Positions 1 through 64,000 of a DNA stretch of 64,000 nucleotides are shown piece after piece. The notes beneath the pieces were generated by a model, which saw only the letters and a program-made list of their open reading frames with translations, was not told the origin of the DNA and ran no database searches. The position numbers and the translations under genes were made by a program. Each line of letters opens with the position of its first letter. The stretch's first letter is position 1. Location of the stretch: assembly GCA_028122735.1 (NCBI GenBank), contig JAOHSR010000003.1:10543-74542 (forward strand), read 5' to 3'. This DNA is from Flavobacteriales bacterium (GTDB taxonomy: Bacteria; Bacteroidota; Bacteroidia; Flavobacteriales; BACL11).

Positions 1-135
1 TTTTATTGAAAGAGTGGAGCTTTTAAATGCATTTTTAGGAACAAAAGTACTGTCTTTTGTTTGGGCTAAAGCGCTAAAGCTTGTAATGCTAAAAGCAAAT
101 ACTATGCAAAAAATTAGTTTAAAGCCCCCGCTCAT
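1..135 (-). CDS. 5' part of a secreted/outer-membrane protein, runs off the left edge (not in ORF track)
   Basis: ATG at 135-133, 3 nt after the GH3 stop; 45 open codons MSGGFKLIFCIVFAFSITSFSALAQTKDSTFVPK...; Sec signal peptide ending ALA-Q. Confidence 0.75.
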   Translation of the reverse strand, partial: MSGGFKLIFCIVFAFSITSFSALAQTKDSTFVPKNAFKSSTLSIK

Positions 136-138
136 ATT

Positions 139-2445
139 TTATTTTAGATTAAAAGTGGCCTGAAGATTTTCTATATAAAAAGAGTGTTTGCCAGGCTCAT
201 TTATCCAAAGATTATCATAATTGTAGAATCCAAGCTCATCAAAAGTTACTTTAAAAGAAACTGTTTTTGTCTCCCCAGTTTCCAGCTCCACTTTGTTGTA
301 GCGAACAAGTTTTCTTAGAGGAGGTGAAATCGATGCAAAGTGATCACGAGCATAAAGCTGGACAACCTCTTTTCCAGCTCTTTTTCCTGTGTTTTTAATA
401 TCTACACTAATAGTTATTTCCTTTTCTGAAAGTAGATAATCATTTTTTTCAATATTAATATTGGAGTATTCAAAACTTGTATAGCTTAAGCCAAAACCAA
501 AATTATACTGAGGGTTAAAAAAGTCATTTTTCCAAGTATTTGCGTTTATAAGCTCAGATTGTTTGTGGTCATAGTGCATAATAACGCCGCTATGTCTTGG
601 GTAGGTATAGGGTAGTTTTCCGCTAGGATTTGTTTTTCCAAACAAAATATCTGCAAAAGCCTGCCCCCCCTGATCTCCAGGTAGATAACACTGAACAACG
701 GCATCAGCTAAAGGCTCAATAGCTGAAATAATTTTAGGTCTACCCTCAACAAGAGCAAGAACAATTTTAATTCCCGTTTTAGAGAGCTTCTTAATTATTT
801 CTTGCTGCTCTTTTGCCATGTCAAGAGCATAGATATCCCCAGGTCTTTCAGTTGATGGCAGCTCTCCAAGACAAACAACAGCAACATCATAGTTGCTGGC
901 ATTTTTAACAGCTGTTGCAAGGTCAGAAGAATAAAAATCAGCCTCATCACCATTTACCATTTTCATGGTAGACCCCTCAAAGTGATCACATGATTGAGCG
1001 TTGTTTTTTACTGCCTGGTAAATAGTTGGGTTTTTAGTGTTGTTATATTGCGGGTCAACTCCTTGCCAGGTGTGTGTCCACGCTCCATTTAAACAATTTA
1101 GGCTGTTAGCTGTTGGACCAATAACCATGATTCTTGAGCTCGTACTTAGAGGTAGTAATTGTTCTTTGTTTTTTAGTAGTGTAATTGATTCTGTGGCCGC
1201 CGCATATGCCTTTTTAGCATGAGATTCAGATCCGAAATCGGGATAATCATTTTTATTTGTATATGGGGTGTTAAATAAATTAAGCTTATGTTTTACTCGC
1301 AATATTCTTCTTACAGCATCGTCCAGCCTTTCTGTTTTTACCCTTCTATCATTAATAAGTTCTAGAAACAGTTTGCAGTAGTTTTTATATTCGGGGTTGT
1401 TAGGAACCATACTCATATCAACACCGGCATTTATTGCCGTGGCAATAGCATCTTTTAAAGTTGAGTCTGTTTGAGCTACCTTATAAAGGTTGATAAAATC
1501 TTCCCAATCTGAAACTGAGAACCCTGCAAAACCCCAATCCTCTTTTAAAACATCAGTTAACAGGTGTTTGTTTGCGTGTCCAGGAATTCCATTTACCTCA
1601 CCACTATTTACCATTACAGTAAGGGCCCCACTTTTTATTGCGTTTTCAAAAGGAGGGAGGTGGTACTCTTTCATTGTTCTCTCAGGAATAAGAGCAGGCG
1701 TTCTATCTCTTCCTGTTCTTGGGAAGCCGTAACCAACATAATGTTTCAGACAAGCCGCAACATGATCTTTATCAACATTACCTTCTCCTTGATATCCCTG
1801 CACAATTTTTGTTCCTAAAGTTTTTGCCAAATAAGTGTCTTCGCCAAGTGTCTCAAAAAATCTAGACCAAATAGGAACCCTTCCTAAATCTAAAACCGGA
1901 GAGAAGTTCCAGGGCACCCCAGAAGCCCTTGTTTCATAAGCAGTAACCCTTCCCATTTCTCTTGCCATAGCCGTATCCCAGCTTGCAGCTAGTCCAATTT
2001 CTTGAGGAAAAAGCGTGCTGTTTTGAATGTATGTTGCCCCATGAATTGCATCTACGCCATAAATAATAGGAATTTTTAGACCCGAATTTGTGGCCTTTTC
2101 CTGAATGGTTTTTATTATTAGATTCCAATTTTCAAGAGTGAAAGTGTGATTTGAAACATTTAAAATAGAGCCAACTTTATAAATATCGATGGCCTCTTCA
2201 AGTTTTTTAAGATCAATTTGATGAGGCTCAATTAAAACATTTTCAGCATCTTTTTGTAGTATGGCATCTAAGGTTATTTGACATGTTTGACCAACCTTTT
2301 CTTCAACGGACATTTTTTTAATTAGAGCATCAATTTCTTTTTCAGCTACAGGATCAAGCTCAAATGAGCTTGTGCTTTTATTGTTATCACAAGAAAAGAG
2401 AAAAAGAACAAAAAGTAATAAAGTAAATACTGAATTTGTTTTCAT
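139..2445 (-). CDS. GH3 beta-glucosidase (BglX-like), lipoprotein
   Basis: Lipobox LFSC; GH3 motifs GVDAIHG, FSPVLD, KHYVG, nucleophile SDW; C-terminal PSGKLP and FN3-like EVVQLY. Confidence 0.93.
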   Translation of the reverse strand: MKTNSVFTLLLFVLFLFSCDNNKSTSSFELDPVAEKEIDALIKKMSVEEKVGQTCQITLDAILQKDAENVLIEPHQIDLKKLEEAIDIYKVGSILNVSNHTFTLENWNLIIKTIQEKATNSGLKIPIIYGVDAIHGATYIQNSTLFPQEIGLAASWDTAMAREMGRVTAYETRASGVPWNFSPVLDLGRVPIWSRFFETLGEDTYLAKTLGTKIVQGYQGEGNVDKDHVAACLKHYVGYGFPRTGRDRTPALIPERTMKEYHLPPFENAIKSGALTVMVNSGEVNGIPGHANKHLLTDVLKEDWGFAGFSVSDWEDFINLYKVAQTDSTLKDAIATAINAGVDMSMVPNNPEYKNYCKLFLELINDRRVKTERLDDAVRRILRVKHKLNLFNTPYTNKNDYPDFGSESHAKKAYAAATESITLLKNKEQLLPLSTSSRIMVIGPTANSLNCLNGAWTHTWQGVDPQYNNTKNPTIYQAVKNNAQSCDHFEGSTMKMVNGDEADFYSSDLATAVKNASNYDVAVVCLGELPSTERPGDIYALDMAKEQQEIIKKLSKTGIKIVLALVEGRPKIISAIEPLADAVVQCYLPGDQGGQAFADILFGKTNPSGKLPYTYPRHSGVIMHYDHKQSELINANTWKNDFFNPQYNFGFGLSYTSFEYSNINIEKNDYLLSEKEITISVDIKNTGKRAGKEVVQLYARDHFASISPPLRKLVRYNKVELETGETKTVSFKVTFDELGFYNYDNLWINEPGKHSFYIENLQATFNLK

Positions 2446-2449
2446 ATAA

Positions 2450-3919
2450 TTATTTTATAAGTAAAAGTTTTTCTGAATAGAATTTGTTTTCTGAATAGTA
2501 CGAGCAATTATAAATACCAGCAGGAAGGTGTAGAATGTTTATTGTTTTGCCTTCTAGTTTGTCTTTTTTAAAAACAACTTTTCCAAGTAGTGTTGTTATT
2601 TTGAGGTTTTTAGTATTATTTGCAGAAAGACTAATAAGCCCACTGCTCGGGTTTGGATACAAGCTATTCCCCAAGCTAGACAGCTCATTTACATCAGAGA
2701 TGATAATAGAATTACATGTTGGGGTGCATTGCCCCCACTTTGGACAGATAACCTTGTTTTCGTCAATAACAATCGTTCTGTTTGTATATTGAGTGTTTCC
2801 GTTTGTACAAGCCCATGCTGGGTCTAATGACTCGGCAATAGACCAATTGTCAGCACTAAATTTTAGTTCGTAATAACCCTCTAGCATTGTAATTTGTTTT
2901 TCCCAAATACCATCCCCATCTAAATCTTCCATTGGCCAACAACTTCCACACCAGGTGTTAAAAGTTCCATTAACCTCAGGGGTAGTAAAAGATTGAGAGA
3001 CATCATTCATGTCAACTCTAAAGGTTACAAGATACTCACAGCTTCCATTAGCAATTGTTGCAGAGGAGTTATAGTTTGTTGCTTGAGGATCTTTACACCC
3101 AAGAATTCCAGTATTTTCATATACCCTTACATAATCTACTTCAATTTGAGAGGGAAAAGATGTTAGTGAGTTTGGACCGTTATCAGTAACTGCAAGATTT
3201 AAGATTAAGTACCAATCATTAGAATTAAAAGGCCAAGAATGTTGGTTTGGAATTGTTGGATAGCTTGAGGGAGAGAGCTGATAAACCTTAACGCCATCAA
3301 TAAACCAAGCAATATAGTTTTCGTCCCACTCTACTGCATAATTGTGAAAGCTAGAAGCAAAACTTCCTGTTTGTATTTGGTGTTGAAATGACTGATAAAA
3401 AGATTGTCCCGGACATGAGCCCACGTGGGCAGCACCTGTAGTTTCTACGGTAGGCCAGTCATTTGCCCACTGCTCCATAATATCAATCTCGCCATCACAT
3501 GGCCAAGAACCACCAGAGGGCAGCATCCAAAATGCAGGCCAAAACCCTTCGCCATTTACGGTTTTCATTCTTGCCTCAATCTTACCATACCTTACTTCAA
3601 ACTTATTTTCAGTCTTGATTTTTGAAGAGCTATAGTACATGGTATTTCCCCAACTATCAACTATACCACCCGGCTCTTCTTTAACAATAATTTTTAGTGT
3701 TCCATTGCTCACTTCAGCATTACCAGCTTGATAAAATTGCAGCTCTCCATTTCCCCAGCCCCACAGACCGTATTGACTTCCTGTTCCAAGATCATGTGTC
3801 CATTTTGTTTGATCTAAAGTAGTTCCAGAAAAATCATCTTCCCAAACTAAAGACCAGCCTTGTGAGTAAGAGGTGTTACAAAAGCAAATTAAAAACGTAG
3901 CGATTAATAAATTTTTCAT
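2450..3919 (-). CDS. GH16 endo-beta-1,3-glucanase (laminarinase type) with Cys-rich repeat, CBM-like module and T9SS type A CTD
   Basis: Signal peptide; GWGNGELQ, WPAFWML, catalytic EIDIME; GCKDPQATNY repeat; VTFRVDM...WCGSC module; YPNPS...LLGK CTD. Confidence 0.92.
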   Translation of the reverse strand: MKNLLIATFLICFCNTSYSQGWSLVWEDDFSGTTLDQTKWTHDLGTGSQYGLWGWGNGELQFYQAGNAEVSNGTLKIIVKEEPGGIVDSWGNTMYYSSSKIKTENKFEVRYGKIEARMKTVNGEGFWPAFWMLPSGGSWPCDGEIDIMEQWANDWPTVETTGAAHVGSCPGQSFYQSFQHQIQTGSFASSFHNYAVEWDENYIAWFIDGVKVYQLSPSSYPTIPNQHSWPFNSNDWYLILNLAVTDNGPNSLTSFPSQIEVDYVRVYENTGILGCKDPQATNYNSSATIANGSCEYLVTFRVDMNDVSQSFTTPEVNGTFNTWCGSCWPMEDLDGDGIWEKQITMLEGYYELKFSADNWSIAESLDPAWACTNGNTQYTNRTIVIDENKVICPKWGQCTPTCNSIIISDVNELSSLGNSLYPNPSSGLISLSANNTKNLKITTLLGKVVFKKDKLEGKTINILHLPAGIYNCSYYSENKFYSEKLLLIK

Positions 3920-3923
3920 CTAT

Positions 3924-6809
3924 CTAGTTTTGAATGGTGATTTTTTTACTAACAACTTCATTTCCAATATATACTGAAATATAATAAAGACCATTTTCTT
4001 TAATATTTAAAGCGTGTTTGTTTTTGTTCGTTTTGTTCACTTTTGAATAAACAAGCTTTCCTAAAACACTGTAAACATCAATTCTAGAGGTTTCTTGTGG
4101 GGTATTTATGTTTATTAGTCCTGATGAAGGGTTTGGATAAACAAAAACACTATTTAAATTGTTTTCTGAGACCCCTGTCTGTCCTTGACACTCCACACAG
4201 CTATTCCAACAAACAGCGTCTAGCTCAATCTCCGAATCAATAACTAAATATCGGTTAACAAAACCCCATCCATTAGGAGCGCCTGGGTCAAATGCAACAG
4301 TAACACAGCTTGCTGTAGAGTCAAGATCTTCTTGAATATTCCAGCCATCAGCAGAGAACTTATACTCTACCGTGTCTCCAGCAGAAAGAAGCGCTGTGAA
4401 CTCCCAAACATTATCTCCATTGTCATCTGTCATTGCCCAACAACTTCCGCACCAGCTATTAAAAGTTCCGTTTACCTCTGGAGTTGTAAAAGGAGGACCA
4501 ACATACTCAGACATGTCTAACCTGAACGTCACATTATATGAAGAAGGTCCAGAGCTTGACAAACAATCCTCACACGATTGCCAGCAAACAGGTTCTAAAA
4601 TTGTATCTTGATTTACATGTAGTATTCTATTTGTAAAACCATTACTTGACACTGTACAGCTGTCTCCCGAAAAAAGATTCTCTTCAATTGTCCAGTTGTC
4701 TACAGAGTATTTATACTCATAAGAGCCGGAATCTATTAAGATAGTTATTTCCCATATGGAATCGTTGTTTAGGTCCTCAAGTTGCGTACAGTTTCCACAC
4801 CAACCATTAAACATTCCGTTTAACTCGGGAGTAATATATGTAATATTTGTAACTCCTCTTAGATCTAGCTGAAAAGTAACGCTATAGCCATAGACACAAG
4901 TACTGTCATCGCAAGTTGCCAATGGGTCATAGTTATTTGCTAGAGTATCAGTGCATCCATAACTAGTTAAACAGCTTCCGTCATCACAATTTGCAATAGG
5001 GTCAAAATTACACGCCATAGTGTCTGTACATCCGAAATTGTTTAAACAACTTCCGTCATCACAAGTCGCTAAAGAATCATAATTACAAGCAAGAATGTCC
5101 GTACAACCATAAATTGTTAAACAGCTTCCGTCGTCACAAGTTGCAAAAGGATCAAAATTACAGGCTAGAGAATCGGTACAGCCGTAGATCGTTAAGCAGC
5201 TTCCATCATCACAAGTTGCTAAAGCGTCATAATTACAAGCAAGAACATCCATACACCCATAATAACAATATACACAGGAGCTGTCATCTATAGTTGCGAG
5301 GGGATTATAGTTTAGGGCAGTAGAGTCTGTACACCCATAGGTTACTTGAGGGAAGACACAAGAGTCTGGGCAATTAGCCAAAGAGTCATAGTTAAGAGCT
5401 GCCGGATTCATACAGCCATAAATTGTTAAACAGTTTCCATCATCGCAGGTAGCTAGCGGATCAAAATTACAGGCTAAAGAATCTGTACAGCCATAAAGCG
5501 TTAAACAGCTTCCGTCATCACACGTAGCTAGCGGATCAAAATTACAGGCTAGTGAATCGGTACATCCATAAGATGTCAGGCAACTTCCATCATCAAAAGT
5601 TGCTAAAGTATCAAAATTACAAGCAAGAGAGTCTGTACACCCAAGAGTACAGTCGTTACAAGAGCCGTAAGTGTCGCTACTTATATATTCAGGTACAATA
5701 GTGATTAATCTGTTAGCATATGTAGAATAGTCTGTAATAGGGGCGCAAGTACCGCCGGCTTGCATATCATCTACCAAATCTTCCTGATAAGTCCAGCTGT
5801 CTAAAGCGTATTTGTATTCAAAGTCACCAATGGGTAAATCAAGAGTTATGGAATATATTCCATCCCCATCAGGGTCAGACAATATTACACAGCCACCACA
5901 CCAGTTAAAATTAGGGCTTTCCAAATTAACTTCCGAAAAAGAGGTTGTATCGCAATTCATATTAACATTAAATGTTGTGCTATATAGGCAGCTTCCATCA
6001 TCAATTGTGGCAAGAGAATCATAATTTGCAGCAAGTGTATCCGTACATCCATTTACACCAGTAATAACACAGTTATTCCATGAAGAGGAAAATGTTGTGT
6101 CACTATTTACAATAGCAGCTCGATTAACAAAGCCCCAACCATTAGGAGCCCCCGGGTCATAGTTAATTGTGATGCAAGATAGAGAAGAATCAAGGTCTTC
6201 TTGAATAGTCCAGTTATCAGCAGAATATTTCCATTCTAAAGAATCTCCAGGACCAAAAGATGTTGAGAATTGCCAAACACTGTCTCCATCAGCATCAGTC
6301 ATTGGCCAGCAATTACCACACCAACTGTTAAAACCTCCATTCACTTCTGGTGTTGTGTAAGGATCTGTAACTCCTCTCATATCAACCTCAAAAGTTACAC
6401 TATAAGAAGAGGGCCCTGAACTACAGCTACTGCATGAGCCCCAACAAACAACAGGAAGAGTTGTATCTCCACTAATAGTTAAAACTCTGTTGGTGTATTG
6501 AGTGTTTCCGTTTGTACAGCTATCACCAGAATATAAAGATTCTTGTATAGTCCAGTTGTCAGCAGAGTATTTAAACTCGTAAGTTCCATTAGCTAAATCT
6601 ATAGTAACATCCCAAATATTATCACCATCAAGGTCTGACATTGCAGCACAGTTTCCACACCAACCATTAAAAGTTCCGTTTACTTCAGGGGTGGTAAATG
6701 TTGTTGGGTCAACATCACTCATGTCAACTTGAAAGGTTACATTGTTTTGAGCTATTGTGCTAAAGCAAAAAAGAAACAACGTCAATAGATGTGCTAAAAT
6801 ATTTTTCAT
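3924..6809 (-). CDS. T9SS-secreted multi-module protein (5 CBM-like WCGxC modules, Cys-rich GCTD repeat array); no catalytic domain recognised
   Basis: Signal peptide; five (V/T)TFx(V/L)(D/N)(M/L)...WCGxC...DxDGD...E(Y/F/W)K modules; tandem GCTDxxACNxDxxAxxDDGSC repeats; VYPNPS...VLGK...KKITIQ CTD. Confidence 0.85.
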   Translation of the reverse strand: MKNILAHLLTLFLFCFSTIAQNNVTFQVDMSDVDPTTFTTPEVNGTFNGWCGNCAAMSDLDGDNIWDVTIDLANGTYEFKYSADNWTIQESLYSGDSCTNGNTQYTNRVLTISGDTTLPVVCWGSCSSCSSGPSSYSVTFEVDMRGVTDPYTTPEVNGGFNSWCGNCWPMTDADGDSVWQFSTSFGPGDSLEWKYSADNWTIQEDLDSSLSCITINYDPGAPNGWGFVNRAAIVNSDTTFSSSWNNCVITGVNGCTDTLAANYDSLATIDDGSCLYSTTFNVNMNCDTTSFSEVNLESPNFNWCGGCVILSDPDGDGIYSITLDLPIGDFEYKYALDSWTYQEDLVDDMQAGGTCAPITDYSTYANRLITIVPEYISSDTYGSCNDCTLGCTDSLACNFDTLATFDDGSCLTSYGCTDSLACNFDPLATCDDGSCLTLYGCTDSLACNFDPLATCDDGNCLTIYGCMNPAALNYDSLANCPDSCVFPQVTYGCTDSTALNYNPLATIDDSSCVYCYYGCMDVLACNYDALATCDDGSCLTIYGCTDSLACNFDPFATCDDGSCLTIYGCTDILACNYDSLATCDDGSCLNNFGCTDTMACNFDPIANCDDGSCLTSYGCTDTLANNYDPLATCDDSTCVYGYSVTFQLDLRGVTNITYITPELNGMFNGWCGNCTQLEDLNNDSIWEITILIDSGSYEYKYSVDNWTIEENLFSGDSCTVSSNGFTNRILHVNQDTILEPVCWQSCEDCLSSSGPSSYNVTFRLDMSEYVGPPFTTPEVNGTFNSWCGSCWAMTDDNGDNVWEFTALLSAGDTVEYKFSADGWNIQEDLDSTASCVTVAFDPGAPNGWGFVNRYLVIDSEIELDAVCWNSCVECQGQTGVSENNLNSVFVYPNPSSGLININTPQETSRIDVYSVLGKLVYSKVNKTNKNKHALNIKENGLYYISVYIGNEVVSKKITIQN
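4890..5642 (-). repeat. Ten tandem coding repeats of about 75 bp (25-aa GCTDxLACN(F/Y)DxLATCDDGSCLTxY)
   Basis: Read directly in the translation: 10 units of 23-27 aa totalling 251 aa. Confidence 0.92.
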
Positions 6810-6831
6810 GTTTAGGGTGTTTTAGTTTTTG

Positions 6832-6881
6832 TAAAGATACAAAATTTACTTAGTGTATTTTAGCCCTTTATTACAAACACT
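6832..6881 (-). promoter_or_regulatory. Putative promoter of the 961-aa/GH16/GH3 operon with two operator half-sites
   Basis: TATCTTTA (variant of the Bacteroidota -7 TAnnTTTG) at 6839-6832; AGTGTA at 6852 and AACACT at 6876-6881; TTACTTAGTG shared with 12994-13003. Confidence 0.45.
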
Positions 6882-6886
6882 TACAT

Positions 6887-6922
6887 AAAAAAAGGCCTTA
6901 AAGTTAATTAAGGCCTTTTTTT
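6887..6922. terminator. Intrinsic terminator after the 2002-aa gene
   Basis: Perfect inverted repeat AAAAAAAGGCCTTAA-agttaa-TTAAGGCCTTTTTTT with U-tracts on both strands. Confidence 0.9.
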
Positions 6923-6938
6923 AATTATTTAAAAGATA

Positions 6939-9900
6939 CTATTGAAGAACTATCTTTTTGTTTACAACACCATTATTTGTTGTAATTTCTAAGAAGTAAA
7001 CCCCTTTAGTGTATTTAGACATGTTTATCGATTTAGTGTACTCTCCAACAAACTGCTCAAGGCCTTCGGAGTAAACCAACTCTCCAACCATATTCAATAC
7101 TCTTACTTCTAAGTTTTGAATATCTTCAGACACAAAAGAAACATTAAAGATGCCGTTAGAAGGGTTTGGATAAACCTCTAGATCATTAATTTGACTTCCC
7201 CCATCTAATCTAATTGGAACAACACCAGGTTGTGTCCAGGTAATTGGACTTGTCCAATCTGATCGGTAAGATGTTACGTTTACATCACAGAACGTTCTTC
7301 CTTGAGCTCTATATTCAGTTCCAGATTGAAGTCCAAACTTATTTACAGAATATGTAGGGTAGAACACTCCAAATCCACCAGCAGTCTGCCAGTTAGAACC
7401 TACAGTATTTACTCTTAGGGCTACTCTAGCAAAAGTATAAGGGCCGGTTTCTGTCCATGTGAATCTTGCCTTAGAATCATTAGAGCTAAACGTTTCAACC
7501 ATTAGCGTATCCATCTCTGGACAAGCATCTTGAGTTGTGAATTGATCTGAATATGAATATCCTGATTCACCACCTCCACAATAAAAGGCTTTCATTTTGA
7601 ATTCGTAAGTTGTTGAAGCCATAAGACCTCTTAGTACCTTAGAAGTGTTAGGCAGTCCAACATTGCATAGTCCAGACCCAATACCAGCAGCTTTAGTTGT
7701 CCACGTAAGAGTTCCTACCTCACGATATCTTACAAAGTATTTTTCAACTCTACAGCTTCCACTGTTAGCATCATTCCAGTGAATAGTTGCCATCTCAGCA
7801 TAAACATCACTTGAGTTTAATCCAATTGGATATGGTGCCGAACAGTTGTATCCATATAAGCATGAACCATCGTCTACCATTGCAGAATCGTTGTAGTTAA
7901 ATGCTAAAGAATCTGTACAACCTTGAACACATTCAGAGCAAGAGCTATAAGTATTATCAAATATAGGGCTTGAATTAACCACTTGTTCAACAACTGAAAC
8001 ATTATCTATTGAGCCTATTGCAGAGTCTAATGGTTGAATTCTAAATCTCTTATCATTTGCTGCCGTGATGTATTCCGAATAGACACCCGCAGCGCTTCTT
8101 TCAATACCAGTTACGCCTCCTATTTTTGCCCTATACGATCCTTTTGAAATATTCACAACTTCGTAAGTAACTAAAAAAGTTGTATTAGCTATACCAATAA
8201 CACTTGCTTGGCTTATAGTATTATCTGTTGTGCCAAGCGAAATTGCTACGCCATTTTGTATGGTCCAGTTAGCACCATTAGACCATCCAGTATTCCCATT
8301 AGAAAAACTTCCATTAGTAATAAGTTCACCTGAATTTGCAATAAGTCCATTAACATCAACAAGTCTGTTGGCATATGTTGCGTAATCAGTTATTGGAGCA
8401 CAAGAAGCGCCGCCAACCATATCGTCAATTAAGTCTTCTTGGCCAGCCCATCCATCAACAGCATACTTGTATTCAAAGTTTCCAGCAGGCAGATCAACAG
8501 TTACAGAGTGAACCCCATCACCATCAGGATCAGTCATTGGAACACAGCCACCACACCAGCCAAATACAGGACTTTCTAAGTGAACATACCCAAATGAACC
8601 AGCAGGCTCACAATTCATATCTACATTAAATGTAGTTGAGAATAAACACGAACCGTCATCATCTGTTGCAAGAGCATCATAGTTTATTGCGCCAGCATCA
8701 GTACATCCATTTACTTGGTCACAAATATCACAAGATCCATACGTATCATCCAATACAGTTCCAGCTGAAACATCCACTAATCTATTAGCATAAGAGAAGT
8801 AGTCAGTTACAGGAGCACAAGAAGCTCCGTTCTGCATATCATCAACTAGATCTTCTTGACCAGCCCATGAATCTACAGCATACTTGTATTCAAAATTACC
8901 AAGTGGTAGGTCAACAGTTACAGAGTGAACCCCATCACCATCAGGATCAGTCATTGGCACACAACCACCACACCAGCCAAATACTGGGCTTTCAAGATGA
9001 ACATATCCAAATGAGCCAGCAGGCTCACAATTCATATCAACATTGAATGTGGTAGCGTAAACACAAGACCCATCATCTAAGTCTGCTAAAGGATCAAAAT
9101 TAGAAGCAGCCGGATCAGTACATCCAGGAGGGCATACACTACATCTTCCATAAACATCAGAAGTAGTCGAGTTGGCAGCCGCTTGTCTGTATGCATATGA
9201 TAAATTATCCGTATATGGAGCACACGTGTTAGTTCCATTTAACATTTCGTTAAATAGGCCAGCGAATTCAGAATCCGCCCAAACATCAACAACGTACATG
9301 TATACAAAGTTATCAGTAACACTGTGAGTTCCTTCCCACACTCCATCACCGTCAGCATCAGTTAATAGGTATGTATTACCTGACCAGTTGTCTAAGAATC
9401 CTGTTGCAGCTAATGTTGTAGGAGTTAAGCCTGAACAAGTCATGTCTACTGTAAAGGTAACATCATACTCACAAGAACCATCATCTGTAGTCATTGTTGA
9501 GTCATAATTATTTGCTAGAGGATCTGTACAGCCAGCAATACATGCAATACACGATCCGTAAGTGTCAGAAGTATTGATTCCAGGAGTTGCTGTTACTAAT
9601 CTATTTGCATATGAGAAGTAATCGGTTACTGGAGCACAAGTTTCTCCACTTACCATATCATCAACCAAGTCTTCTCTTGAAGAATTGTTGTCAATTGAGT
9701 AGAAGTAAACAAAGTCTCCACCAGGAATATCAACAGTAACTGAATAAATACCATCCATTTCTGGATCTGACATTTGAGTACAGCCTGTAAAGCATCCAAA
9801 ATAAGCGCTTTCTAAATGTACTGTAGAGTAAGTTGTTGGGTCTTCACAATTCATATCTACATTAAATGTAGCTGTAAATAGACAAGAACCATCATCTGTT

Positions 9901-12900
9901 GTTGCTGTTGCGTCATAATTATTTGCAAGCGGATCAGTACATCCCAATATACAAGCATCACAAGAGCCGTAAGTATCAGTAATTGAAACTCCAGCAGCCA
10001 CAGCTATTAGTCTATTTGCATAAGAGAAGTAATCTGTAACCGGGGCACAAGAAGCGCCGGCAACCATATCGTCAATCAGGTTTTCTTGACCAGCCCATGA
10101 ATCAACAGCATACTTATATTCAAAATTACCAAGATCTAAATCAACAGTAACAGACCAAACGCCATCTCCATCAGCATCAGTCATTGGAACGCATCCACCA
10201 CACCATCCAAACTCTGGGCTTTCAAGGTGTACATATCCAAATGAACCAGCAGGCTCACAGTTCATATCAACAGTAAATGTTGTAGCATATAAACAAGAGC
10301 CGTCATCAACTACAGCTGTTGAGTCGTAGTTTGAAGCTAAAGGATCAGTACAACCAGGAGGAAGACTATAAAATGAAGTTAAATCAATAGCCATATCAGA
10401 TGTATAGCTAGTACCGGCTATCCCCTCAATTCTTAAGTCAATTTCACCAGTAAATGCACCAAGATCTATAATTGATTGGTTCCATACATTTCCTAAGTCA
10501 CCTGAGGCAGTCCAAACATTTGTCCATGTTGCTCCGTTATCTGATGAAACATCAACGTTTAAAGTCCCCATAGTAGCGCCATACATGTGGTAAGCAAAAG
10601 AGAACCCTGGATTAGCAAAAGCATCCATATCTACACAAGGAACAGTTATTCTTGCAGAAGCGCCCCATGTTGAGGATGGAGATGTTTCTGTATACAAATA
10701 AGTAGAGCTATCAAAGGCAGCAGTTGGCCCTGTATTAGAAGAGCCTGTAGGCCCAACTTTACTAGTCCAATTAAAATCATCATCAGTATCTTGAAACCAC
10801 ATTTCTAAACCTGTTTCAAAACTTGAAGTCGAGTCAGTGTCTATACAAGGATATGTACAACTTCCATCATCAGCTTGTGCCAATGGGTTGTAATCAATAG
10901 AGAGTATGTCTGTACAACCTGTTATTACAGGAAGACATAATGTGTCGCTATAAGGAGCTCCTCCTGAAAGAATGGTCACACCAGCAGAATTTGCTAGAGT
11001 CCAACTTACCTCACCTAACCAAGTTCCACCACTACAAGTTACTGGGTAGCAGAGATCTTGTAAACAAACTGTTACACTGGAAGAAGAACCAGAAGATAGA
11101 GAATAAGAATTTCCCGCAATTGTAAAGTTAGTTCCACTCCAACCATCACCATAAGAGTCCATCATTGTAAGAGTGTATGAATTAGAGCAAGAGCCATCAT
11201 CTATAGTGGCTAGAGCATCGTAATTACACGCAGTAGGATCCATGCATCCAACGATTACAGGAAGGCATAAAGAGCCAGTGTAAGGTGCACCTCCAGAAAG
11301 GATAACAACTCCATTAGCGTTTGCTAAAGTCCAGCTTACTTCGTATCCATAAGAACCTCCCCCACAAGTTACCGTATAGCAAGAGATGTCATCAGCTAAG
11401 CAAAGTATATCAGTACCTAAAGCACCAGAAGAAAGAGTTGATGAAGAGATTAGTGTTCCATTAGCATCAGTAACATCAAAAGTATTTCCATTCCAACTAT
11501 CTCCATATGAATCTATCATAGTTAAAGTATATGAAGGGTCACCGCATGAACCGTCGTCAACAGTTGCTGAAGGGTCGTATCCACATAACATTGGGTCTGT
11601 ACATCCAAAAATAACAGGAACACAGTGATTACCTGTATATGTGCCAGCTCCAGAAACAATAACTGTGCCAACAGCATCCACTAAACTCCAACTAATTTCA
11701 CTAGCCCATGTACCCCCTCCAACTACAATGTCGTAACATGCATCAGGAAGGCAAAGTACTTCTGTTCCACTTGATCCGCTTGGTAACGTAGATGAAGAAA
11801 TTACGGTTCCATTAACATCAACAACATCAAAAGTATTTCCACTCCAACCATCTCCATAAGAATCATTCATTGTTAATGTGTATGCAGCGTCACCACACGA
11901 GCCGTCATCAACAGTTGCTAGTGGGTCATATCCGCATAACATTGGGTCTGTACACCCATAAACCTCAGGAACACAGTGATTACCCGTATATGTGCCGCCT
12001 CCAGAGACAATAACAGTTCCAAGCCCATCCACTAAACTCCAACTAATTTCACTAGCCCATGTACCCCCTCCAACTACAATGTCGTAACATGCATCAGGAA
12101 GGCAAAGTACTTCTGTTCCACTTGATCCGCTTGGTAACGTAGATGAAGAAATTACAGTTCCATTAACATCAACAACATCAAAAGTATTTCCACTCCAACC
12201 ATCTCCATAAGAATCGTTCATTGTTAGCGTGTATATTCCATCAGCACTACATGTTCCGTCGTCGTATATTGCAAGAGGATCGTAATTGCAGGCTAAAGGA
12301 TTCACACATCCACAACCATAATCATGAGTACCAACATAGGTCCACGTGTCTTTAGCGTAAACAAGCCATTCTGAGCTTAAAGAATCTGTACCAGCTGATG
12401 CTGTCCAGTCGTCATTACCACTGTGTACTGAACATTTTCTGACTAAAGTGTGGTCCTTTGTAGCACTTGTTACTCCAGCAACATCCCATCCAGCACCAGG
12501 ATCACCATCCCAATTCCCATACCAATCTAAGACGGTATAACCTCCTGTTACGGGGTCCGTAGGGCTTGTTGGTTCTGAACCATATACTAGTGCAAAACCA
12601 TCATCACCGTTACTTAAATAAGTAAATGTTTCATCTGCTTCTGCTAAAATTGAAGCGTCTGAAGAAGGATGAGCTACAACATATACATCATAAGGCAAGA
12701 TTACCGCTCCAGCATCAAAATCGTTCCAATATTCATAAACACCAACAGTTGTTGGGTCATTAGATACATTAGGATAAGCATACATAGAAAGGTCAACAGT
12801 ATCTGCTGTTGGGTTATAGATCTCAAAATACTTGTGATTTGAGCTTCCCTCAGCCCATTCTGAGAAAAATATATTTGTCTGAGCGTTCGCAAAACTGAAC

Positions 12901-12947
12901 ACAAAAGACAATAAGTTTATAACTAAAATATTAGTAAAATTTTTCAT
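6939..12947 (-). CDS. Giant T9SS-secreted surface protein: lamin-tail domain, 4 DSYGD(G/S)W modules, MAM domain, 5 CBM-like modules, GCTD repeats, FN3-like domains, type A CTD
   Basis: LTD-like IFFSEWAEGSSNHKYFEIYN; MAM-like TGPTAA...FAYHMYGATMGTL...DMAID; FN3-like YFVRYRE...TYEFKM; VYPNPSNG...GVYF...KKIVLQ CTD. Confidence 0.85.
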   Translation of the reverse strand: MKNFTNILVINLLSFVFSFANAQTNIFFSEWAEGSSNHKYFEIYNPTADTVDLSMYAYPNVSNDPTTVGVYEYWNDFDAGAVILPYDVYVVAHPSSDASILAEADETFTYLSNGDDGFALVYGSEPTSPTDPVTGGYTVLDWYGNWDGDPGAGWDVAGVTSATKDHTLVRKCSVHSGNDDWTASAGTDSLSSEWLVYAKDTWTYVGTHDYGCGCVNPLACNYDPLAIYDDGTCSADGIYTLTMNDSYGDGWSGNTFDVVDVNGTVISSSTLPSGSSGTEVLCLPDACYDIVVGGGTWASEISWSLVDGLGTVIVSGGGTYTGNHCVPEVYGCTDPMLCGYDPLATVDDGSCGDAAYTLTMNDSYGDGWSGNTFDVVDVNGTVISSSTLPSGSSGTEVLCLPDACYDIVVGGGTWASEISWSLVDAVGTVIVSGAGTYTGNHCVPVIFGCTDPMLCGYDPSATVDDGSCGDPSYTLTMIDSYGDSWNGNTFDVTDANGTLISSSTLSSGALGTDILCLADDISCYTVTCGGGSYGYEVSWTLANANGVVILSGGAPYTGSLCLPVIVGCMDPTACNYDALATIDDGSCSNSYTLTMMDSYGDGWSGTNFTIAGNSYSLSSGSSSSVTVCLQDLCYPVTCSGGTWLGEVSWTLANSAGVTILSGGAPYSDTLCLPVITGCTDILSIDYNPLAQADDGSCTYPCIDTDSTSSFETGLEMWFQDTDDDFNWTSKVGPTGSSNTGPTAAFDSSTYLYTETSPSSTWGASARITVPCVDMDAFANPGFSFAYHMYGATMGTLNVDVSSDNGATWTNVWTASGDLGNVWNQSIIDLGAFTGEIDLRIEGIAGTSYTSDMAIDLTSFYSLPPGCTDPLASNYDSTAVVDDGSCLYATTFTVDMNCEPAGSFGYVHLESPEFGWCGGCVPMTDADGDGVWSVTVDLDLGNFEYKYAVDSWAGQENLIDDMVAGASCAPVTDYFSYANRLIAVAAGVSITDTYGSCDACILGCTDPLANNYDATATTDDGSCLFTATFNVDMNCEDPTTYSTVHLESAYFGCFTGCTQMSDPEMDGIYSVTVDIPGGDFVYFYSIDNNSSREDLVDDMVSGETCAPVTDYFSYANRLVTATPGINTSDTYGSCIACIAGCTDPLANNYDSTMTTDDGSCEYDVTFTVDMTCSGLTPTTLAATGFLDNWSGNTYLLTDADGDGVWEGTHSVTDNFVYMYVVDVWADSEFAGLFNEMLNGTNTCAPYTDNLSYAYRQAAANSTTSDVYGRCSVCPPGCTDPAASNFDPLADLDDGSCVYATTFNVDMNCEPAGSFGYVHLESPVFGWCGGCVPMTDPDGDGVHSVTVDLPLGNFEYKYAVDSWAGQEDLVDDMQNGASCAPVTDYFSYANRLVDVSAGTVLDDTYGSCDICDQVNGCTDAGAINYDALATDDDGSCLFSTTFNVDMNCEPAGSFGYVHLESPVFGWCGGCVPMTDPDGDGVHSVTVDLPAGNFEYKYAVDGWAGQEDLIDDMVGGASCAPITDYATYANRLVDVNGLIANSGELITNGSFSNGNTGWSNGANWTIQNGVAISLGTTDNTISQASVIGIANTTFLVTYEVVNISKGSYRAKIGGVTGIERSAAGVYSEYITAANDKRFRIQPLDSAIGSIDNVSVVEQVVNSSPIFDNTYSSCSECVQGCTDSLAFNYNDSAMVDDGSCLYGYNCSAPYPIGLNSSDVYAEMATIHWNDANSGSCRVEKYFVRYREVGTLTWTTKAAGIGSGLCNVGLPNTSKVLRGLMASTTYEFKMKAFYCGGGESGYSYSDQFTTQDACPEMDTLMVETFSSNDSKARFTWTETGPYTFARVALRVNTVGSNWQTAGGFGVFYPTYSVNKFGLQSGTEYRAQGRTFCDVNVTSYRSDWTSPITWTQPGVVPIRLDGGSQINDLEVYPNPSNGIFNVSFVSEDIQNLEVRVLNMVGELVYSEGLEQFVGEYTKSINMSKYTKGVYFLEITTNNGVVNKKIVLQ
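8360..9060 (-). repeat. Close intragenic copies of the WCGGC module (period 417 bp; further copy near 10010-10290)
   Basis: FNVDMNCEPAGSFGYVHLESPVFGWCGGCVPMTDPDGDGVHSVTVDLP is identical in two copies; ccatcaggatcagtcattgg at 8521 and 8938. Confidence 0.88.
11539..12233 (-). repeat. Recent 351-bp tandem duplication (117-aa DSYGDGW module)
   Basis: 11677-11864 and 12028-12215 differ at only one base by eye; constant offset of 351. Confidence 0.9.
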
Positions 12948-12999
12948 AATAATTTGTTTTTTGTTTTTGAAGCACTAAATGTAGTAAAAAATCTTACTT

Positions 13000-13016
13000 A
13001 GTGAACAATATACACT
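13000..13016. promoter_or_regulatory. Palindromic operator candidate upstream of the 2002-aa gene
   Basis: AGTGAACAATATACACT, one mismatch to AGTGT-N7-ACACT; 16 nt upstream of the -7-like TACATTTA (12983-12976). Confidence 0.6.
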
Positions 13017-13166
13017 TGCCAATTTTACTAGAGTAGTTGATTTGTAAATAGATTTTTATTAAATTTTGTAAACAAAAACTCATCAAATTCTATTTGAAAA
13101 ACTAAAAGAGATAAAAGCTTAAATGGTTTTGTATAATTATAAATAAAAAATTGTTATATTTTAACT

Positions 13167-13193
13167 AAAAAAGGGCTGCCAAGAGCCCTTTTT
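13167..13193 (-). terminator. Intrinsic terminator of gap
   Basis: Minus strand AAAAAGGGCT-CTTGGC-AGCCCTTTTTT. Confidence 0.85.
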
Positions 13194-13243
13194 GTGCCAT
13201 CTCTAGCACATAAACTAAAACACAATTACTACTTGGCTAGTAA
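13167..13243 (-). ncRNA. Candidate structured RNA in the gap 3' UTR (three hairpins)
   Basis: UUACUA-GCCAAG-UAGUAA; UGUGCUA-GAGA-UGGCACA (GNRA loop, G.U pair); terminator hairpin with loop CUUGGC. Confidence 0.35.
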
Positions 13244-13249
13244 GCTTTT

Positions 13250-14290
13250 TTAACCATTTAAAAAATTGACTGTTTTTTGTTTTTCATTTAATTTAAGAGT
13301 GTCCATATGAACAATTAGATCTAATATTTTGTTTGAATACCCCCATTCATTATCATACCAGCTTACAACTTTGAAAAATTTAGAATTTAATTCAATACCT
13401 GCTTTTGAGTCAAAAATAGATGTTCTACTATCAGACATAAAATCTGTTGAAACAAGATCTTCGTCTGTATATCCTAATATTCCATTGTATCTTTCAGATT
13501 TTGAGGCCTCATGCATAACGCGACAAATTTCTGCATACGATGTTTCAGATTTAAGATTTACCGTTAGATCAACCACTGAAACATTTGCAGTAGGAACTCT
13601 ATAGGCCATTCCGGTCAATTTACCCTCCATTGATGGAAGAACTTTCCCAACAGCTTTGGCAGCACCAGTTGAGGCAGGGATAATATTTTGATAAGCCCCT
13701 CTACCTGCGCGCCAATCTTTTAAGGATGGACTATCTACTGTTTTTTGTGTTGCTGTTGCCGCGTGAACCGTTGACATAATACCGCTTTCAACTCCAAATT
13801 TTCTGTCTAGTATTTCAACAATAGGAGCTAAACAATTTGTCGTGCAAGAAGCGTTTGATACGATATTCATTTCTTTAGTATATTTTTCGTGATTAACACC
13901 CATAACAAACATTGGGGTTTCATCTTTTGAAGGAGCAGAAAGGATAACCTTTTTAGCACCGGCATCTAAGTGTTTTTGTGCCAAATCAGAGGTTAAAAAT
14001 AAACCAGTAGCTTCGATTACATATTCTGCGTTTACTTCACTCCATTTTAATTTTGAAGGGGCTTTTTCACTTGATATTCTGATTTTATGTCCCCCAACAT
14101 ATAAATGTTCTTTGTCGTGTGAAATCTCTAAATCTAATCTGCCATGGCTCGAATCGTATTTTAGCATGTACGCCAAATAATCTACAGGATATAAATCATT
14201 AATAGCAACAACATTCATATCAGCTCTTTTTAAGATGTTTCTGAAAGCAAGCCTTCCAATTCTACCAAAACCGTTTATAGCGATGTTCAT
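13250..14290 (-). CDS. gap: Type I glyceraldehyde-3-phosphate dehydrogenase
   Basis: [26 protein letters not shown]. Confidence 0.98.
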
Positions 14291-14310
14291 AATTTAAAAA
14301 TTTAATACCA

Positions 14311-14334
14311 CAAAGTTAGTGTAATTTAAACACT
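14311..14334 (-). promoter_or_regulatory. gap promoter -7 element with abutting operator
   Basis: TAACTTTG at 14318-14311 shares one base with the palindrome AGTGTAATTTAAACACT (14318-14334). Confidence 0.7.
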
Positions 14335-14364
14335 TACAGCTTATTTCTTATTTTTTTTACTTAA

Positions 14365-14388
14365 GGTGTACAAAATACACTATGTTTG
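14365..14388 (+). promoter_or_regulatory. Sugar-kinase promoter -7 element with abutting operator
   Basis: GGTGTACAAAATACACT (14365-14381) shares its last base with TATGTTTG (14381-14388). Confidence 0.7.
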
Positions 14389-14406
14389 TTATTAAATTTT
14401 TTTAAA

Positions 14407-15246
14407 ATGATATTAATTGCAGATAGTGGATCGACAAAGTGTAGCTGGGCAATATGTGTTAATGGCCAGATAATTGATAGGTGTAGTACAATTGGATTCA
14501 ACCCTTATTTTATTTCCTCTAAACAGGTTGCTATCAATCTTCAAAAATCTGATCTTGACGATATAAGAGATCAAATTTCAAAGGTATATTTTTATGGGGC
14601 AGGATGTTCTTCTTCTAAAATGAATAAGATAATTGAAACTCCATTTTGTGATTTTTTTAAAAATGCTGAGATAAACATACATCATGACTTAGACGCTGCT
14701 TGCTATTCAATGTATGATGGAGAGCCAGCAATTACTGGTATATTAGGAACGGGATCTAACTCATGTCTCTTTGATGGCACAACAATTTACGAGAGTGCCC
14801 CTTCTTTAGGCTTTATGCTTGGAGATGAGGCTTCCGGAAACTATTTTGGAAAGAAATTACTGAACCTCTATTTTAATAATATACTATCAAAGGATCTTAA
14901 GAAAAAGTATGAGAATAATTATGAAACCGATATAGCAAATATTAATTCTAACGTATATAATAATTCAAGAGCAAATGTCTATTTAGCTAAATTTTTTCCA
15001 TTTGTTTCAGAAAATAAGAATCACGAGCAAATGCAAGAGTTGATAAAAACATCTCTAGATGAATTTTTTAGACTTCACATATGTTGTTTTCCAAATCATA
15101 AAGAAGTGAAAATTAATTTTATCGGTTCAGTTGCGTTTTTTCTTCAAGAAGAGATTAAAGCGGTTGCTTTATCTTACAATTGCAAAATAGGAGAGATTGT
15201 TAAAAACCCTATAGATAAGTTAATAGAATATCACTTCAAAAAATAA
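14407..15246 (+). CDS. BadF/BadG-type sugar kinase (N-acetylglucosamine kinase family; possible glucokinase)
   Basis: ILIADSGSTK, FYGAGC, ILGTGSNS, LGDEASG; ATG at 14407 preferred because the TTG at 14386 lies inside the promoter. Confidence 0.88.
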   Translation: MILIADSGSTKCSWAICVNGQIIDRCSTIGFNPYFISSKQVAINLQKSDLDDIRDQISKVYFYGAGCSSSKMNKIIETPFCDFFKNAEINIHHDLDAACYSMYDGEPAITGILGTGSNSCLFDGTTIYESAPSLGFMLGDEASGNYFGKKLLNLYFNNILSKDLKKKYENNYETDIANINSNVYNNSRANVYLAKFFPFVSENKNHEQMQELIKTSLDEFFRLHICCFPNHKEVKINFIGSVAFFLQEEIKAVALSYNCKIGEIVKNPIDKLIEYHFKK

Positions 15247-15247
15247 T

Positions 15248-16795
15248 TTATAAGTCAAACTTTATTCCCTGAGCAAGTGGTAGTTTATCTGTGTAGTTAA
15301 TAGTGTTTGTTTGCCTTCTCATATAAATTTTCCAGGCGTCACTGCCGCTCTCTCTTCCACCACCTGTTTCTTTTTCACCACCAAAAGCTCCGCCAATCTC
15401 TGCTCCACTTGTGCCGATATTGACATTAGCAATACCACAATCACTTCCCGATACAGAAAGGAAGCTCTCAGCTTCTCTTAAATCAGTGGTCATTATTGCT
15501 GATGAAAGACCTTGTTTTACATTGTTCTGCATTTTTACAGCATCTTCGAGCTTAGTATACTTCATTACATATAATATTGGAGCAAAAGTTTCTTCTTGAA
15601 CAATTTTAAAAGTATTTTCCGCTTCAATAATTACTGGTTTTACATAACAACCACTTTCATAGCCTTCTCCACTAAGAACCCCTCCATCAACAAGTACTTT
15701 ACCCCCCTCTACTTTTGCTTTTTCAATAGCGCTTAAATACATTTCAACAGCTTGTTTGTCAATAAGAGGCCCCACATGATTTGTCTCATCAAGAGGATCA
15801 CCGATTTTTAATTGTGTATATGCATTTGATAGTTTTGAAGTAACCTCCTCATATATTGAGTCGTGAATAATTAATCTTCTTGTAGATGTGCATCTTTGCC
15901 CACAAGTACCAACAGCACCAAATAAGGCGCCAATAATTGTAATTTTTAGGTCAGCTTTATCAGAAACAATAATGGCATTATTACCCCCAAGCTCTAAAAG
16001 AGATTTTCCAAAACGAGAAGCTACTTTTTGACCAACAATTCTCCCCATTCGAGTAGAGCCTGTTGCAGATACTAATGGGATTCTTTCATCTTCAGTTAAA
16101 AACTCACCAACATTATAATCCCCATTCACTAAGCATGATATGCCTTCAGGCAAATCATTTTCTTTAGCTACCTCAGCCCAAATATTTTGACAAGCAACTC
16201 CGCATAAAGGAGTTTTTTCTGATGGCTTCCATATACAAACATCACCACAGATCCAAGCTAATGCTGTGTTCCAACACCAAACAGCAACAGGAAAGTTAAA
16301 TGCAGAAATAATTCCTACAACTCCAAGTGGGTGATACTGCTCATACATCCTATGGCCTGGTCTCTCTGAATGCATGGTTAAACCGTGTAACTGTCTTGAA
16401 AGCCCAACGGCAAAATCACAGATGTCAATCATTTCCTGAACCTCACCTAAACCTTCTTGAAGAGATTTCCCCATTTCGTATGAAACAAGTTGCCCAAGAG
16501 GCTCCTTGTAATTTCTTAGTTTTTCTCCATATTGTCTAACTATCTCTCCTCTTTGAGGTGCAGGTAGGCTTTTCCAATAGTTAAATGCAGATATAGCAGA
16601 ACCCATTGCTTTTTCATAATCTTTTTTAGAGCTTGAGCTTATACTACCTATTAATAAGCCGTCAACCGGTGAGTATGAGTTAACTAAATCTCCTTCCCCA
16701 AAGTTTTGCTGACCAGTAGAGGTTCCTTGGTTGTTGTTTTTTACTCCTAGAATGCTTAATGCTTTTGAAATATTGTCATTTGAAAATTCTGCCAT
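15248..16795 (-). CDS. Aldehyde dehydrogenase family 7 (piperideine-6-carboxylate/aminoadipate semialdehyde dehydrogenase)
   Basis: GEVQEMIDICDF, LELGGNNA, GQRCTSTRR, GGRESGSDAW; TAGATTTG promoter at 16824-16817 supports ATG at 16795. Confidence 0.93.
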   Translation of the reverse strand: MAEFSNDNISKALSILGVKNNNQGTSTGQQNFGEGDLVNSYSPVDGLLIGSISSSSKKDYEKAMGSAISAFNYWKSLPAPQRGEIVRQYGEKLRNYKEPLGQLVSYEMGKSLQEGLGEVQEMIDICDFAVGLSRQLHGLTMHSERPGHRMYEQYHPLGVVGIISAFNFPVAVWCWNTALAWICGDVCIWKPSEKTPLCGVACQNIWAEVAKENDLPEGISCLVNGDYNVGEFLTEDERIPLVSATGSTRMGRIVGQKVASRFGKSLLELGGNNAIIVSDKADLKITIIGALFGAVGTCGQRCTSTRRLIIHDSIYEEVTSKLSNAYTQLKIGDPLDETNHVGPLIDKQAVEMYLSAIEKAKVEGGKVLVDGGVLSGEGYESGCYVKPVIIEAENTFKIVQEETFAPILYVMKYTKLEDAVKMQNNVKQGLSSAIMTTDLREAESFLSVSGSDCGIANVNIGTSGAEIGGAFGGEKETGGGRESGSDAWKIYMRRQTNTINYTDKLPLAQGIKFDL

Positions 16796-16869
16796 TTTGG
16801 TTGATTTTTTATGCTTCAAATCTAATAAAATCTACTAAAGGAAATACTAAAAAATAAAATAATTATTGA

Positions 16870-18138
16870 CTATAATTCTTCTTCAAAATTATCAAGTTCT
16901 AAATCTTGATCTTCTGAAGAAACAAGTAAATCATCCGTCTCAGCGGGGTTTTCAGAATTTTTTTTATGCTTCATTAAAGACCATGTCATAATTAAACATG
17001 AGGTTAAAATTATAAATAATAAGACGCCATTAAAATCATGTTTTTCAGTTAGTTCTTTTGGGATAGCAAAAAATAATAAGATTGTAATTAAACCCCTTGG
17101 CGCCAAGAAAATTTGGGGAAAAATATTTTTGCCATTAAAAACAAACAAGCTAATTGCACGAACAACATAAATTATAATTAATAACACTATGCCAACAGCT
17201 ATTGTTTTTAGATTGAACATAGAACCAACAGAAACAGACCAACCAAAAATAATAAAGAAAAAAGTCCTTACAACAAAAGCAGACTCTCCTGTGACGACTT
17301 TAAAATCAGCTAGAATACTTTCGACCTTATTTTCTTCAATTAGTTTTGAGAGACCACTTGCAAAAAACAATCTATAATTATTTAAGATCATTCCAAAGAT
17401 TAAAATAATAATAAGAGAAGATAGATGAAACAGTTTTCCAACAGCATAGAGAAGCAATAAAATCGATATTAAAAGAAAAAGTTTATCATGTCCTTTTATG
17501 TTTTGGAAAAGATAAATTAAAATGTAGGACACGATTATTGAAAATAGAATTGTAAAAAATAGATTGCCAAATACCTCGCCATAAATTTCTGACTTACTAT
17601 CGGGGCCCAAAAAGCTCAACAAGCTATAAAACAAGACAATTCCTAAAATATCAGAAAAAGTGCTTTCATAAATCATAAATTCTTTTTTGTAATCATCCAA
17701 AGAGCCCAAACTTGGCAGAATAATAGCAGAACTTAGAATTGAGAGGGGCACGGTAAATAACAGTGCTTCAATCATATTCATCTCAAAAACATTTGTCAAA
17801 ACTAATGCGCCGATATATGAAGTTGCGAACAAGCCAAGAACTGCAGTCGCTAAAGATTTAAATATTAAACCTGCTTTTTCTTTCACTAATTTTAGATCTA
17901 GAGCGGCCTCCAAAACTATTAAGGCTAAACCGACAACTCCTAATATTTTTAAAACAGAAAATAGATTTGGACTTTCCATTTCTGAAATAAAAAAACCAAA
18001 ATTAATTAGCATTCCAGTAAAAATTAACATTAAAACAGATGGAACACCAGATTTTTTAGAATACAGATTAAAAAAGTATGAAATAATAATTGTTGAAGAA
18101 AAAATAATTATTAAGACTACAGGATCAAGACTATTCAT
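16870..18138 (-). CDS. Cation:proton antiporter (CPA1/NhaP-like)
   Basis: Multiple TM helices; LEAALDL, YESTFSDILG, APRGLIT. Confidence 0.82.
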   Translation of the reverse strand: MNSLDPVVLIIIFSSTIIISYFFNLYSKKSGVPSVLMLIFTGMLINFGFFISEMESPNLFSVLKILGVVGLALIVLEAALDLKLVKEKAGLIFKSLATAVLGLFATSYIGALVLTNVFEMNMIEALLFTVPLSILSSAIILPSLGSLDDYKKEFMIYESTFSDILGIVLFYSLLSFLGPDSKSEIYGEVFGNLFFTILFSIIVSYILIYLFQNIKGHDKLFLLISILLLLYAVGKLFHLSSLIIILIFGMILNNYRLFFASGLSKLIEENKVESILADFKVVTGESAFVVRTFFFIIFGWSVSVGSMFNLKTIAVGIVLLIIIYVVRAISLFVFNGKNIFPQIFLAPRGLITILLFFAIPKELTEKHDFNGVLLFIILTSCLIMTWSLMKHKKNSENPAETDDLLVSSEDQDLELDNFEEEL

Positions 18139-18140
18139 GA

Positions 18141-19478
18141 TTAAAATAATTTCATTATGTCATTACCGTTTGCATACACAACCAATGCAAGTAGAATTAA
18201 CATCCCTATAACTTGGGCAGACTCCATAAATTTTTCAGGAGCAGGCTTACCCGCCACAATTTCGTATAACAGAAAAACAACATGACCACCATCTAAAGCT
18301 GGTATAGGAAGAATATTTAAAAATGCAAGCATTAAAGAAAGAAAAGCCGTAAGGTTCCAAAATCTTTCCCAATCCCACTGAGCGGGAAACAGACTTCCAA
18401 TAGCACCAAACCCACCAACTCCTTTATACGCCCCTGAATCAGGGTTTAATATGAGTTTAAACTGATCAATGTAACCCCCAAGTTTGTTGACAGCCTTATT
18501 TAGCCCAGCAGGAAAAGAGCCAAAAAAACTATAGGTCGCAGAGGTCATTTTGTAAACTCCGTAATCCTCAAGCTGATTCAGGCTTAAAAGCGCGGGGTAA
18601 TATCCAATCGTTCCATCGGAACTAACTTTAGTAGCTAATGAAATTTCTTTCCCCTCTCGCAAAATAGTAACATTAACAACAGAATCGCAGTATCTTGATA
18701 ACACGCCAGCCATTTCATCGTTATATTTTATTTCCACACTATTAATATATATGATTTGATCTTTTATTTTAAGACCAGCCTGCTGAGCATTTGAATTTTC
18801 TATAAAAGAACTTGTGATAGCAGGAATTCTAGGGTAAAAAAGCATTGACTTTTCATTTTCAATTAACCTTTCAATGAAATTATCAGGAATGTCAATAGTA
18901 ATGACTTCGCCCTGCCTATCTAAAGTTACTTGTTTAGCACCAAGCATTTTTTCCAGTATTGAGCTAAATCTCTCTACATTTTCACCATCTACAGACAATA
19001 TTTTGTCTCCAGAAAGAAAACCTAAATCACCAGATAGTTTGTCAACACACCAAATACCATCATTTAAATCATTGTTTGCAAGGTATTTATCCCCATAAGT
19101 ATATAAAGTCATAGAATAGATAAAAACACCAAGTAATAAATTTACTACTACGCCTCCAACCATAATTATCAACCTTTGCCATGCTGGTTTAGCTCTAAAC
19201 TCCCAGGACTCAGCAGGTTTTTTCATTTGCTCTTTGTCCATAGATTCATCAATCATTCCAGAAATTTTTACATATCCTCCAAGCGGAAGCCAACCAATTC
19301 CATATTCGGTATCTCCAATTTTTTTCTTAACTAAAGAAAACCACGGGTCAAAAAAAAGATAAAATTTTTCAACCTTTGTTTTAAAAAACTTGGCAGGTAA
19401 AAAATGACCAAGCTCATGAAGTACAACTAGAATAGAAAGACTAAGTATTAATTGAAGGGCTTTTATAAGTATTTCCAT
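18141..19478 (-). CDS. rseP: RIP metalloprotease RseP
   Basis: HELGH, PLGGYVKI, PDZ region, NILPIPALDGG. Confidence 0.96.
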   Translation of the reverse strand: MEILIKALQLILSLSILVVLHELGHFLPAKFFKTKVEKFYLFFDPWFSLVKKKIGDTEYGIGWLPLGGYVKISGMIDESMDKEQMKKPAESWEFRAKPAWQRLIIMVGGVVVNLLLGVFIYSMTLYTYGDKYLANNDLNDGIWCVDKLSGDLGFLSGDKILSVDGENVERFSSILEKMLGAKQVTLDRQGEVITIDIPDNFIERLIENEKSMLFYPRIPAITSSFIENSNAQQAGLKIKDQIIYINSVEIKYNDEMAGVLSRYCDSVVNVTILREGKEISLATKVSSDGTIGYYPALLSLNQLEDYGVYKMTSATYSFFGSFPAGLNKAVNKLGGYIDQFKLILNPDSGAYKGVGGFGAIGSLFPAQWDWERFWNLTAFLSLMLAFLNILPIPALDGGHVVFLLYEIVAGKPAPEKFMESAQVIGMLILLALVVYANGNDIMKLF

Positions 19479-20627
19479 TTACAATAGTTTGTTTGCGAGC
19501 AATCTTGTTTGTTGATCAGTTTCTATATAATCTTCTATAGTTGGACTTTTTACAAAAGTAATTTTTTCAAGACAATTATCAATTAAATCAGACATATTTA
19601 AAAACCCAATTTTATCATTTAGAAAAGCTTCAACAGCAATTTCATTTGCAGCATTTAATATACATGCAGAATTACCACCTTTTTCCATAGCCCTGTATGC
19701 TAAGTATAAATTTCTAAAAGTTTTTTCATCAGCTTTTTCAAAAGTTAAGTTGGGATAATCAAAAAAACTAAATCGTCTAAATTTATTTTTTAATCTAAAT
19801 GGAAATCCAAGAGCATATTGAATTGGAAGCTTCATATCTGGAACTCCCAACTGAGCCTTAATAGAGCCATCTTCAAATTGAACAGCTGAATGTATTATTG
19901 ATTGAGGGTGTACAACAACATCTATCTGCTCTTTATTGAGATTAAAAAGCCATTTTGCTTCAATAACTTCTAATCCTTTATTCATCAATGTGGCTGAATC
20001 AATTGTAATTTTCGCCCCCATTGACCAGTTGGGGTGTTTTAAAGCTTGTTTTTTTGAAATTGTTTTTAATTCTGCAGCTTTTTTACCTCTGAAAGGCCCT
20101 CCTGAAGCGGTTAGATAAATCTTTTCAATAGCATTATTATTTTCCCCAACAAGACATTGAAAGATAGCAGAGTGTTCCGAGTCAACAGGATATATTGGAG
20201 CGCCATATTTTTTTGATAGCTTAGTGATAAGATCTCCAGCAACCACTAAGGTTTCTTTATTTGCTAAAGCAATTTTTTTTCCATGCTTTATTGCATTTAT
20301 TGTCGGAATTAAACCACTGTAGCCAACTAGCGCAGTTAAAACAATATTTATATTTTCAGATTCTACGATTTGCTCTAGTGATTTTTGCCCTGAATAAACT
20401 TTGATTCCAAGCTTAGAAAGTTCAGAATTTACTTTGTTATATTTAGCTTGATTAACAATTACTACTGTATTAGGTTTGTGTTTTTTTGCTTGTTCAATTA
20501 ATAAATCACAGTTGTTATTTGCAGTTAAAACCTCAACAGAAAAAAGATTTTTGTGTTCAATAATGACCTCTAAAGCTTGTGTTCCAATTGAACCCGTAGA
20601 TCCTAAAATTGCAATTCCTCTTTTCAT
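19479..20627 (-). CDS. dxr: 1-deoxy-D-xylulose-5-phosphate reductoisomerase
   Basis: LGSTGSIG, LANKE, PVDSEH, HPNWSMGAKITIDSATLMNKGLE. Confidence 0.97.
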   Translation of the reverse strand: MKRGIAILGSTGSIGTQALEVIIEHKNLFSVEVLTANNNCDLLIEQAKKHKPNTVVIVNQAKYNKVNSELSKLGIKVYSGQKSLEQIVESENINIVLTALVGYSGLIPTINAIKHGKKIALANKETLVVAGDLITKLSKKYGAPIYPVDSEHSAIFQCLVGENNNAIEKIYLTASGGPFRGKKAAELKTISKKQALKHPNWSMGAKITIDSATLMNKGLEVIEAKWLFNLNKEQIDVVVHPQSIIHSAVQFEDGSIKAQLGVPDMKLPIQYALGFPFRLKNKFRRFSFFDYPNLTFEKADEKTFRNLYLAYRAMEKGGNSACILNAANEIAVEAFLNDKIGFLNMSDLIDNCLEKITFVKSPTIEDYIETDQQTRLLANKLL

Positions 20628-22124
20628 TTATTTTTTATATAAAATTAATTTATCGGCTATTGACCTGTCATTTGATAGGCGTGGAGTTTTGTTTTGCCCT
20701 CCCAGCTTGCCAATACTCGACATGTAGTTGTTAAACCCATGTTTTTTTATTTTTATAATCTCTAACTGTTTTAGTATCGATCCTTTTATCAAATCTTTAT
20801 AGTAACTATTTTTTTCTTGAATTTCGTGGTCTAAAGTTTTTTCAAATAGACTCATGTCTTCAGGTTCTTTAGAAAACTCAATAAACCACTGATGAGAAGG
20901 AAGTCCATTTTTTGGGTTAATATTAGGAGCCACATGAAACTCTTTTATTTCTGCTGAGAGCACAGAAATTGTGTTATTTAATCCTTCTTCAACCTCTTGT
21001 GAAATAACATGTTCTCCAAAGGCAGAAGTAAAATGTTTGATTCTACCACTTACAATTATTCTGTATGGGTTAATTGAAACAAACTTTACGGTATCTCCGA
21101 GATTATAGCCCCACAAACCAGCGTTTGTATTTAAAATAATAACATAGTCAACCCCAATAGTTACATTAGAAAGATTAATCCTTTTAGGGTTTTCTTTAAA
21201 GAAATCTTCTCTTTTAATAAATTCATAAAATATTCCGTTGTTAACACACAGGATCATCCCCTTTTCTTTTTGCGAATCCTGATAAGCAATAAAACCCTCT
21301 GATGCGGGGTAGACCTCTACGCCATCAACCATCCCTCCAACGAGTCTGTTGAATGTTTTTCTATATGGCTCGAAATTAACCCCACCATAAATAAATAATT
21401 TAAAATTTGGAAAGAGTTCTTTGATTGACTTACTACTTTTTAAACTTAATTTTTCAAAATACATCTGCACCCAAGGAGGAATACCGCTAATTAAGGACAT
21501 GTCTTTTTCAATGGTTTCATCAACAATTGCATCAACCTTATCCTCCCACTTTTCAATACAATTATTTTTAAAACTAGGCAATCTATTTTTCTTTAGATAA
21601 AAAGGGATATGATGAGCTACTATTCCAGATAATCTTCCTGTTAGTATGCCTGAAGTTTTATCTAACTTAGGAGATCCTTGCAAAAAAATCATTTTACCAT
21701 CAACAATAGAAGTGTTTTTTGTTTCGTTTATATAAGATAAAATTGCATCTCTAGCTGGATTTAAATGGCATGAGATAGATTCTTTTGTTAATGGAATAAA
21801 TTTAGTTCCGGATGTTGTGCCAGAGGTTTTGCAAAAGTATATTGGCTTTCCTGGCCAAAGAATATTTTTTTTACCATCTTTTAATAGTGATATATAGTTT
21901 TTAAGCCCTTCATAATCTCTAATAGGAATGTTTTTTTTAAAAGTATCATAACTATCTATTTTTTGAAAAAAATGATCTTTTCCAAAAAGAGTGCTTTTTG
22001 CGTTTTTTATAAGTGAATGCATTATTTTTTCTTGATATATAATAGCATCTTTTTTCCAAAGATTGTTTTTTCTGACAACGTATCTAGCAAAAACTAAGCT
22101 TAATATAGATTTAAGACCTCTCAT
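20628..22124 (-). CDS. GH3 auxin-responsive-promoter family (acyl-adenylate-forming) protein
   Basis: TSGTTSGTKFIP, YPASEG, YNLGD, GGQNKTPR. Confidence 0.88.
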   Translation of the reverse strand: MRGLKSILSLVFARYVVRKNNLWKKDAIIYQEKIMHSLIKNAKSTLFGKDHFFQKIDSYDTFKKNIPIRDYEGLKNYISLLKDGKKNILWPGKPIYFCKTSGTTSGTKFIPLTKESISCHLNPARDAILSYINETKNTSIVDGKMIFLQGSPKLDKTSGILTGRLSGIVAHHIPFYLKKNRLPSFKNNCIEKWEDKVDAIVDETIEKDMSLISGIPPWVQMYFEKLSLKSSKSIKELFPNFKLFIYGGVNFEPYRKTFNRLVGGMVDGVEVYPASEGFIAYQDSQKEKGMILCVNNGIFYEFIKREDFFKENPKRINLSNVTIGVDYVIILNTNAGLWGYNLGDTVKFVSINPYRIIVSGRIKHFTSAFGEHVISQEVEEGLNNTISVLSAEIKEFHVAPNINPKNGLPSHQWFIEFSKEPEDMSLFEKTLDHEIQEKNSYYKDLIKGSILKQLEIIKIKKHGFNNYMSSIGKLGGQNKTPRLSNDRSIADKLILYKK

Positions 22125-22982
22125 CTAAAAAGAAATATAAAGTGAGGGGTCAAGAGGTGTTCCACTTTTCCATAATTCAAAGTGCAGGTGTGGCCCTGTA
22201 GAAAGTTCTCCAGAGTTTCCAATAATTGCAATGTGTTCTCCGGTTGTTGTTACATCTCCTACATTTTTCAATAGTACAGAGCAATGTTTATAAAAAGAGA
22301 TAAAGTTTTCTGAATGTTGTATACCTATTACATATCCTGTTTGTGGATTCCAATCGCTAACTACAACGGTCCCCTCGCCAATACTCTTTATTCTAGAACC
22401 TGTTTTTGCAACAAGATCTATTCCATAATGATTTGTTTCAAGATTAAAAGAATCACTAACAATCCCTTCCATTGGGGGAAAAAATAAAAACTGCTTGGTT
22501 CTTCTTGGAGAATTTAAGTTTATTGAGCTTTGGTCTTCCTTTTCAACCCTTAGGCGTAAGAGAGAATCTTCTTTTGATTTAATAAAATTAAAGTCACTAT
22601 TGTCAATTTTATTAAGACTATCATCTAAATACTCAAAAGAGATAGAATCTCCTTTAATAATTGACTCAATATTTGAAAGGTAGAGCGAGCTAATTGATAG
22701 AGCGGAAGCTAGAGAGTCGCTTTTTAAAGTAAGCTTAACAAGCTCTTTTTGAACAAGTTCGGAAGATTTGCCAGGAAGATGTTTGTTTAATGGTGAGTAC
22801 ACTATAATACAAAAAGAAATAACAAAAGCAGAGATTAATAAGACTGAAGCTAAGATTATAATATTTGATCTGTTTAATTTTAAAAAACCCTCTTCTTCAA
22901 GGGTTTCATCATTAATCACGACAAGCCGAAAATTTTTATTAAAGAAATTAACGATTTTATTTTTAAAGCTTTTCTGTTCCAT
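22125..22982 (-). CDS. Membrane-anchored M23 peptidase
   Basis: N-terminal basic segment plus TM helix; HYGID, STGPHLHFE; start moved to ATG 22982. Confidence 0.9.
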   Translation of the reverse strand: MEQKSFKNKIVNFFNKNFRLVVINDETLEEEGFLKLNRSNIIILASVLLISAFVISFCIIVYSPLNKHLPGKSSELVQKELVKLTLKSDSLASALSISSLYLSNIESIIKGDSISFEYLDDSLNKIDNSDFNFIKSKEDSLLRLRVEKEDQSSINLNSPRRTKQFLFFPPMEGIVSDSFNLETNHYGIDLVAKTGSRIKSIGEGTVVVSDWNPQTGYVIGIQHSENFISFYKHCSVLLKNVGDVTTTGEHIAIIGNSGELSTGPHLHFELWKSGTPLDPSLYISF

Positions 22983-23075
22983 AATATTTTGCAAATATCT
23001 GAAAATTATAAGCATATTTGCATGTATAACTATTTTCAACAAAATAATAGGTCTAAAAAGGAGTTAACTATTCAT

Positions 23076-25652
23076 ATGAAATTAAATAAACTACTAAAAA
23101 AAGCTTTTTTATTGCTGTTCTTATTAGTATTTTTTTCCGGATGCTCTACCAAAAAGAAAACATGGTTTTCTCGTCAATATCATAACACTACAGCTAAGTA
23201 TAATGGGTTTTTTAATGGTAATGAAAGTATTAAATACGGTGTCAAGAAAATTTCAGACTCTTTTGAAGATGACTACTCTACAGTATTACCAGTTTTTAGA
23301 ACGGGAGATTTAAAAAAATCAAAATCTACCTTGCCCTATATGGATAAGGCAATTCAAAAAGGCTCAATAGTTATACAGAAACATTCTATTAAAATAAGAG
23401 GAAAAGAATATTGTAGATGGATTGATGACAACTATTTTATGATTGGAAAAGCATATTTCTACAAAGGAGAGTTTGATGAGGCTGCTAAGACATTTAGTTT
23501 TATAATTGAAGAGTATAAAAAAACTCCAATTGTTTATGAAGCTTCAATGTGGCTTTCAAGATGTTTTATTGAAAAGAAAGATTTTGTTGCTGCAGAATCG
23601 ATACTTATTGAATTAACAAATAACAGAAAATTTCCTGAAAAACTTGAAAAAGATTTTGAGAAAATTAATGCAGACTTTTACGTCCGTCAAAAAAATTATC
23701 CGCTAGCAAAAGAATCTTTACTTAACTGTATCAATAAATATAAATTAAAAAAAGACAAGGCTAGGCTAAACTATATTCTTGCTCAGATTTTTCAAATTGA
23801 AGAGAATTTTAAACAAGCCTCTAAATATTATAATCAAGTTTTAAAAAGCAACTCTGACTATTCTATGGTGTTTAATACAAAAATGAATCTTGCTCTTTGT
23901 GCTGATAAAAGTTCTAAAAACTCAGAAAAAATGAGGAAAGATCTTGTAAAAATGACAAAGGACGATAAAAACAAAGAGTACCTGGATCAGATTTATTACA
24001 CAATAGCAAAGATGGATGTTTCGGCCGAAGACACTTTGTTAGCTAAAGAAAATTATTTAAAATCTACTCTATATAGTATATCAAACGACCCTCAAAAAGC
24101 GCTCTCTTTTTTAGCACTAGCCGAAATAGAATTCTATAGTTCAAACTTTGTTTCATCTGAGCTTTTCTATGACAGCACAATCTATTTTATGCCAGAAGAG
24201 TATAGGCTGTACAAGCCAACGCTTGAAAAGTATTTAGTATTAAAAGATTTAGTTAACAATCTAAACATAATTAATTTACAAGACAGTTTAATTCAATTAG
24301 CATTAATGCCTCGCGCTGAAGTAAATGCTATTATAAAATCAATAATTGATAAAGAGCTTGAAAAAGAACGTCTTGAGAAGGAACAAGAAATGTTAAAACA
24401 ACAAAATTTATTTGAGAATAATCGAAATACAAATAGAAACGAACAATTTGGAAATAATACTTCTGGAGGAAAGTGGTATTTTTATAATCCTGCAACCTTG
24501 AGTTTTGGGTTGTCTGAGTTTAGAAAAAAATGGGGAAAAAGAAAGTTAGAAGACGATTGGAGAAGAAAAAACAGAAAATCAATCTCAATTTCCACAGAAG
24601 ACTCCTCCACAACAAGTTTGGAGGCAACAAACTTTAAAGACCCTCAATTTTATCTTCAGCAGATCCCATCAACACCAAAAGATTTTACTCAAGCAAGAGA
24701 AAAGATAGCAAACTCCTGCTATCAGGCTGCTATAATCTACAGGCACGACTTAAATAAGATTGAAAAAAGTAATGAAATGTTAAAAAAAATCTTGAGTATT
24801 GTTGATGTTGACACGGGGTTTTTGCCAATGACACACTATAATTTATACTTAAATTATTTAGCCCTAGAAAAAGAAGTGCAAACAAAGTCTACAAGACAAT
24901 ACATTTTAAGTAACTACCCTGCAAGTGTATATGCTAATATAATTTTAGACCCCGACTACCTTTTGAGTGTTCAAAGTGTAAATGATATAGAAGATCTTAA
25001 TTATGAAAAAGACTATCAATCATATATTGGCGGTGACTTTGCAGAGGTTTTAAATCTTACCGGCATAACTAAAAAGAGTGAGCTTGAGGAAAAGTATCTT
25101 TTTTTAAGAGCTATTAGTTACTTAAAAAAAGGAGATAGCATAGTTGCAATAAACACACTTGATCAGATAAAAAGTGCAGAAGACAAAGCCCTTAGTAAAT
25201 ATGTGTCTAACCTTTTAGATATTCTTGATGATCAGACAGATTTAATTGAAGCAAATAGAGTTGCAATTGAAAAGACTCCCTACATCTTAAGCCGTGAAGA
25301 TAACCACATGTTAATGTTAATACTTCCAAAAGAAGGCGTAGATGTTAGTTTTTTAAAAACCTTATTATCGGATTATAATTCAGAAAATCATTCTACAGAA
25401 ATATTTGAGATTAGCGCAATGATGATGGGCTTAGACTTTCATTTATTAACGATTAAGTTGTTTTCTAATTCTAAGGATGTTATGTCTTATTATGATGGGC
25501 TAAAACAGAATAATAAAATTATTAACGAAATCCGCGCGAATGAATATTATTTACTGCCCATTTCACTAGAAAATTTTCAAGATTTTTATGTAAATAAAGA
25601 CCTTAAGGGCTATTCTAAATTTTTTGAGCTGAAATATTTGTATAAAAACTAA
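23076..25652 (+). CDS. sprE: TPR lipoprotein, SprE/PorW (T9SS/gliding)
   Basis: Lipobox FSGC; YHNTTAKYN-FFNG; WYFYN...WGKRKLEDDWR; position upstream of bactofilin and atp genes. Confidence 0.82.
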   Translation: MKLNKLLKKAFLLLFLLVFFSGCSTKKKTWFSRQYHNTTAKYNGFFNGNESIKYGVKKISDSFEDDYSTVLPVFRTGDLKKSKSTLPYMDKAIQKGSIVIQKHSIKIRGKEYCRWIDDNYFMIGKAYFYKGEFDEAAKTFSFIIEEYKKTPIVYEASMWLSRCFIEKKDFVAAESILIELTNNRKFPEKLEKDFEKINADFYVRQKNYPLAKESLLNCINKYKLKKDKARLNYILAQIFQIEENFKQASKYYNQVLKSNSDYSMVFNTKMNLALCADKSSKNSEKMRKDLVKMTKDDKNKEYLDQIYYTIAKMDVSAEDTLLAKENYLKSTLYSISNDPQKALSFLALAEIEFYSSNFVSSELFYDSTIYFMPEEYRLYKPTLEKYLVLKDLVNNLNIINLQDSLIQLALMPRAEVNAIIKSIIDKELEKERLEKEQEMLKQQNLFENNRNTNRNEQFGNNTSGGKWYFYNPATLSFGLSEFRKKWGKRKLEDDWRRKNRKSISISTEDSSTTSLEATNFKDPQFYLQQIPSTPKDFTQAREKIANSCYQAAIIYRHDLNKIEKSNEMLKKILSIVDVDTGFLPMTHYNLYLNYLALEKEVQTKSTRQYILSNYPASVYANIILDPDYLLSVQSVNDIEDLNYEKDYQSYIGGDFAEVLNLTGITKKSELEEKYLFLRAISYLKKGDSIVAINTLDQIKSAEDKALSKYVSNLLDILDDQTDLIEANRVAIEKTPYILSREDNHMLMLILPKEGVDVSFLKTLLSDYNSENHSTEIFEISAMMMGLDFHLLTIKLFSNSKDVMSYYDGLKQNNKIINEIRANEYYLLPISLENFQDFYVNKDLKGYSKFFELKYLYKN

Positions 25653-25698
25653 GAAAAAACTTTATTATTTATAAATTTACATTTCTAAATAAATAAAC

Positions 25699-26115
25699 AT
25701 GTTTACAAATAATAACGACTCAGTAAAAAAAAGCATTGCATCTTCTGCAGCAATTAATATGATTGGTGATGGAACTACAATAACGGGTGATATAAAATCT
25801 AAGGGAGATATTCGGGTAGATGGCTCATTAAAAGGCTCAATTGAAACCCAAGGAAAAGTTGTTGTAGGTCAAGGCGGTGTTGTTGAGGGCGATGTTGTTT
25901 GTAAGGATGCAGATGTGGCGGGTGTTTTAAAAGCAAAAATTACTGTTTCTCAGCTATTGTCACTAAAATCCTCTGCAAAGCTTAACGGAGATATTGTGAC
26001 TAACAAACTATCGATTGAGCCTGGGGCAACGTTTACGGGATCTTGCAGTATGGGGGCTGTAATTAAAGATATCAAAGATCTTGGGCAATCTGAAAAAAGA
26101 GAAAAAACAGCATAA
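25699..26115 (+). CDS. Bactofilin (polymer-forming cytoskeletal protein)
   Basis: IGDGTTITGDI...IRVDG...LSIEPGATFTGSCSM beta-helix pattern. Confidence 0.92.
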   Translation: MFTNNNDSVKKSIASSAAINMIGDGTTITGDIKSKGDIRVDGSLKGSIETQGKVVVGQGGVVEGDVVCKDADVAGVLKAKITVSQLLSLKSSAKLNGDIVTNKLSIEPGATFTGSCSMGAVIKDIKDLGQSEKREKTA

Positions 26116-26290
26116 GGGTTTTTATTTTTTATCATCCGTTTCTATTCAGATGATTATCATAATTCTTTTGGGATTTTATCTTGGGGCTTTTACGGATAAT
26201 TTATTTGGGCTAAAACCTTCTCTAACCATATTTTTTTCCTGTCTTTCAATCGTCTTTTCTATTTATTTTTTTTATAAAAAAATCAACTAA
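26081..26290 (+). CDS. AtpZ/AtpI-family small membrane protein
   Basis: Two TM helices, G-Y-LG-F-D pattern, position just before atpB; start uncertain. Confidence 0.65.
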   Translation: MGNLKKEKKQHKGFYFLSSVSIQMIIIILLGFYLGAFTDNLFGLKPSLTIFFSCLSIVFSIYFFYKKIN

Positions 26291-26343
26291 AAAAAAGTTG
26301 CAATTTTTTTAAAAAACAGACATATTTAAAGTTAAATAATATT

Positions 26344-26351
26344 TACATTTG
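26344..26351 (+). promoter_or_regulatory. Putative atpB promoter -7 element
   Basis: TACATTTG matches TAnnTTTG, 25 nt before ATG. Confidence 0.55.
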
Positions 26352-26376
26352 CCTGCAATTATTATTAATAGATATA

Positions 26377-27408
26377 ATGCAGAAAAAAGTAAGTCTTTTA
26401 ATTGTTTTATTTTTCACAATATTTTCATGCTTTTCGTTTGCCGGAGGCGAGGCTACTCAAGAAAAGGGAGGTGTTTACAATCCAGTTCCTACAATTATGC
26501 ATCATATTGCTGACGCTCATGAGTGGCACTTATGGGGAGAAGGAGACAATTCCTATTCTATACCATTGCCCGTAATACTATATTCTGAAAAAGGGGTTGA
26601 CATTTTTATGGCTAATGATTTTAATCACGGCCATTCAAAAGTAATTAAAGAGGATAGGGTTTATTCTATTGATAATCATAGTCATATTATTGAAGAAGGA
26701 GGTCTAGAAATTATAGACTTATCAATAACCAAAAATGTTGCATCAATGCTTATATCTGTTTTCTTATTGTTTTTAATAATGGGGACTGTGTCTAGATCTT
26801 ATTCTAGAAAAAATGTTGAACCAAGTGGATTACAGGCGTTTATTGAACCCTTAATTTTATTTGTTAGAGATGATATTATAAAGGACAATATTGGAAAAAA
26901 ACACGAAAAATTCACGCCATTATTACTCACATTTTTCTTCTTTATTTTAATAAATAATTTAATGGGTTTACTTCCAGGAGCAGCTAATGTTACTGGTAAT
27001 ATTGCAGTAACATTTGTACTATCTCTAATCACTTTTCTTGTAACCACACTTTTTGGAAATAAAAATTACTGGGGGCATATATTCAAACCTCCAGGAGTGC
27101 CAATGGCTCTAATGCCAATTATGGTACCAATTGAAATAATTGGAATGTTTACTAAGCCGTTTGCTTTAATGATCAGGCTTTTTGCAAATATTTCTGCCGG
27201 ACACATTATAATACTAAGCCTTATATCTTTGATATTTATTGCGCAAAGCGCTATGGGAACTGGCGGAGCTTGGGGTGTAGCCCCTGTTTCTGCATTATTT
27301 GTGCTTTTTATTTACTGTATTGAGGTGCTTGTGGCTTTTTTACAAGCATATATATTTACATTGCTATCTTCAGTTTTTATTGGGTTAGCAGTGCAAGATG
27401 GTCATTAA
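26377..27408 (+). CDS. atpB: F0F1 ATP synthase subunit a
   Basis: KPFALMIRLFANISAGH, LQAYIFTLL. Confidence 0.97.
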   Translation: MQKKVSLLIVLFFTIFSCFSFAGGEATQEKGGVYNPVPTIMHHIADAHEWHLWGEGDNSYSIPLPVILYSEKGVDIFMANDFNHGHSKVIKEDRVYSIDNHSHIIEEGGLEIIDLSITKNVASMLISVFLLFLIMGTVSRSYSRKNVEPSGLQAFIEPLILFVRDDIIKDNIGKKHEKFTPLLLTFFFFILINNLMGLLPGAANVTGNIAVTFVLSLITFLVTTLFGNKNYWGHIFKPPGVPMALMPIMVPIEIIGMFTKPFALMIRLFANISAGHIIILSLISLIFIAQSAMGTGGAWGVAPVSALFVLFIYCIEVLVAFLQAYIFTLLSSVFIGLAVQDGH

Positions 27409-27420
27409 TTAAATTATTAA

Positions 27421-27663
<243 letters not shown>

Positions 27664-27673
27664 TTAGTAATTA

Positions 27674-27706
27674 AAATACTCTGCAACGGTTGGTTGCAGA
27701 GTATTT
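27674..27706 (+). other. 14-bp stem-loop between atpE and atpF
   Basis: AAATACTCTGCAAC-ggttg-GTTGCAGAGTATTT. Confidence 0.8.
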
Positions 27707-27720
27707 AATAAAATTTAAAT

Positions 27721-28212
27721 ATGGAATTAGTTACACCAGCAATAGGATTAATCTTTTGGACTACAGTAGTTTTCTCTTTATTGGTTCTTTTATTAAAGAA
27801 GTTTGCATGGAAACCAATTTTATCTGCTGTTGACGAAAGAAATCAATCAATAAAAGATTCTTTAGCACAAGCTGAAAAAGCCAGAAGTGAAATGTCAGAG
27901 CTTACAGCTAATAACGAAAAAATAATTGCACAAGCAAAAGTAGACAGAGATTTAATTTTAAAAGAAGCTCGAGATATGAAGAATGAAATAATATCAGAAG
28001 CAAAAGATAAGGCCAGTAATGAAGCTGAAAAACTTGTTACAACAGCTAAGGAACAAATATTAAATGAAAAAATGAAGGCATTAACAGAACTTAAAAATCA
28101 TGTTGCCGATTTATCTGTTGAAATGGCTGAAAAAATCTTAAGATCTGAACTTTCTGATGTTGCCAAGCAAAAAGAATTAGTAACAAAAGTTTTAAAAGAA
28201 AGCAAGAATTAG
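27721..28212 (+). CDS. atpF: ATP synthase subunit b
   Basis: GLIFW TM, KFAWKPIL, coiled coil. Confidence 0.96.
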   Translation: MELVTPAIGLIFWTTVVFSLLVLLLKKFAWKPILSAVDERNQSIKDSLAQAEKARSEMSELTANNEKIIAQAKVDRDLILKEARDMKNEIISEAKDKASNEAEKLVTTAKEQILNEKMKALTELKNHVADLSVEMAEKILRSELSDVAKQKELVTKVLKESKN

Positions 28213-28215
28213 AAC

Positions 28216-28773
28216 ATGAAACAATCTAGAGCAACTATTAGATACGCTAAATCTTTAATTGATATCTCAGAAGAAAATGAAGTTGTTGACTCTTCTTATG
28301 ATGATATGGTTTTAATTAATTCGCTTTGTTTATCAAACAAGGATTTAGTAAACCTCTTAAAAACACCTATTGTAAAAACAGATCTAAAAGTTAAAATTTT
28401 AAAAGAGCTCTTTTCAAATTCTATTAGCAGCCTAACTCTTTCATTTATAATTTTAATCACTAATAAAAAAAGAGAAAGTCTTCTTCCGGAAATTTCTTCA
28501 TGTTTTATATCTCTATACAAAAAAACAAAAAATATTAAAGAAGTAACAGTTACAACAGCCCTTCCTCTTGATGATTCAATGAGAAAAGAATTAATGAATT
28601 ATGTCAGTGCTCAGAATAATAGTAACATTGAATTAATTGAAAAAGTTGATGAATCACTAATAGGTGGAGCTATAATTAGAATGGATGATACTCAGCTAGA
28701 CGCTAGTGTTTCATCTAAGCTTAAAGTGCTAAGGCAAAAATTTAGCGAAAACTTATATATAGAAAATTATTAA
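28216..28773 (+). CDS. atpH: ATP synthase subunit delta
   Basis: RYAKSL, LIGG...DASV. Confidence 0.95.
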
Positions 28774-28784
28774 ATAATAATATT

Positions 28785-30362
28785 ATGACACAAGTAAAAC
28801 CTGCTGAGGTTTCAGCAATATTAAGACAACAATTATCCGGTTTTAAATCTGAAGCAGAGCTAGAAGAAGTAGGCACAGTTCTTCAGGTTGGAGATGGAAT
28901 TGCCCGTATTTACGGTTTAAACAACGCTCAGTCTGGAGAATTAGTGGAGTTTGAAAATGGTTTGCAAGCAATTGTTCTAAATTTAGAAGAAGATAATGTC
29001 GGAGCTGTATTGTTGGGGCCATCCAAAGGAATTAAGGAGGGCGATATTGTAAAGAGAACAAATAAGATTGCATCCGTAAATGTTGGAGAAGGTATGTTGG
29101 GTAGGGTGTTAGATGGAGTGGGTGTCCCAATTGATGGTAAGGGGCCAATTTCGGGGGATACTTATGAAATGCCTGTTGAGAGAAAAGCGCCAGGAGTTAT
29201 TTACAGACAGCCTGTAAATGAGCCGCTTCAAACTGGTTTAAAATCAGTTGATGCGATGATTCCAATTGGTAGAGGACAAAGAGAGTTAATTATTGGTGAT
29301 AGACAAACCGGTAAAACTGCAGTTGCAGTTGATACAATTATTAACCAAAAAGAGTTTTATGATAAGGGAGAACCAGTTTTTTGTATTTATGTAGCTGTAG
29401 GTCAAAAAGCATCAACAGTTGCTGCTTTAGCAAAAACACTAGATGATGCTGGAGCTTTAGATTATACTGTTATTGTTTCTGCAAACGCTGCTGACCCAGC
29501 ACCGTTACAGTTTTACGCTCCTTTAGTAGGCGCTGCAATTGGCGAGTTTTTTAGAGATACAGGTAGGCCAGCCTTAATTATTTTTGATGATTTATCTAAA
29601 CAAGCTGTTGCGTACAGAGAAGTTTCTTTATTACTAAGAAGGCCACCAGGAAGAGAGGCTTATCCTGGAGATGTTTTTTACCTACATTCAAGGTTACTCG
29701 AAAGAGCAGCTAAAATTATCAATGACGATAAGATTGCTGCGCAAATGAATGATTTACCTGAATCACTCAAAGATAAAGTTAAAGGTGGAGGGTCATTAAC
29801 AGCACTACCTATCATTGAAACACAGGCGGGAGATGTATCTGCATATATACCTACCAATGTGATTTCAATTACAGATGGACAAATATTCTTAGAGTCCAAC
29901 CTGTTTCTATCAGGTGTTAGGCCTGCAATTAACGTCGGAATATCTGTTTCAAGAGTTGGGGGTTCTGCTCAAATAAAGTCTATGAAAAAAATATCAGGGA
30001 CTCTTAAGCTAGATCAAGCGCAATATAGAGAGTTAGAGGCATTTGCAAAATTTGGATCTGACTTAGATGCCGCTACAAAAGCTGTGATTGAAAAAGGAAA
30101 ACGTAATGTTGAGATTTTAAAGCAAGGTCAGTATTCTCCACTAAGGGTTGAAGAGCAAGCTGCTATAATTTATTGTGGTACTAATGGATTGTTAATGGAT
30201 GTTCCTGTAAATAGAATAAAGGAATTTGAAACGGAGTTTTTATCCTTTTTACATCAAAAACATCAAAGTGTACTTGACGATTTAGCGTCAGGAAAATTAA
30301 ATGATAATATAACTGACACATTAAATTCTGTTGTTAAGGAGTTAACTCCTAAGTACGCATAA
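28785..30362 (+). CDS. atpA: ATP synthase subunit alpha
   Basis: [31 protein letters not shown]. Confidence 0.99.
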
Positions 30363-30372
30363 TAATTAAGAC

Positions 30373-31236
30373 ATGGCTAATCTAAAAGAGATAAGAAATA
30401 GAATAACCTCTGTCGGATCAACAATGCAGATTACATCTGCAATGAAAATGGTTTCTGCAGCAAAGCTAAAAAGAGCGCAAGATGCAATTACACAAATGCG
30501 TCCATATGCCAATAAGCTTACTGAGCTTCTTGTTAATTTATCATCTAGTTTAGAGACTTCTGAGGGGGGAGAGTTTTCTTCAGACAGACCACAAAGTAAG
30601 ATACTTTTAGTTGCAATAACCTCAAATAGAGGCTTGTGCGGGGGGTTCAATGCAAATATTATTAAAAAAATAAATTTACTTCTTCAAGAAGATTATAAAG
30701 AATCTCAGGTCAGTATTCTTTCTATTGGTAAAAAATCTTCAGAATATTTTAACAATAACAATTTTTCTGTTGTTAGTACTCATGATGATGTTTTTTCTGA
30801 TCTCACATACGATAGTATTGCTTCTATTGCTAATAGTATTATGCAGGATTATATCAATCAGAAATTTGATAAGGTAGTACTTGTATATAATCAATTTAAA
30901 AATGCTGCTACTCAAAATGTAATGAACGAAGCTTATTTGCCAGTTGAATCTATTAATGAAAATGAATCTAGTATAGGTGACTATATTTTTGAGCCTGAGA
31001 AAAAGGAAATTATAGAAGAGTTAATACCTAAATCATTAAAAACACAACTTTATAAAGCAGTTTTAGATTCACATGCCTCTGAGCATGGTGCAAGAATGAC
31101 TGCAATGCACAAAGCCACAGATAACGCATCCGAACTTAAGAAAGACCTCACTCTTACATATAACAAAGCTCGTCAGGCAGCAATTACTGCAGAAATTCTT
31201 GAAATTGTTGGTGGAGCAGAGGCTCTAAATAGTTAA
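30373..31236 (+). CDS. atpG: ATP synthase subunit gamma
   Basis: ITSAMKMVSAAKL, RGLCG, RQAAITAEI. Confidence 0.98.
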   Translation: MANLKEIRNRITSVGSTMQITSAMKMVSAAKLKRAQDAITQMRPYANKLTELLVNLSSSLETSEGGEFSSDRPQSKILLVAITSNRGLCGGFNANIIKKINLLLQEDYKESQVSILSIGKKSSEYFNNNNFSVVSTHDDVFSDLTYDSIASIANSIMQDYINQKFDKVVLVYNQFKNAATQNVMNEAYLPVESINENESSIGDYIFEPEKKEIIEELIPKSLKTQLYKAVLDSHASEHGARMTAMHKATDNASELKKDLTLTYNKARQAAITAEILEIVGGAEALNS

Positions 31237-31307
31237 AATACTCTTTTAAAATATTGGTATTTCAATTAGTGTAGTATTCTATTATATTTGTATAAAAACT
31301 AATATAA

Positions 31308-32084
31308 ATGCACTTCAAAAATATACTTGTTCAAAATTCAGATCAAATATGTTATCTCACTGTCAACAGACCAAAATATTTAAACTCTTTAAATAACGAG
31401 ACAATTAATGAGCTTTCCTCTTGTATTAAAGAAATAATTCAGAATAAAGAAATTAAGTGTGTGATTCTTACGGGAGCAGAAAAAAAAGCTTTTGTAGCAG
31501 GAGCTGACATAAAAGAATTTTCAGATTTCAATAAAATTCAAGGTAAAGAGTTATCTAAAAATGGTCATAAAAAATTATTTAACTTAATTGAAAATTCTAC
31601 GATTCCATTTATTGCAGCTATAAATGGTTTCGCCCTAGGAGGTGGACTCGAATTAGCAATGTCTTGTCATATTAGGGTTGCTTCTGATAATGCAAAAATG
31701 GGCCTGCCAGAGGTCTCTTTAGGTGTTATTCCAGGTTATGGTGGAACCCAACGTTTGCCTCAGATTGTGGGAAAAGGAATTGCATTTGAAATGATTACTA
31801 CAGCAAAGATTATTAGTGCTGAAAAGGCGTTAAGCATTGGTCTAGTTAATCGGGTGTGTAATCAAGAAGATTTAATAGCAAACTGTGTTGAAATGGCAAA
31901 TAAGATTAAACGTAACTCATCGATAGCTATCACTAATGCAATAAAATCTATAAACGCATGTTATCAAGATGGTATAGATGGAATGGAATCTGAAATTAAT
32001 TTTTTTTCAGATTGTTTTGAGACTAAAGATTTTGTTGAAGGAACAAAAGCATTTATGGAAAAAAGAAAACCGAACTTTAATTGA
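31308..32084 (+). CDS. Enoyl-CoA hydratase/isomerase
   Basis: AFVAGADI, ALGGGLELA, GLPE, PGYGGTQRL; TATATTTG promoter at 31283-31290. Confidence 0.92.
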   Translation: MHFKNILVQNSDQICYLTVNRPKYLNSLNNETINELSSCIKEIIQNKEIKCVILTGAEKKAFVAGADIKEFSDFNKIQGKELSKNGHKKLFNLIENSTIPFIAAINGFALGGGLELAMSCHIRVASDNAKMGLPEVSLGVIPGYGGTQRLPQIVGKGIAFEMITTAKIISAEKALSIGLVNRVCNQEDLIANCVEMANKIKRNSSIAITNAIKSINACYQDGIDGMESEINFFSDCFETKDFVEGTKAFMEKRKPNFN

Positions 32085-33559
32085 ACCCTTTAAAAAAGTT
32101 AGCTAGCCAAACCGCTATTTACGGTTTAAGTAGTGTCGTTGGTAGATTGCTTAATTACCTTCTTGTTCCACTTTATACAAGATATTTTTTGCCCGAAGAA
32201 TATGGTGTGGTAACAGAGCTATATGCATATGTTGCGTTTTTAGTTATCATTTTGACTTATGGAATAGAGACGGCTTTTTTTAGGTTTTCACAAAAAGAAA
32301 AAAATAATCGTATTGTATATAGCACCTCATTAATTTCTTTACTTTTTTCCTCATTACTTTTTATAATACTAATGTTTGTGTTTAGTGAAAACATTTCATC
32401 AAGTATTGGTTACCCAAATAATCAAGAGTATATAAAATGGTTTGCTCTAATAATAGGTCTTGACGCTATATCATCTATATCTTTTGCTAAGCTTAGAGCT
32501 TTGAACAAAGCAACTAGATTTGCTTTGATTAGATTGGTAAATATTTTTGTAAATATTGGTTTAAACCTATTTTTTATTATTTACTGTCCCTACGCAATTG
32601 AAAATAATTTACAGTCTTTAAATTTTGTTAACTCTGTATACTCTCCTTCTGTTGGTGTTGGCTATATCTTTATCGCTAATTTATTTGCTTCTGTAATAAC
32701 AATCTTAATGCTTTTACCCGAAATGATAAACTCTGTATGGGTTTTTGAAAAAAAATTATGGAACAAAATGATGATTTACGCATCCCCTTTGTTAATTGCG
32801 GGATTAGCAGGAATGACTAATGAAACTATTGATAGAATATTACTTAAATATTTATTACCAGAATCATCTAATATTTCTCGAGAGATAGGTCTTTATGGAG
32901 CTTTTTATAAGCTTTCTATAATTATGATCTTATTTATTCAAACATTTAGATTTGCCGCTGAACCCTTCTATTTTTCTCAAGAAAGAGAGCATAACTCAAG
33001 GAAAATTTATGCTGATGTTATGAAATACTTTATAATTGTTACGTCATTTATTTTCCTTATTGTCACAACTTTTTATGATTTTTTTATAAACTTTCTTGGC
33101 TCAAAATATCATGACGAAAGAGGATTTTTAGTAGTTTCAATACTACTTTTTGCAAACTTTTTTTTAGGAATTTATTATAATTTATCCATCTGGTATAAGC
33201 TTACTGAAAAAACAAAATACGGAGCATATATTGCAATTTTTGGCGCATCAATAACAATTATTTTAAACTTCTTACTAATACCTGTTTTCGGATTTGTTGG
33301 TTCTGCATTAGCCACTTTAGCCTGCTACTTTTCTATGGTAATGATTTCATTTTATTTTTCTAATAAGCACTTTCCTATTGCTTATAATTATTACAGAATA
33401 CTTATGTATTTTTTCTTAATGATATTTATTTATCTTATAATTTATTATACTAATTTTAGCCTAATATTAGACGTGTCTTTTTTAGTTGGATATTGTATTT
33501 TAGTTTATGCTTTAGAAAAGCCAAAAATGATAGAAAATAAAACACCTAAACTTTTTTAA
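32081..33559 (+). CDS. Oligosaccharide flippase (MOP/Wzx-like)
   Basis: LASQTAIYGLSS, about 14 TM helices, FRFAAEPF. Confidence 0.87.
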   Translation: MNPLKKLASQTAIYGLSSVVGRLLNYLLVPLYTRYFLPEEYGVVTELYAYVAFLVIILTYGIETAFFRFSQKEKNNRIVYSTSLISLLFSSLLFIILMFVFSENISSSIGYPNNQEYIKWFALIIGLDAISSISFAKLRALNKATRFALIRLVNIFVNIGLNLFFIIYCPYAIENNLQSLNFVNSVYSPSVGVGYIFIANLFASVITILMLLPEMINSVWVFEKKLWNKMMIYASPLLIAGLAGMTNETIDRILLKYLLPESSNISREIGLYGAFYKLSIIMILFIQTFRFAAEPFYFSQEREHNSRKIYADVMKYFIIVTSFIFLIVTTFYDFFINFLGSKYHDERGFLVVSILLFANFFLGIYYNLSIWYKLTEKTKYGAYIAIFGASITIILNFLLIPVFGFVGSALATLACYFSMVMISFYFSNKHFPIAYNYYRILMYFFLMIFIYLIIYYTNFSLILDVSFLVGYCILVYALEKPKMIENKTPKLF

Positions 33560-33570
33560 CTAATAAAATT

Positions 33571-34578
33571 ATGAACATAATTATACCAATGGCCGGCAGA
33601 GGTTCTAGACTACGACCACACACACTAACAACTCCAAAACCTTTGATTTCCTTTGCAGGAAAAACAATTGTTGAACGTCTTGTTCAAGACATTGTTAAGG
33701 TTTGTGATGAAACAATTGACGAAATAGCTTTTATCATTGGTGATTTTGGCCCGGATGTAGAAAAAGATTTAATTAATATAGCGTTTAATCTAAATGCAAA
33801 GGGCGTTATAGTACACCAAGAAGAGCCACTTGGCACAGCACACGCTATTTTGTGTGCAAAACAATCCTTAAGAGGCAATGTAGTTGTTGCTTTTGCAGAC
33901 ACCTTATTTAAGGCGGATTTTAAATTAAATAAAAATAATGATGGGATAATATGGGTTAATAAGATTGAAGATCCTTCGGCGTTTGGAGTTGTAAAAATTA
34001 ATTCAGATAACCATATTACTGATTTTGTTGAAAAGCCTACTGAATTTGTTTCTGATTTAGCAATTATCGGAATATATTATTTTAATAATGGTGAAAACCT
34101 TATGAACGAACTCCAATTTTTAATCGACAATAACATTAAAGATAAAGGAGAATATCAGCTAACAAATGCTCTTGAAAATATGAAAAAGAAAGGAAAAATA
34201 TTTTCTATTGGTACTGTTGATGAATGGTTAGATTGTGGAAATAAAGACGCTACAGTTTATACAAGTCAACGTATACTAGAGCACAATAAAAAATCAAGTA
34301 TAGTTGATAAAAAGAGTGAGCTTATTAATTCTGAAATTATTCAGCCATGCTATATTGCAGCCGGAACTTTAGTAAAAAATTCTAAAATTGGCCCTCATGT
34401 ATCAATTGGCTCAAATTCAAACATTGAAGATAGTGAGATTTCAAACTCAATTATTCAAAACCAATCTAATATAAAGAATGCTAAGTTAAAGAACTCTATG
34501 ATTGGTAATCACACCTTTTTTGATGGGCATAAAATAGATCAAGAAATTAGTATCGGTGATTTTTGTGAAATTAAATAG
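33571..34578 (+). CDS. Sugar-phosphate nucleotidyltransferase
   Basis: IIPMAGRGSRLRPHT..PKPL, QEEPLGTAHA, C-terminal hexapeptide repeats. Confidence 0.92.
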   Translation: MNIIIPMAGRGSRLRPHTLTTPKPLISFAGKTIVERLVQDIVKVCDETIDEIAFIIGDFGPDVEKDLINIAFNLNAKGVIVHQEEPLGTAHAILCAKQSLRGNVVVAFADTLFKADFKLNKNNDGIIWVNKIEDPSAFGVVKINSDNHITDFVEKPTEFVSDLAIIGIYYFNNGENLMNELQFLIDNNIKDKGEYQLTNALENMKKKGKIFSIGTVDEWLDCGNKDATVYTSQRILEHNKKSSIVDKKSELINSEIIQPCYIAAGTLVKNSKIGPHVSIGSNSNIEDSEISNSIIQNQSNIKNAKLKNSMIGNHTFFDGHKIDQEISIGDFCEIK

Positions 34579-36327
34579 ATGTTAAAAAAAAGTATAATAC
34601 TATTTTTTGTTTTTGTTCATTTAACAACCTATGGACAGTGGAAAAGTCATTATCCTGAAAATAAAAAAAATAAGAAAACAGTATTATCAAAAGAAAAAAA
34701 ACAGGATAATAACATTCACTTCAATAATCTTTTTTTTAATGGTATAAAACAAAAATCATTAGAAAACTATGATGTAGCAATTGATTTATTTCAGAAATGC
34801 ATAGAGATTAAGCCCGATAAAATCGAGCCTTACTATCAAATTTCTTTAATAAAAAAGGGCTTAAATAATTTTAGTGATGCAAAGTTATACTCTTCAAAAA
34901 CACTTGAGCTTAAAACCACTAATTTATGGCATCAAAGAAATCATGCAGAAATTTTATTTCTTAATCAAGATTTTGATAATGCTGCTAATCAATACTCTGA
35001 GATAGTAAAAAGAGAACCTAAAAATGAGTTTAATTATTACAAGCTAGCTGACACATATATCTATAATCAAAAATATTTAAAAGCTATTTCAGTATATGAT
35101 GATTTAGAAAAAAAGAAGGGCATTGATAAGATGATTTCTATGCAAAAACATAAATTATATCTTCAGCTTAAAGATTTTAATAAAGCAACAAAATGCTTAG
35201 AAGTCCTGTCAAATAGTTTTCCTAACGATCTTGAGGTTTTACAAATTCTTGCAGAGGCTTATTTACTAACTAATGATAAAGAAAAAGCAATTATTGTTTT
35301 TAAATCAATTTCAGAAAAAGACCCAAAAAACGGTCAGGTTCATTTAACGCTTGCAAATTTTTATAGAGATAATGGGGATCTTGATAAATCTTTTTCAGAA
35401 CTTAAATTAGCTTTTAGATCTGATAAAATTTCTATTGAAACCAAATTAGCAATTCTCTCATCATACCTTCCCATCATTAACACCAATGACACAATAAAAA
35501 ATCAAGCTTTTGAGTTATCAGAAATTCTTAAAAAATCTGATTTTAATAATTCAGGAATGCATGCGATCTTTGGTGATCTATATTATGCTACGGGTAATAA
35601 AATATTAGCTAAAAAAAACTATAAAAAATCATTGTCAATCGCTCAAAATTTACAAGCCGTATGGACACAAGTTTTATTTTTAGAGGTAGAGGATGCTAAT
35701 TACGACTCACTTTTATTATATAGTAAAAATGCTCTTTCTTATTTCCCTAGCGAGCCACTATATTATTATTTTTATGGTGTATCGTGTTCGTTTTTTAAAC
35801 AATTTGATAAATCAAAAGAGGCTTTAGAATCTGGTATTGGATTTGTTTTTGATAATCCATCCTTATATTCCGAGTTTCAATCATCATTAGCCGACACCTA
35901 TCACTCTCTAGAATTGTTTTCAAAATCAGATTCTTTATACGAAAAAATACTGCAGCAAAACCCAAATAATATAATTGTTTTAAATAATTATAGTTATTAT
36001 TTATCGTTAAGAAAACATAAGCTTGAAAGAGCAAAAGAAATGTCTAGAAGGTGTAATGATTTAGAGCCAAATAATGGAACATATCAAGACACATATGCAT
36101 GGATTTTGTATTGCCTGGATGATTATAAGTTGGCATTAGAATGGATTAAAAAATCAATAAAAAACGGAAGCGATAAGAGCCCTGTTGTTCTTGAGCATTA
36201 CGGAGATATTTTATTTAGACTTGGCTTTAAAGAAGAAGCTTTAGAAAAATGGCTTCTATCAAAATCTCTTGGTTCAGAATCATTTATTTTAGAAAATAAA
36301 ATTAAGAATGAAAAATTATTGGAATAA
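34579..36327 (+). CDS. Tetratricopeptide repeat protein
   Basis: Signal peptide, many TPRs, LNNYSYYLS...DTYAWI...EHYGD. Confidence 0.87.
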   Translation: MLKKSIILFFVFVHLTTYGQWKSHYPENKKNKKTVLSKEKKQDNNIHFNNLFFNGIKQKSLENYDVAIDLFQKCIEIKPDKIEPYYQISLIKKGLNNFSDAKLYSSKTLELKTTNLWHQRNHAEILFLNQDFDNAANQYSEIVKREPKNEFNYYKLADTYIYNQKYLKAISVYDDLEKKKGIDKMISMQKHKLYLQLKDFNKATKCLEVLSNSFPNDLEVLQILAEAYLLTNDKEKAIIVFKSISEKDPKNGQVHLTLANFYRDNGDLDKSFSELKLAFRSDKISIETKLAILSSYLPIINTNDTIKNQAFELSEILKKSDFNNSGMHAIFGDLYYATGNKILAKKNYKKSLSIAQNLQAVWTQVLFLEVEDANYDSLLLYSKNALSYFPSEPLYYYFYGVSCSFFKQFDKSKEALESGIGFVFDNPSLYSEFQSSLADTYHSLELFSKSDSLYEKILQQNPNNIIVLNNYSYYLSLRKHKLERAKEMSRRCNDLEPNNGTYQDTYAWILYCLDDYKLALEWIKKSIKNGSDKSPVVLEHYGDILFRLGFKEEALEKWLLSKSLGSESFILENKIKNEKLLE

Positions 36328-37057
36328 GGCGTTAATCCTTTTTTTCTCTTTAATGGTTATGTCTTGTAACATTAAAAAGGAGCTGACTGTTAATGATTAT
36401 AGTACAATTAGCGTTGAAGATGTAATTACAAAAGTTAATTCTACCACTCCTTCATATAAATGGCTAAGCATAAGGGGAAAATTAAAAGTTAATACACAAG
36501 ACGGGGGTGTTCCATTAGGATTTAACCTTAAAATTGCAAAGGACAGTTTGATATGGATTTCAATAACTGCACCTATTATTGGCGAGGTAAATCGCCTAAT
36601 GATTACTAGAGATACTGTTTATTCAATTAACAGAACAAACTCAAGCTGGTTTATTAAAAACGTATCAGTTTTTAAAGATGAATATAATATTAAATTATCT
36701 TTAAGTTTGATTGAAAGCATTATAACAAGCTCTATATCAATTTCTCAAAATAATTATTTAAGCACACAAGATCTTAACACGATTACTTTAGATAGTCAAA
36801 ATGACTCATCAACCTATGTTATTAATTTAAATACTTATAGCATAGAATTATTTGTTAGAAAATTTTCTGCAAATGAAGAACTTACTGTTAAATATGTCGA
36901 TTTTCAAATAATTGACAATTTCTTATACCCCAAAAAGCTAAATGTTAATACAGGAAGCGAGAAGCTTTCATTTGAACTAACTTTAAATAAGATTAAGGTT
37001 TTAGATATAGATAAAACACCATTTAAAATACCTAAAAACTATAATGAAAAAAAGTAG
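36308..37057 (+). CDS. DUF4292 lipoprotein (probable Bacteroidota LolB-like protein)
   Basis: Lipobox VMSC, KDSLIWIS motif, usual position between the TPR gene and envC. Confidence 0.72.
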   Translation: MKNYWNKALILFFSLMVMSCNIKKELTVNDYSTISVEDVITKVNSTTPSYKWLSIRGKLKVNTQDGGVPLGFNLKIAKDSLIWISITAPIIGEVNRLMITRDTVYSINRTNSSWFIKNVSVFKDEYNIKLSLSLIESIITSSISISQNNYLSTQDLNTITLDSQNDSSTYVINLNTYSIELFVRKFSANEELTVKYVDFQIIDNFLYPKKLNVNTGSEKLSFELTLNKIKVLDIDKTPFKIPKNYNEKK

Positions 37058-38291
37058 TTTTTTATTTAGTTTATTATTTATTTCTTATCTGTCTATTGGT
37101 CAGAACAAAGATGTTCTGAAGCAACAAAAAATTGTACTAGAAAAAGAAATTAATTACACAACATCTTTACTGAATAAGACAAAGGAAAATAAAAAATCTT
37201 CACTTGTTTATATAGATTATCTTGATAAAAAGATATCTAGCCAAGAAAGATTATTGCAGCTATTAAATATTGAACAAAATCTACTAAAGAAGCAAATTTT
37301 TAAGTTAGAGAACAAAATACTTGAAAATGAAAAATCAATAAATAACTCTGAAAAAGAAATTGTTGAATTAAAAAAAGAGTATGGTGAAATCATATATTCT
37401 TTACAAAGAAACAAAAACGAAAGGAACGATTTGATGTTTATTATTTCATCTGAAACGTTTAATCAAGCCTATAAAAGAATTCTTTTTCTTCGAGAGTACT
37501 CAAGAGCAAGGAAAGCACAAGCATTACAGATTGCTAAAAATCAAGATAGCTTAGCGATTAACAAAGATCGGCTATTTTCCCAACAACAATTAATAAAATC
37601 GAAGAAGGAGCAGAACCAAGAACTTATTTCAAATAAAAAAAAGAGTTTAAATAAGGTTTTAATATCTAAAGATGAAAAAAAGATTGCCGTATCTAAGCTT
37701 AAAAAATCTGAGCAAATATTTTTACAGAAAATAAAAGATCAGCAAAAAAAATCAAGAAAACTTGAACAAAAAATCAAGAAAATAATTGAAGAGGAAATAA
37801 GGTTAGCTAGAGAAAAGATTAAACGAGACAAAGACAATAAAATCACTTTAACTCCTGAAGCCCAGCTCTTATCTGATAAATTTAGTGCTAATAAAGGTAA
37901 ACTTCCATGGCCACTTGAGCAAGGCGTAATTATTCAGAAATATGGAAAACAAAAACACAAAGTATTTGGAAATATTGAAACCTTTAATAACGGAATAAAT
38001 ATTGCAACAAATAAAAATGCAGTCATCCGTTCTGTTTTTGATGGTAAGATTTCTAGAATATTTTTCATTAAAGGTGAGGGGAAGGCCGTTTTGATAAATC
38101 ATGGAGAATTCTTTACTGTATACTCAGGTTTAGAAGAAGTTAAGGTTAAGCTTGGCGATAATATTCTTTCTAAAGAAGAAATAGGAAAGGTTCTTACACG
38201 AGAAAATGATAATAGAACTGAATTGCATTTTGAAATCTGGCAGGGATACGACAAACAAGACCCTTCGTTATGGCTTTTTGAAGCTTTTTAA
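37044..38291 (+). CDS. envC: Murein hydrolase activator EnvC family (coiled coil plus degenerate M23)
   Basis: Long coiled coil, KGKLPWP, NNGIN (Zn ligands lost), LHFEIW. Confidence 0.87.
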   Translation: MKKSSFLFSLLFISYLSIGQNKDVLKQQKIVLEKEINYTTSLLNKTKENKKSSLVYIDYLDKKISSQERLLQLLNIEQNLLKKQIFKLENKILENEKSINNSEKEIVELKKEYGEIIYSLQRNKNERNDLMFIISSETFNQAYKRILFLREYSRARKAQALQIAKNQDSLAINKDRLFSQQQLIKSKKEQNQELISNKKKSLNKVLISKDEKKIAVSKLKKSEQIFLQKIKDQQKKSRKLEQKIKKIIEEEIRLAREKIKRDKDNKITLTPEAQLLSDKFSANKGKLPWPLEQGVIIQKYGKQKHKVFGNIETFNNGINIATNKNAVIRSVFDGKISRIFFIKGEGKAVLINHGEFFTVYSGLEEVKVKLGDNILSKEEIGKVLTRENDNRTELHFEIWQGYDKQDPSLWLFEAF

Positions 38292-38334
38292 AACAATTTA
38301 GCTACTTTTGTTATAACATTAAACTGACTTACTT

Positions 38335-38511
38335 ATGAATACTGTTTTATTATTTACAATGGGAGGAACAGAATGGCTATTAATTGCGCTTGTTGTGTTA
38401 TTACTTTTTGGTGGAAAAAAAATTCCAGAATTAATGAAGGGCTTAGGTAAAGGAATAAATGAATTTAAGAAAGGCAAAAATGAATCTGAAAATAAATCTG
38501 AAGAAAATTAA
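38335..38511 (+). CDS. tatA: Twin-arginine translocase subunit TatA (58 aa, not in ORF track)
   Basis: [58 protein letters not shown]; TACTTTTG promoter at 38303-38310. Confidence 0.95.
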
Positions 38512-38520
38512 TTTTTAGAT

Positions 38521-39933
38521 TTGAAGCTATTTCGGTCATTTAAAAGCCTGCAAAATGAGCTGTATAGCTCTAATTTTAGTTGTGAGGAACTGGTTGATTT
38601 TTATCTAAAAAAAATTAATCAAAGTAAGAATAATTCTTTTGTTGAAACTTTTAATGATTCTGCTTTATCTCAAGCACGAGCAATTGATCAAGAAATTTCT
38701 GTTAAAAAGCATAGAAAGCTTTCTGGATTGATTGTTGCAATTAAAGACAATATATGTTATGAAGGTCATGGCGTCACTGCATCATCTTCAATATTAAAAG
38801 GTTTTAAATCTGTCTATAGTGCTACAGTTGTCAGACGTTTAATAGAGCATGGAGCTATAATAATTGGTCGCTTAAATTGTGATGAATTTGCTATGGGAAG
38901 CTCTAATGAAAAATCTACTTACGGTCCCGTCAAGAATCCTATTGACCCAAATAAGGTTCCAGGTGGTTCCTCTGGCGGTTCTGCAGCTGCGGTTTCTGAA
39001 GGGCTTTGTTTAGTTTCTTTAGGAAGCGATACTGGCGGCTCTATTAGACAGCCTGCTGCTTTTTGCGGGGTTATAGGTTTAAAACCTACTTATTCACGTG
39101 TTTCTAGGTATGGGTTAATTGCCTATGCATCCTCTTTTGATCAAATCGGACCCATAGCTAATAATATTGAAGACATTGCATTAGTTTTAGAGGTGATTTC
39201 AGGAAAGGATAGAAATGACTCCACATCATCATCTTTAGATGTTCCTAATTACACTAAATTAAACCCTAAAAGATCAAATAAAAAAATAGCTTATCTCTCA
39301 GAATGTATAAATCACACTGGACTCGACCCTGAGATTAGACAGAATTTTCTTTTGAAAATTGATGAATTAAAGCATCAAGGCTTTGTAGTTGAGCCAATTT
39401 CGTTTCCACTTCTTGATTATTTAGTCGCTACTTATTATGTTTTATCTACTGCTGAAGCATCCTCTAATCTTGCTAGATTTGACGGAATAAATTATGCCAA
39501 TAGAGTTTCAAATGTTAAAGACTTAAACGAAGCTTACGTGTTTAGTAGAAATGCGGGATTTGGCGAAGAAGTTAAGAGAAGAATTATGCTAGGTACATTT
39601 GTTTTAAGCTCAGGATATCATGATGCTTATTTTACAAAAGCACAAAAAATTAGAAGAAAAATACGAAATACGATTGAAGAAGTTTTTAAAACATATGATT
39701 ACGTTTTAACACCAACAACCCCTCATGTCGCCTTTAATATTGGAGATGTCAATACAGATCCAACCCAAATGTATTTAGAAGATATCTTTACTGTTTTGGC
39801 TAATCTTTCTGGAAATCCAGCTATTTCTATGCCAATTAATAATCATTCAACAGGATTACCATATGGATTTCAAATTATGGGTAGAAATTTTGATGAAGAA
39901 GGGATTCTTTCATTTTCAAAGAATTATTTTTAA
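38521..39933 (+). CDS. gatA: Asp/Glu-tRNA amidotransferase subunit A
   Basis: IKDNI, PGGSSGGSAAAV, GSDTGGSIRQPA, SSNLARFDG, EVKRRIMLGT. Confidence 0.94.
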   Translation: MKLFRSFKSLQNELYSSNFSCEELVDFYLKKINQSKNNSFVETFNDSALSQARAIDQEISVKKHRKLSGLIVAIKDNICYEGHGVTASSSILKGFKSVYSATVVRRLIEHGAIIIGRLNCDEFAMGSSNEKSTYGPVKNPIDPNKVPGGSSGGSAAAVSEGLCLVSLGSDTGGSIRQPAAFCGVIGLKPTYSRVSRYGLIAYASSFDQIGPIANNIEDIALVLEVISGKDRNDSTSSSLDVPNYTKLNPKRSNKKIAYLSECINHTGLDPEIRQNFLLKIDELKHQGFVVEPISFPLLDYLVATYYVLSTAEASSNLARFDGINYANRVSNVKDLNEAYVFSRNAGFGEEVKRRIMLGTFVLSSGYHDAYFTKAQKIRRKIRNTIEEVFKTYDYVLTPTTPHVAFNIGDVNTDPTQMYLEDIFTVLANLSGNPAISMPINNHSTGLPYGFQIMGRNFDEEGILSFSKNYF

Positions 39934-40005
39934 CACTTAAAATCTATTGTCAATAAGTCCTGAAACTGATTTTTATCTCAAAAAATAAAATGATAAATTG
40001 CACTA

Positions 40006-41232
40006 ATGAAAAATTATTTTAAAGTATTTATAATCTTATGTGTTTTTGTTTTTGCTATTTATAGTCTTCTCAAAAAGAATCATGAAAGTATAGACGCTAA
40101 CTACGTCGAAGAGACTAACGATCCTATATATAAATATGGGATTTTAGTCGATACATTTAATATTTCAGAAGAAAGAGTAAATGAAGGTCAAACTTTAGGT
40201 GAGATATTATATTTTAACCATATTGATCATCCACAAATTGCTGAAATTGTAAATAAATCTAAAGGAATTTTTGATGTTAGAAGGGTTAATTCAGGTCAAA
40301 AATATACGCTTATCAACTCAAATGATTCTTTATCTAAATTGTGTTATTTTATTTATGAAGAAAACGCAACAGACTACATCGTTTTTGATTTTATTGATGG
40401 AATTAATATTTTTAAGGGTAAGAAAAAAGTTACAACAAAACTTAAGATTTCACAAGGAATAATTAATTCATCACTTTCAGAGACTATTGATAAACTTGGG
40501 ATTAGTCCAAGAGTGTCTATTAAATTATCAGAAATATATGCATGGACAATTGATTTTTTTAAGATACAAGAAGGTGATGCATTTAAAGTTTATTATGAAA
40601 ACAATTATATTGATGGGGAATATATAGGAATTGGTAGAATATTAGCAGCAGAATTTACTCATAAGAATCAAAAATTTTACTCTTTTTATTATAAAGAAAA
40701 CGAAAATTATGGAGAATATTTTGATGAATCAGGACGAACTTTAAGAAAGGCTTTTCTAAAGGCTCCACTCGATTTTTATCGTATTAGTTCTCGATACAGT
40801 CGCAACAGAAAACATCCGGTTACTGGTCAGTGGAAGGGGCATTTTGGAACCGATTATGCAGCCCCTAAAGGAACTCCTATTATGACAACTGCAAATGGAA
40901 CTATTGTCACTGCAAGCTTTACACGTAATAATGGAAACTATGTCAAGGTAAGACATAATGGTACATATAGCACTCAGTATTTACACATGTCTAAGATAAA
41001 AAGGGGAATTAAAAAAGGTGTTTATGTTAAACAAGGAGATATCATAGGATATGTTGGAAGTACTGGATTAGCTACCGGACCACATGTTTGCTATAGATTC
41101 TGGAAGAATGGAAAACAAGTTGATCCATACAAACAAAAACTTCCTCCAGGAGATCCTATCAGTAAGGATAATAAAAATGAATACATATTTGTTAAGGATA
41201 GCTTAATGAATATTCTTAATAGTAATATATAG
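40006..41232 (+). CDS. M23 peptidoglycan DD-endopeptidase (MepM-like)
   Basis: RISS, HFGTDYAAP, YLH, ATGPHVCYR. Confidence 0.9.
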   Translation: MKNYFKVFIILCVFVFAIYSLLKKNHESIDANYVEETNDPIYKYGILVDTFNISEERVNEGQTLGEILYFNHIDHPQIAEIVNKSKGIFDVRRVNSGQKYTLINSNDSLSKLCYFIYEENATDYIVFDFIDGINIFKGKKKVTTKLKISQGIINSSLSETIDKLGISPRVSIKLSEIYAWTIDFFKIQEGDAFKVYYENNYIDGEYIGIGRILAAEFTHKNQKFYSFYYKENENYGEYFDESGRTLRKAFLKAPLDFYRISSRYSRNRKHPVTGQWKGHFGTDYAAPKGTPIMTTANGTIVTASFTRNNGNYVKVRHNGTYSTQYLHMSKIKRGIKKGVYVKQGDIIGYVGSTGLATGPHVCYRFWKNGKQVDPYKQKLPPGDPISKDNKNEYIFVKDSLMNILNSNI

Positions 41233-41239
41233 TTGCTAT

Positions 41240-44200
41240 ATGAAAAATATAATTTTTCATAAATTATATTTAACATTAGGTTTTTTTTTAATTATAAATA
41301 ACGCATTTGCTTTTGATGGGTTTATAAAAAACAAAGGCCAGTTTCCAAATCAAGTCCTCGCAAAAAAGAAAATAAATGGTGGCGCACTTTTTGTTGAGCA
41401 AGGGAAGATGGTTTTTTCATTTTACAATCAAAAACAACTTAAAAAATTTCACGATAATAAAAATAGAGATAGTAAAATAAACTTTCATTCATATAGTATG
41501 ACATTTAGAAATATTTCTAAGAATATTTCTATAAGTTATAATAATAAATATGATTATGTAGAAAATTATTATTTAGGAGAAAAACAAAACTGGGCTAGTA
41601 ACGTACCAATATTTAATGAACTTTTACAAGAAAACATTTATAAAGGAATAGACTTAAGAATATATAATCAACATGAAAATTTAAAATATGATTTGATTCT
41701 TAGTAAGAGCGCTGATGTTAATGAAGTTATAATGAAATATCAGCAAGTCGAGTCACTAACTTTAGTAAATGGTAGCCTGCTAATTCAAACTTCGGTTAAT
41801 ACTATAAATGAAATGCGCCCCTATGCTTATCAAATTATAAACAACGATACAGTTGAAGTAAAATGTGATTATGTTGTAAAAAAGCATACTGTAGGTTTTA
41901 AGTTTCCAAAGGGATTTAATCCAAATTATTCGGTTGTAATTGATCCAACTTTAATTTTTTCAACATACTCGGGATCTATTTCTGATAATTTTGGATACAC
42001 TGCAACTTATGATAACAAAGGTTACTTGTATTCTGGAAGCACAGCCTTTGGAGTTGATTACCCTGTTACTTTTGGCGCATATCAACAATCTTTTAAAGGG
42101 GGTATTACTGATGTTGCAATTACAAAATATGATACCTTAGGAACCTCAAGAATATACTCTACTTATTTAGGTGGTTCTTTAGACGAATTACCTCATAGTT
42201 TAGTTGTGAACTCCAATGACGAACTTTTTATACTTGGAACAACAGGTTCCTCTGACTTTCCTGTTACTCAATTTGCATTTAATAGTGTTTTTTTAGGTGG
42301 AAACAGTTTTTTCCCAACAGGATTAGGCGTAAGTTTTGCTAATGGATCTGATATTTTTATTTCAAGATTAAGTTCTAATGGTGGCTCACTATTATCCTCT
42401 ACATTTTTAGGTGGAAGTGATAATGATGGCCTTAATACTTCTTCTAAATTAAGCTTTAATTATGCTGATGAAATTCGTGGTGAAATAGATGTTGATAATG
42501 ACAACAACGTTTATATTGCTAGCTCAACTCTATCCCCTGATTTCCCTACATCATCAAATTCATTTCAATCTTCATTGCAAGGCTCGCAAGACGGCTGTAT
42601 TGTTAAGATGGATAATCAACTATCTACTATTATTTGGTCTTCTTTTATTGGAGGTGATAATGATGATGCCCTTTATTCTTTAGCAATTGATAATTCTAAT
42701 AATATTTACCTTACAGGGGGAACTGTATCTATAAACTTTCCCACCACATCCTTATCATACAATCCTACATATAATGATTCTATTGATCCAGATGCATTTA
42801 TATCAAAAATTAATCCCTCTGGCTCGCAAATCTTGAGCTCATCATATTTTGGTTCGGAAAACTACGATCAATCTTATTTTATTGAGCTTAATAATGATAA
42901 TATGGTTTATATTTTTGGACAAACTCAAGCAGATTCTTTATCTCTTGTCAAAAACTCTAATTATTATACTATAGGTGGGGGACAATTTATATCAATCTTT
43001 AATAACGATATAAGTCAGCTCATACAATCTACTATGATTGGAACAGGTAATGGAAGTCCTGATATTTCTCCTACTGCATTTTTAGTTGATAAATGTAATA
43101 ATATTTATATTTCAGGATGGGGCTCAAACTTAGGGGGTTCCTTATCCACTCTTAATCTTCCAATTACATTTGACGCACATCAAAACACTACAGATGGAAA
43201 TGATTTTTATTTAGCCGTAATAAATGAAAATTTAGACAGTCTTGAGTATGCTACATATTTTGGAGGAAGCCTAAGCACAGAGCATGTTGATGGAGGAACA
43301 AGTAGATTTGATAAGAATGGAGTTGTTTATCAGTCTGTATGTGCTGGTTGTGGAAATAATAATGACTTTCCAATTTATCCTAATCCTGGAGCTGTTTCTG
43401 CAACCAATAACAGTACTAATTGCAATAATGCTGTTTTCAAATTTGACTTTAAAAGACCTATTGTTGTTGCAAATTTTTCATCTCCCATATTAAACTGTAC
43501 ATCATATGTAGATTTTGTAAATACTTCATCAACAAATCAACTAAATAATGTTGTATATTATTGGGACTTTGGGGATGGGAATTTTTCAAATTCCATTAAT
43601 CCAATTCATCAGTACCAAAGCACAGGTGTTTATGATGTCAAGTTAATTGTCGCTTCACCACAAGCTTGTAATATTTCTGATACTATATCTAAATCTATAT
43701 ATGTCTTATCAGGAACCAATGATTCATTGCCAACTATAACTAAATGCCCATATTCGTTGACTCAAATTGGCTTACCATCTATTAATGATTCAAATCTTAT
43801 ATTTAGTTGGACACCTTTAGTTGGTTTAAATAATAGTAATACTTCAAATCCATTTTCATCATCAGACACAAATATTATTTATCAATTAATTATTTCAGGA
43901 AATCAATGCAATGATACTTTGACTCAGCAAATTATTGTTAACAATATTATTACAGACTTTCCAGAAGATACTTCATATTGTAATACACCAATACTTTTAA
44001 ATATTAATCCTATAGATAATCTCACCAGTATATTATGGTCATCAGATAATTTGTTTTCTGATACTCTTTCTGATCAATTAAGTTTTACCGCATCATACCC
44101 CCAAAAAGTTTATATAAAAGCAAATGATAGCCTTTGTTCAGTAATTGACAGTGTTTCGGTACTTGCCGATCTGATTGATGTTGAAATTGATTCAGACTCA

Positions 44201-44929
44201 CTTGTTTGTTTTGCTGATACTGCAATTCTTTCTGTAATCAATAACACACCAATTAATCCAATTATTTCATATAATTGGCAACCATCTGATTTTGATGTTT
44301 ATAATTTAGACTCATCTGTTGTTAAAAAAAAGCTCTTATCATCTATATGGTATTCTTTGGAAGTAGTTAATAGCGCAGGTTGTAGTATAAAAGATTCTGT
44401 TTTTATTACATCATTTCCACTACCTATTTTAGATTCTTTATGGGCAAATCAAGATAGCCTCATTGTCGGCTCAACAGCTATAGTAAATGCTATCTCAAGT
44501 GATTCTTTAATTTGGTTTGATAATAGCTCTTTGTCACAAATCTCATTCCAAGCTAATTTTTCAAATTGGCACGATATTTCTATTTTTAATTCTTATTGTC
44601 TTATTAAAGATTCCATTTATATTTATGTAAGGGATTTGTTCTGTAATGAAGATAGTATAATTATTCCAACTGGTTTCACACCAAATGATGATGACATAAA
44701 TGATGTTTATAAAATACAGAATAATGGAGTGGATATCATCAATTTTGAACTAATGATATTCAATAGACTTGGTCAGCTTGTTTACAGTTCGAACAATATA
44801 AATAATTCATGGGACGGAATGTTTAAGGGAAATAAACTGTTACCCCAAGTACTTGATTTTTATTTAGAGATGACTTGTTATGGAGGAAAAGTTTTTTTTA
44901 GAAAGGGAAATATAACACTAATAAAATGA
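41240..44929 (+). CDS. T9SS type B cargo protein (SBBP-like propeller repeats, PKD domain, gliding-motility C-terminal domain)
   Basis: FIKNKGQ, IDPTLIFSTYSG, STYLGG repeats, WDFGDG, PTGFTPNDDDIND...IFNRLG...WDG...KGNITLIK. Confidence 0.88.
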   Translation: MKNIIFHKLYLTLGFFLIINNAFAFDGFIKNKGQFPNQVLAKKKINGGALFVEQGKMVFSFYNQKQLKKFHDNKNRDSKINFHSYSMTFRNISKNISISYNNKYDYVENYYLGEKQNWASNVPIFNELLQENIYKGIDLRIYNQHENLKYDLILSKSADVNEVIMKYQQVESLTLVNGSLLIQTSVNTINEMRPYAYQIINNDTVEVKCDYVVKKHTVGFKFPKGFNPNYSVVIDPTLIFSTYSGSISDNFGYTATYDNKGYLYSGSTAFGVDYPVTFGAYQQSFKGGITDVAITKYDTLGTSRIYSTYLGGSLDELPHSLVVNSNDELFILGTTGSSDFPVTQFAFNSVFLGGNSFFPTGLGVSFANGSDIFISRLSSNGGSLLSSTFLGGSDNDGLNTSSKLSFNYADEIRGEIDVDNDNNVYIASSTLSPDFPTSSNSFQSSLQGSQDGCIVKMDNQLSTIIWSSFIGGDNDDALYSLAIDNSNNIYLTGGTVSINFPTTSLSYNPTYNDSIDPDAFISKINPSGSQILSSSYFGSENYDQSYFIELNNDNMVYIFGQTQADSLSLVKNSNYYTIGGGQFISIFNNDISQLIQSTMIGTGNGSPDISPTAFLVDKCNNIYISGWGSNLGGSLSTLNLPITFDAHQNTTDGNDFYLAVINENLDSLEYATYFGGSLSTEHVDGGTSRFDKNGVVYQSVCAGCGNNNDFPIYPNPGAVSATNNSTNCNNAVFKFDFKRPIVVANFSSPILNCTSYVDFVNTSSTNQLNNVVYYWDFGDGNFSNSINPIHQYQSTGVYDVKLIVASPQACNISDTISKSIYVLSGTNDSLPTITKCPYSLTQIGLPSINDSNLIFSWTPLVGLNNSNTSNPFSSSDTNIIYQLIISGNQCNDTLTQQIIVNNIITDFPEDTSYCNTPILLNINPIDNLTSILWSSDNLFSDTLSDQLSFTASYPQKVYIKANDSLCSVIDSVSVLADLIDVEIDSDSLVCFADTAILSVINNTPINPIISYNWQPSDFDVYNLDSSVVKKKLLSSIWYSLEVVNSAGCSIKDSVFITSFPLPILDSLWANQDSLIVGSTAIVNAISSDSLIWFDNSSLSQISFQANFSNWHDISIFNSYCLIKDSIYIYVRDLFCNEDSIIIPTGFTPNDDDINDVYKIQNNGVDIINFELMIFNRLGQLVYSSNNINNSWDGMFKGNKLLPQVLDFYLEMTCYGGKVFFRKGNITLIK

Positions 44930-45870
44930 GACGAATAATTATAATATTTGTTGTGTGTCTCTCTCAATTACATGCACAAGATCCCCATTTCTCTCAATTT
45001 AATACGGCTAAGCTGAATCTTAATCCCGCATTATTTTCATTTATATCTAGTGATTATCAAACTCTTTTACATAGAAAATCTCAATGGAGTTCGGTTGCTG
45101 ATCCATTTAAAACATTAGCAATTTCTTTTTATGCAAAAGAGTATTATAAGCAGCTATCGTTTGGTTTTAATTTTATTCATGATGAATCTGGACCTTCAAG
45201 TTTTAATACTACGGGAATAAATACATCTATTTCAAAAATTATTATTAATAAATCTAATTCACTTATATCGGTTGGCACATTAATTGGAGCCTATCAAAGA
45301 TCTATTGATTACTCCTCAATTATTTTTTTAGAGGAAGAGCAATTATTTAATGATAATTTGTTTTTTTTAGATTTTGCCGTAGGAAGTGTTCTTTCACAAA
45401 AAATTAATAATAAAACTATGCTTGAATGTGGACTCTCATCCTATCACTTAAATCAATCACAACAGTCTTTCAACAGTAATGTAGAATCTAAGATGCCAGT
45501 TAAGTTTAATACATATTTAATAAGTTCACATAAACTAAGCTCGGATTTTTTATTAAATACTCTTATTTTTTATTCTGTTCAGCAAAATATAAGCGAGTTA
45601 CTATATGGAATAGATTTATTGTCACCAATTGACAATAAGTTTTTAGACGAAATTTTGGTTGGGCTTGTAATTAGAGATAATGATGCTGTTATACCAAAAA
45701 TTGGATTTGTTTTTGAAAAATTTAATATGCTTTTAAGTTATGATATTAATATTTCAAAATTATCTAAAGCATCAAATAACTTTGGTGGTTTAGAATTTTC
45801 ATTAATATATTCTTGGAATAAGAATAAATCTGTTTTAGAAAAAAAATATTTATGTCCAAAATACTTATAG
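44926..45870 (+). CDS. PorP/SprF-family T9SS outer-membrane protein
   Basis: AQDPHFSQF...LNPA, R-SQW, SYD, GGLEFSL; directly follows a type B cargo gene. Confidence 0.88.
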   Translation: MRRIIIIFVVCLSQLHAQDPHFSQFNTAKLNLNPALFSFISSDYQTLLHRKSQWSSVADPFKTLAISFYAKEYYKQLSFGFNFIHDESGPSSFNTTGINTSISKIIINKSNSLISVGTLIGAYQRSIDYSSIIFLEEEQLFNDNLFFLDFAVGSVLSQKINNKTMLECGLSSYHLNQSQQSFNSNVESKMPVKFNTYLISSHKLSSDFLLNTLIFYSVQQNISELLYGIDLLSPIDNKFLDEILVGLVIRDNDAVIPKIGFVFEKFNMLLSYDINISKLSKASNNFGGLEFSLIYSWNKNKSVLEKKYLCPKYL

Positions 45871-47258
45871 CACTTTTTCTTTTTGTTACATTTTCTTTAA
45901 AATCCCAAATAGACATATCTATTCTTAAAGGATCAGTTAATTCTATAAATTCAGAATTAGATTTTTATCAAATTGATGATACTACAGCTTTTTTTACATC
46001 GTCATTCTTTAACGGAAATAAGCAGGTGTCAGAGATTTTTGTCTCAAAAAAGAATGGTGAAAACTGGGATAGAGAGATATTCAAAAGCTTAAATTTTGAA
46101 AACTATGCCTCTGGAAATATAACTTATAATAAAAGAAAAAACCATATTTATTTTACTTTATGTGATGACTTTAATAGTTGTGATATTTATTTATATAAAG
46201 ACGGTAGAGCCGAAAATTTATCTAAAAAATATCCAGATGTTTTTATTTCTAATTATAACTCTCAACCTAATTTTTTTTCAATAAATCAGCAAGATTATCT
46301 GTCTTTTACATCTAACAGAAACGATGGATTTGGCGGTTTAGATATCTGGTTTTTATTAATTAATAAAGATGATGGCTTAGGGATGCCTTTAAATGCTGGG
46401 AAAAATATAAACTCCTCTGCTGATGAAATTACACCATTCTTTGATGTAGAAAAAAACACACTATTCTTCAGCTCTAATGATAGCAATTTTTCAATCGGTG
46501 GATTTGATATTTTTCACTCTAAAGGCATTCCAAATAACTGGTCGCTTAAAAAATCTTTGTCTGATTTTAATTCTAAAAACGATGAGATTTATTTTGAGTA
46601 TTATGATAATTATTCAGGTTATTTTTCCTCTAATCGACCAAATGAAACTAATAATTATTGTGATAGCTGCTGTACTAATATTTTTACCTTTAAGATTCCC
46701 AAAATTATACAGCCAATTGATTCACCCTCATTATATTCAGAATTCCTTCCTTTAAATTTATATTTTGATAATGATTCTCCTGATATTGATAGTTTCAATT
46801 TTTCACCTGTAAACTATAAAGAATCTTATATTAATTATTTTAAGAAGGCAGATGAATACTCTAATTATAGTTCTAAAAACAGTTTGTTTTTCGAGGACTC
46901 ATTAAAAGGAAATTTTAATCAGCTAAATAAGCTACTTCACCAATTACATCATGATCTTGAGAGTGGTTATTTTATCGATATAAAAATAAAAGGGTATTCC
47001 AGTCAGCTTGCAGACAGCACTTACAATATCGAACTTTCATCTGTAAGAATAAAATCATTAATATCTTATTTTTTGTTATTTCAAAATGGATTTTTAGCTC
47101 AATTTTATTACGACAATCAGCTTAAAATTAACGAGGTTCCTCTTGGTGAGTCGCAAATAAAATCACAGCCTACCCAGAACATTAAAAAAAGTATTTATGG
47201 TATTGATGCGATTCTTAATAGAAAAGTTTCTGTTTTAAAGATCGATCGTTATAAATAA
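45852..47258 (+). CDS. PorE-like protein (PD40 repeats plus OmpA-like C-terminal domain)
   Basis: FTSNRNDGFGGLDIW, INSSADEITPF, GGFDIF, LYFDND, YNIELS-VR. Confidence 0.72.
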   Translation: MSKILIALFLFVTFSLKSQIDISILKGSVNSINSELDFYQIDDTTAFFTSSFFNGNKQVSEIFVSKKNGENWDREIFKSLNFENYASGNITYNKRKNHIYFTLCDDFNSCDIYLYKDGRAENLSKKYPDVFISNYNSQPNFFSINQQDYLSFTSNRNDGFGGLDIWFLLINKDDGLGMPLNAGKNINSSADEITPFFDVEKNTLFFSSNDSNFSIGGFDIFHSKGIPNNWSLKKSLSDFNSKNDEIYFEYYDNYSGYFSSNRPNETNNYCDSCCTNIFTFKIPKIIQPIDSPSLYSEFLPLNLYFDNDSPDIDSFNFSPVNYKESYINYFKKADEYSNYSSKNSLFFEDSLKGNFNQLNKLLHQLHHDLESGYFIDIKIKGYSSQLADSTYNIELSSVRIKSLISYFLLFQNGFLAQFYYDNQLKINEVPLGESQIKSQPTQNIKKSIYGIDAILNRKVSVLKIDRYK

Positions 47259-47848
47259 GAGATAAAACTCACTAACATAAATACCCCTAGCAAAAATCCA
47301 GAATAGATTTGTCGCATATTGTGTGCTTTTAAAATAGCTCTTGAGTATCCTAAGAAACCAGAAAGTATTAGTATTAGAATTACATAATTTATCAACCCAC
47401 CGTATATATATTGTAAGTTAAGAAAAACACCCCAACACCCTCCTATTGCCGCCATGTGTAAACTAATTTTCCAATATTTTGTTATAAATAGTGTTATAAC
47501 AAGCGTAGTAATCATACCCAAATAAATAGACTTTACAATAGGAGCATACTCAAGTATGCTATTAAGAAAATAATATCCAATAAGCATCCATATTATTGTA
47601 ATTAGAATTGGTAGAATTCTTTCTTCTTTTTCTTCTATTTGTAAGCTTTTAATTCTTTTAGTAAACAACAAATAAAGGATGCTTAATAGTGGAAACAAGA
47701 GTGTAAAAATCACAGTGCCTATTATTATAATGTTTAATTGATTTGACAGAATAATAACATTCAGAAACTTTGTAGATATTATTGCAAGTGTAAGTGTAGG
47801 TATAAAAACAGGGTGTAGTAGTCTTGAAAGTAATTTCGCTAGAAGCAT
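47249..47848 (-). CDS. PAP2-like integral membrane protein
   Basis: Several TM helices; KISLH, SR...AH...QIY-G motifs. Confidence 0.7.
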   Translation of the reverse strand: MLLAKLLSRLLHPVFIPTLTLAIISTKFLNVIILSNQLNIIIIGTVIFTLLFPLLSILYLLFTKRIKSLQIEEKEERILPILITIIWMLIGYYFLNSILEYAPIVKSIYLGMITTLVITLFITKYWKISLHMAAIGGCWGVFLNLQYIYGGLINYVILILILSGFLGYSRAILKAHNMRQIYSGFLLGVFMLVSFISYL

Positions 47849-49185
47849 TACAGTTTTCTTCTAAATTTAGAAATTGGAATTTTAAGTTCTTCTCTATATT
47901 TTGCAACTGTTCTTCTAGCAATATGATAATCTTCTTTTCCTAGTAGCTCACAAATAACTTCATCTGTGTACGGTTTTGTTTTATCCTCACCTTCAATAAT
48001 ATCTATTAATTTCTTTTTAATTTCTTTTGTTGATATTATATCACCATTATCCTTTTTATACGCCTCAGAAAAAAAATCTTTTAGCAAGAATGAACCAAAA
48101 TTTGTCTCTACATATTTACTGTTTGTGACTCGCGATATGGTTGATATATCCATCTTTATAATTTCGGCTATATCTGCTAGTTTCATAGGCTTTATATCAT
48201 TCTCCTTTCCACTTGTAAAATAATTTTTTTGAATTTTAACGATAGTCTCCATAACATCTTTTAGAGTTTTATTTCTCTTTTTCAATGCATCTACAAACCA
48301 TTTTGCCTTTTCTATTTTCGTTTGTAAAAAATCTTTAGTTTCTGCATCTGAGGTTTCTTTTAAAAGTTTTTCATAATATTTATTAACAGCAATATTTCTT
48401 TTGTTTGGATTATTTAGATTAACGCTAATACCATCTTCACTATTTTTTAAAGAAAAATCAGGAACTACATACTCTGTATTTTCCTTATTTATAGAAAAGC
48501 TACCTCCTGGAATAGGATTTAGAGTTTCAATTTCTTTATATACACCTGCTAATTCTTTTTCTGAAATTTTTAATTCTTTAATAATTTTTTCAAAATTTTT
48601 ATTTGAAAATTCATGATAGTAATTTCTAAGGATTTCTATACTAATAGATTTATAGACATTATCTTTTCTTTCTAGCTGAATAATTAAACACTCTTGCAAA
48701 TCTTTCGCACCAACGCCTGCTGGGTCAAAGGATTTTAAAATATTTAATGTGTCATTTAGTTCTTGCTCTGAAATTAATATGTCATTTGCAATAAAGTAGT
48801 CATCAATAATAGCATTATGTCTTTGCATTAGAAATCCATTATTATCTAGGCTATCAATTAGATACTCTAACAGTTCAACCTCTTTATCACTATTGTTAAT
48901 TCCAACAACTTGTTTATGAAGAAAGTTAGATAGTGAGTCAACATTACCTGTTATATTATCTACTACAAAATCAAGTTTACTGTTTTTGCTTTTGTAATGA
49001 AAATTTTCTTCTTTATTATCTATGCTTTCTGTATCATCAGACTCTTCTAGCGTTGGGTTTTCTTCTAGCTCCTCCTCAATTCTTTTTTCTAAATCTACCA
49101 CAGGAATTGCTAGCAAGCCTAAAAATTGTATTTGTTGAGGGCTTAGCTTAAATTTTTGCCTTAATATTTGATGTTGTCTTTGCAT
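47848..49185 (-). CDS. rpoN: RNA polymerase sigma-54 factor
   Basis: LSPQQIQ, DPAGVGA, STISR, RpoN box ARRTVAKYRE. Confidence 0.97.
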   Translation of the reverse strand: MQRQHQILRQKFKLSPQQIQFLGLLAIPVVDLEKRIEEELEENPTLEESDDTESIDNKEENFHYKSKNSKLDFVVDNITGNVDSLSNFLHKQVVGINNSDKEVELLEYLIDSLDNNGFLMQRHNAIIDDYFIANDILISEQELNDTLNILKSFDPAGVGAKDLQECLIIQLERKDNVYKSISIEILRNYYHEFSNKNFEKIIKELKISEKELAGVYKEIETLNPIPGGSFSINKENTEYVVPDFSLKNSEDGISVNLNNPNKRNIAVNKYYEKLLKETSDAETKDFLQTKIEKAKWFVDALKKRNKTLKDVMETIVKIQKNYFTSGKENDIKPMKLADIAEIIKMDISTISRVTNSKYVETNFGSFLLKDFFSEAYKKDNGDIISTKEIKKKLIDIIEGEDKTKPYTDEVICELLGKEDYHIARRTVAKYREELKIPISKFRRKL

Positions 49186-49187
49186 TT

Positions 49188-50630
49188 TTAGAACTCTGCA
49201 TTCTGCGGTGTTCTTGGAAAAGGAATGACATCCCTTATGTTTTTCATACCTGTTATAAACATCATTAGCCTTTCAAACCCAAGGCCAAATCCACTATGAA
49301 CACATGTTCCAAACTTTCTTGTTTCTAGATACCACCAAAGTTCTTTTTTATCAATATTCATTTCCTCCATACGAGAAACTAATTTCTCATAATCTTCTTC
49401 TCTTTGAGATCCACCAACCATTTCCCCGATCATTGGAAATAGAATATCCATTGCTTTTACAGTTTGATCATCATCATTAGACTTCATGTAAAAGGCTTTG
49501 ATTTTTTTTGGATAGTCCGTTATTATAACAGGTTTTCTAAACTTCTTTTCTACTAAATATCTTTCATGTTCTGATTGAAGATCATCGCCAAAACCACTTA
49601 TTAAAAACTGAAATCTTTTTTTCTTATTCGGCTTTGAATTTCTTAAGATATTTATTGCCTCAGTATATGTTATTCTTTCAAACTTATTGTTGATTACAAA
49701 ATTTAAGCGATCTATTAGACTCATTTCTGATCGCTCTTCTTTTTTTAAGTTTTTTTCTTCATTTTGTAGTCTTTCGTTTAAGAATTCAATATCATTCTTA
49801 TAATTCTCCGCGCAATAATTAATACAATATTTAAGAAAATCTTCTGCCAAATCCATATTGTCATCCAAGTCTGCAAAAGCTGTTTCTGGCTCAATCATCC
49901 AGAATTCAGATAGGTGTCTTGATGTATTTGAGTTTTCTGCTCTAAATGTTGGCCCAAACGTATATACTTTTCCTAAAGCAAGCGCCCCAAGTTCTGCTTC
50001 CAGTTGTCCGGAGACAGTTAGGTTTGTTTGTTTTCCAAAAAAATCTTTAGAAAAATCAATATTCCCCTCTTCATTTTTTGGCATTTTATTTAAATCAAGA
50101 TTTGTTACCTGAAACATTTCCCCAGCCCCTTCAGCATCTGCTCCAGTAATAATTGGAGTATGAATATTTAGATAACCCTTAGAATTAAAATAATTATGTA
50201 TTGCAAATGTAAGAGCATGTCTAATTCTAAATACCGCTGAAAATGTATTTGTCCTGAATCTTAGATGTGCCTTTTCTCTTAAAAACTCCAAACTATGTTT
50301 TTTTGGTTGTAGTGGGTATTCTTCAGGATCTGCTTTGCCCAAAAGCACTATTTCATTAGCAATTATTTCAATGTTTTGTTCTTTTCCTTCAGATTTTTTA
50401 ATTTCTCCAAAAACCTTTATACATGCCCCTGTATTAATTTTTTTTAACTCATTTTCTTTAAATTTAGAAGCCTCAGCAACTATTTGAAGATTTTTAATTG
50501 TTGAACCATCATTTATTGAAATGAAAGAGACATTTTTGCTTCCTCTTTTGGTTCTTACCCAGCCATTAATTTCAGTATTTTTATTAATCTCAAGGCCCTT
50601 AATTATATCTTGTATGCTTAAATATTTCAT
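49188..50630 (-). CDS. asnS: Asparagine--tRNA ligase
   Basis: [43 protein letters not shown]. Confidence 0.97.
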
Positions 50631-50644
50631 TTGAATCTTACTTA

Positions 50645-52588
50645 TTAACCTGCTTGAGAAATCTGATACTTTTTCATTAGAACTTCAACCTTTTTAATTA
50701 TTGCATTTGTATTTATATTACAATCATTCCAAAGTTCATTTTGTGTGCCATGATGTATAAATTCATCAGGAATTCCCAAACGATGAACATTGTTTTTATA
50801 TTCATTATCACTAATAAATTCTAAAATTGAACTTCCAAACCCACCCTGTAGGCAACCATCTTCTATTGTAATAATTTCTGTATAATTTTCACAAACTTCT
50901 TGCAAAATATTTACATCTAGCGGTTTAACAAATATCATGTTGTAATGCCCTATATCAATATCTTTTTTATATAATTCCTTACAAGCTTCTTTAACAAAAT
51001 TACCTGGATGTCCAATTGATAATATAACAATATTTTCTCCAGATTTAATTTTCTCCCCCTCCCCAATTTTTAATTCTTTTGGTTTATTTTCCCATTCTAA
51101 CCTCACTCCTTTACCACGAGGATATCTAATTGCAAATGGACCTCTTGTTTTTTTCTGTGCAGTATACATAAGGTTTCTTAAACCATGCTCGTCAATAGGA
51201 GCGCTTACGATCATGTTAGGGATGCATCTTAAATATGCTAGATCAAAAACACCATGATGTGTTGCGCCGTCTGCTCCAACTAGCCCTCCACGATCAAGAC
51301 AAAAAATAACACTTAAATTTTGTATTGCAACATCATGAATTACCTGATCATACGCTCTTTGTAAAAACGTAGAATATATATTGCAAAACGGAATTAGTCC
51401 CTGCGTAGCCATTCCGGCAGAAAAAGTGACAGCATGTTGTTCTGCTATTCCAACATCAAAGGTTCTCTCAGGCATTACTTCAAGCATCTTATTTAATGAG
51501 CTTCCACTTAACATAGCAGGTGTAACCCCAACTATTTTTTCGTTTTTTTGAGCTAGTTCTATTATTGTTTCACCAAAAACGTCTTGGTATTTTTGTGGAG
51601 ACACTCTTTTACCAACAGAAATAGATTTACCTGTTTTTTTATCAAAAATTCCTGGAGCATGCCATTTTGTAGCGTTTCCTTTTTCAGCAAATGAGTAGCC
51701 TTTCCCTTTTTCTGTAATACAATGTAGTATTTTTGGTCCAGGTATTTCTTTTAGATCTTTTAATATTCGAGTAAGGTGTTTAGTGTTATGACCGTCTATT
51801 GGACCGAAATACCTGAAGTTTAGAGACTCAAAATAGTTGCTTTCACCCAATACAGTTGACTTAATTCCGCTTTCGACTTTCTTAGCAATTTTTTGAGCAT
51901 TTGGACCAAATTTACTGATTTTACCTAAAATTTTCCAGGCCTTATTTCTTGCTTTATTATAAGCTTTTGATGTTGAAATATCAGTTAGATACTCTTTTAG
52001 TGCCCCTACAGCTGGGTCAATAGACATGCAGTTATCATTCAATATTACAAGTAAATTAGTTTTTTCAGCTCCAGCATGGTTTAGTCCCTCGAAGGCTAAC
52101 CCTGCTGTCATAGCACCATCCCCTATAACAGCAACATGTTGTTTATTATTTTCTTTTTTGTGTTTTGATGCAATTGACATTCCTAAAGCTGCTGAGATAG
52201 ATGTTGAGGAGTGTCCAACCCCAAAAGTGTCATAAACACTTTCTGTTCTTTTTGGAAAACCACTTAAACCATTATAGATTCTATTTGTCGGAAATTGCTT
52301 TTTTCTACCAGTTAGTATTTTATGGCCATATGCTTGGTGACCAACATCCCAAACGAGTTGGTCATAAGGAGTATTAAAAATGTAGTGAATTGCTATAGTT
52401 AGCTCAACAACACCTAGGCTGGCCCCAAAATGCCCCCCCTTTTCAGAAACAATATCTACTATATATTGTCTTAATTCCTCTGCTAGCTGAGGAAGTTCAG
52501 ATCTTTTTAGTTTTCTAAGATCTTCTGGGTTATTGATTTTACTCAATAAAGGGCCTTGGTAATATTTGTTTTCTGTGTTATTCGACAT
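50645..52588 (-). CDS. dxs: 1-deoxy-D-xylulose-5-phosphate synthase
   Basis: [40 protein letters not shown]. Confidence 0.97.
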
Positions 52589-52740
52589 TATTTTTCAAAG
52601 ATACATCTTCTTAGATTTTTACACACAGCTAATTTAAAGATTATTATTCTGAATTTATCATGATTTTAATAAACAGTCGAAAGTTAATAATTGATTATCT
52701 TTTTTATTAATTGTCTTGTCTGTTTTATCAGCTTTGTAAA

Positions 52741-54006
52741 ATGAAAAAATTTTCGATATTTTTTTTGTTATGTAGTTTTAATCTTCACTCTTTTAATGAT
52801 CAATTAAATGAAAAGCAAAGTCAAAACTCTATCAATTTAGGGATTGACAGTTTAAACAGTATCTCTACAATAAATTTTGAGTATAATAGCTTTGTTAAGC
52901 TCTACATTGACGCGTATTTACTCAAGGATAAGAAGCTAATATCCAAAATGCTAGCACGATCAAAACATTACTTTCCAATTTTTGAGCAAAAACTTGATAA
53001 GTATAATTTACCATTAGAGTTAAAATATTTGTCTGTAGTAGAATCCTCTTTAAATACCAGAGCTAAATCTCCCTCTGGAGCATTAGGATTATGGCAATTT
53101 ATGTATCCTACAGCAAAAGAGTATGGCTTAAGAGTTACCTCTTATATTGATGAACGCCTCGACCCATTTAAATCTACCGAAGCAGCGTGTAAATACTTTA
53201 TCAAGCTTTATGATTTATTTGGTGATTGGAACTTAGTTTTAGCCGCATATAATGGTGGTCCTGGATATATACAGAGAAAAATGATTGCAACAGGCCATGA
53301 TAATTATTGGGACTTACGCCCACATCTCAGAACCGAAACACGTAATTATGTTCCAAAATTTATAGCAACTACTTATTTGATGGAATTTCATACAAACTAT
53401 GAATTTCCAATTGACACTTTAGACATTATCTTATTAAATTCAGACACTATTAAAATTGATCATCAAACAAATTACAAAACTCTCTCAAAACTCACATGCT
53501 TGACCGAGGAAGACATCTCTTATTACAACCCTTCTTTTAAAAATAATATCATTCCTAAGGGCTCTACAATAGTTCTTCCAAAGAACAATATCGATGATTA
53601 TTACTTAAACTATCAAGAATATAAAGTTTTTACACAAGCTGTAGATGATAAGGAGATATTGCTAGATGAGACATTAATTAATTATTCTGTAGTTTCTGGT
53701 GATTACTTAGGCAAAATTGCCGTAAATTATAATCTTAAGATTTATCAAATCCAGAATTGGAATAATTTAAAGTCCACAAAATTGAACATTGGTGATAATT
53801 TGTTTCTTTATGTTTCTGATGATCATTTAAAAAAAATAAATGACGTAAAACCATCTAACAAATCCTATACAGTCCAAAAAGGAGATACTCTTTGGGACAT
53901 CGCTAAAATGTATACCGGTGTAAGTGTTTCGAGAATTAAAAAGCTTAATAAATTAAAATCAAATAATTTAAAGCCAGGATCAAAGCTAATTATTCCAAAA
54001 ATATAA
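52741..54006 (+). CDS. mltD: Lytic transglycosylase with LysM domains (MltD-like)
   Basis: VVES, GLWQFM, AAYNGG, ETRNYVPK, two LysM repeats; ATG at 52741. Confidence 0.88.
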   Translation: MKKFSIFFLLCSFNLHSFNDQLNEKQSQNSINLGIDSLNSISTINFEYNSFVKLYIDAYLLKDKKLISKMLARSKHYFPIFEQKLDKYNLPLELKYLSVVESSLNTRAKSPSGALGLWQFMYPTAKEYGLRVTSYIDERLDPFKSTEAACKYFIKLYDLFGDWNLVLAAYNGGPGYIQRKMIATGHDNYWDLRPHLRTETRNYVPKFIATTYLMEFHTNYEFPIDTLDIILLNSDTIKIDHQTNYKTLSKLTCLTEEDISYYNPSFKNNIIPKGSTIVLPKNNIDDYYLNYQEYKVFTQAVDDKEILLDETLINYSVVSGDYLGKIAVNYNLKIYQIQNWNNLKSTKLNIGDNLFLYVSDDHLKKINDVKPSNKSYTVQKGDTLWDIAKMYTGVSVSRIKKLNKLKSNNLKPGSKLIIPKI

Positions 54007-54009
54007 TTA

Positions 54010-54903
54010 ATGAAGCTAAAGCAACTTATTATTTTTTTTGTTTTTTTATGTTCTTGTACTGAAAGCAAAAAGATTCTTCCTAATTCTACAGGTTCAAATT
54101 CAGAAATTATTTTCGTTGTAGATGATAGTATTTGGGAACAACAGATAAAGAAGCATGCACAAAAGGTATTCTCTTCAAGTATTCCAGGTGTTAATAGGTT
54201 TGAAGCTAGTTTTAAGCTTATTCAGATAAATAACAGCCAATTTACCTCGCTTTTAAGGAACCATAAAAATATCATCATTATTAACGATAGTATTAATCGA
54301 ATTATTTCTGATTATTTTGCCTATGATCAGTTAGTTTCTTATGTTAAATATGATGATACTACATCATTTAAATACGAGATTAACAAATTATTTAAAGTTT
54401 ATTATGATAATGAGGTTCAAATACTTAATTCGAAATTATCAACAACTACCAATAATTTAAATTCTGATTATATAAATAAGAAGTTTAATATTAATATAAA
54501 TATTACAAAAGAATATATCAAAACAGTAGACAGTAATAATCTTGTTTTATTTACTTACAACCCCTCAAATAAAGAGGTTATAAAGCATATTTGTATTAGC
54601 AGTTTCGACTACAAAGAAAATTTTGATTTTGACTCAATATATTTTAATATTAACAAGCTTCTTAAAACATATTTGATCGGCTCAAGACCAAATTCATATG
54701 TGACCTTAGAAGATAAATATCCAATTGTAATGTATAACGAGTTTTATCGAGGGTTGTGGAGACTTCAAAATGGTTTTATGGGAGGCCCTATATTAATGAA
54801 ACCAATCTTAAGTGGAAATAAAATTATAATTATTACCGCTTTAGTATTTGATCCATCCAGTAAGAAACGAAAATATATTAAAGAATTTGAAGCTATTTTA
54901 TAA
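54010..54903 (+). CDS. DUF4837 family lipoprotein
   Basis: Lipobox LCSC, RGLW....FMGGP motif, follows mltD. Confidence 0.75.
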   Translation: MKLKQLIIFFVFLCSCTESKKILPNSTGSNSEIIFVVDDSIWEQQIKKHAQKVFSSSIPGVNRFEASFKLIQINNSQFTSLLRNHKNIIIINDSINRIISDYFAYDQLVSYVKYDDTTSFKYEINKLFKVYYDNEVQILNSKLSTTTNNLNSDYINKKFNININITKEYIKTVDSNNLVLFTYNPSNKEVIKHICISSFDYKENFDFDSIYFNINKLLKTYLIGSRPNSYVTLEDKYPIVMYNEFYRGLWRLQNGFMGGPILMKPILSGNKIIIITALVFDPSSKKRKYIKEFEAIL

Positions 54904-57436
54904 TTAGCTTCTTCACAATTGGTGGATAATCATCGACTACTATTTCTAAGAAATAACACCCTTTCTTTAGCTGATTTACTTCTAGCTCACTTGAATATTT
55001 TTTTGTAATTATCTTTTTCCCATCCAATCCATAAATATTTATTTTTGAACTCTGCGCAGGAGCACCAGTTATTGAAACCTGATTATTTGCAGGGTTTGGA
55101 TAAATCATCACCGAACTAACATTATAATTTGAAATTGCTGTAGAGCTAATATTAAGATCACTCTCCCAGACACCTCTTCCAAATGTTGCAGCTACTATTT
55201 TTTGTGTGTTATAGTTTATTTCTAATTCATTGACTACAACGTTAGGTAATCCATTCATATAAGGAACCCATACATTAGTAATATTGTCTTTATGATACAC
55301 TCCAACATCTGTACCAACATATAAATCGTCATTGGCTTGTCTCTGATGCACAATACAATTTACTGGTAGGTTTGGCAATCCTGTTCCGGTAATGTTTGTC
55401 CAACTATCCCCACCATCTAAAGATTCATATACTTTATGATTTGCATGATATTCTGAGTATGTTACCCATAGACGATCTTCATTGTAATAATCTACAGTTA
55501 TATCAGAAAAATTAAAATTTGCTAGTCCCTGCTTGATATCTGTCCATGTTGCTCCAGCATCTTTTGTTCTTTTTATTTTACTGTATGATGCGCTATAAAT
55601 ATAGTTTTCATTTGATGCAGCAAGTGCAATTGTTTGTATAGACGCACCATTACTTGCATTATATGATAATGAATCCCATTGCCCTCCACCAGTTTGTGAC
55701 CTATATACCTCATCATATCCAGCAACTATTATATTATTGTTAACGGGGTGAATTTTCCATGGTGTAACCCAAGCTCCACTGTAGCTTACTGGCTTTATAT
55801 TATTCCAATTTCCACCACCATTATAACTTTTTCTTAGCCCACCATACTGAGATGTTGAATAAATTATTTCATGATCGTAAATGTCAATTGCACACTCCAT
55901 TCCATCAGAACCTCTAATAGCATCCCAAACTCCATTAGTTACCATTTCTGTTCCATTATCTTGTGCCCCTGCAACTACCCTGCCGTTTAAAGTATTTGAC
56001 AGGCCAATTTTGTAGAACTGTGAGATAGCAAGTCCGTCACTTATATCAATCCAACTATTTAGAGTATCCATATATTCGTATAATCCTCCATCATTTCCAG
56101 CATATGCTACACCATTTAAAGGATTAAATTCAAGTGCATGTTGATCTACGTGCATGTAGGAATAACTGGAGCCATTACCACTACTTCCGCTAATATTCCA
56201 GTTTACACCACCGTTTGTTGATCTCCACAGATTTATACCGCCTACATATAAAAGATCCTCATCTTCAGTAGAAACTCCCAGGCTTAAATCATACCAGGAT
56301 TGTCCACCTGTGCTAGTTCCATCTGTACTTCTCCCCAAAATATTTGGGCTGTCTGATTGTAATGTCCAACTGTCTGCATTATCTGTAGATTTATAAATAC
56401 CATGAAATCCATAATCGTTCTTGCAAAACAAAACATAAACTACATCTGGGTTAGCAGGGGTAACAGCTAAAAGTGGACGGTTTCTATTTACAGCACCTAT
56501 ACCATTCATGGCGATTGACCAACTCTGTCCTCTATCAGAAGATTTATAAACTTCAGATGAACCAGTAGTTTGCTTAACAGCATACAATATGTTAGGGTTG
56601 TTAGGTTTAAACTCAATGTCTCTAAATCTACCAATCATTGTTGAGCCAGATGAGGTTAGTGCATTTGTCCATGTTTGTCCACCATCTGCACTTATTTTAA
56701 TGTTTTTATCAGTAACAGCAAATAAGCTATCTGTATAGGTTGGATGTATAATAACCTTATTTACCATTTTGTCATCTGTTACAGCAAACTGCATACCTGT
56801 TGTGTCCCATGTTTGCCCACCATCATTAGATTTTAAGATCCCTATTGAATATGTATCACTTGCATGCGCATCTCCCGTTGTTATGTACATTTCTTGTGGA
56901 TCAATCGGATTAATTGCAATATATGATACTCCTATTACTGGTAAGCCATCGGTATTTGTAGACCAGGTATTACCCCCGTCTGCAGAACTCCATAAACCAC
57001 CTCCTGGAGAGCCAACCCATATTTTTTCTTTATCAAAAGGGTCAAATGCAATGCAATTAATTCTTCCATTTCCTCTTTTTTTTCCGTTTGAAAGAATTAT
57101 TGGGGTATTTATTGGTCCAAGTTCTGTCCAATTACTATTTGATGAAGATTTATATTGGTTAAGCCTCTCTTTTTCTTTAAGCCATTCAGTATATAGTTTA
57201 CCATTAGGAATTCCTTTACCATCTGAAGTTCTTTGTAGTATAAAATCTAGGTTTCTTGCATATGGCTTATATCCATTACCCATAGTATATTCAACTTTAT
57301 CTCTGTAATTTTCAAAAGCCTTTGCCTTTTCAATAATACTTGCATTTGGATTAGTGCTTAACAAATTGTCTTCCCAAATCTGTGCATTAGAAACGATAAA
57401 AAAAAGTAAAAATAAAAGGGTAAATTGTGTTTTCAT
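54893..57436 (-). CDS. T9SS-secreted BNR/Asp-box beta-propeller protein (VPS10/sortilin-like)
   Basis: Repeated SxDGGxTW boxes, HVDQH, GAQDNG, ATFGRGVW, IYPNPA CTD. Confidence 0.83.
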   Translation of the reverse strand: MKTQFTLLFLLFFIVSNAQIWEDNLLSTNPNASIIEKAKAFENYRDKVEYTMGNGYKPYARNLDFILQRTSDGKGIPNGKLYTEWLKEKERLNQYKSSSNSNWTELGPINTPIILSNGKKRGNGRINCIAFDPFDKEKIWVGSPGGGLWSSADGGNTWSTNTDGLPVIGVSYIAINPIDPQEMYITTGDAHASDTYSIGILKSNDGGQTWDTTGMQFAVTDDKMVNKVIIHPTYTDSLFAVTDKNIKISADGGQTWTNALTSSGSTMIGRFRDIEFKPNNPNILYAVKQTTGSSEVYKSSDRGQSWSIAMNGIGAVNRNRPLLAVTPANPDVVYVLFCKNDYGFHGIYKSTDNADSWTLQSDSPNILGRSTDGTSTGGQSWYDLSLGVSTEDEDLLYVGGINLWRSTNGGVNWNISGSSGNGSSYSYMHVDQHALEFNPLNGVAYAGNDGGLYEYMDTLNSWIDISDGLAISQFYKIGLSNTLNGRVVAGAQDNGTEMVTNGVWDAIRGSDGMECAIDIYDHEIIYSTSQYGGLRKSYNGGGNWNNIKPVSYSGAWVTPWKIHPVNNNIIVAGYDEVYRSQTGGGQWDSLSYNASNGASIQTIALAASNENYIYSASYSKIKRTKDAGATWTDIKQGLANFNFSDITVDYYNEDRLWVTYSEYHANHKVYESLDGGDSWTNITGTGLPNLPVNCIVHQRQANDDLYVGTDVGVYHKDNITNVWVPYMNGLPNVVVNELEINYNTQKIVAATFGRGVWESDLNISSTAISNYNVSSVMIYPNPANNQVSITGAPAQSSKINIYGLDGKKIITKKYSSELEVNQLKKGCYFLEIVVDDYPPIVKKLIIK

Positions 57437-57440
57437 ATTC

Positions 57441-59777
57441 TTAAAATTTATTTGTCAAAGATACGATAAAATTCCTGCCGCTTGAACTTATTCCAGAGCC
57501 GAAAGTTTTATAATGTGCATCAAATAGATTTTCAGCAGATATTGAAAATGTGATATTTGAACTAAAATTATTGTGGTATTTTAAATTTATTATTTGCCAT
57601 GCTGGTGTCCCTTGCTCTGTAGCTTCATCTAAGTTGTCAACTCCGTTATCATCATAATCTTCCACATTTTTCCATCCATTATAAATATGACTGATATTGA
57701 AGTGATGTTTTTTTAAACTATAATTAAGATTTAGTTGAGAATTTATAGGAGGAATGTGTGCTAAGGGCCTTCCCATTCCTGTTTCACCCTTAATATAACT
57801 TATTTTAAAATCAAAATTCATTTTTTTAGTAATGTTTATCTCAGAACCAAAGCTCAGGCCATTAATTTCTGCAGATTCTATATTTTGATTCATTTGAACT
57901 TGCATTAGATCTCCATCATAATATATTGAATCCTGTCCAAATAAACTGCTATTAGATCTTTCTATTGCATCCAATATTTTAGTCTTAAATATTTGGAGTT
58001 CAAATTTTATTACCGAACTATTATAATTTAAATTATATTCAAAATTATTTGTTCTTTCTGGTTTTAAATTTTCATTTGGAACTACAACATTTACGTCATT
58101 TTTTGAAAATATTTTGCCTATGTCATCAATATTTGGATTTCGATATCCCATATAATAAGAGATGTTAGTTGTAAGTTTTTTTGATAATTTTTGTTGTAAC
58201 AATATTGATGATACTAATGATGTATTCTTTGTTATAATCTCATTGTATGGTAAGTTATATATCAAATTATCATTAAATTTTGCTTTTAAATGATTTATAT
58301 TATATCTCTCACCTAAAAACATTGTTGTGTTTTTGAAAATTCTGTATTTAAATTGTGTATATATAGCAGCATCCGTTACTTTACTACCCCCGTTAGGATA
58401 CCTTGTGGTATTATTCAGTAAATTATTAGGGCTATAATTGGCATCTGAATTCACATTCTGTTTTCTTAGACTGATTCCATAGTTAAAATCAATTTTACTT
58501 ATTGATTTTTTAAAATCTAGTATAATATCTAAAACCTTTACATCTTCGTATCTATTTGATTGCAAACTATCACTATACTTTTGTTTGTGTCTTGATTCTT
58601 TATGATTTTGCCAGGCAACAATTAGTGATTTGTTATCAAAAATTAGCGTTTTATTTTTATTATTTATTTTTAATGATTGCGCTATTCTTTGTTGTGGACC
58701 ATAGTACCAGTTTTTATATTTTCTCATTCCATCTTCAATATCATTTAGCTTATCAAATCTTGATATGTTTGATGTTGTCGAGTATTGAGTGTTAAAGCTT
58801 ATTGTATTTGCTTTTTCTTTAATTATTAATTTTTGGATAAAATCATATTTGTTATATTTTGTTTCTAGTTGCTCATTTTGTATGGTTATCGTGTTCTCAT
58901 TTCCCCAATCCCGATAACCATGTAATCTATTCCGCCCCATTTTAAGATTTCCATTAGCTTCAATTGCAAAAGCGGTTATAATTTTTAAATTTTTAAATGA
59001 TGTTTTGTTGAGATATTTAAGAGAACTAGATAAACTTGAGCTTTCATATTGTTGTTCTATAGTATTTGAAACGTCCTTTGAAGATTCCTCATTTAAGGTA
59101 TTAATTATAATTGCTCCACCCATAGCTCCATCTCCATAAACAACTGATGCAGGTCCCGTAACTACATTTATATTATCAATAAAAAATGGATTAATGCTAT
59201 TTGAGCTTTGTACATGACCGCTTCTGTAAATCGCATTATTAATTGGAATATCATCAATTACAATTAACAATCTATTAGCCTCCATTCCTCTTAAGTTTGG
59301 ACTCCCTCCTCCCGACTGACTTTCTTGAATATTAATCCCTAGCGCCTTTGAGAGTAAATCAGCTGTTGTATTACTTTTAATAAGCTCTATTTTATTTCTT
59401 TTTATTTTATTGTAGAGTGTTGAGTTAGAAATAAGGGGTGTTTTAACATCTTCCAGTTTGATTTCATTTAACATATAAAGCTTTGGAATTAACTTGATAA
59501 TATTTTTTACGCTTGTTTTTTTATTAAAGAGATTGTTTATTATTTCCTTATTATTAAATCCAATGTGCATGGCTATGAGCGTATCTTCAAAGCTAAAAAC
59601 ATCTAAACTTGCATTGCCTTTTGAATCTGAGATTACACCTAAATTAGTATTAGTCTTTGAAATGATACTTACCTCAGCAATAGGTATATTATTTTCTGCA
59701 TTTACAAAAGTTATGTTTTGAGTGTAAGCATCTTTACTTAAGATGAATACAGATAGTAGTAAAATTAAATTTTTCAT
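57441..59777 (-). CDS. TonB-dependent receptor
   Basis: Plug SQSGGGSPNLRGMEANR, GPASVVYG, ENLFD...GRNF, terminal Phe. Confidence 0.9.
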   Translation of the reverse strand: MKNLILLLSVFILSKDAYTQNITFVNAENNIPIAEVSIISKTNTNLGVISDSKGNASLDVFSFEDTLIAMHIGFNNKEIINNLFNKKTSVKNIIKLIPKLYMLNEIKLEDVKTPLISNSTLYNKIKRNKIELIKSNTTADLLSKALGINIQESQSGGGSPNLRGMEANRLLIVIDDIPINNAIYRSGHVQSSNSINPFFIDNINVVTGPASVVYGDGAMGGAIIINTLNEESSKDVSNTIEQQYESSSLSSSLKYLNKTSFKNLKIITAFAIEANGNLKMGRNRLHGYRDWGNENTITIQNEQLETKYNKYDFIQKLIIKEKANTISFNTQYSTTSNISRFDKLNDIEDGMRKYKNWYYGPQQRIAQSLKINNKNKTLIFDNKSLIVAWQNHKESRHKQKYSDSLQSNRYEDVKVLDIILDFKKSISKIDFNYGISLRKQNVNSDANYSPNNLLNNTTRYPNGGSKVTDAAIYTQFKYRIFKNTTMFLGERYNINHLKAKFNDNLIYNLPYNEIITKNTSLVSSILLQQKLSKKLTTNISYYMGYRNPNIDDIGKIFSKNDVNVVVPNENLKPERTNNFEYNLNYNSSVIKFELQIFKTKILDAIERSNSSLFGQDSIYYDGDLMQVQMNQNIESAEINGLSFGSEINITKKMNFDFKISYIKGETGMGRPLAHIPPINSQLNLNYSLKKHHFNISHIYNGWKNVEDYDDNGVDNLDEATEQGTPAWQIINLKYHNNFSSNITFSISAENLFDAHYKTFGSGISSSGRNFIVSLTNKF

Positions 59778-60476
59778 TTAACTAAGCGATTCTATAACTT
59801 CGTAGGACTTTATATTTGACAGATTAATATGGTGTATGCTATAGTATCTGAATAGTATTTTTATCAATTCCTGCCTGCTTTGATAAGGAATAATTATATT
59901 TTCTTTAATAATCAGTCTTTTAAAATAATTTATTATTTCACCTTTAATTATTTCCTCATTTTTATTTTTGATATTTGTAAAATTACCTGAATTTAAATTA
60001 AAATATGGTAGATCAATATTTTCTGTTGATGGCGAAATACCTAAAAACTCACTTAGCTGAATCAGAAAGATAATACAAAAGTTATTATTTACATTTTCTA
60101 AATTATCTATTTGCGTGTTTGTATCCCAGATGAATTGAAATAGATTTATATTTCTTTCAGAGTCAATTAATGCTTTTGATAACACTTCTGCAATAAATAG
60201 TCTTATTAATTTATTTTTTAAGCTTGTGTTTTGGTAAGCATATGCCAAATTAATTTCGCTTAAGTATTGAATTTCTTTTTTTGAATTGTTTTTTGCATTA
60301 ATTGTTAAGAGGTTCATTTTGTCTAGTAAAAGTATTTTGTTTTTAGACTTTTTACTTTTATTTCTTTTAACACTGAATGATTTTAACCCATATTCTTCAG
60401 TGAATACTTTTGCTATAACCGATCCTTCACCGTACTTGTGATTTAATAACGCAATTGCCCTACTTTCATAATTCAT
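59778..60476 (-). CDS. recO: DNA repair protein RecO
   Basis: KYGEGSVIAKVFTEEYG, FLGISP, position after porZ. Confidence 0.85.
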   Translation of the reverse strand: MNYESRAIALLNHKYGEGSVIAKVFTEEYGLKSFSVKRNKSKKSKNKILLLDKMNLLTINAKNNSKKEIQYLSEINLAYAYQNTSLKNKLIRLFIAEVLSKALIDSERNINLFQFIWDTNTQIDNLENVNNNFCIIFLIQLSEFLGISPSTENIDLPYFNLNSGNFTNIKNKNEEIIKGEIINYFKRLIIKENIIIPYQSRQELIKILFRYYSIHHINLSNIKSYEVIESLS

Positions 60477-62746
60477 TACTTTATGAAAAGTATTTTTGAT
60501 ACTGCTTTTTCATAACCATCTTCATCAGTACTAAATACAAGATATACGCCAGTCCCTACTCTTTCATTGTTGTAATTCATACCGTTCCAGTTAGCTTGCC
60601 CACCATTTGCTGTTGTTTCAAACACTAAATTGCCGTTGATATCTGTGATTTTAACCTTTGCATCTCTAACAAGTTTGTTTATTGCTATATTGCCTCTATA
60701 ATTTTCTTTAACTGGGTTAGGAAAAACAAAGGTTTCATTTTGTTTAATTTCTCCTATTGTTGCATCTGATCGGTAAGACATAAGGCCTAAATCAGTACCA
60801 ATAAAAACCTCCCCATTTTCATGGTTAATACAGATGTCTATTATTTTATTAGAAAATATATGGCTATTTTCCTTTGTAAAATGAAGCACTTCTTCCGTAC
60901 CATCTTCAGACAAAAGAAATAAACCAGAATTATCAGTGCCAATCCATTTTCTGTTTGCACCATCAATCTCAATACAATTTATTTTTTCACTGCTTAAAAG
61001 GTATTGTCCATACTCTCCTTCTTGAATAAGTATTTGTTGTGCATCAAAATTATACCCCGTAAAAGCTAATTCAGGCGAATAAATTACAGCAATTCCCTGA
61101 TCTGAACCAATCCAGATTTTTCCATCAATATCTTTTTCAATTGTTCTAATATTTGTTGATGGTAGATTTCCATTCCCTAATGTGGTATTAAGTATCTTGT
61201 ATTCATCATCAGAAGAGTCTTCAATAGTATTGTTATCATTATATACAAATAATCCTCCTTCGTGTATAACTCCCCATTTATAATTTGAATTGTCTATTAA
61301 TAATTCATCAAAGTATAGACCGTCTATGTTTTGATTCATTGAAAATGAAAACCAAGAGTCATCCGATTTTTTTACAAATAATGGTTTTTCAACTTGAGAG
61401 TTTAAGCCCCACAAGTTATTATTATTATCAACAACTAAATCAGATATTTGTATTCTATTGTTTGAGTAAAAAGTTGTGTCTAAGACTCCACCAGTATTTT
61501 GATATCCATACTTAATAATATGAGTTTCATCTTCCATTTTAGAAATCCCGTTATACCAGGATGCATAATAATCTGCATTACCTATAGAGGCTACACCAAC
61601 AATATCTCTCGCTCTGTTCAAGTCAAAGAAATCTAGATTTTTCCATGTAAGATTTTTATAAAATGAAGCCCCATCATTATTTAGCATATTTACACTGAAA
61701 TTCATGTGACCACCATGATTTATAAACAACTTATTAGAAAAAAATTCTAAACTATATATCTTATTTGAAACAGGGCTGTTTACCATATACCTTTCTGTCT
61801 CCACACCGCCTATATATTTTAATAATCCATCTGTTTTATCTGCTATCCATATTTCATCCTCTCTTTTTTCCTCACAAGTGTATGCGTCAGCAAAATTCGT
61901 AATGACATTTTCTTGAAGATTACTGTTTATTATTGTGATTAAATTACTATCAGTAATGTAAATATTATTTGCAGAGATATTCAACTGCGGACGTTCGAAG
62001 CCATAATCAATTAGCTTTTCCCAAGTTTGATTTTTGATAAAGAGATAGTCTTTTTGCCCCTCAATTATAGAGATTAACAGGTTGTTGAATGAACCAATAT
62101 TTGTAAAACTTGCATTTATTAAGGTTGAATCTGTAAAAAACGTATCTTTTGTCCATTGTGTATAGTCTGAGAGAAATTGATTGTTAGCTTCTGAATAATA
62201 CAATCCTTGATTTGTAGCAACATATATATCTTCTTCAATTATTGTAGTTTGATTAATTTCCAAGTAGACCCCATTTTCACCAATTTTATAAGTATCTTTT
62301 ATTTCTTTTTTAATTAAATCAAGAACTACAACTCCAAATGAACAAGACAAGTATGCTAAGTTATTTTTAAAGTAAACATTATTGATTTTTTTTACCCCAC
62401 TAATCTCTTTTCTTTTAATATCAGGTACATTGATGATTTCATTTTCTTGTACTAGATCTATATTACAATTTTCATAACTTATTAGAATAGTATTTGAAAT
62501 TTCATCAAATGTTATTTGCTCTGCTTGATTTTCAGATAAGCCATTGATCTTGGATATTCGATTGATACTATTATCTTCATTGTTGTAATAAAAAACACCC
62601 CCTTGAGCAATACAGTATGTTTTTTCATTTACAATTGCTAAATCAGTTACTTGATTATATGCTAAATAATCTTTCCAATATCCAATTTCAACATCTTGAG
62701 TGAACGATACTAGGGGAAATATAATTAGAAATAAAATTCTCATCAT
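60476..62746 (-). CDS. porZ: T9SS anionic-LPS delivery protein PorZ
   Basis: IGYWKDYLAY, propeller repeats, DGANRKWIGT, FPNPV...TGVYLV CTD. Confidence 0.88.
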   Translation of the reverse strand: MMRILFLIIFPLVSFTQDVEIGYWKDYLAYNQVTDLAIVNEKTYCIAQGGVFYYNNEDNSINRISKINGLSENQAEQITFDEISNTILISYENCNIDLVQENEIINVPDIKRKEISGVKKINNVYFKNNLAYLSCSFGVVVLDLIKKEIKDTYKIGENGVYLEINQTTIIEEDIYVATNQGLYYSEANNQFLSDYTQWTKDTFFTDSTLINASFTNIGSFNNLLISIIEGQKDYLFIKNQTWEKLIDYGFERPQLNISANNIYITDSNLITIINSNLQENVITNFADAYTCEEKREDEIWIADKTDGLLKYIGGVETERYMVNSPVSNKIYSLEFFSNKLFINHGGHMNFSVNMLNNDGASFYKNLTWKNLDFFDLNRARDIVGVASIGNADYYASWYNGISKMEDETHIIKYGYQNTGGVLDTTFYSNNRIQISDLVVDNNNNLWGLNSQVEKPLFVKKSDDSWFSFSMNQNIDGLYFDELLIDNSNYKWGVIHEGGLFVYNDNNTIEDSSDDEYKILNTTLGNGNLPSTNIRTIEKDIDGKIWIGSDQGIAVIYSPELAFTGYNFDAQQILIQEGEYGQYLLSSEKINCIEIDGANRKWIGTDNSGLFLLSEDGTEEVLHFTKENSHIFSNKIIDICINHENGEVFIGTDLGLMSYRSDATIGEIKQNETFVFPNPVKENYRGNIAINKLVRDAKVKITDINGNLVFETTANGGQANWNGMNYNNERVGTGVYLVFSTDEDGYEKAVSKILFIK

Positions 62747-62836
62747 CTAGCAATTATAAAAATATTTACACTCATTTAAACCTTATTTGATTAAAAAAAT
62801 TGTACAATTTAATTCTTTCTTAGTTTTGTAGTATCA

Positions 62837-62910
62837 GGCTCAGTAGTTCAACTGGATAGAATATCAGATTTCGGCTCTGACGGTTGGAGGTTCGAATCCT
62901 CCCTGGGTCA
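62837..62910 (+). tRNA. tRNA-Arg(TCG), CCA not encoded
   Basis: Cloverleaf: acceptor GGCTCAG/CTGGGTC, anticodon arm TCAGA-TTTCGGC-TCTGA, T-loop TTCGAAT; TAGTTTTG promoter at 62821-62828. Confidence 0.95.
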
Positions 62911-62915
62911 CATAA

Positions 62916-64000
62916 TTATTCAATAATTATCTTTTTTATAATACTCCCGTTTTTACGTTGGTGTAACAAGATCTTATTGTTTTCAAGTTTATTTCTTTTA
63001 CCTAATAAGTTATAAATACCCCCATCTCTTAAATCTTGATTTATTTCATTTACAGTTGATAAACATTGAATATTTATAGTATCAGAGTAAAATATCAGAT
63101 CATTAAGTTCTGATTCTAATTCAATTACAATATGTAAGTCACCTGAAATGTTTGGTGTTACAAATAGGTTGGTGAAATTTATTTGACTTGTATATCCTGC
63201 ACTGTAGTTATTACCATCATTCGGAGATGTTGTTGAGACTCTTACTCCTGAAGAGGTGTTTTCAATTGCAAAAAATCCAATTAAACTACCACTACTATCA
63301 TATGAATTTATAATTGCATAATTTGCCCCAGCAATTAGCCCTACCCTAAGTGTACTATTTATGTTTTGTGTAGCTGAGTTTAAGACTGCGTAGCCAACGG
63401 AGTCTCCTGAACTTACAGAGGAAATATTAAAATAACCACCATCTGTTGTTATAGTGCTATTACCAATATCAGGCTCATTTTGAGATTGGTTAATCTGCAC
63501 TAATAATGACGAGGGGGTATTGCATTGTGTGCTACTTAAAGAAGTCGAGATTATAGGATTAAATGGCGCAGGTACAAATATACTGGTGGTAAATGTATCG
63601 CTCGCTGACCATAGAGAACCCATATTTAGTGTAGAATCATGGTAAGCCATAATTTGCCATTCATAGGTTGTGTTTTGTTGTAGAATAGGAATATTTGTGA
63701 AGTTAACCCCACTATTTATAAGGCCCAAATTCTGCCAGTTGTTTGTATTATATATTCTATAATGTACTCTATATCTATCTGCTGTCGGGACATTATTCCA
63801 GTTTGCTTGAGCAGAATTATATGTTATGTTATTGGTTGTCAACCCATTAGGTGTGGGGCATAATGTTGTGGAAGTGAAAAAAGTATCTACTTGTGACCAA
63901 TTAGAATAATTATTATTTATTGTATCGCAATGACTTCTTATTTGCCAGATGTAAGTTGAATTATCAACTAGGTTATTAAGTACTTTTGATGTTAAAAGCG
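62916..64000 (-). CDS. Fibronectin type III repeat secreted protein, 5'-truncated by the window edge
   Basis: Frame stays open beyond 63842 to the edge (...NSTYIWQIRSHCD...CPTPNGLTTNN); FN3 pattern W...YRVHYR...TTYEWQI; short CTD-like tail IYNLLGK...KKIIIE. Confidence 0.82.
   Translation of the reverse strand, partial: LLTSKVLNNLVDNSTYIWQIRSHCDTINNNYSNWSQVDTFFTSTTLCPTPNGLTTNNITYNSAQANWNNVPTADRYRVHYRIYNTNNWQNLGLINSGVNFTNIPILQQNTTYEWQIMAYHDSTLNMGSLWSASDTFTTSIFVPAPFNPIISTSLSSTQCNTPSSLLVQINQSQNEPDIGNSTITTDGGYFNISSVSSGDSVGYAVLNSATQNINSTLRVGLIAGANYAIINSYDSSGSLIGFFAIENTSSGVRVSTTSPNDGNNYSAGYTSQINFTNLFVTPNISGDLHIVIELESELNDLIFYSDTINIQCLSTVNEINQDLRDGGIYNLLGKRNKLENNKILLHQRKNGSIIKKIIIE

Follow-up and report, generated by a model that had tools for sequence, protein, structure and literature searches.

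A putative SusC/SusD-independent laminarin locus with large T9SS-exported candidate binding proteins in uncultured marine Flavobacteriales

Genes for beta-glucan hydrolysis with no SusC/SusD pair in view raise the question of how the glucan would be captured and its products imported. We examined this question for four co-oriented ORFs, all on the minus strand, at the left end of a 64,000-nucleotide stretch of contig JAOHSR010000003.1 from a Flavobacteriales MAG (GCA_028122735.1; completeness 58.7%); this whole stretch is referred to as the window. The genes encode a 2002-aa protein (p2002), a 961-aa protein (p961), a GH16 and a GH3. The original prediction described three secreted T9SS proteins and a lipoprotein GH3, with no catalytic family in the two largest proteins, and the ORFs, Pfam and NCBIfam domains and a lipobox-type signal bear this out. 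We conclude, with a probability of roughly two in three, that together they form the substrate-facing upstream half of a laminarin locus of 11 genes, independent of SusC/SusD, in a lineage of uncultured small-genome marine Flavobacteriales (Table 1).

Table 1. Features of the locus; positions are those of the window unless marked as contig positions.
Feature	Position	Strand	Basis or remark
Operon continuation across the left window edge	1..138	-	contig sequence
GH3 exo-beta-glucosidase, 768 aa, lipoprotein-type signal (…LFLFSC)	139..2445	-	Pfam
GH16 endo-beta-1,3-glucanase, laminarinase-like, 489 aa	2450..3919	-	PF00722 4.5e-22
CBM48-like module of GH16, aa 295-412	2684-3037	-	module profile
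p961, 961-aa T9SS protein without catalytic domain	3924..6809	-	ORF list, Pfam, NCBIfam
Central array of ten 25-aa GCTD repeats in p961, aa 391-638	4896..5639	-	repeat scan
Terminator-like palindromic hairpin, 16 pairs, T runs both sides	6886..6923	.	between p2002 and p961
p2002, 2002-aa T9SS surface/secreted protein without catalytic domain	6939..12947	-	ORF list, Pfam
T9SS type-A CTD of p2002	6942..7175	-	PF18962 4.1e-16; TIGR04183 44.7 bits vs cut-off 23
CBM48/CBM20-like modules A1-A5 of p2002, aa 886-1545	8313..10292	-	one GCTD repeat before each
MAM domain of p2002, aa 709-857	10377..10823	-	PF00629 2.4e-19; PDB 5oj2 3.6e-17
Four ~95-aa 'DSYGDGW' modules of p2002, aa 236-697, GCTD repeats between	10857..12242	-	repeat scan
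bar658, outer-membrane barrel	contig 8701-10677	-	
bar570, outer-membrane barrel	contig 6989-8701	-	
lip330, lipoprotein	contig 5993-6985	-	
lip413, lipoprotein with two CBM30-like domains	contig 4748-5989	-	
T9SS CBM4_9-like protein, 448 aa	contig 3396-4742	-	type-A CTD above cut-off
GH158 endo-beta-1,3-glucanase, 372 aa	contig 2278-3396	-	solved GH158: 9oro 2.5e-87, 6pal 4.6e-53
NrtR/AraR-like regulator	contig 1426-2106	-	

All three hydrolases of the locus are of beta-1,3-glucan type (GH16, GH3 and GH158), and four of its products (p2002, p961, GH16 and the 448-aa CBM protein) are T9SS substrates with type-A CTDs above cut-off (Por_Secre_tail/TIGR04183 in the first three), which supports the proposal of a laminarin-type beta-glucan locus built on T9SS substrates. 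The GH16 consists of a catalytic region (aa 20-270), one Cys-rich GCTD repeat, one CBM48-like module and a type-A CTD (aa 420-489); its translation contains the EIDIME motif, and its best solved relatives are the laminarinases 4dfs (6.9e-49) and 3azx (1.4e-48). The GH3 matches PF00933 (3.3e-63), PF01915 (3.4e-44) and an Fn3-like domain (4.2e-17), as well as the NCBIfam models for BglX (3.4e-138) and exo-beta-1,3/1,6-glucosidase (3.6e-124), both under the equivalog cut-offs. The proposed order of hydrolysis, GH16 followed by GH3, is likely. Of the T9SS machinery, GldM is found in the MAG, and PorP/SprF and a PorZ-like gene are encoded within the window. Metatranscriptome contigs from four runs (three studies) map onto all four genes, with DNA carry-over possible; one run contributes five pieces without differences, the repeated modules mapping to several places.

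A profile derived from the repeated module returns exactly five, five and one domains in p2002, p961 and GH16, as originally counted, with i-Evalues of 1e-37 to 3e-55, and two further domains in a fourth ORF cut by a contig end. The shared 25-aa GCTD repeat is likewise present in all three T9SS proteins, in 11, 11 and 1 copies. p961 heads a tightly packed operon, in which the gaps to the next genes are 3-4 bases or a 1-base overlap, and is composed of three CBM48-like modules, ten tandem GCTD repeats, two further modules and a type-A CTD. The array, whose DNA is a 75-bp tandem repeat (x 9.3, 4939-5643), is probably a disulfide-stapled stalk or spacer; Cys accounts for 7.0% of p961. p2002 lies beyond the hairpin and probably forms a separate transcription unit, although some read-through may occur. 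A putative role of p2002 and p961 as a glucan net is plausible. Nothing speaks for the suggested docking of GH16 by p961, where no dockerin-like element was seen; since GH16 carries its own module copy, this suggests that each protein would bind substrate rather than one another.

The domain composition of p2002 is more varied: a signal peptide, an LTD-like domain, four 'DSYGDGW' modules, MAM, five CBM48-like modules, a segment of ~110 aa, two FN3 domains and a type-A CTD. Pfam reports MAM (2.4e-19), CBM_48 (3.9e-16), X25 (8.3e-16), fn3 and Por_Secre_tail (4.1e-16), with LTD below cut-off; PDB matches are confined to the MAM region. The 'DSYGDGW' modules, two of which are near-identical, had no match in Pfam or PDB, and their DNA contains a 351-bp tandem repeat (x 2.3, 90% matches, 11440-12234). 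Because LTD-like, MAM and FN3 domains are typical of adhesins, the target of p2002 may be algal surfaces or particles instead of dissolved laminarin. It is also conceivable, albeit unlikely, that the main role of p2002, and possibly of p961, is that of a T9SS adhesin which holds the cell to phytoplankton or particles, the CBM-like modules recognizing an algal surface glycan and laminarin capture being incidental. The joining of such domains and the four 'DSYGDGW' modules to CBM-like modules in p2002 would fit this, as would a second T9SS protein elsewhere in the MAG (1747 aa, three MAM domains, no CAZymes in view) and a 2176-aa relative of the N-terminal part of p2002 that precedes a cassette without a CBM48-like module in family f9 (L076). 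However, p961 consists of module, GCTD repeat and CTD alone and heads a hydrolase operon, the laminarinase carries the same module, and adhesion and glucan capture are mutually compatible.

We compared the module with known domains. The original description of a repeated beta-sandwich-like module holds as far as a repeated unit of ~115 aa is concerned, but the fold is not anonymous: Pfam and PDB profile matches place it, as a divergent member, in the starch-binding fold of CBM48/CBM20. CBM_48, AMPK1_CBM and X25 score above Pfam gathering cut-offs on both p2002 and p961, and among solved structures the profile matches the SEX4 CBM48 best (7.3e-5), followed by an alpha-amylase CBM and pullulanase. 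Pairwise identity among the copies is 24-83%, with two subtypes, and the Trp residues of the 'NGW' and 'DxW' motifs, which we take to be the sugar-stacking positions of AMPK-beta/CBM48, are nearly invariant. Unlike CBM48/CBM20 domains such as those of SEX4, AMPK beta and pullulanase (X25), the module shows additional conserved Cys pairs together with a 'GSCxxC' stretch at its C terminus, is always flanked by GCTD repeats and, among the proteins listed, has GH16 but in no case GH13 as a fusion partner, in a host lineage without GH13. We know of no beta-1,3-glucan-binding member of the CBM48/CBM20 group.

Could p2002 and p961 then bind an alpha-glucan (starch, glycogen or floridean-starch) and merely adjoin a beta-glucan operon? 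The Pfam matches, which extend to CBM20, the solved relatives, the conserved Trp residues, an automatic IMG label of '1,4-alpha-glucan branching enzyme' and the hairpin that sets p2002 apart from the operon would agree with this, but we consider it quite improbable in view of the genomic context. Among 120 listed module carriers of 268-856 aa, the only catalytic Pfams are GH16 (20 proteins) and GH3 (1), and PF00128 (GH13) occurs in none. GH13 was not found in the MAG, and PF00128 turns up in only two of the family's 68 genomes and in none of its 21 high-quality genomes, the two occurrences being on the same contigs as the family's only SusD genes. The operon's GH16 has the module itself and is separated from p961 by 4 bases. 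Module ORFs adjoin GH16/GH3 loci in five families; they are found in 19 of 31 fetched loci with GH16 and/or GH3 and in none of nine with neither. Taken together, GH16 fusion, synteny and a family without GH13 make a beta-1,3-glucan a more probable ligand than an alpha-glucan. Because 12 of the 31 loci show no module ORF within the fetched stretch and GH16 is without the module in most genera, the binders are accessory to the cassette. Module and barrel occur together in 25 genomes of the family; 6 genomes contain the barrel alone, 7 the module alone, and 30 are without either.

Only 138 bases separate the GH3 stop from the left edge of the window, and the contig extends 10.5 kb further left. 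The operon was expected to continue there, possibly with susCD; it does continue, with seven more genes, but inspection of these 10.5 kb revealed no such pair. The absence of SusC/SusD holds for the window, the left flank, the MAG and 66 of 68 family genomes. In the MAG, PF07980 has no matches and none of six TIGR04056 matches is over the cut-off. Two of the 68 family genomes carry PF07980, and these two also carry PF14322; neither occurs in any of the 21 high-quality ones, among them one that is 100% complete, belongs to the same genus and carries the same locus. The original prediction missed that the susCD slot is filled downstream by a conserved cassette, related to Cytophaga hutchinsonii chu_1276-1280, in which two barrels are joined by two lipoproteins; the T9SS CBM protein and GH158 come next. 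In one 301-genome sample of the order, where related genomes are non-independent samples, barrel and SusD are complementary at the family level: the barrel is found in 17/42 (f1), 16/21 (f9) and 10/17 (f15) genomes, with SusD in 1/42, 3/21 and 1/17, whereas f4 and f7 have no barrel (0/42 and 0/41) and SusD in 42/42 and 40/41.

We fetched 40 loci around bar658-family genes from five Flavobacteriales families. The complete set of four core genes was found in 38 of these loci, as was GH158, and the remaining two loci are truncated where their contigs end; most other genera also encode a Na+/solute symporter inside the locus. The predicted structure of bar658 (pLDDT 83.9, pTM 0.80) has a barrel over residues 49-658, and its longest structural alignments are with 22-strand TonB-dependent/SusC barrels (BT1762: Z 13.5, 415 residues, rmsd 4.8). 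In this model the barrel is plug-less and leaves no space in which an N-terminal plug could sit. bar658 is distantly paralogous to bar570 (hhalign 98.2%, E 5.4e-14). The bar658 family matches P0299 (probability 100, E 1.4e-98, 582 columns), whose 90% cluster includes an NCBI entry that bears the name 'CHU_1276 family cellulose-binding protein'; through this name, profile comparison identifies bar658 as a homologue of the CHU_1276 family. In language-model features, bar570 comes close to DUF6029 clusters (rank 16, score 0.97), and DUF6029 has been tied by HHpred to Wzi-type barrels (PMC9603273). A complex of bar570 with lip330 was predicted with a score of 0.68 against 0.47 for the best of three controls (lip330 kept with an unrelated chain), a margin of +0.21 where +0.20 was required; of 157 solved complexes, 116 attain the mark for complex scores, compared with 2 among 215 mismatched pairs. 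Contact agreement between runs was 100%, partner pLDDT was at least 83, and the predicted interface is formed by lip330 residues 20-33, just past the lipidated Cys.

It is very improbable that the oligosaccharides enter through a canonical SusC/SusD encoded in the 41% of the genome that is unassembled while the barrels do other work, e.g. polysaccharide export, which has been suggested for DUF6029/Wzi-like barrels: the completeness of the MAG, its six TonB-dependent-receptor-like ORFs, a TonB-dependent receptor at 57441-59777 in the window and the DUF6029 resemblance leave room for it, but the high-quality genomes of the family have no SusD families, barrels and lipoproteins belong to the same operon as GH158, GH16 and GH3 in 38 of the 40 loci, and C. 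hutchinsonii barrel homologues are needed for uptake-side cellulose use (PMC12016534).

For a SusC/SusD-independent laminarin locus we propose the following mechanism. T9SS would export p2002 and p961 to or near the cell surface, where their ten CBM48-like modules, spaced by disulfide-stapled GCTD repeats, would capture laminarin multivalently. The T9SS GH16, targeted by its own module copy, would cut the captured glucan to oligosaccharides, which lip330, lip413 and the T9SS CBM4_9-like protein may pass to the bar658/bar570 barrels in place of SusC. GH158 and the lipoprotein GH3 would complete hydrolysis to glucose, a Na+/solute symporter would take up the glucose, and the NrtR/AraR-like regulator would govern the locus.

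In marine Bacteroidota and in Bacteroides of the gut, canonical laminarin PULs combine SusC/SusD with GH16, GH3 and GH17/GH30 or GH158 (PMC7157763, PMC6794258). The locus described here shares with them its enzymes (GH16_3-like, GH3, GH158), its predicted substrate, surface binders beside the transporter and organization as one regulated operon. However, it has neither a plugged TonB-dependent SusC nor SusD, its enzymes and binders include T9SS substrates and not just lipoproteins, and its GH158, as read from the translation, has no lipobox. Canonical PULs are typically regulated by a hybrid two-component system or SusR, whereas the regulator here is NrtR/AraR-like. BguR has been put forward as a new regulator type in a recent report (10.64898/2026.01.10.698779).

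A closer counterpart is the chu_1276-chu_1280 cluster of C. hutchinsonii. Experiments have shown that this cluster is needed to use cellulose, and it has been put forward as an 'atypical PUL' (Zhang et al. 2025, PMC12016534, with earlier work cited there); that paper reports it only in two close cellulolytic relatives. As far as described there, both loci have the same order of barrel, second outer-membrane protein, beta-sandwich protein, bimodular CBM-like surface protein and endoglucanase, with CHU_1277, CHU_1278 and CHU_1279 matched by description only; lip413, with its two CBM30-like stretches, is bimodular as CHU_1279 is said to be. Both are without a SusD-like partner, and both organisms rely on T9SS. 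In contrast, large T9SS proteins with CBM48-like modules precede the locus here, and none is reported for the Cytophaga cluster. Furthermore, the endoglucanase here is a GH158, accompanied by GH16 and GH3, the hosts are pelagic marine Flavobacteriales with genomes of 1-2 Mb, and the predicted substrate is a soluble beta-1,3-glucan instead of crystalline cellulose. We interpret the locus as a CHU_1276-type Sus-independent locus adapted to laminarin.

The contig runs on for 10.5 kb to the left of the window, and since the four genes at this end lie on the minus strand, transcription proceeds leftward, which makes the left edge of the window the downstream side. The original prediction held that the operon continues past this edge and that a susC/susD pair could lie there. 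The first part is borne out by seven more co-oriented genes downstream of GH3, set 3-4 bases apart or overlapping by 1 base; the second is not, as neither susC nor susD is found in the locus, including these 10.5 kb. The adjacent TIGR04056-type susC and susD by which a canonical polysaccharide utilization locus (PUL) is recognized are thus not found here. A search of the whole MAG (1.03 Mb in 54 contigs; completeness 58.7%, contamination 0.02%) returned no match to PF07980, and none of the 6 matches to TIGR04056 lies over the cut-off. In the GTDB family of the host, sampled as 68 genomes of 0.8-2.1 Mb from 16 genera, PF07980 and PF14322 occur in the same 2 genomes and in none of the 21 high-quality ones.

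Genes of the locus in order of transcription, with window positions for those encoded within the window
Gene	Position	Strand	Description
p2002	6939-12947	-	2002 aa; T9SS protein
p961	3924-6809	-	961 aa; T9SS protein
GH16	2450-3919	-	489 aa
GH3	139-2445	-	768 aa
bar658	downstream of GH3	-	658 aa; no Pfam family
bar570	downstream of bar658	-	570 aa; weak OMP_b-brl match
lip330	downstream of bar570	-	330-aa lipoprotein
lip413	downstream of lip330	-	413-aa lipoprotein; two CBM30-like stretches, 4.2e-17
T9SS CBM protein	downstream of lip413	-	448 aa; weak CBM_4_9 match
GH158	downstream of T9SS CBM protein	-	372 aa; matches solved GH158 endo-beta-1,3-glucanases
Regulator	downstream of GH158	-	NrtR/AraR-like

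Within the window, which has a GC content of ~30-40%, p2002 and p961 are separated by 129 bases, and 4 bases lie between p961 and GH16 and again between GH16 and GH3. The first of these gaps contains a 16-pair palindromic terminator-like hairpin (6886-6923), and a second hairpin follows the GAPDH gene upstream of p2002; p2002 is therefore probably transcribed from a promoter of its own, with p961 as the first gene of the tightly packed operon. The sigma-70 promoter scan was uninformative (49 sites against 48.5 expected), an outcome that is expected for Bacteroidota. The GAPDH gene itself is encoded on the minus strand immediately upstream of p2002 and shares the stretch 13250-15246 with a plus-strand ORF of 286 aa, which has no Pfam match at 1e-5 and by eye resembles a BadF/N-acetylglucosamine-kinase-type sugar kinase. 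GAPDH adjoins the locus in several further families too (loci L030, L078, L079, L085, L090 and L091). Metatranscriptome contigs from four runs of three studies cover parts of all four genes; coverage in runs X15 and X18 extends to 29 of 30 bins, and five contig pieces of run X17 match GH3, p961 and p2002 without any difference. Uncovered bins (e.g. 12585-13068 in X15 and X16) carry no meaning. This evidence consists of contigs, not reads, and since DNA carry-over and multi-mapping of repeats are possible, the contigs show presence in RNA libraries only.

The earlier interpretation is supported in part; it holds for a T9SS-based beta-glucan system with no SusC/SusD in view, the locus encoding GH16, GH3 and GH158 enzymes as well as proteins with type-A tails. 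In p2002, Pfam identifies MAM (2.4e-19), CBM_48, X25, AMPK1_CBM, fn3 and Por_Secre_tail domains, together with an LTD-like stretch below the cut-off; the MAM region also matches PDB 5oj2 (3.6e-17). X25/AMPK1_CBM/CBM_48/CBM_20-type matches and a Por_Secre_tail are all that is found in p961. Neither protein has a match to a catalytic family in Pfam or NCBIfam, which agrees with the earlier description of both as non-catalytic. The secreted EIDIME GH16 and the lipoprotein GH3 are likewise as described: the former combines PF00722 (4.5e-22) with a Por_Secre_tail and shows EIDIME, an ExDxxE catalytic motif, in its translation, and the latter has N, C and Fn3-like domains and a lipobox-type signal. 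The best solved relatives of GH16 are the laminarinases 4dfs (6.9e-49) and 3azx (1.4e-48), its top solved matches are named laminarinases or endo-beta-1,3-glucanases, and it is presumably GH16_3-like. The downstream GH158 matches 9oro over residues 28-364 of 372 (2.5e-87) and 6pal (4.6e-53).

The C-terminal sorting domain (TIGR04183; PF18962 in Pfam) is present on p2002, p961 and GH16, with TIGR04183 scores of 44.7 (p2002), 39.6 and 38.6 bits (cut-off 23). As for the secretion machinery, GldM is over its cut-off in the MAG, PorP/SprF and a gene with a PorZ N-terminal domain lie within the window, and nothing is over the cut-off for PorU in this 58.7%-complete MAG, which we do not read as absence. 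Further T9SS items are encoded at 41240-47258 and 54893-62746 of the window, namely a 1229-aa DUF7948/PKD protein that bears a CHU_C type-B tail and precedes PorP/SprF, and a Sortilin/BNR-like protein with a Por_Secre_tail as well as the PorZ-like gene. A TonB-dependent receptor is encoded at 57441-59777.

The 11 copies of one module that had been noted (5+5+1) were recovered by a module profile as 5, 5 and 1 domains in p2002, p961 and GH16; the profile also places 2 domains in a fourth ORF, which sits at the end of another contig of the MAG, C2. According to a motif scan and alignment, the 11 modules measure about 110-120 aa, share 24-83% pairwise identity and fall into two subtypes, one comprising all five modules of p2002 (A1-A5) and the third of p961 (B3), the other comprising B1, B2, B4, B5 and the single module of GH16 (C1). 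Each is preceded by a Cys-rich GCTD unit of 20-25 aa. There are 11 such units in p2002, 11 in p961, ten of which form one central array (at the DNA level a 75-bp repeat in 9.3 copies), and 1 in GH16. Additionally, p2002 contains four ~95-aa "DSYGDGW" modules that match no known family, two of them near-identical. These two and their GCTD units constitute a 351-bp tandem repeat at 11440-12234 of the window (2.3 copies, 90% matches), which is either a recent duplication or a repeat-assembly spot worth checking. After the fifth module of p2002, at aa about 1548-1660 (window 7980-8310) and before that module's usual Cys-rich end, stands a ~110-aa segment, ELITNGSFSNGNTGWSNG…IDNVSVVEQ; by eye it resembles a CBM_4_9/galactose-binding-like insert, with no Pfam match at E <= 0.01. 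The fourth module-bearing ORF (G000:C2:25627-26505), which is outside the window, is cut by the contig end. The same contig encodes a T9SS protein of 1747 aa in which three MAM domains are combined with FN3 (G000:C2:8996-14236), with an RND efflux operon between the two and no CAZyme in view.

Pfam matches reach 59.6 and 50.3 bits for CBM_48 (cut-off 22.4) and 57.9 bits for AMPK1_CBM (cut-off 26.8). Among solved structures the best match to the module profile is the CBM48 domain in SEX4, a glucan phosphatase (7.3e-5), followed by an alpha-amylase CBM and a pullulanase; because these are its best solved relatives, we place the module in the starch-binding fold group (CBM48/CBM20), as a divergent member with extra Cys pairs. 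The family is large: of 8000 candidates that were scored, 2287 proteins reach E <= 1e-5. The best 120 of the 2287 are long and contain several modules each; almost every one carries a T9SS tail, and they come from records named "Bacteroidota bacterium" or "Flavobacteriales bacterium". Many module proteins bear the IMG label "1,4-alpha-glucan branching enzyme", which is probably wrong.

The target that we predict for the module, beta-1,3-glucan, is argued from context. The laminarinase GH16 of this operon carries one module. Among 120 listed module proteins of 268-856 aa, drawn from 130 matches among 150 candidates, GH16 (PF00722) is present in 20, GH3 in 1 and GH13 in 0. The survey of co-occurrence with GH16 and GH3 that had been suggested points the same way: of 31 fetched loci that have GH16/GH3, 19 contain module ORFs, and of the 9 that have neither, 0 do. 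In the host family, 25 genomes have both module and barrel, 6 the barrel only, 7 the module only and 30 neither. Counting against beta-1,3-glucan are the starch-binding fold, a family known for alpha-glucans, and the adhesin-like domains of p2002. For alpha-1,4-glucan as the ligand, however, the genomic context is unfavorable: GH13 is absent in 66 of the 68 family genomes, and the two that have it carry it alongside the family's only SusD genes, on one shared contig each (G036:C23 and G038:C44). These arrangements look like canonical alpha-glucan PULs; they belong to genomes with 4-6% contamination, therefore the SusD/GH13 DNA may be foreign or transferred. Multivalent glucan capture by p2002 and p961 is plausible. 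Docking of GH16 by p961, which had also been proposed, is unsupported, no dockerin- or cohesin-like element being seen.

The position of susCD would be filled by the conserved barrel/lipoprotein cassette bar658-bar570-lip330-lip413, whose barrel is a candidate CHU_1276-type protein. A word index lists 169 homologues of bar658, each either unnamed or called "hypothetical protein"; when 1.84 billion representatives were searched exhaustively, 278 matched at E <= 1e-3, and 6 of 43 diverse family members match OMP_b-brl. No solved structure is matched by the bar658 profile below E 0.5. A 43-row alignment that includes distant members yields a fold with pLDDT 83.9 and pTM 0.80, a beta-barrel of residues 49-658; a fold from 20 close homologues was discarded (pLDDT 51), and a monalysin-type NCBIfam match (0.029) was rated as chance. 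No model of NCBIfam release 20 matches bar658, the other cassette proteins or P0299, a homologue of bar658. Foldseek retrieves only generic barrels with the model (TM 0.2-0.4), and the fold alone names no specific family. In a full structural scan many barrels score Z 10-15; those that align over the greatest length (370-415 residues, rmsd 4.3-4.8) are 22-strand TonB-dependent transporters, including SusC BT1762. The model leaves no space for an N-terminal plug.

The second barrel, bar570, is distantly paralogous to bar658 (hhalign 98.2%, E 5.4e-14) and resembles DUF6029 clusters by language-model features; PMC9603273 ties DUF6029 to Wzi-type barrels by HHpred. Complex prediction for bar570 and lip330 scores 0.68, and the best of 3 controls scores 0.47, a margin of only +0.21; among solved complexes 116 of 157 attain the mark, and among mismatched pairs 2 of 215 do. 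Contacts agree by 100% between runs, the pLDDT of the partners is >= 83, and the predicted interface is formed by lip330 residues 20-33, a conserved "EGPxLNDL" stretch right after the lipidated Cys. The modeling supports a putative binding between the two proteins. For lip413, 0 matches to solved structures were found.

We fetched 40 loci around bar658-family genes from five families (f1, f8, f9, f15 and f16). The four cassette genes occur in the same order in 38 of the 40, GH158 in 38 (both exceptions are at contig ends) and GH16 and/or GH3 in 31, counts that overstate independence because some loci are from close relatives or duplicate contigs of one genome. A Na+/solute symporter lies between GH16 and GH3 in most genera outside genus g1. 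In one locus of family f9, a 2176-aa relative of the N-terminal part of p2002 (3e-239; L076:2363-8890) is encoded immediately before the cassette; it contains no CBM48-like module. A paralogous five-gene cassette (loci L033-L039, e.g. L035:216-17835), with a bar658 counterpart ~39% identical, counterparts of bar570, lip330 and lip413, and a GH158-like protein, has three to four sulfatases, a formylglycine-generating enzyme and T9SS proteins encoded on its flanks. These sulfatase-rich surroundings suggest that a sulfated glycan, too, is handled by this barrel system.

Barrel profile and SusD were compared by family in one 301-genome sample of the order, and their distribution is largely complementary. 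The barrel and SusD are found, respectively, in 17 and 1 of 42 genomes in f1, 16 and 3 of 21 in f9, 10 and 1 of 17 in f15, 1 and 2 of 16 in f8, 9 and 35 of 41 in f16, 0 and 42 of 42 in f4, 0 and 40 of 41 in f7, and 0 and 0 of 41 in f17. In f16, genomes of 2-4 Mb contain SusD as well as the cassette.

Taken jointly, these observations may be read as follows, with a probability of roughly 0.4: the CHU_1276-type cassette is a general SusD-less outer-membrane glycan importer, probably also TonB-independent given the plug-less barrel model, that replaces SusCD in several streamlined pelagic Flavobacteriales families, and the CBM48-like module with its Cys staples, displayed in arrays by T9SS proteins, is a new beta-1,3-glucan-binding CBM family derived from the starch-binding fold. 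The same reading would have the cassette serve at least two substrate classes, represented by the laminarin loci and the sulfatase-rich paralogous locus. Literature searches yielded no account of a laminarin version of the cassette or of the module in marine loci. Few marine glycans are as abundant as laminarin, whose bacterial turnover is usually followed via susC/susD-centred PUL prediction and SusC/D expression. If the reading is true, such surveys systematically miss a route of multivalent capture and import that handles one of the largest ocean carbon fluxes, a share of the laminarin consumers, among abundant small-genome Flavobacteriales, is invisible to current annotation, and the starch-binding fold may acquire new specificity. 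One large survey notes that loci lacking a susC/D pair were passed over by its own automated prediction (PMC6794258).

The link of bar658 to a known system runs through P0299 (749 aa), which matches the bar658 profile at 6.4e-46. At 90% identity P0299 clusters with NCBI MGN6645131.1, "CHU_1276 family cellulose-binding protein [Cytophaga sp.]", and hhalign of the bar658 family against P0299 gives probability 100 and E 1.4e-98 over 582 columns. By this indirect route, through the cluster name and not C. hutchinsonii CHU_1276 itself, bar658 is predicted to be a CHU_1276-family outer-membrane beta-barrel. In a 401-genome sample of the phylum, a search with P0299 matched only 2 genomes, and the sample contained no close relative of P0299. 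The locus resembles chu_1276-1280 of Cytophaga hutchinsonii in the order and kinds of genes (a barrel, a second outer-membrane protein, two beta-sandwich/CBM-like proteins and an endoglucanase), the likeness for CHU_1277-1279 being by description. PMC12016534 describes both CHU_1278 and CHU_1279 as bimodular and beta-sandwich/CBM-like, the latter being essential, and chu_1280 as an endoglucanase; the cluster is proposed there to be an atypical PUL without SGBP-A/SusD and is reported in only two close cellulolytic relatives. By analogy, the gene logic of the laminarin locus would be the same as that of the C. hutchinsonii cluster, and, if the reading above is true, the poorly understood Cytophaga cellulose system gains a much broader and more tractable context, with a soluble substrate and many homologues.

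Follow-up and report, generated by a model that had tools for sequence, protein, structure and literature searches.

The closest described relative of the regulator analysed here is AraR, the arabinose repressor of Bacteroides thetaiotaomicron (BtAraR; BT0354; PDB 5bs6, 5dd4 and 5deq), a member of the NrtR family that contacts GTGT through K179, R180, N181 and K184, and whose crystal duplex carries GTGT-N7-ACAC (Chang 2015). The classical members of this family, from Shewanella oneidensis and Synechocystis, are ADP-ribose-responsive repressors of NAD synthesis. Their operator, a 21-bp palindrome built on a GT-N7-AC core, is found in regulon promoters and close to the gene of the regulator (Rodionov 2008). 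For the laminarin loci of marine Bacteroidota one regulator, BguR, has been described; it controls loci with GH16, GH3 and GH158 genes in marine flavobacteria, and differs from the NrtR family in being a membrane-spanning one-component activator of the LuxR type, associated with SusCD genes. The main text of that report mentions neither NrtR, nor Nudix proteins, nor glycolysis (bioRxiv 10.64898/2026.01.10.698779).

I analysed a stretch of 64,000 nucleotides from a Flavobacteriales bacterium (hereafter the window), in which a glycolytic gene stands beside genes for glucan capture. CggR of Bacillus subtilis and HexR of Proteobacteria are repressors that act at a gap or lower-glycolysis promoter and are released by a sugar-derived signal, as is proposed here; they belong to unrelated families (SorC/DeoR and RpiR), and neither is known to control extracellular glucan capture. 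The palindromes described below are very probably operators of a dimeric NrtR-family repressor that couples glucan-harvest and glycolysis genes in small marine flavobacteria.

Palindromic sites and promoters of the gap locus

The genes and the hairpin of the locus, with the basis of each assignment in brackets, are as follows:

139..2445, minus strand: GH3 beta-glucosidase (Pfam)
2450..3919, minus strand: GH16 glucanase with a T9SS tail (Pfam)
3924..6809, minus strand: 961-aa secreted protein (T9SS tail; X25, CBM48 and CBM20-like modules) that heads a long co-oriented run (Pfam)
6939..12947, minus strand: 2002-aa secreted protein (T9SS sorting tail; MAM, CBM48 and X25 modules); operator upstream, putative regulon member (Pfam)
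13167..13189, minus strand: tentative hairpin AGGGCT-CTTGGC-AGCCCT followed by a T run, 3' of gap (by eye; absent from the terminator scan)
13250..14290, minus strand: gap, type I glyceraldehyde-3-phosphate dehydrogenase (Pfam; NCBIfam TIGR01534, 427.6 bits)
14407..15246, plus strand: BadF/BcrAD-type sugar kinase, 279 aa (weak Pfam match)

On the contig map, the co-oriented order is 2002-aa protein, 961-aa protein, GH16, GH3, three unknown proteins, two more, GH158 and the regulator gene, here called nrtR. The tentative hairpin stands between gap and the promoter of the 2002-aa gene; a sigma-70 promoter and terminator scan, which is uninformative for Bacteroidota, missed it. A second gap paralogue (40% identity) is found on contig C52. 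The start codon of the kinase is the ATG at 14407, and not the TTG at 14386. A previous, sequence-only reading of the window assigned glucose phosphorylation to this enzyme, which is not established: its relatives in the PDB include 1zxo, 8oqw, the MurNAc kinase 8ow9 and GlcNAc kinases. In one relative (G032), a ROK glucokinase occupies the operon slot of the kinase.

A pattern scan of the window located AGTGT-N7-ACACT as a perfect copy at 14318-14334, and with one mismatch at 14365-14381 and 13000-13016, which agrees in position and mismatch count with the sequence-only reading. In their conserved form, these palindromes are a 21-bp predicted operator, TTAGTGTA-N5-TACACTAA. The -7 box consensus of Bacteroidota promoters is TAnnTTTG, against which the two boxes listed here were read:

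6850..6870: decayed operator 5' of the 961-aa/GH16/GH3 operon, left half TTAGTGTA retained, right half gone
12998..13018: predicted operator 5' of the 2002-aa binding-protein gene, TTAGTGAACAATATACACTTG, core 13000-13016
14311..14318, minus strand: -7 box of gap, TAACTTTG (CAAAGTTA as written forward)
14316..14336: predicted operator O-gap, TTAGTGTAATTTAAACACTTA, core 14318-14334, overlapping the first bases of the gap -7 box
14363..14383: predicted operator O-kinase, AAGGTGTACAAAATACACTAT, core 14365-14381, overlapping the first bases of the kinase -7 box
14381..14388, plus strand: -7 box of the kinase gene, TATGTTTG

At both gap and the kinase, the first T of the -7 box is the last base of the palindrome, a geometry that had been noticed before and that the sequence bears out. 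Eleven promoters were read in this way, namely the two divergent promoters of the window and nine from other families: in all 11 the site ends 0-14 nt before the TAnnTTTG box or overlaps it, and the operator fills the spacer between -7 and -33. The third site is not part of the gap/kinase divergon; it stands 3' of gap and 51 nt 5' of the ATG (12947) of the 2002-aa gene, at or shortly before the -7 box of that gene. Small parts of the window (share of 0.17 or less) are present in 20 marine metatranscriptome runs, as contigs that carry no transcript-start information.

The half-sites that had been reported before the 961-aa operon both exist (AGTGT at 6852-6856 and ACACT at 6877-6881, with 20 nt between them); alignment identifies the left one as the remnant of a full site retained in two sister species (G007 and G008), whereas the right one is not conserved. 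The site scores 2.4 bits in the genome under study, versus 19.2 and 17.2 bits in the sister species, and a scan of the run from the 961-aa gene through GH16 and GH3 to nrtR found no other site above 9 bits in this genome. Control of the hydrolases and of nrtR is therefore doubtful in this organism.

Within the window, six matches with at most one mismatch were counted, versus a mean of 1.66 in 100 shuffles, two of which reached six. At the same stringency the whole assembly (1.03 Mb) has 17 matches, five of them intergenic, where about 5.7% of the genome is intergenic by a crude ORF call; with two mismatches no intergenic enrichment is seen (24 of 314 matches). A weight matrix trained on 14 sites, all from relatives, ranks O-gap (22.9 bits), O-kinase (19.5 bits) and a site on contig C2 as the top three of the genome, with five of the eight best sites intergenic, and gives 13.1 bits to the operator of the 2002-aa gene. 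On contig C2, two tandem copies stand 2 bp apart upstream of a paralogous binding-protein gene, reminiscent of the tandem BtAraR sites at araM, which are 3 bp apart. The assembly is 59% complete, so this list of the regulon is partial; pfkA was not found in it, and a 757-aa protein whose gene has sites in two relatives (G021 and G022) gave only a weak partial match. The palindromes are thus real, conserved predicted operators, most likely bound by a Nudix-type (NrtR/AraR-like) repressor.

A probable NrtR-type regulator

The window contains no regulator gene, as the sequence-only reading had stated. That reading also predicted an NrtR-family protein in the genome, encoded elsewhere; a search with the PF21906 profile returned a single match, a 228-aa open frame, whose gene is in fact nearby, on the same contig (G000:C23:1426-2106, minus strand), 8.4-9.1 kb to the left of window base 1. 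There the gene closes the co-oriented GH16/GH3/GH158 cluster, and its product has 226 residues. A search with the NUDIX profile PF00293 had yielded a single 158-aa open frame, on contig C26, a false negative, after which PF21906 found the regulator; PF00293 misses this copy, and matches the orthologues in G035, G039 and G028.

PF21906 (NrtR_WHD) matches residues 165-222, a C-terminal winged helix, with 83.1 bits (cut-off 27), and PF19368 (AraR_C) matches with 38.4 bits. The best solved relative is BtAraR (5bs6; E-value 5.9e-28, alignment of residues 6-223), with an identity of about 30%. An AlphaFold model of the protein has a pLDDT of 89.6, and a Foldseek search with it ranked BtAraR entries first and Shewanella NrtR next, both over the full length, which indicates the same two-domain build and fold. 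The N-terminal half alone matches Nudix hydrolases, and thus forms a Nudix-like domain. The catalytic signature of Nudix enzymes is GX5EX7REUXEEXGU (Chang 2015); in the regulator this box is degenerate, as it is in BtAraR, reading G42-x5-E48-x7 and then KRILKSLT, with KRILKS in place of REUxEE.

The recognition helix, DKRNFRK, is identical in the regulator, in BtAraR and in all 19 members of its branch, including the four helix contacts, whereas the wing has H and K where BtAraR has K204 and R205. The motif shares with NrtR-type operators the 21-bp palindrome, the GT-N7-AC core, the promoter location and the proximity to the regulator gene; the earlier assignment of this core to NrtR regulators, Bacteroides AraR among them, is thus in line with the published descriptions (Rodionov 2008; Chang 2015).

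BtAraR binds arabinose through R34, R86 and H131 and through F36, G47, G48, F49, V92 and F129; by these residues the regulator does not qualify as a member of the AraR orthologous group. It has K28, I30 and G42-D43-L44, amounting to changes of R34 to K, F36 to I, G48 to D and F49 to L relative to BtAraR. Two residues are retained in the multiple alignment, R86 and H131 of BtAraR: the pairwise alignment places a K opposite R86, the multiple alignment the invariant R81, and R81 and H143 of the regulator correspond to the Arg and His that contact the sugar moiety in AraR and in Shewanella NrtR. The regulator further differs from BtAraR by a 15-residue helical insertion after the R86 equivalent, and it is devoid of the C-terminal tail that paralogues carry. 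Its gene lies, like that of BtAraR, within a sugar-utilisation cluster that it would control, but the predicted regulon comprises glycolysis and glucan capture and not arabinose utilisation.

As many as 4359 database proteins match the regulator at an E-value of 1e-20 or lower, and public databases name it 'NUDIX hydrolase' or '8-oxo-dGTP diphosphatase'. No description of its branch was found in the literature searched, which included the main text of Chang 2015.

Orthologues and the weight of the alternatives

The regulator and its kin, 19 orthologues in total, form one side of a tree split with support of 100/99, apart from a GH127-linked paralogue. The 15-residue insertion is common to all 19; no paralogue has it in the same form, and G030a carries a different insertion there. 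In the family of the window, each genome with a match has exactly one NrtR-family gene. The neighbourhoods of the 19 orthologues contain no ara genes.

These neighbourhoods also bear on what the protein senses. If it bound the same sites in response to ADP-ribose or another NAD-derived nucleotide, it would tie carbon intake and the NAD-dependent GAPDH step to the turnover of NAD, and not to sugar supply. The founding members of the family do respond to ADP-ribose (Rodionov 2008), GAPDH does use NAD, and R81 and H143 are retained. Yet none of the 19 orthologues adjoins an NAD-synthesis gene, while a separate paralogue adjoins prs/NAMPT in G036; the predicted regulon is likewise devoid of NAD genes; the protein scores 96.8 bits against the NCBIfam equivalog of ADP-ribose-responsive NrtR (NF050029), far below the cut-off of 400 that defines membership; and its nearest solved relative, both by sequence and by fold, is the sugar-binding AraR and not Shewanella NrtR. 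A nucleotide effector is therefore quite improbable.

In representatives of five other flavobacterial families (G035, G039, G028, G032 and G026), the orthologue adjoins pfkA-gap, with an operator of 18-25 bits directly upstream; it is divergent from pfkA-gap in four of these, and convergent, at the end of the operon, in G032. In G015 it abuts the kinase gene. The expectation that the regulator would have a site of its own thus holds for these five more distant orthologues; in the genome under study, the site of the run has decayed. Absence of the motif from orthologous intergenic regions had been set beforehand as a refutation of the operator reading; the motif is conserved at 11 of 28 kinase loci (close relatives and one other family), and also 5' of the pfkA-gap operons of other families. 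Sites upstream of gap with the same CAAAnTTAGTGT junction to the -7 box are found in G007, G001, G009, G012, G010, G015, G024 and G021. O-kinase is conserved in G007, G001 and G012, and lost in G009, and equivalents of the operator at 12998..13018, just past gap, are present in G009, G015, G024 and G021.

The presence of sites follows that of the regulator. Among the genomes that possess an orthologue and a scanned gap locus, 14 of 15 have a site of at least 19 bits before gap or pfkA-gap, versus 1 of 11 genomes where no orthologue was found (G010, 88% complete), a count that overstates independence since the genomes are kin. Two genomes with an orthologue depart from this pattern: G038 has no site at gap, and G014 none within 220 nt upstream of the kinase. 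In five small relatives, genome-wide matches to TAGTGT-N7-ACACTA with at most one mismatch did not exceed those of a reversed-pattern control (7/8, 3/4, 5/3, 8/5 and 7/5), so that promoter placement is informative there, and raw counts are not. Five larger genomes, each with between one and three NrtR-family genes found, gave 47 matches to the exact pattern versus 7 for the control, which are not assignable to one paralogue.

This co-occurrence makes it very unlikely that the motif belongs to another factor, of the Crp, GntR, LacI or ROK type, and that the link to the NrtR-like gene is coincidental. GntR-family factors also use GT...AC palindromes, and in an assembly that is 59% complete other factors may be unseen. 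Against this, the recognition helix does not differ from that of BtAraR, which was crystallised on GTGT-N7-ACAC, and the regulator gene has sites directly upstream in five families. A HexR- or CRP-type spacing does not fit the arms of these sites, which are GTG-N9-CAC. Bacteroides BT4338 was ruled out as an NrtR-like protein, since it belongs to the Crp family (Ravcheev 2013, Table 2).

That the protein binds these sites as an activator, as BguR would suggest, or that the palindromes are promoter architecture or chance, as the modest excess in the window alone might allow, is hardly credible, given that sites at or abutting the -7 box and filling the -7/-33 spacer in 11 of 11 promoters are incompatible with class I or II activation, that BtAraR is a repressor released by its sugar, and that the palindrome keeps its fixed N7 spacing across families while its flanks drift. 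As to BguR itself, the sole GerE-type match in the assembly is an open frame of 227 aa, not long enough to encode such a membrane-spanning regulator.

A proposed switch for glucan capture and glycolysis

The preferred reading, an NrtR-family repressor acting on these operators, can be phrased as a model, in which I infer the binding, the direction of regulation, the dimer and the effector. The regulator, most similar to Bacteroides AraR, would combine a winged helix with a Nudix-like sensor domain that is inactive. In the absence of effector, each half of the dimer would read one GTGT through its DKRNFRK helix, and the 21-bp footprint, placed on the -7 box or at most 14 nt upstream of it, would block RNA polymerase at four target promoters, those of gap, the divergent sugar kinase, the 2002-aa glucan-binding protein and its paralogue on contig C2. 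In the sister species, the repressor would also cover the 961-aa/GH16/GH3 operon. Binding of the effector in the Nudix-like pocket would then take the repressor off the DNA, and glucan capture and lower glycolysis would rise together. The sequence-only proposal that one regulator co-controls glucan capture and GAPDH is thus supported, except that the site of the 961-aa/GH16/GH3 operon has decayed in the genome at hand. None of the three refutation tests set out with that proposal overturned it.

Free D-glucose could well be the effector, though this is a tentative choice that falls short of an even chance; a phosphorylated glycolytic intermediate is possible but unlikely, and a glucan-derived disaccharide improbable. 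Somewhat speculatively, a single small repressor may set both pfkA-gap-kinase expression and storage-glucan harvest in one step, acting on alpha-glucan SusCD loci in large genomes and, in streamlined planktonic lineages, on a SusCD-less, T9SS-secreted laminarin apparatus, of which a conserved set of three unknown proteins is part; the 15-residue insertion may re-tool the arabinose-size pocket for a new ligand.

Laminarin and other storage glucans represent a major flux of carbon in algal blooms. To date BguR, an activator associated with SusCD loci, is the sole regulator described for switching on their use in marine flavobacteria. A cytoplasmic Nudix-type repressor would add a second, different layer of control, coupling glucan capture to pfkA and gap, and the regulator occurs in streamlined, uncultured lineages as well as in at least six other flavobacterial families. 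It would correct the current database names of these proteins, and would supply a compact operator/repressor pair that is testable in culturable relatives. More broadly, it would take the NrtR family beyond NAD and pentoses, into hexose and central carbon metabolism.

Putative operators at the gap and kinase promoters

The palindrome AGTGT-N7-ACACT occurs in the window at 14318-14334 without mismatch, and at 14365-14381 and 13000-13016 with one mismatch each, confirming the three sites claimed in the sequence-only reading. Allowing one mismatch, the window holds six matches against 1.66 expected (six were reached in 2 of 100 shuffles), and the whole assembly (1.03 Mb, 54 contigs, 30% GC, estimated 59% complete) holds 17, five of them intergenic, where intergenic sequence makes up ∼5.7% of the assembly by a crude ORF call. 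These five are the three window sites and two tandem sites, 2 bp apart, on contig C2, preceding a gene at the contig end for a secreted X25/CBM-repeat protein, whose N-terminus shares 88% DNA identity with that of the gene for the 961-aa secreted carbohydrate-binding protein. Two-mismatch matches show no intergenic enrichment in this assembly (24 of 314). The motif extends to a 21-bp palindrome, TTAGTGTA-N5-TACACTAA. Two of the window sites lie in a divergon:

13250-14290, minus strand: gap, the GAPDH gene
ATG at 14407: BadF-type sugar kinase gene, divergent from gap

The gap-side operator reads CAAAGTTAGTGT on the plus strand, so that the first bases of the -7 box TAACTTTG are common to the operator. 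The kinase side, ACACTATGTTTG, is the mirror image of this junction, and the mirror geometry proposed for the two promoters is therefore borne out. The 13000-13016 site lies outside the divergon, past gap and a hairpin with a T run (read by eye, and missed by a terminator scan), 51 nt 5' of the ATG of the gene for the 2002-aa MAM/CBM48/X25/T9SS protein; a near-consensus -7 box, TACATTTA, follows the site after ∼14 nt. In all 11 promoters read, the two divergent ones in the window and nine in other families, the operator overlaps the TAnnTTTG box or ends 0–14 nt before it; the same junction as in the window is present in the pfkA promoters of two relatives, G035 and G039 (CAAACATAGTGT, CAAACTTAGTGT). 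This position at the -7 box argues for repression by promoter occlusion, which would act as for the arabinose regulator AraR.

A second gap paralogue, with 40% identity to the regulated gene, is present on contig C52 (4080-5102), and in the same family, 14 of 24 genomes gave no match to the regulated type of gap at E<=1e-60.

The regulator gene, its locus and its family

A search of the genome with PF00293 found solely a 158-aa Nudix ORF, while PF21906 (NrtR_WHD) gave one match, at 1441-1614 of C23, the window's own contig. The regulator had been expected to be encoded elsewhere; it does lie outside the window, but on the same contig rather than elsewhere in the genome. According to the contig map, it is the final gene of one co-oriented run:

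In the window: genes for the 2002-aa protein, the 961-aa protein, GH16 and GH3
After GH3: genes for proteins of 659, 571, 331, 414 and 449 aa, a 373-aa GH158, then nrtR
C23:1426-2106, minus strand: nrtR, 226 aa (NrtR_WHD 83.1 bits, AraR_C 38.4 bits)

The GH158 protein matches PDB entries 9oro (3.4e-65) and 6pal (4e-45). In ten genomes of the family nrtR starts a few bases after GH158, and in G022 it follows GH3, so that in these genomes it has no promoter of its own. The called GH158 and nrtR are here separated by 171 nt (C23:2107-2277) that look coding on the minus strand, and by just 5–25 nt in relatives; a frameshift in this assembly, or truncation of GH158 at its C-terminus, may account for the spacing.

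The 659-, 571- and 331-aa proteins (C23:5993-10677, left of the window, between GH3 and GH158) carry signal peptides, and the cluster has no SusC/SusD gene. Pfam gave no match for the 659-aa protein or its three homologues in the relative G032. In that genome, homologues of the trio (L102:4634-8871; 32, 26 and 25% identity) are found in the same order, adjoining the nrtR orthologue; the intervening operator is 5' of nrtR and also faces the trio. The three proteins might take up glucan oligosaccharides as a module that is independent of SusCD. The putative beta-glucan-binding proteins encoded at 3924-12947 of the window and at C2:25660-26505 possess modules of types that Pfam describes as binding starch or glycogen (CBM48, X25, CBM20, AMPK1_CBM), yet share their setting with the GH16/GH3/GH158 beta-1,3-glucanases.

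Upstream of the 961-aa/GH16/GH3 operon, two half-sites had been pointed out. The aligned region scores 19.2 bits with the weight matrix described below in G007 (TTAGTGTATATTGTACATTAA) and 17.2 bits in G008 (TTAGTGTAAACTTTACATTAA), against 2.4 bits in this genome (TTAGTGTATTTTAGCCCTTTA). By this alignment the left half-site is a remnant of a full operator, but the right one is not conserved. Operator control of the hydrolase run and nrtR is therefore likely within the genus, and doubtful in this strain.

The best solved relative of the nrtR product is Bacteroides thetaiotaomicron AraR (E 5.9e-28, residues 6-223), and its AlphaFold model (pLDDT 89.6, pTM 0.83) is most similar to AraR entries, followed by Shewanella NrtR. 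The AraR co-crystal DNA duplex contains GTGT-N7-ACAC, and residues K179, R180 (intercalating), N181 and K184 of the recognition helix are said in the text to "define" GTGT together with wing residues K204 and R205 (Chang et al., 2015, PMC4666351). The helix sequence DKRNFRK is retained without change in the nrtR product and throughout its branch of 19 members; in the wing, H-K-P-A replaces the K-R-G-A of AraR. According to Rodionov et al. (2008, PMC2330246), the symmetry of a 21-bp palindrome and a core of GT-N7-AC are common to most NrtR motifs, which agrees with the use of this core as an NrtR signature.

The Nudix catalytic box, read against the published signature, is degenerate, and the protein's score for the NCBIfam equivalog of the ADP-ribose-responsive repressor, 96.8 bits, falls below the cut-off of 400. 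Among 30 NrtR_WHD proteins out of 41 genomes, 19 are 47–90% identical to the query and are separated from the others in a maximum-likelihood tree by a split supported at 100/99. These orthologues share a 15-residue insertion (R-T/V-x3-KDQxWLxxY/F-R), modelled as a helix, have PGDL in place of AraR GGF, and do not have the C-terminal tail found in the paralogues, whose neighbours are prs/NAMPT, GH127, galK and an SSF symporter. One paralogue (G036, L064:1036-1758), beside prs/NAMPT, is flanked on either side by a variant operator of its own, TTTGTGTA-N5-TACACATT, which is consistent with a classical NAD-type NrtR occurring within the same order.

Conservation and co-occurrence in relatives

The sequence-only reading looked to conservation in orthologous intergenic regions, and this is seen: in 11 of 28 loci (27 relatives and this genome, one G010 duplicate dropped), the 220 nt upstream of the kinase gene contain GTG-N9-CAC, which is absent from that interval in the remaining 17. 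Ten of the 11 are from the same family (this genome, G007, G001, G009, G012, G010, G015, G022, G024 and G021) and one, G028, is from another; most retain the gap-side junction CAAAnTTAGTGT. A weight matrix trained on 14 relatives' sites only, then run on this genome, ranked the gap (22.9 bits), kinase (19.5) and C2 b (15.7) sites first, and its top eight also include C2 site a (13.4) and the 2002-aa site (13.1). Five of the eight are intergenic, of which just three are independent, since two are orthologous to training sites. Sites also occur at the position equivalent to 13000, between the end of gap and a large CBM-protein gene, in G009 (15.7 bits), G021 (16.4), G015 (18.7 and 20.6) and G024 (15.2 and 25.4), and upstream of paralogous binding-protein genes in G003 (18.6), G004 (17.9) and G008 (12.2).

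Strong operators (19–23.5 bits) also precede genes annotated outside sugar catabolism, at L076:3273-3293 (G021:C12), L077:1309-1377 (G021:C21) and L079:1132-1152 (G022:C15). One lies between genes for an OmpA/TPR protein and a 337-aa glutamine-synthetase-like protein, the others before a gene for a 757-aa beta-helix protein in two genera.

A regulator gene with its own upstream site, also anticipated, is found in five genomes of other families, where an operator of 18–25 bits lies immediately 5' of the orthologue (G035, G039, G028, G032, G026). The orthologue is divergent from pfkA-gap in four of the five, and in G032 it is convergent, at the end of the pfkA-gap operon, with a ROK glucokinase in the kinase slot. 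Beyond pfkA-gap, the G035 and G039 operons encode a BadF-type kinase, an MGS-like protein, a HAD hydrolase, GH65 and GH13, and more operators (22.5 and 24.6 bits) precede SusC/SusD; in both, alpha-glucan loci (GH13, GH65, SusCD) are flanked by this regulator branch.

Thirty gap loci from 26 genomes were scanned, leaving out four further gap matches without a locus. A site of at least 19 bits lies before gap or ∼1.0–1.1 kb upstream (before pfkA, where checked) in 14 of 15 genomes with the orthologue and in one of 11 without it (G010, 88% complete), a contrast that overstates independence because the genomes are kin to one another. The exception among the 15 is G038, whose orthologue is beside edd-eda. 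Together with the NrtR_WHD gene on the same contig and its DKRNFRK helix, this co-occurrence supports, in sharpened form, the NrtR-type interpretation of the putative operators.

Effector and place of the branch in the NrtR family

L-arabinose abolishes DNA binding by AraR, according to the abstract of the AraR study. In the nrtR product, four arabinose-pocket residues differ from AraR (R34 to K, F36 to I, G48 to D, F49 to L), whereas H131 and F129 are retained. The counterpart of R86 is a K in the pairwise alignment; in the multiple alignment it is R81, which is invariant and has the 15-residue insertion right after it. Common to the regulons are pfkA, gap and a hexokinase-type gene, with alpha-glucan or beta-1,3-glucan machinery. 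Their shared product is glucose, and free glucose is therefore tentatively favoured as the effector, over a phosphorylated intermediate or a disaccharide, at what I would put slightly under an even chance. The kinase may act on glucose or on another sugar, as MurNAc and GlcNAc kinases are among its solved relatives.

Databases name the nrtR product "NUDIX hydrolase" or "8-oxo-dGTP diphosphatase", and 4359 proteins match it at E<=1e-20. No description of the branch was found in the text of literature on NrtR with laminarin, flavobacteria, glucose, glycolysis or Bacteroidetes, nor in the Zobellia AusR and B. thetaiotaomicron regulon papers. For Bacteroidetes, the groups in Table 1 of Rodionov et al. 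(2008) are confined to Xyl, Ara and NAD, and AraR and XylR are the sole regulators named in the text of Chang et al. (2015). BguR (2026 preprint) is, from the main text, a different, activator-type regulator, and NrtR, Nudix and glycolysis do not occur there. The branch would represent a new functional variant of the known NrtR family, with putative operator binding and a putative effector.
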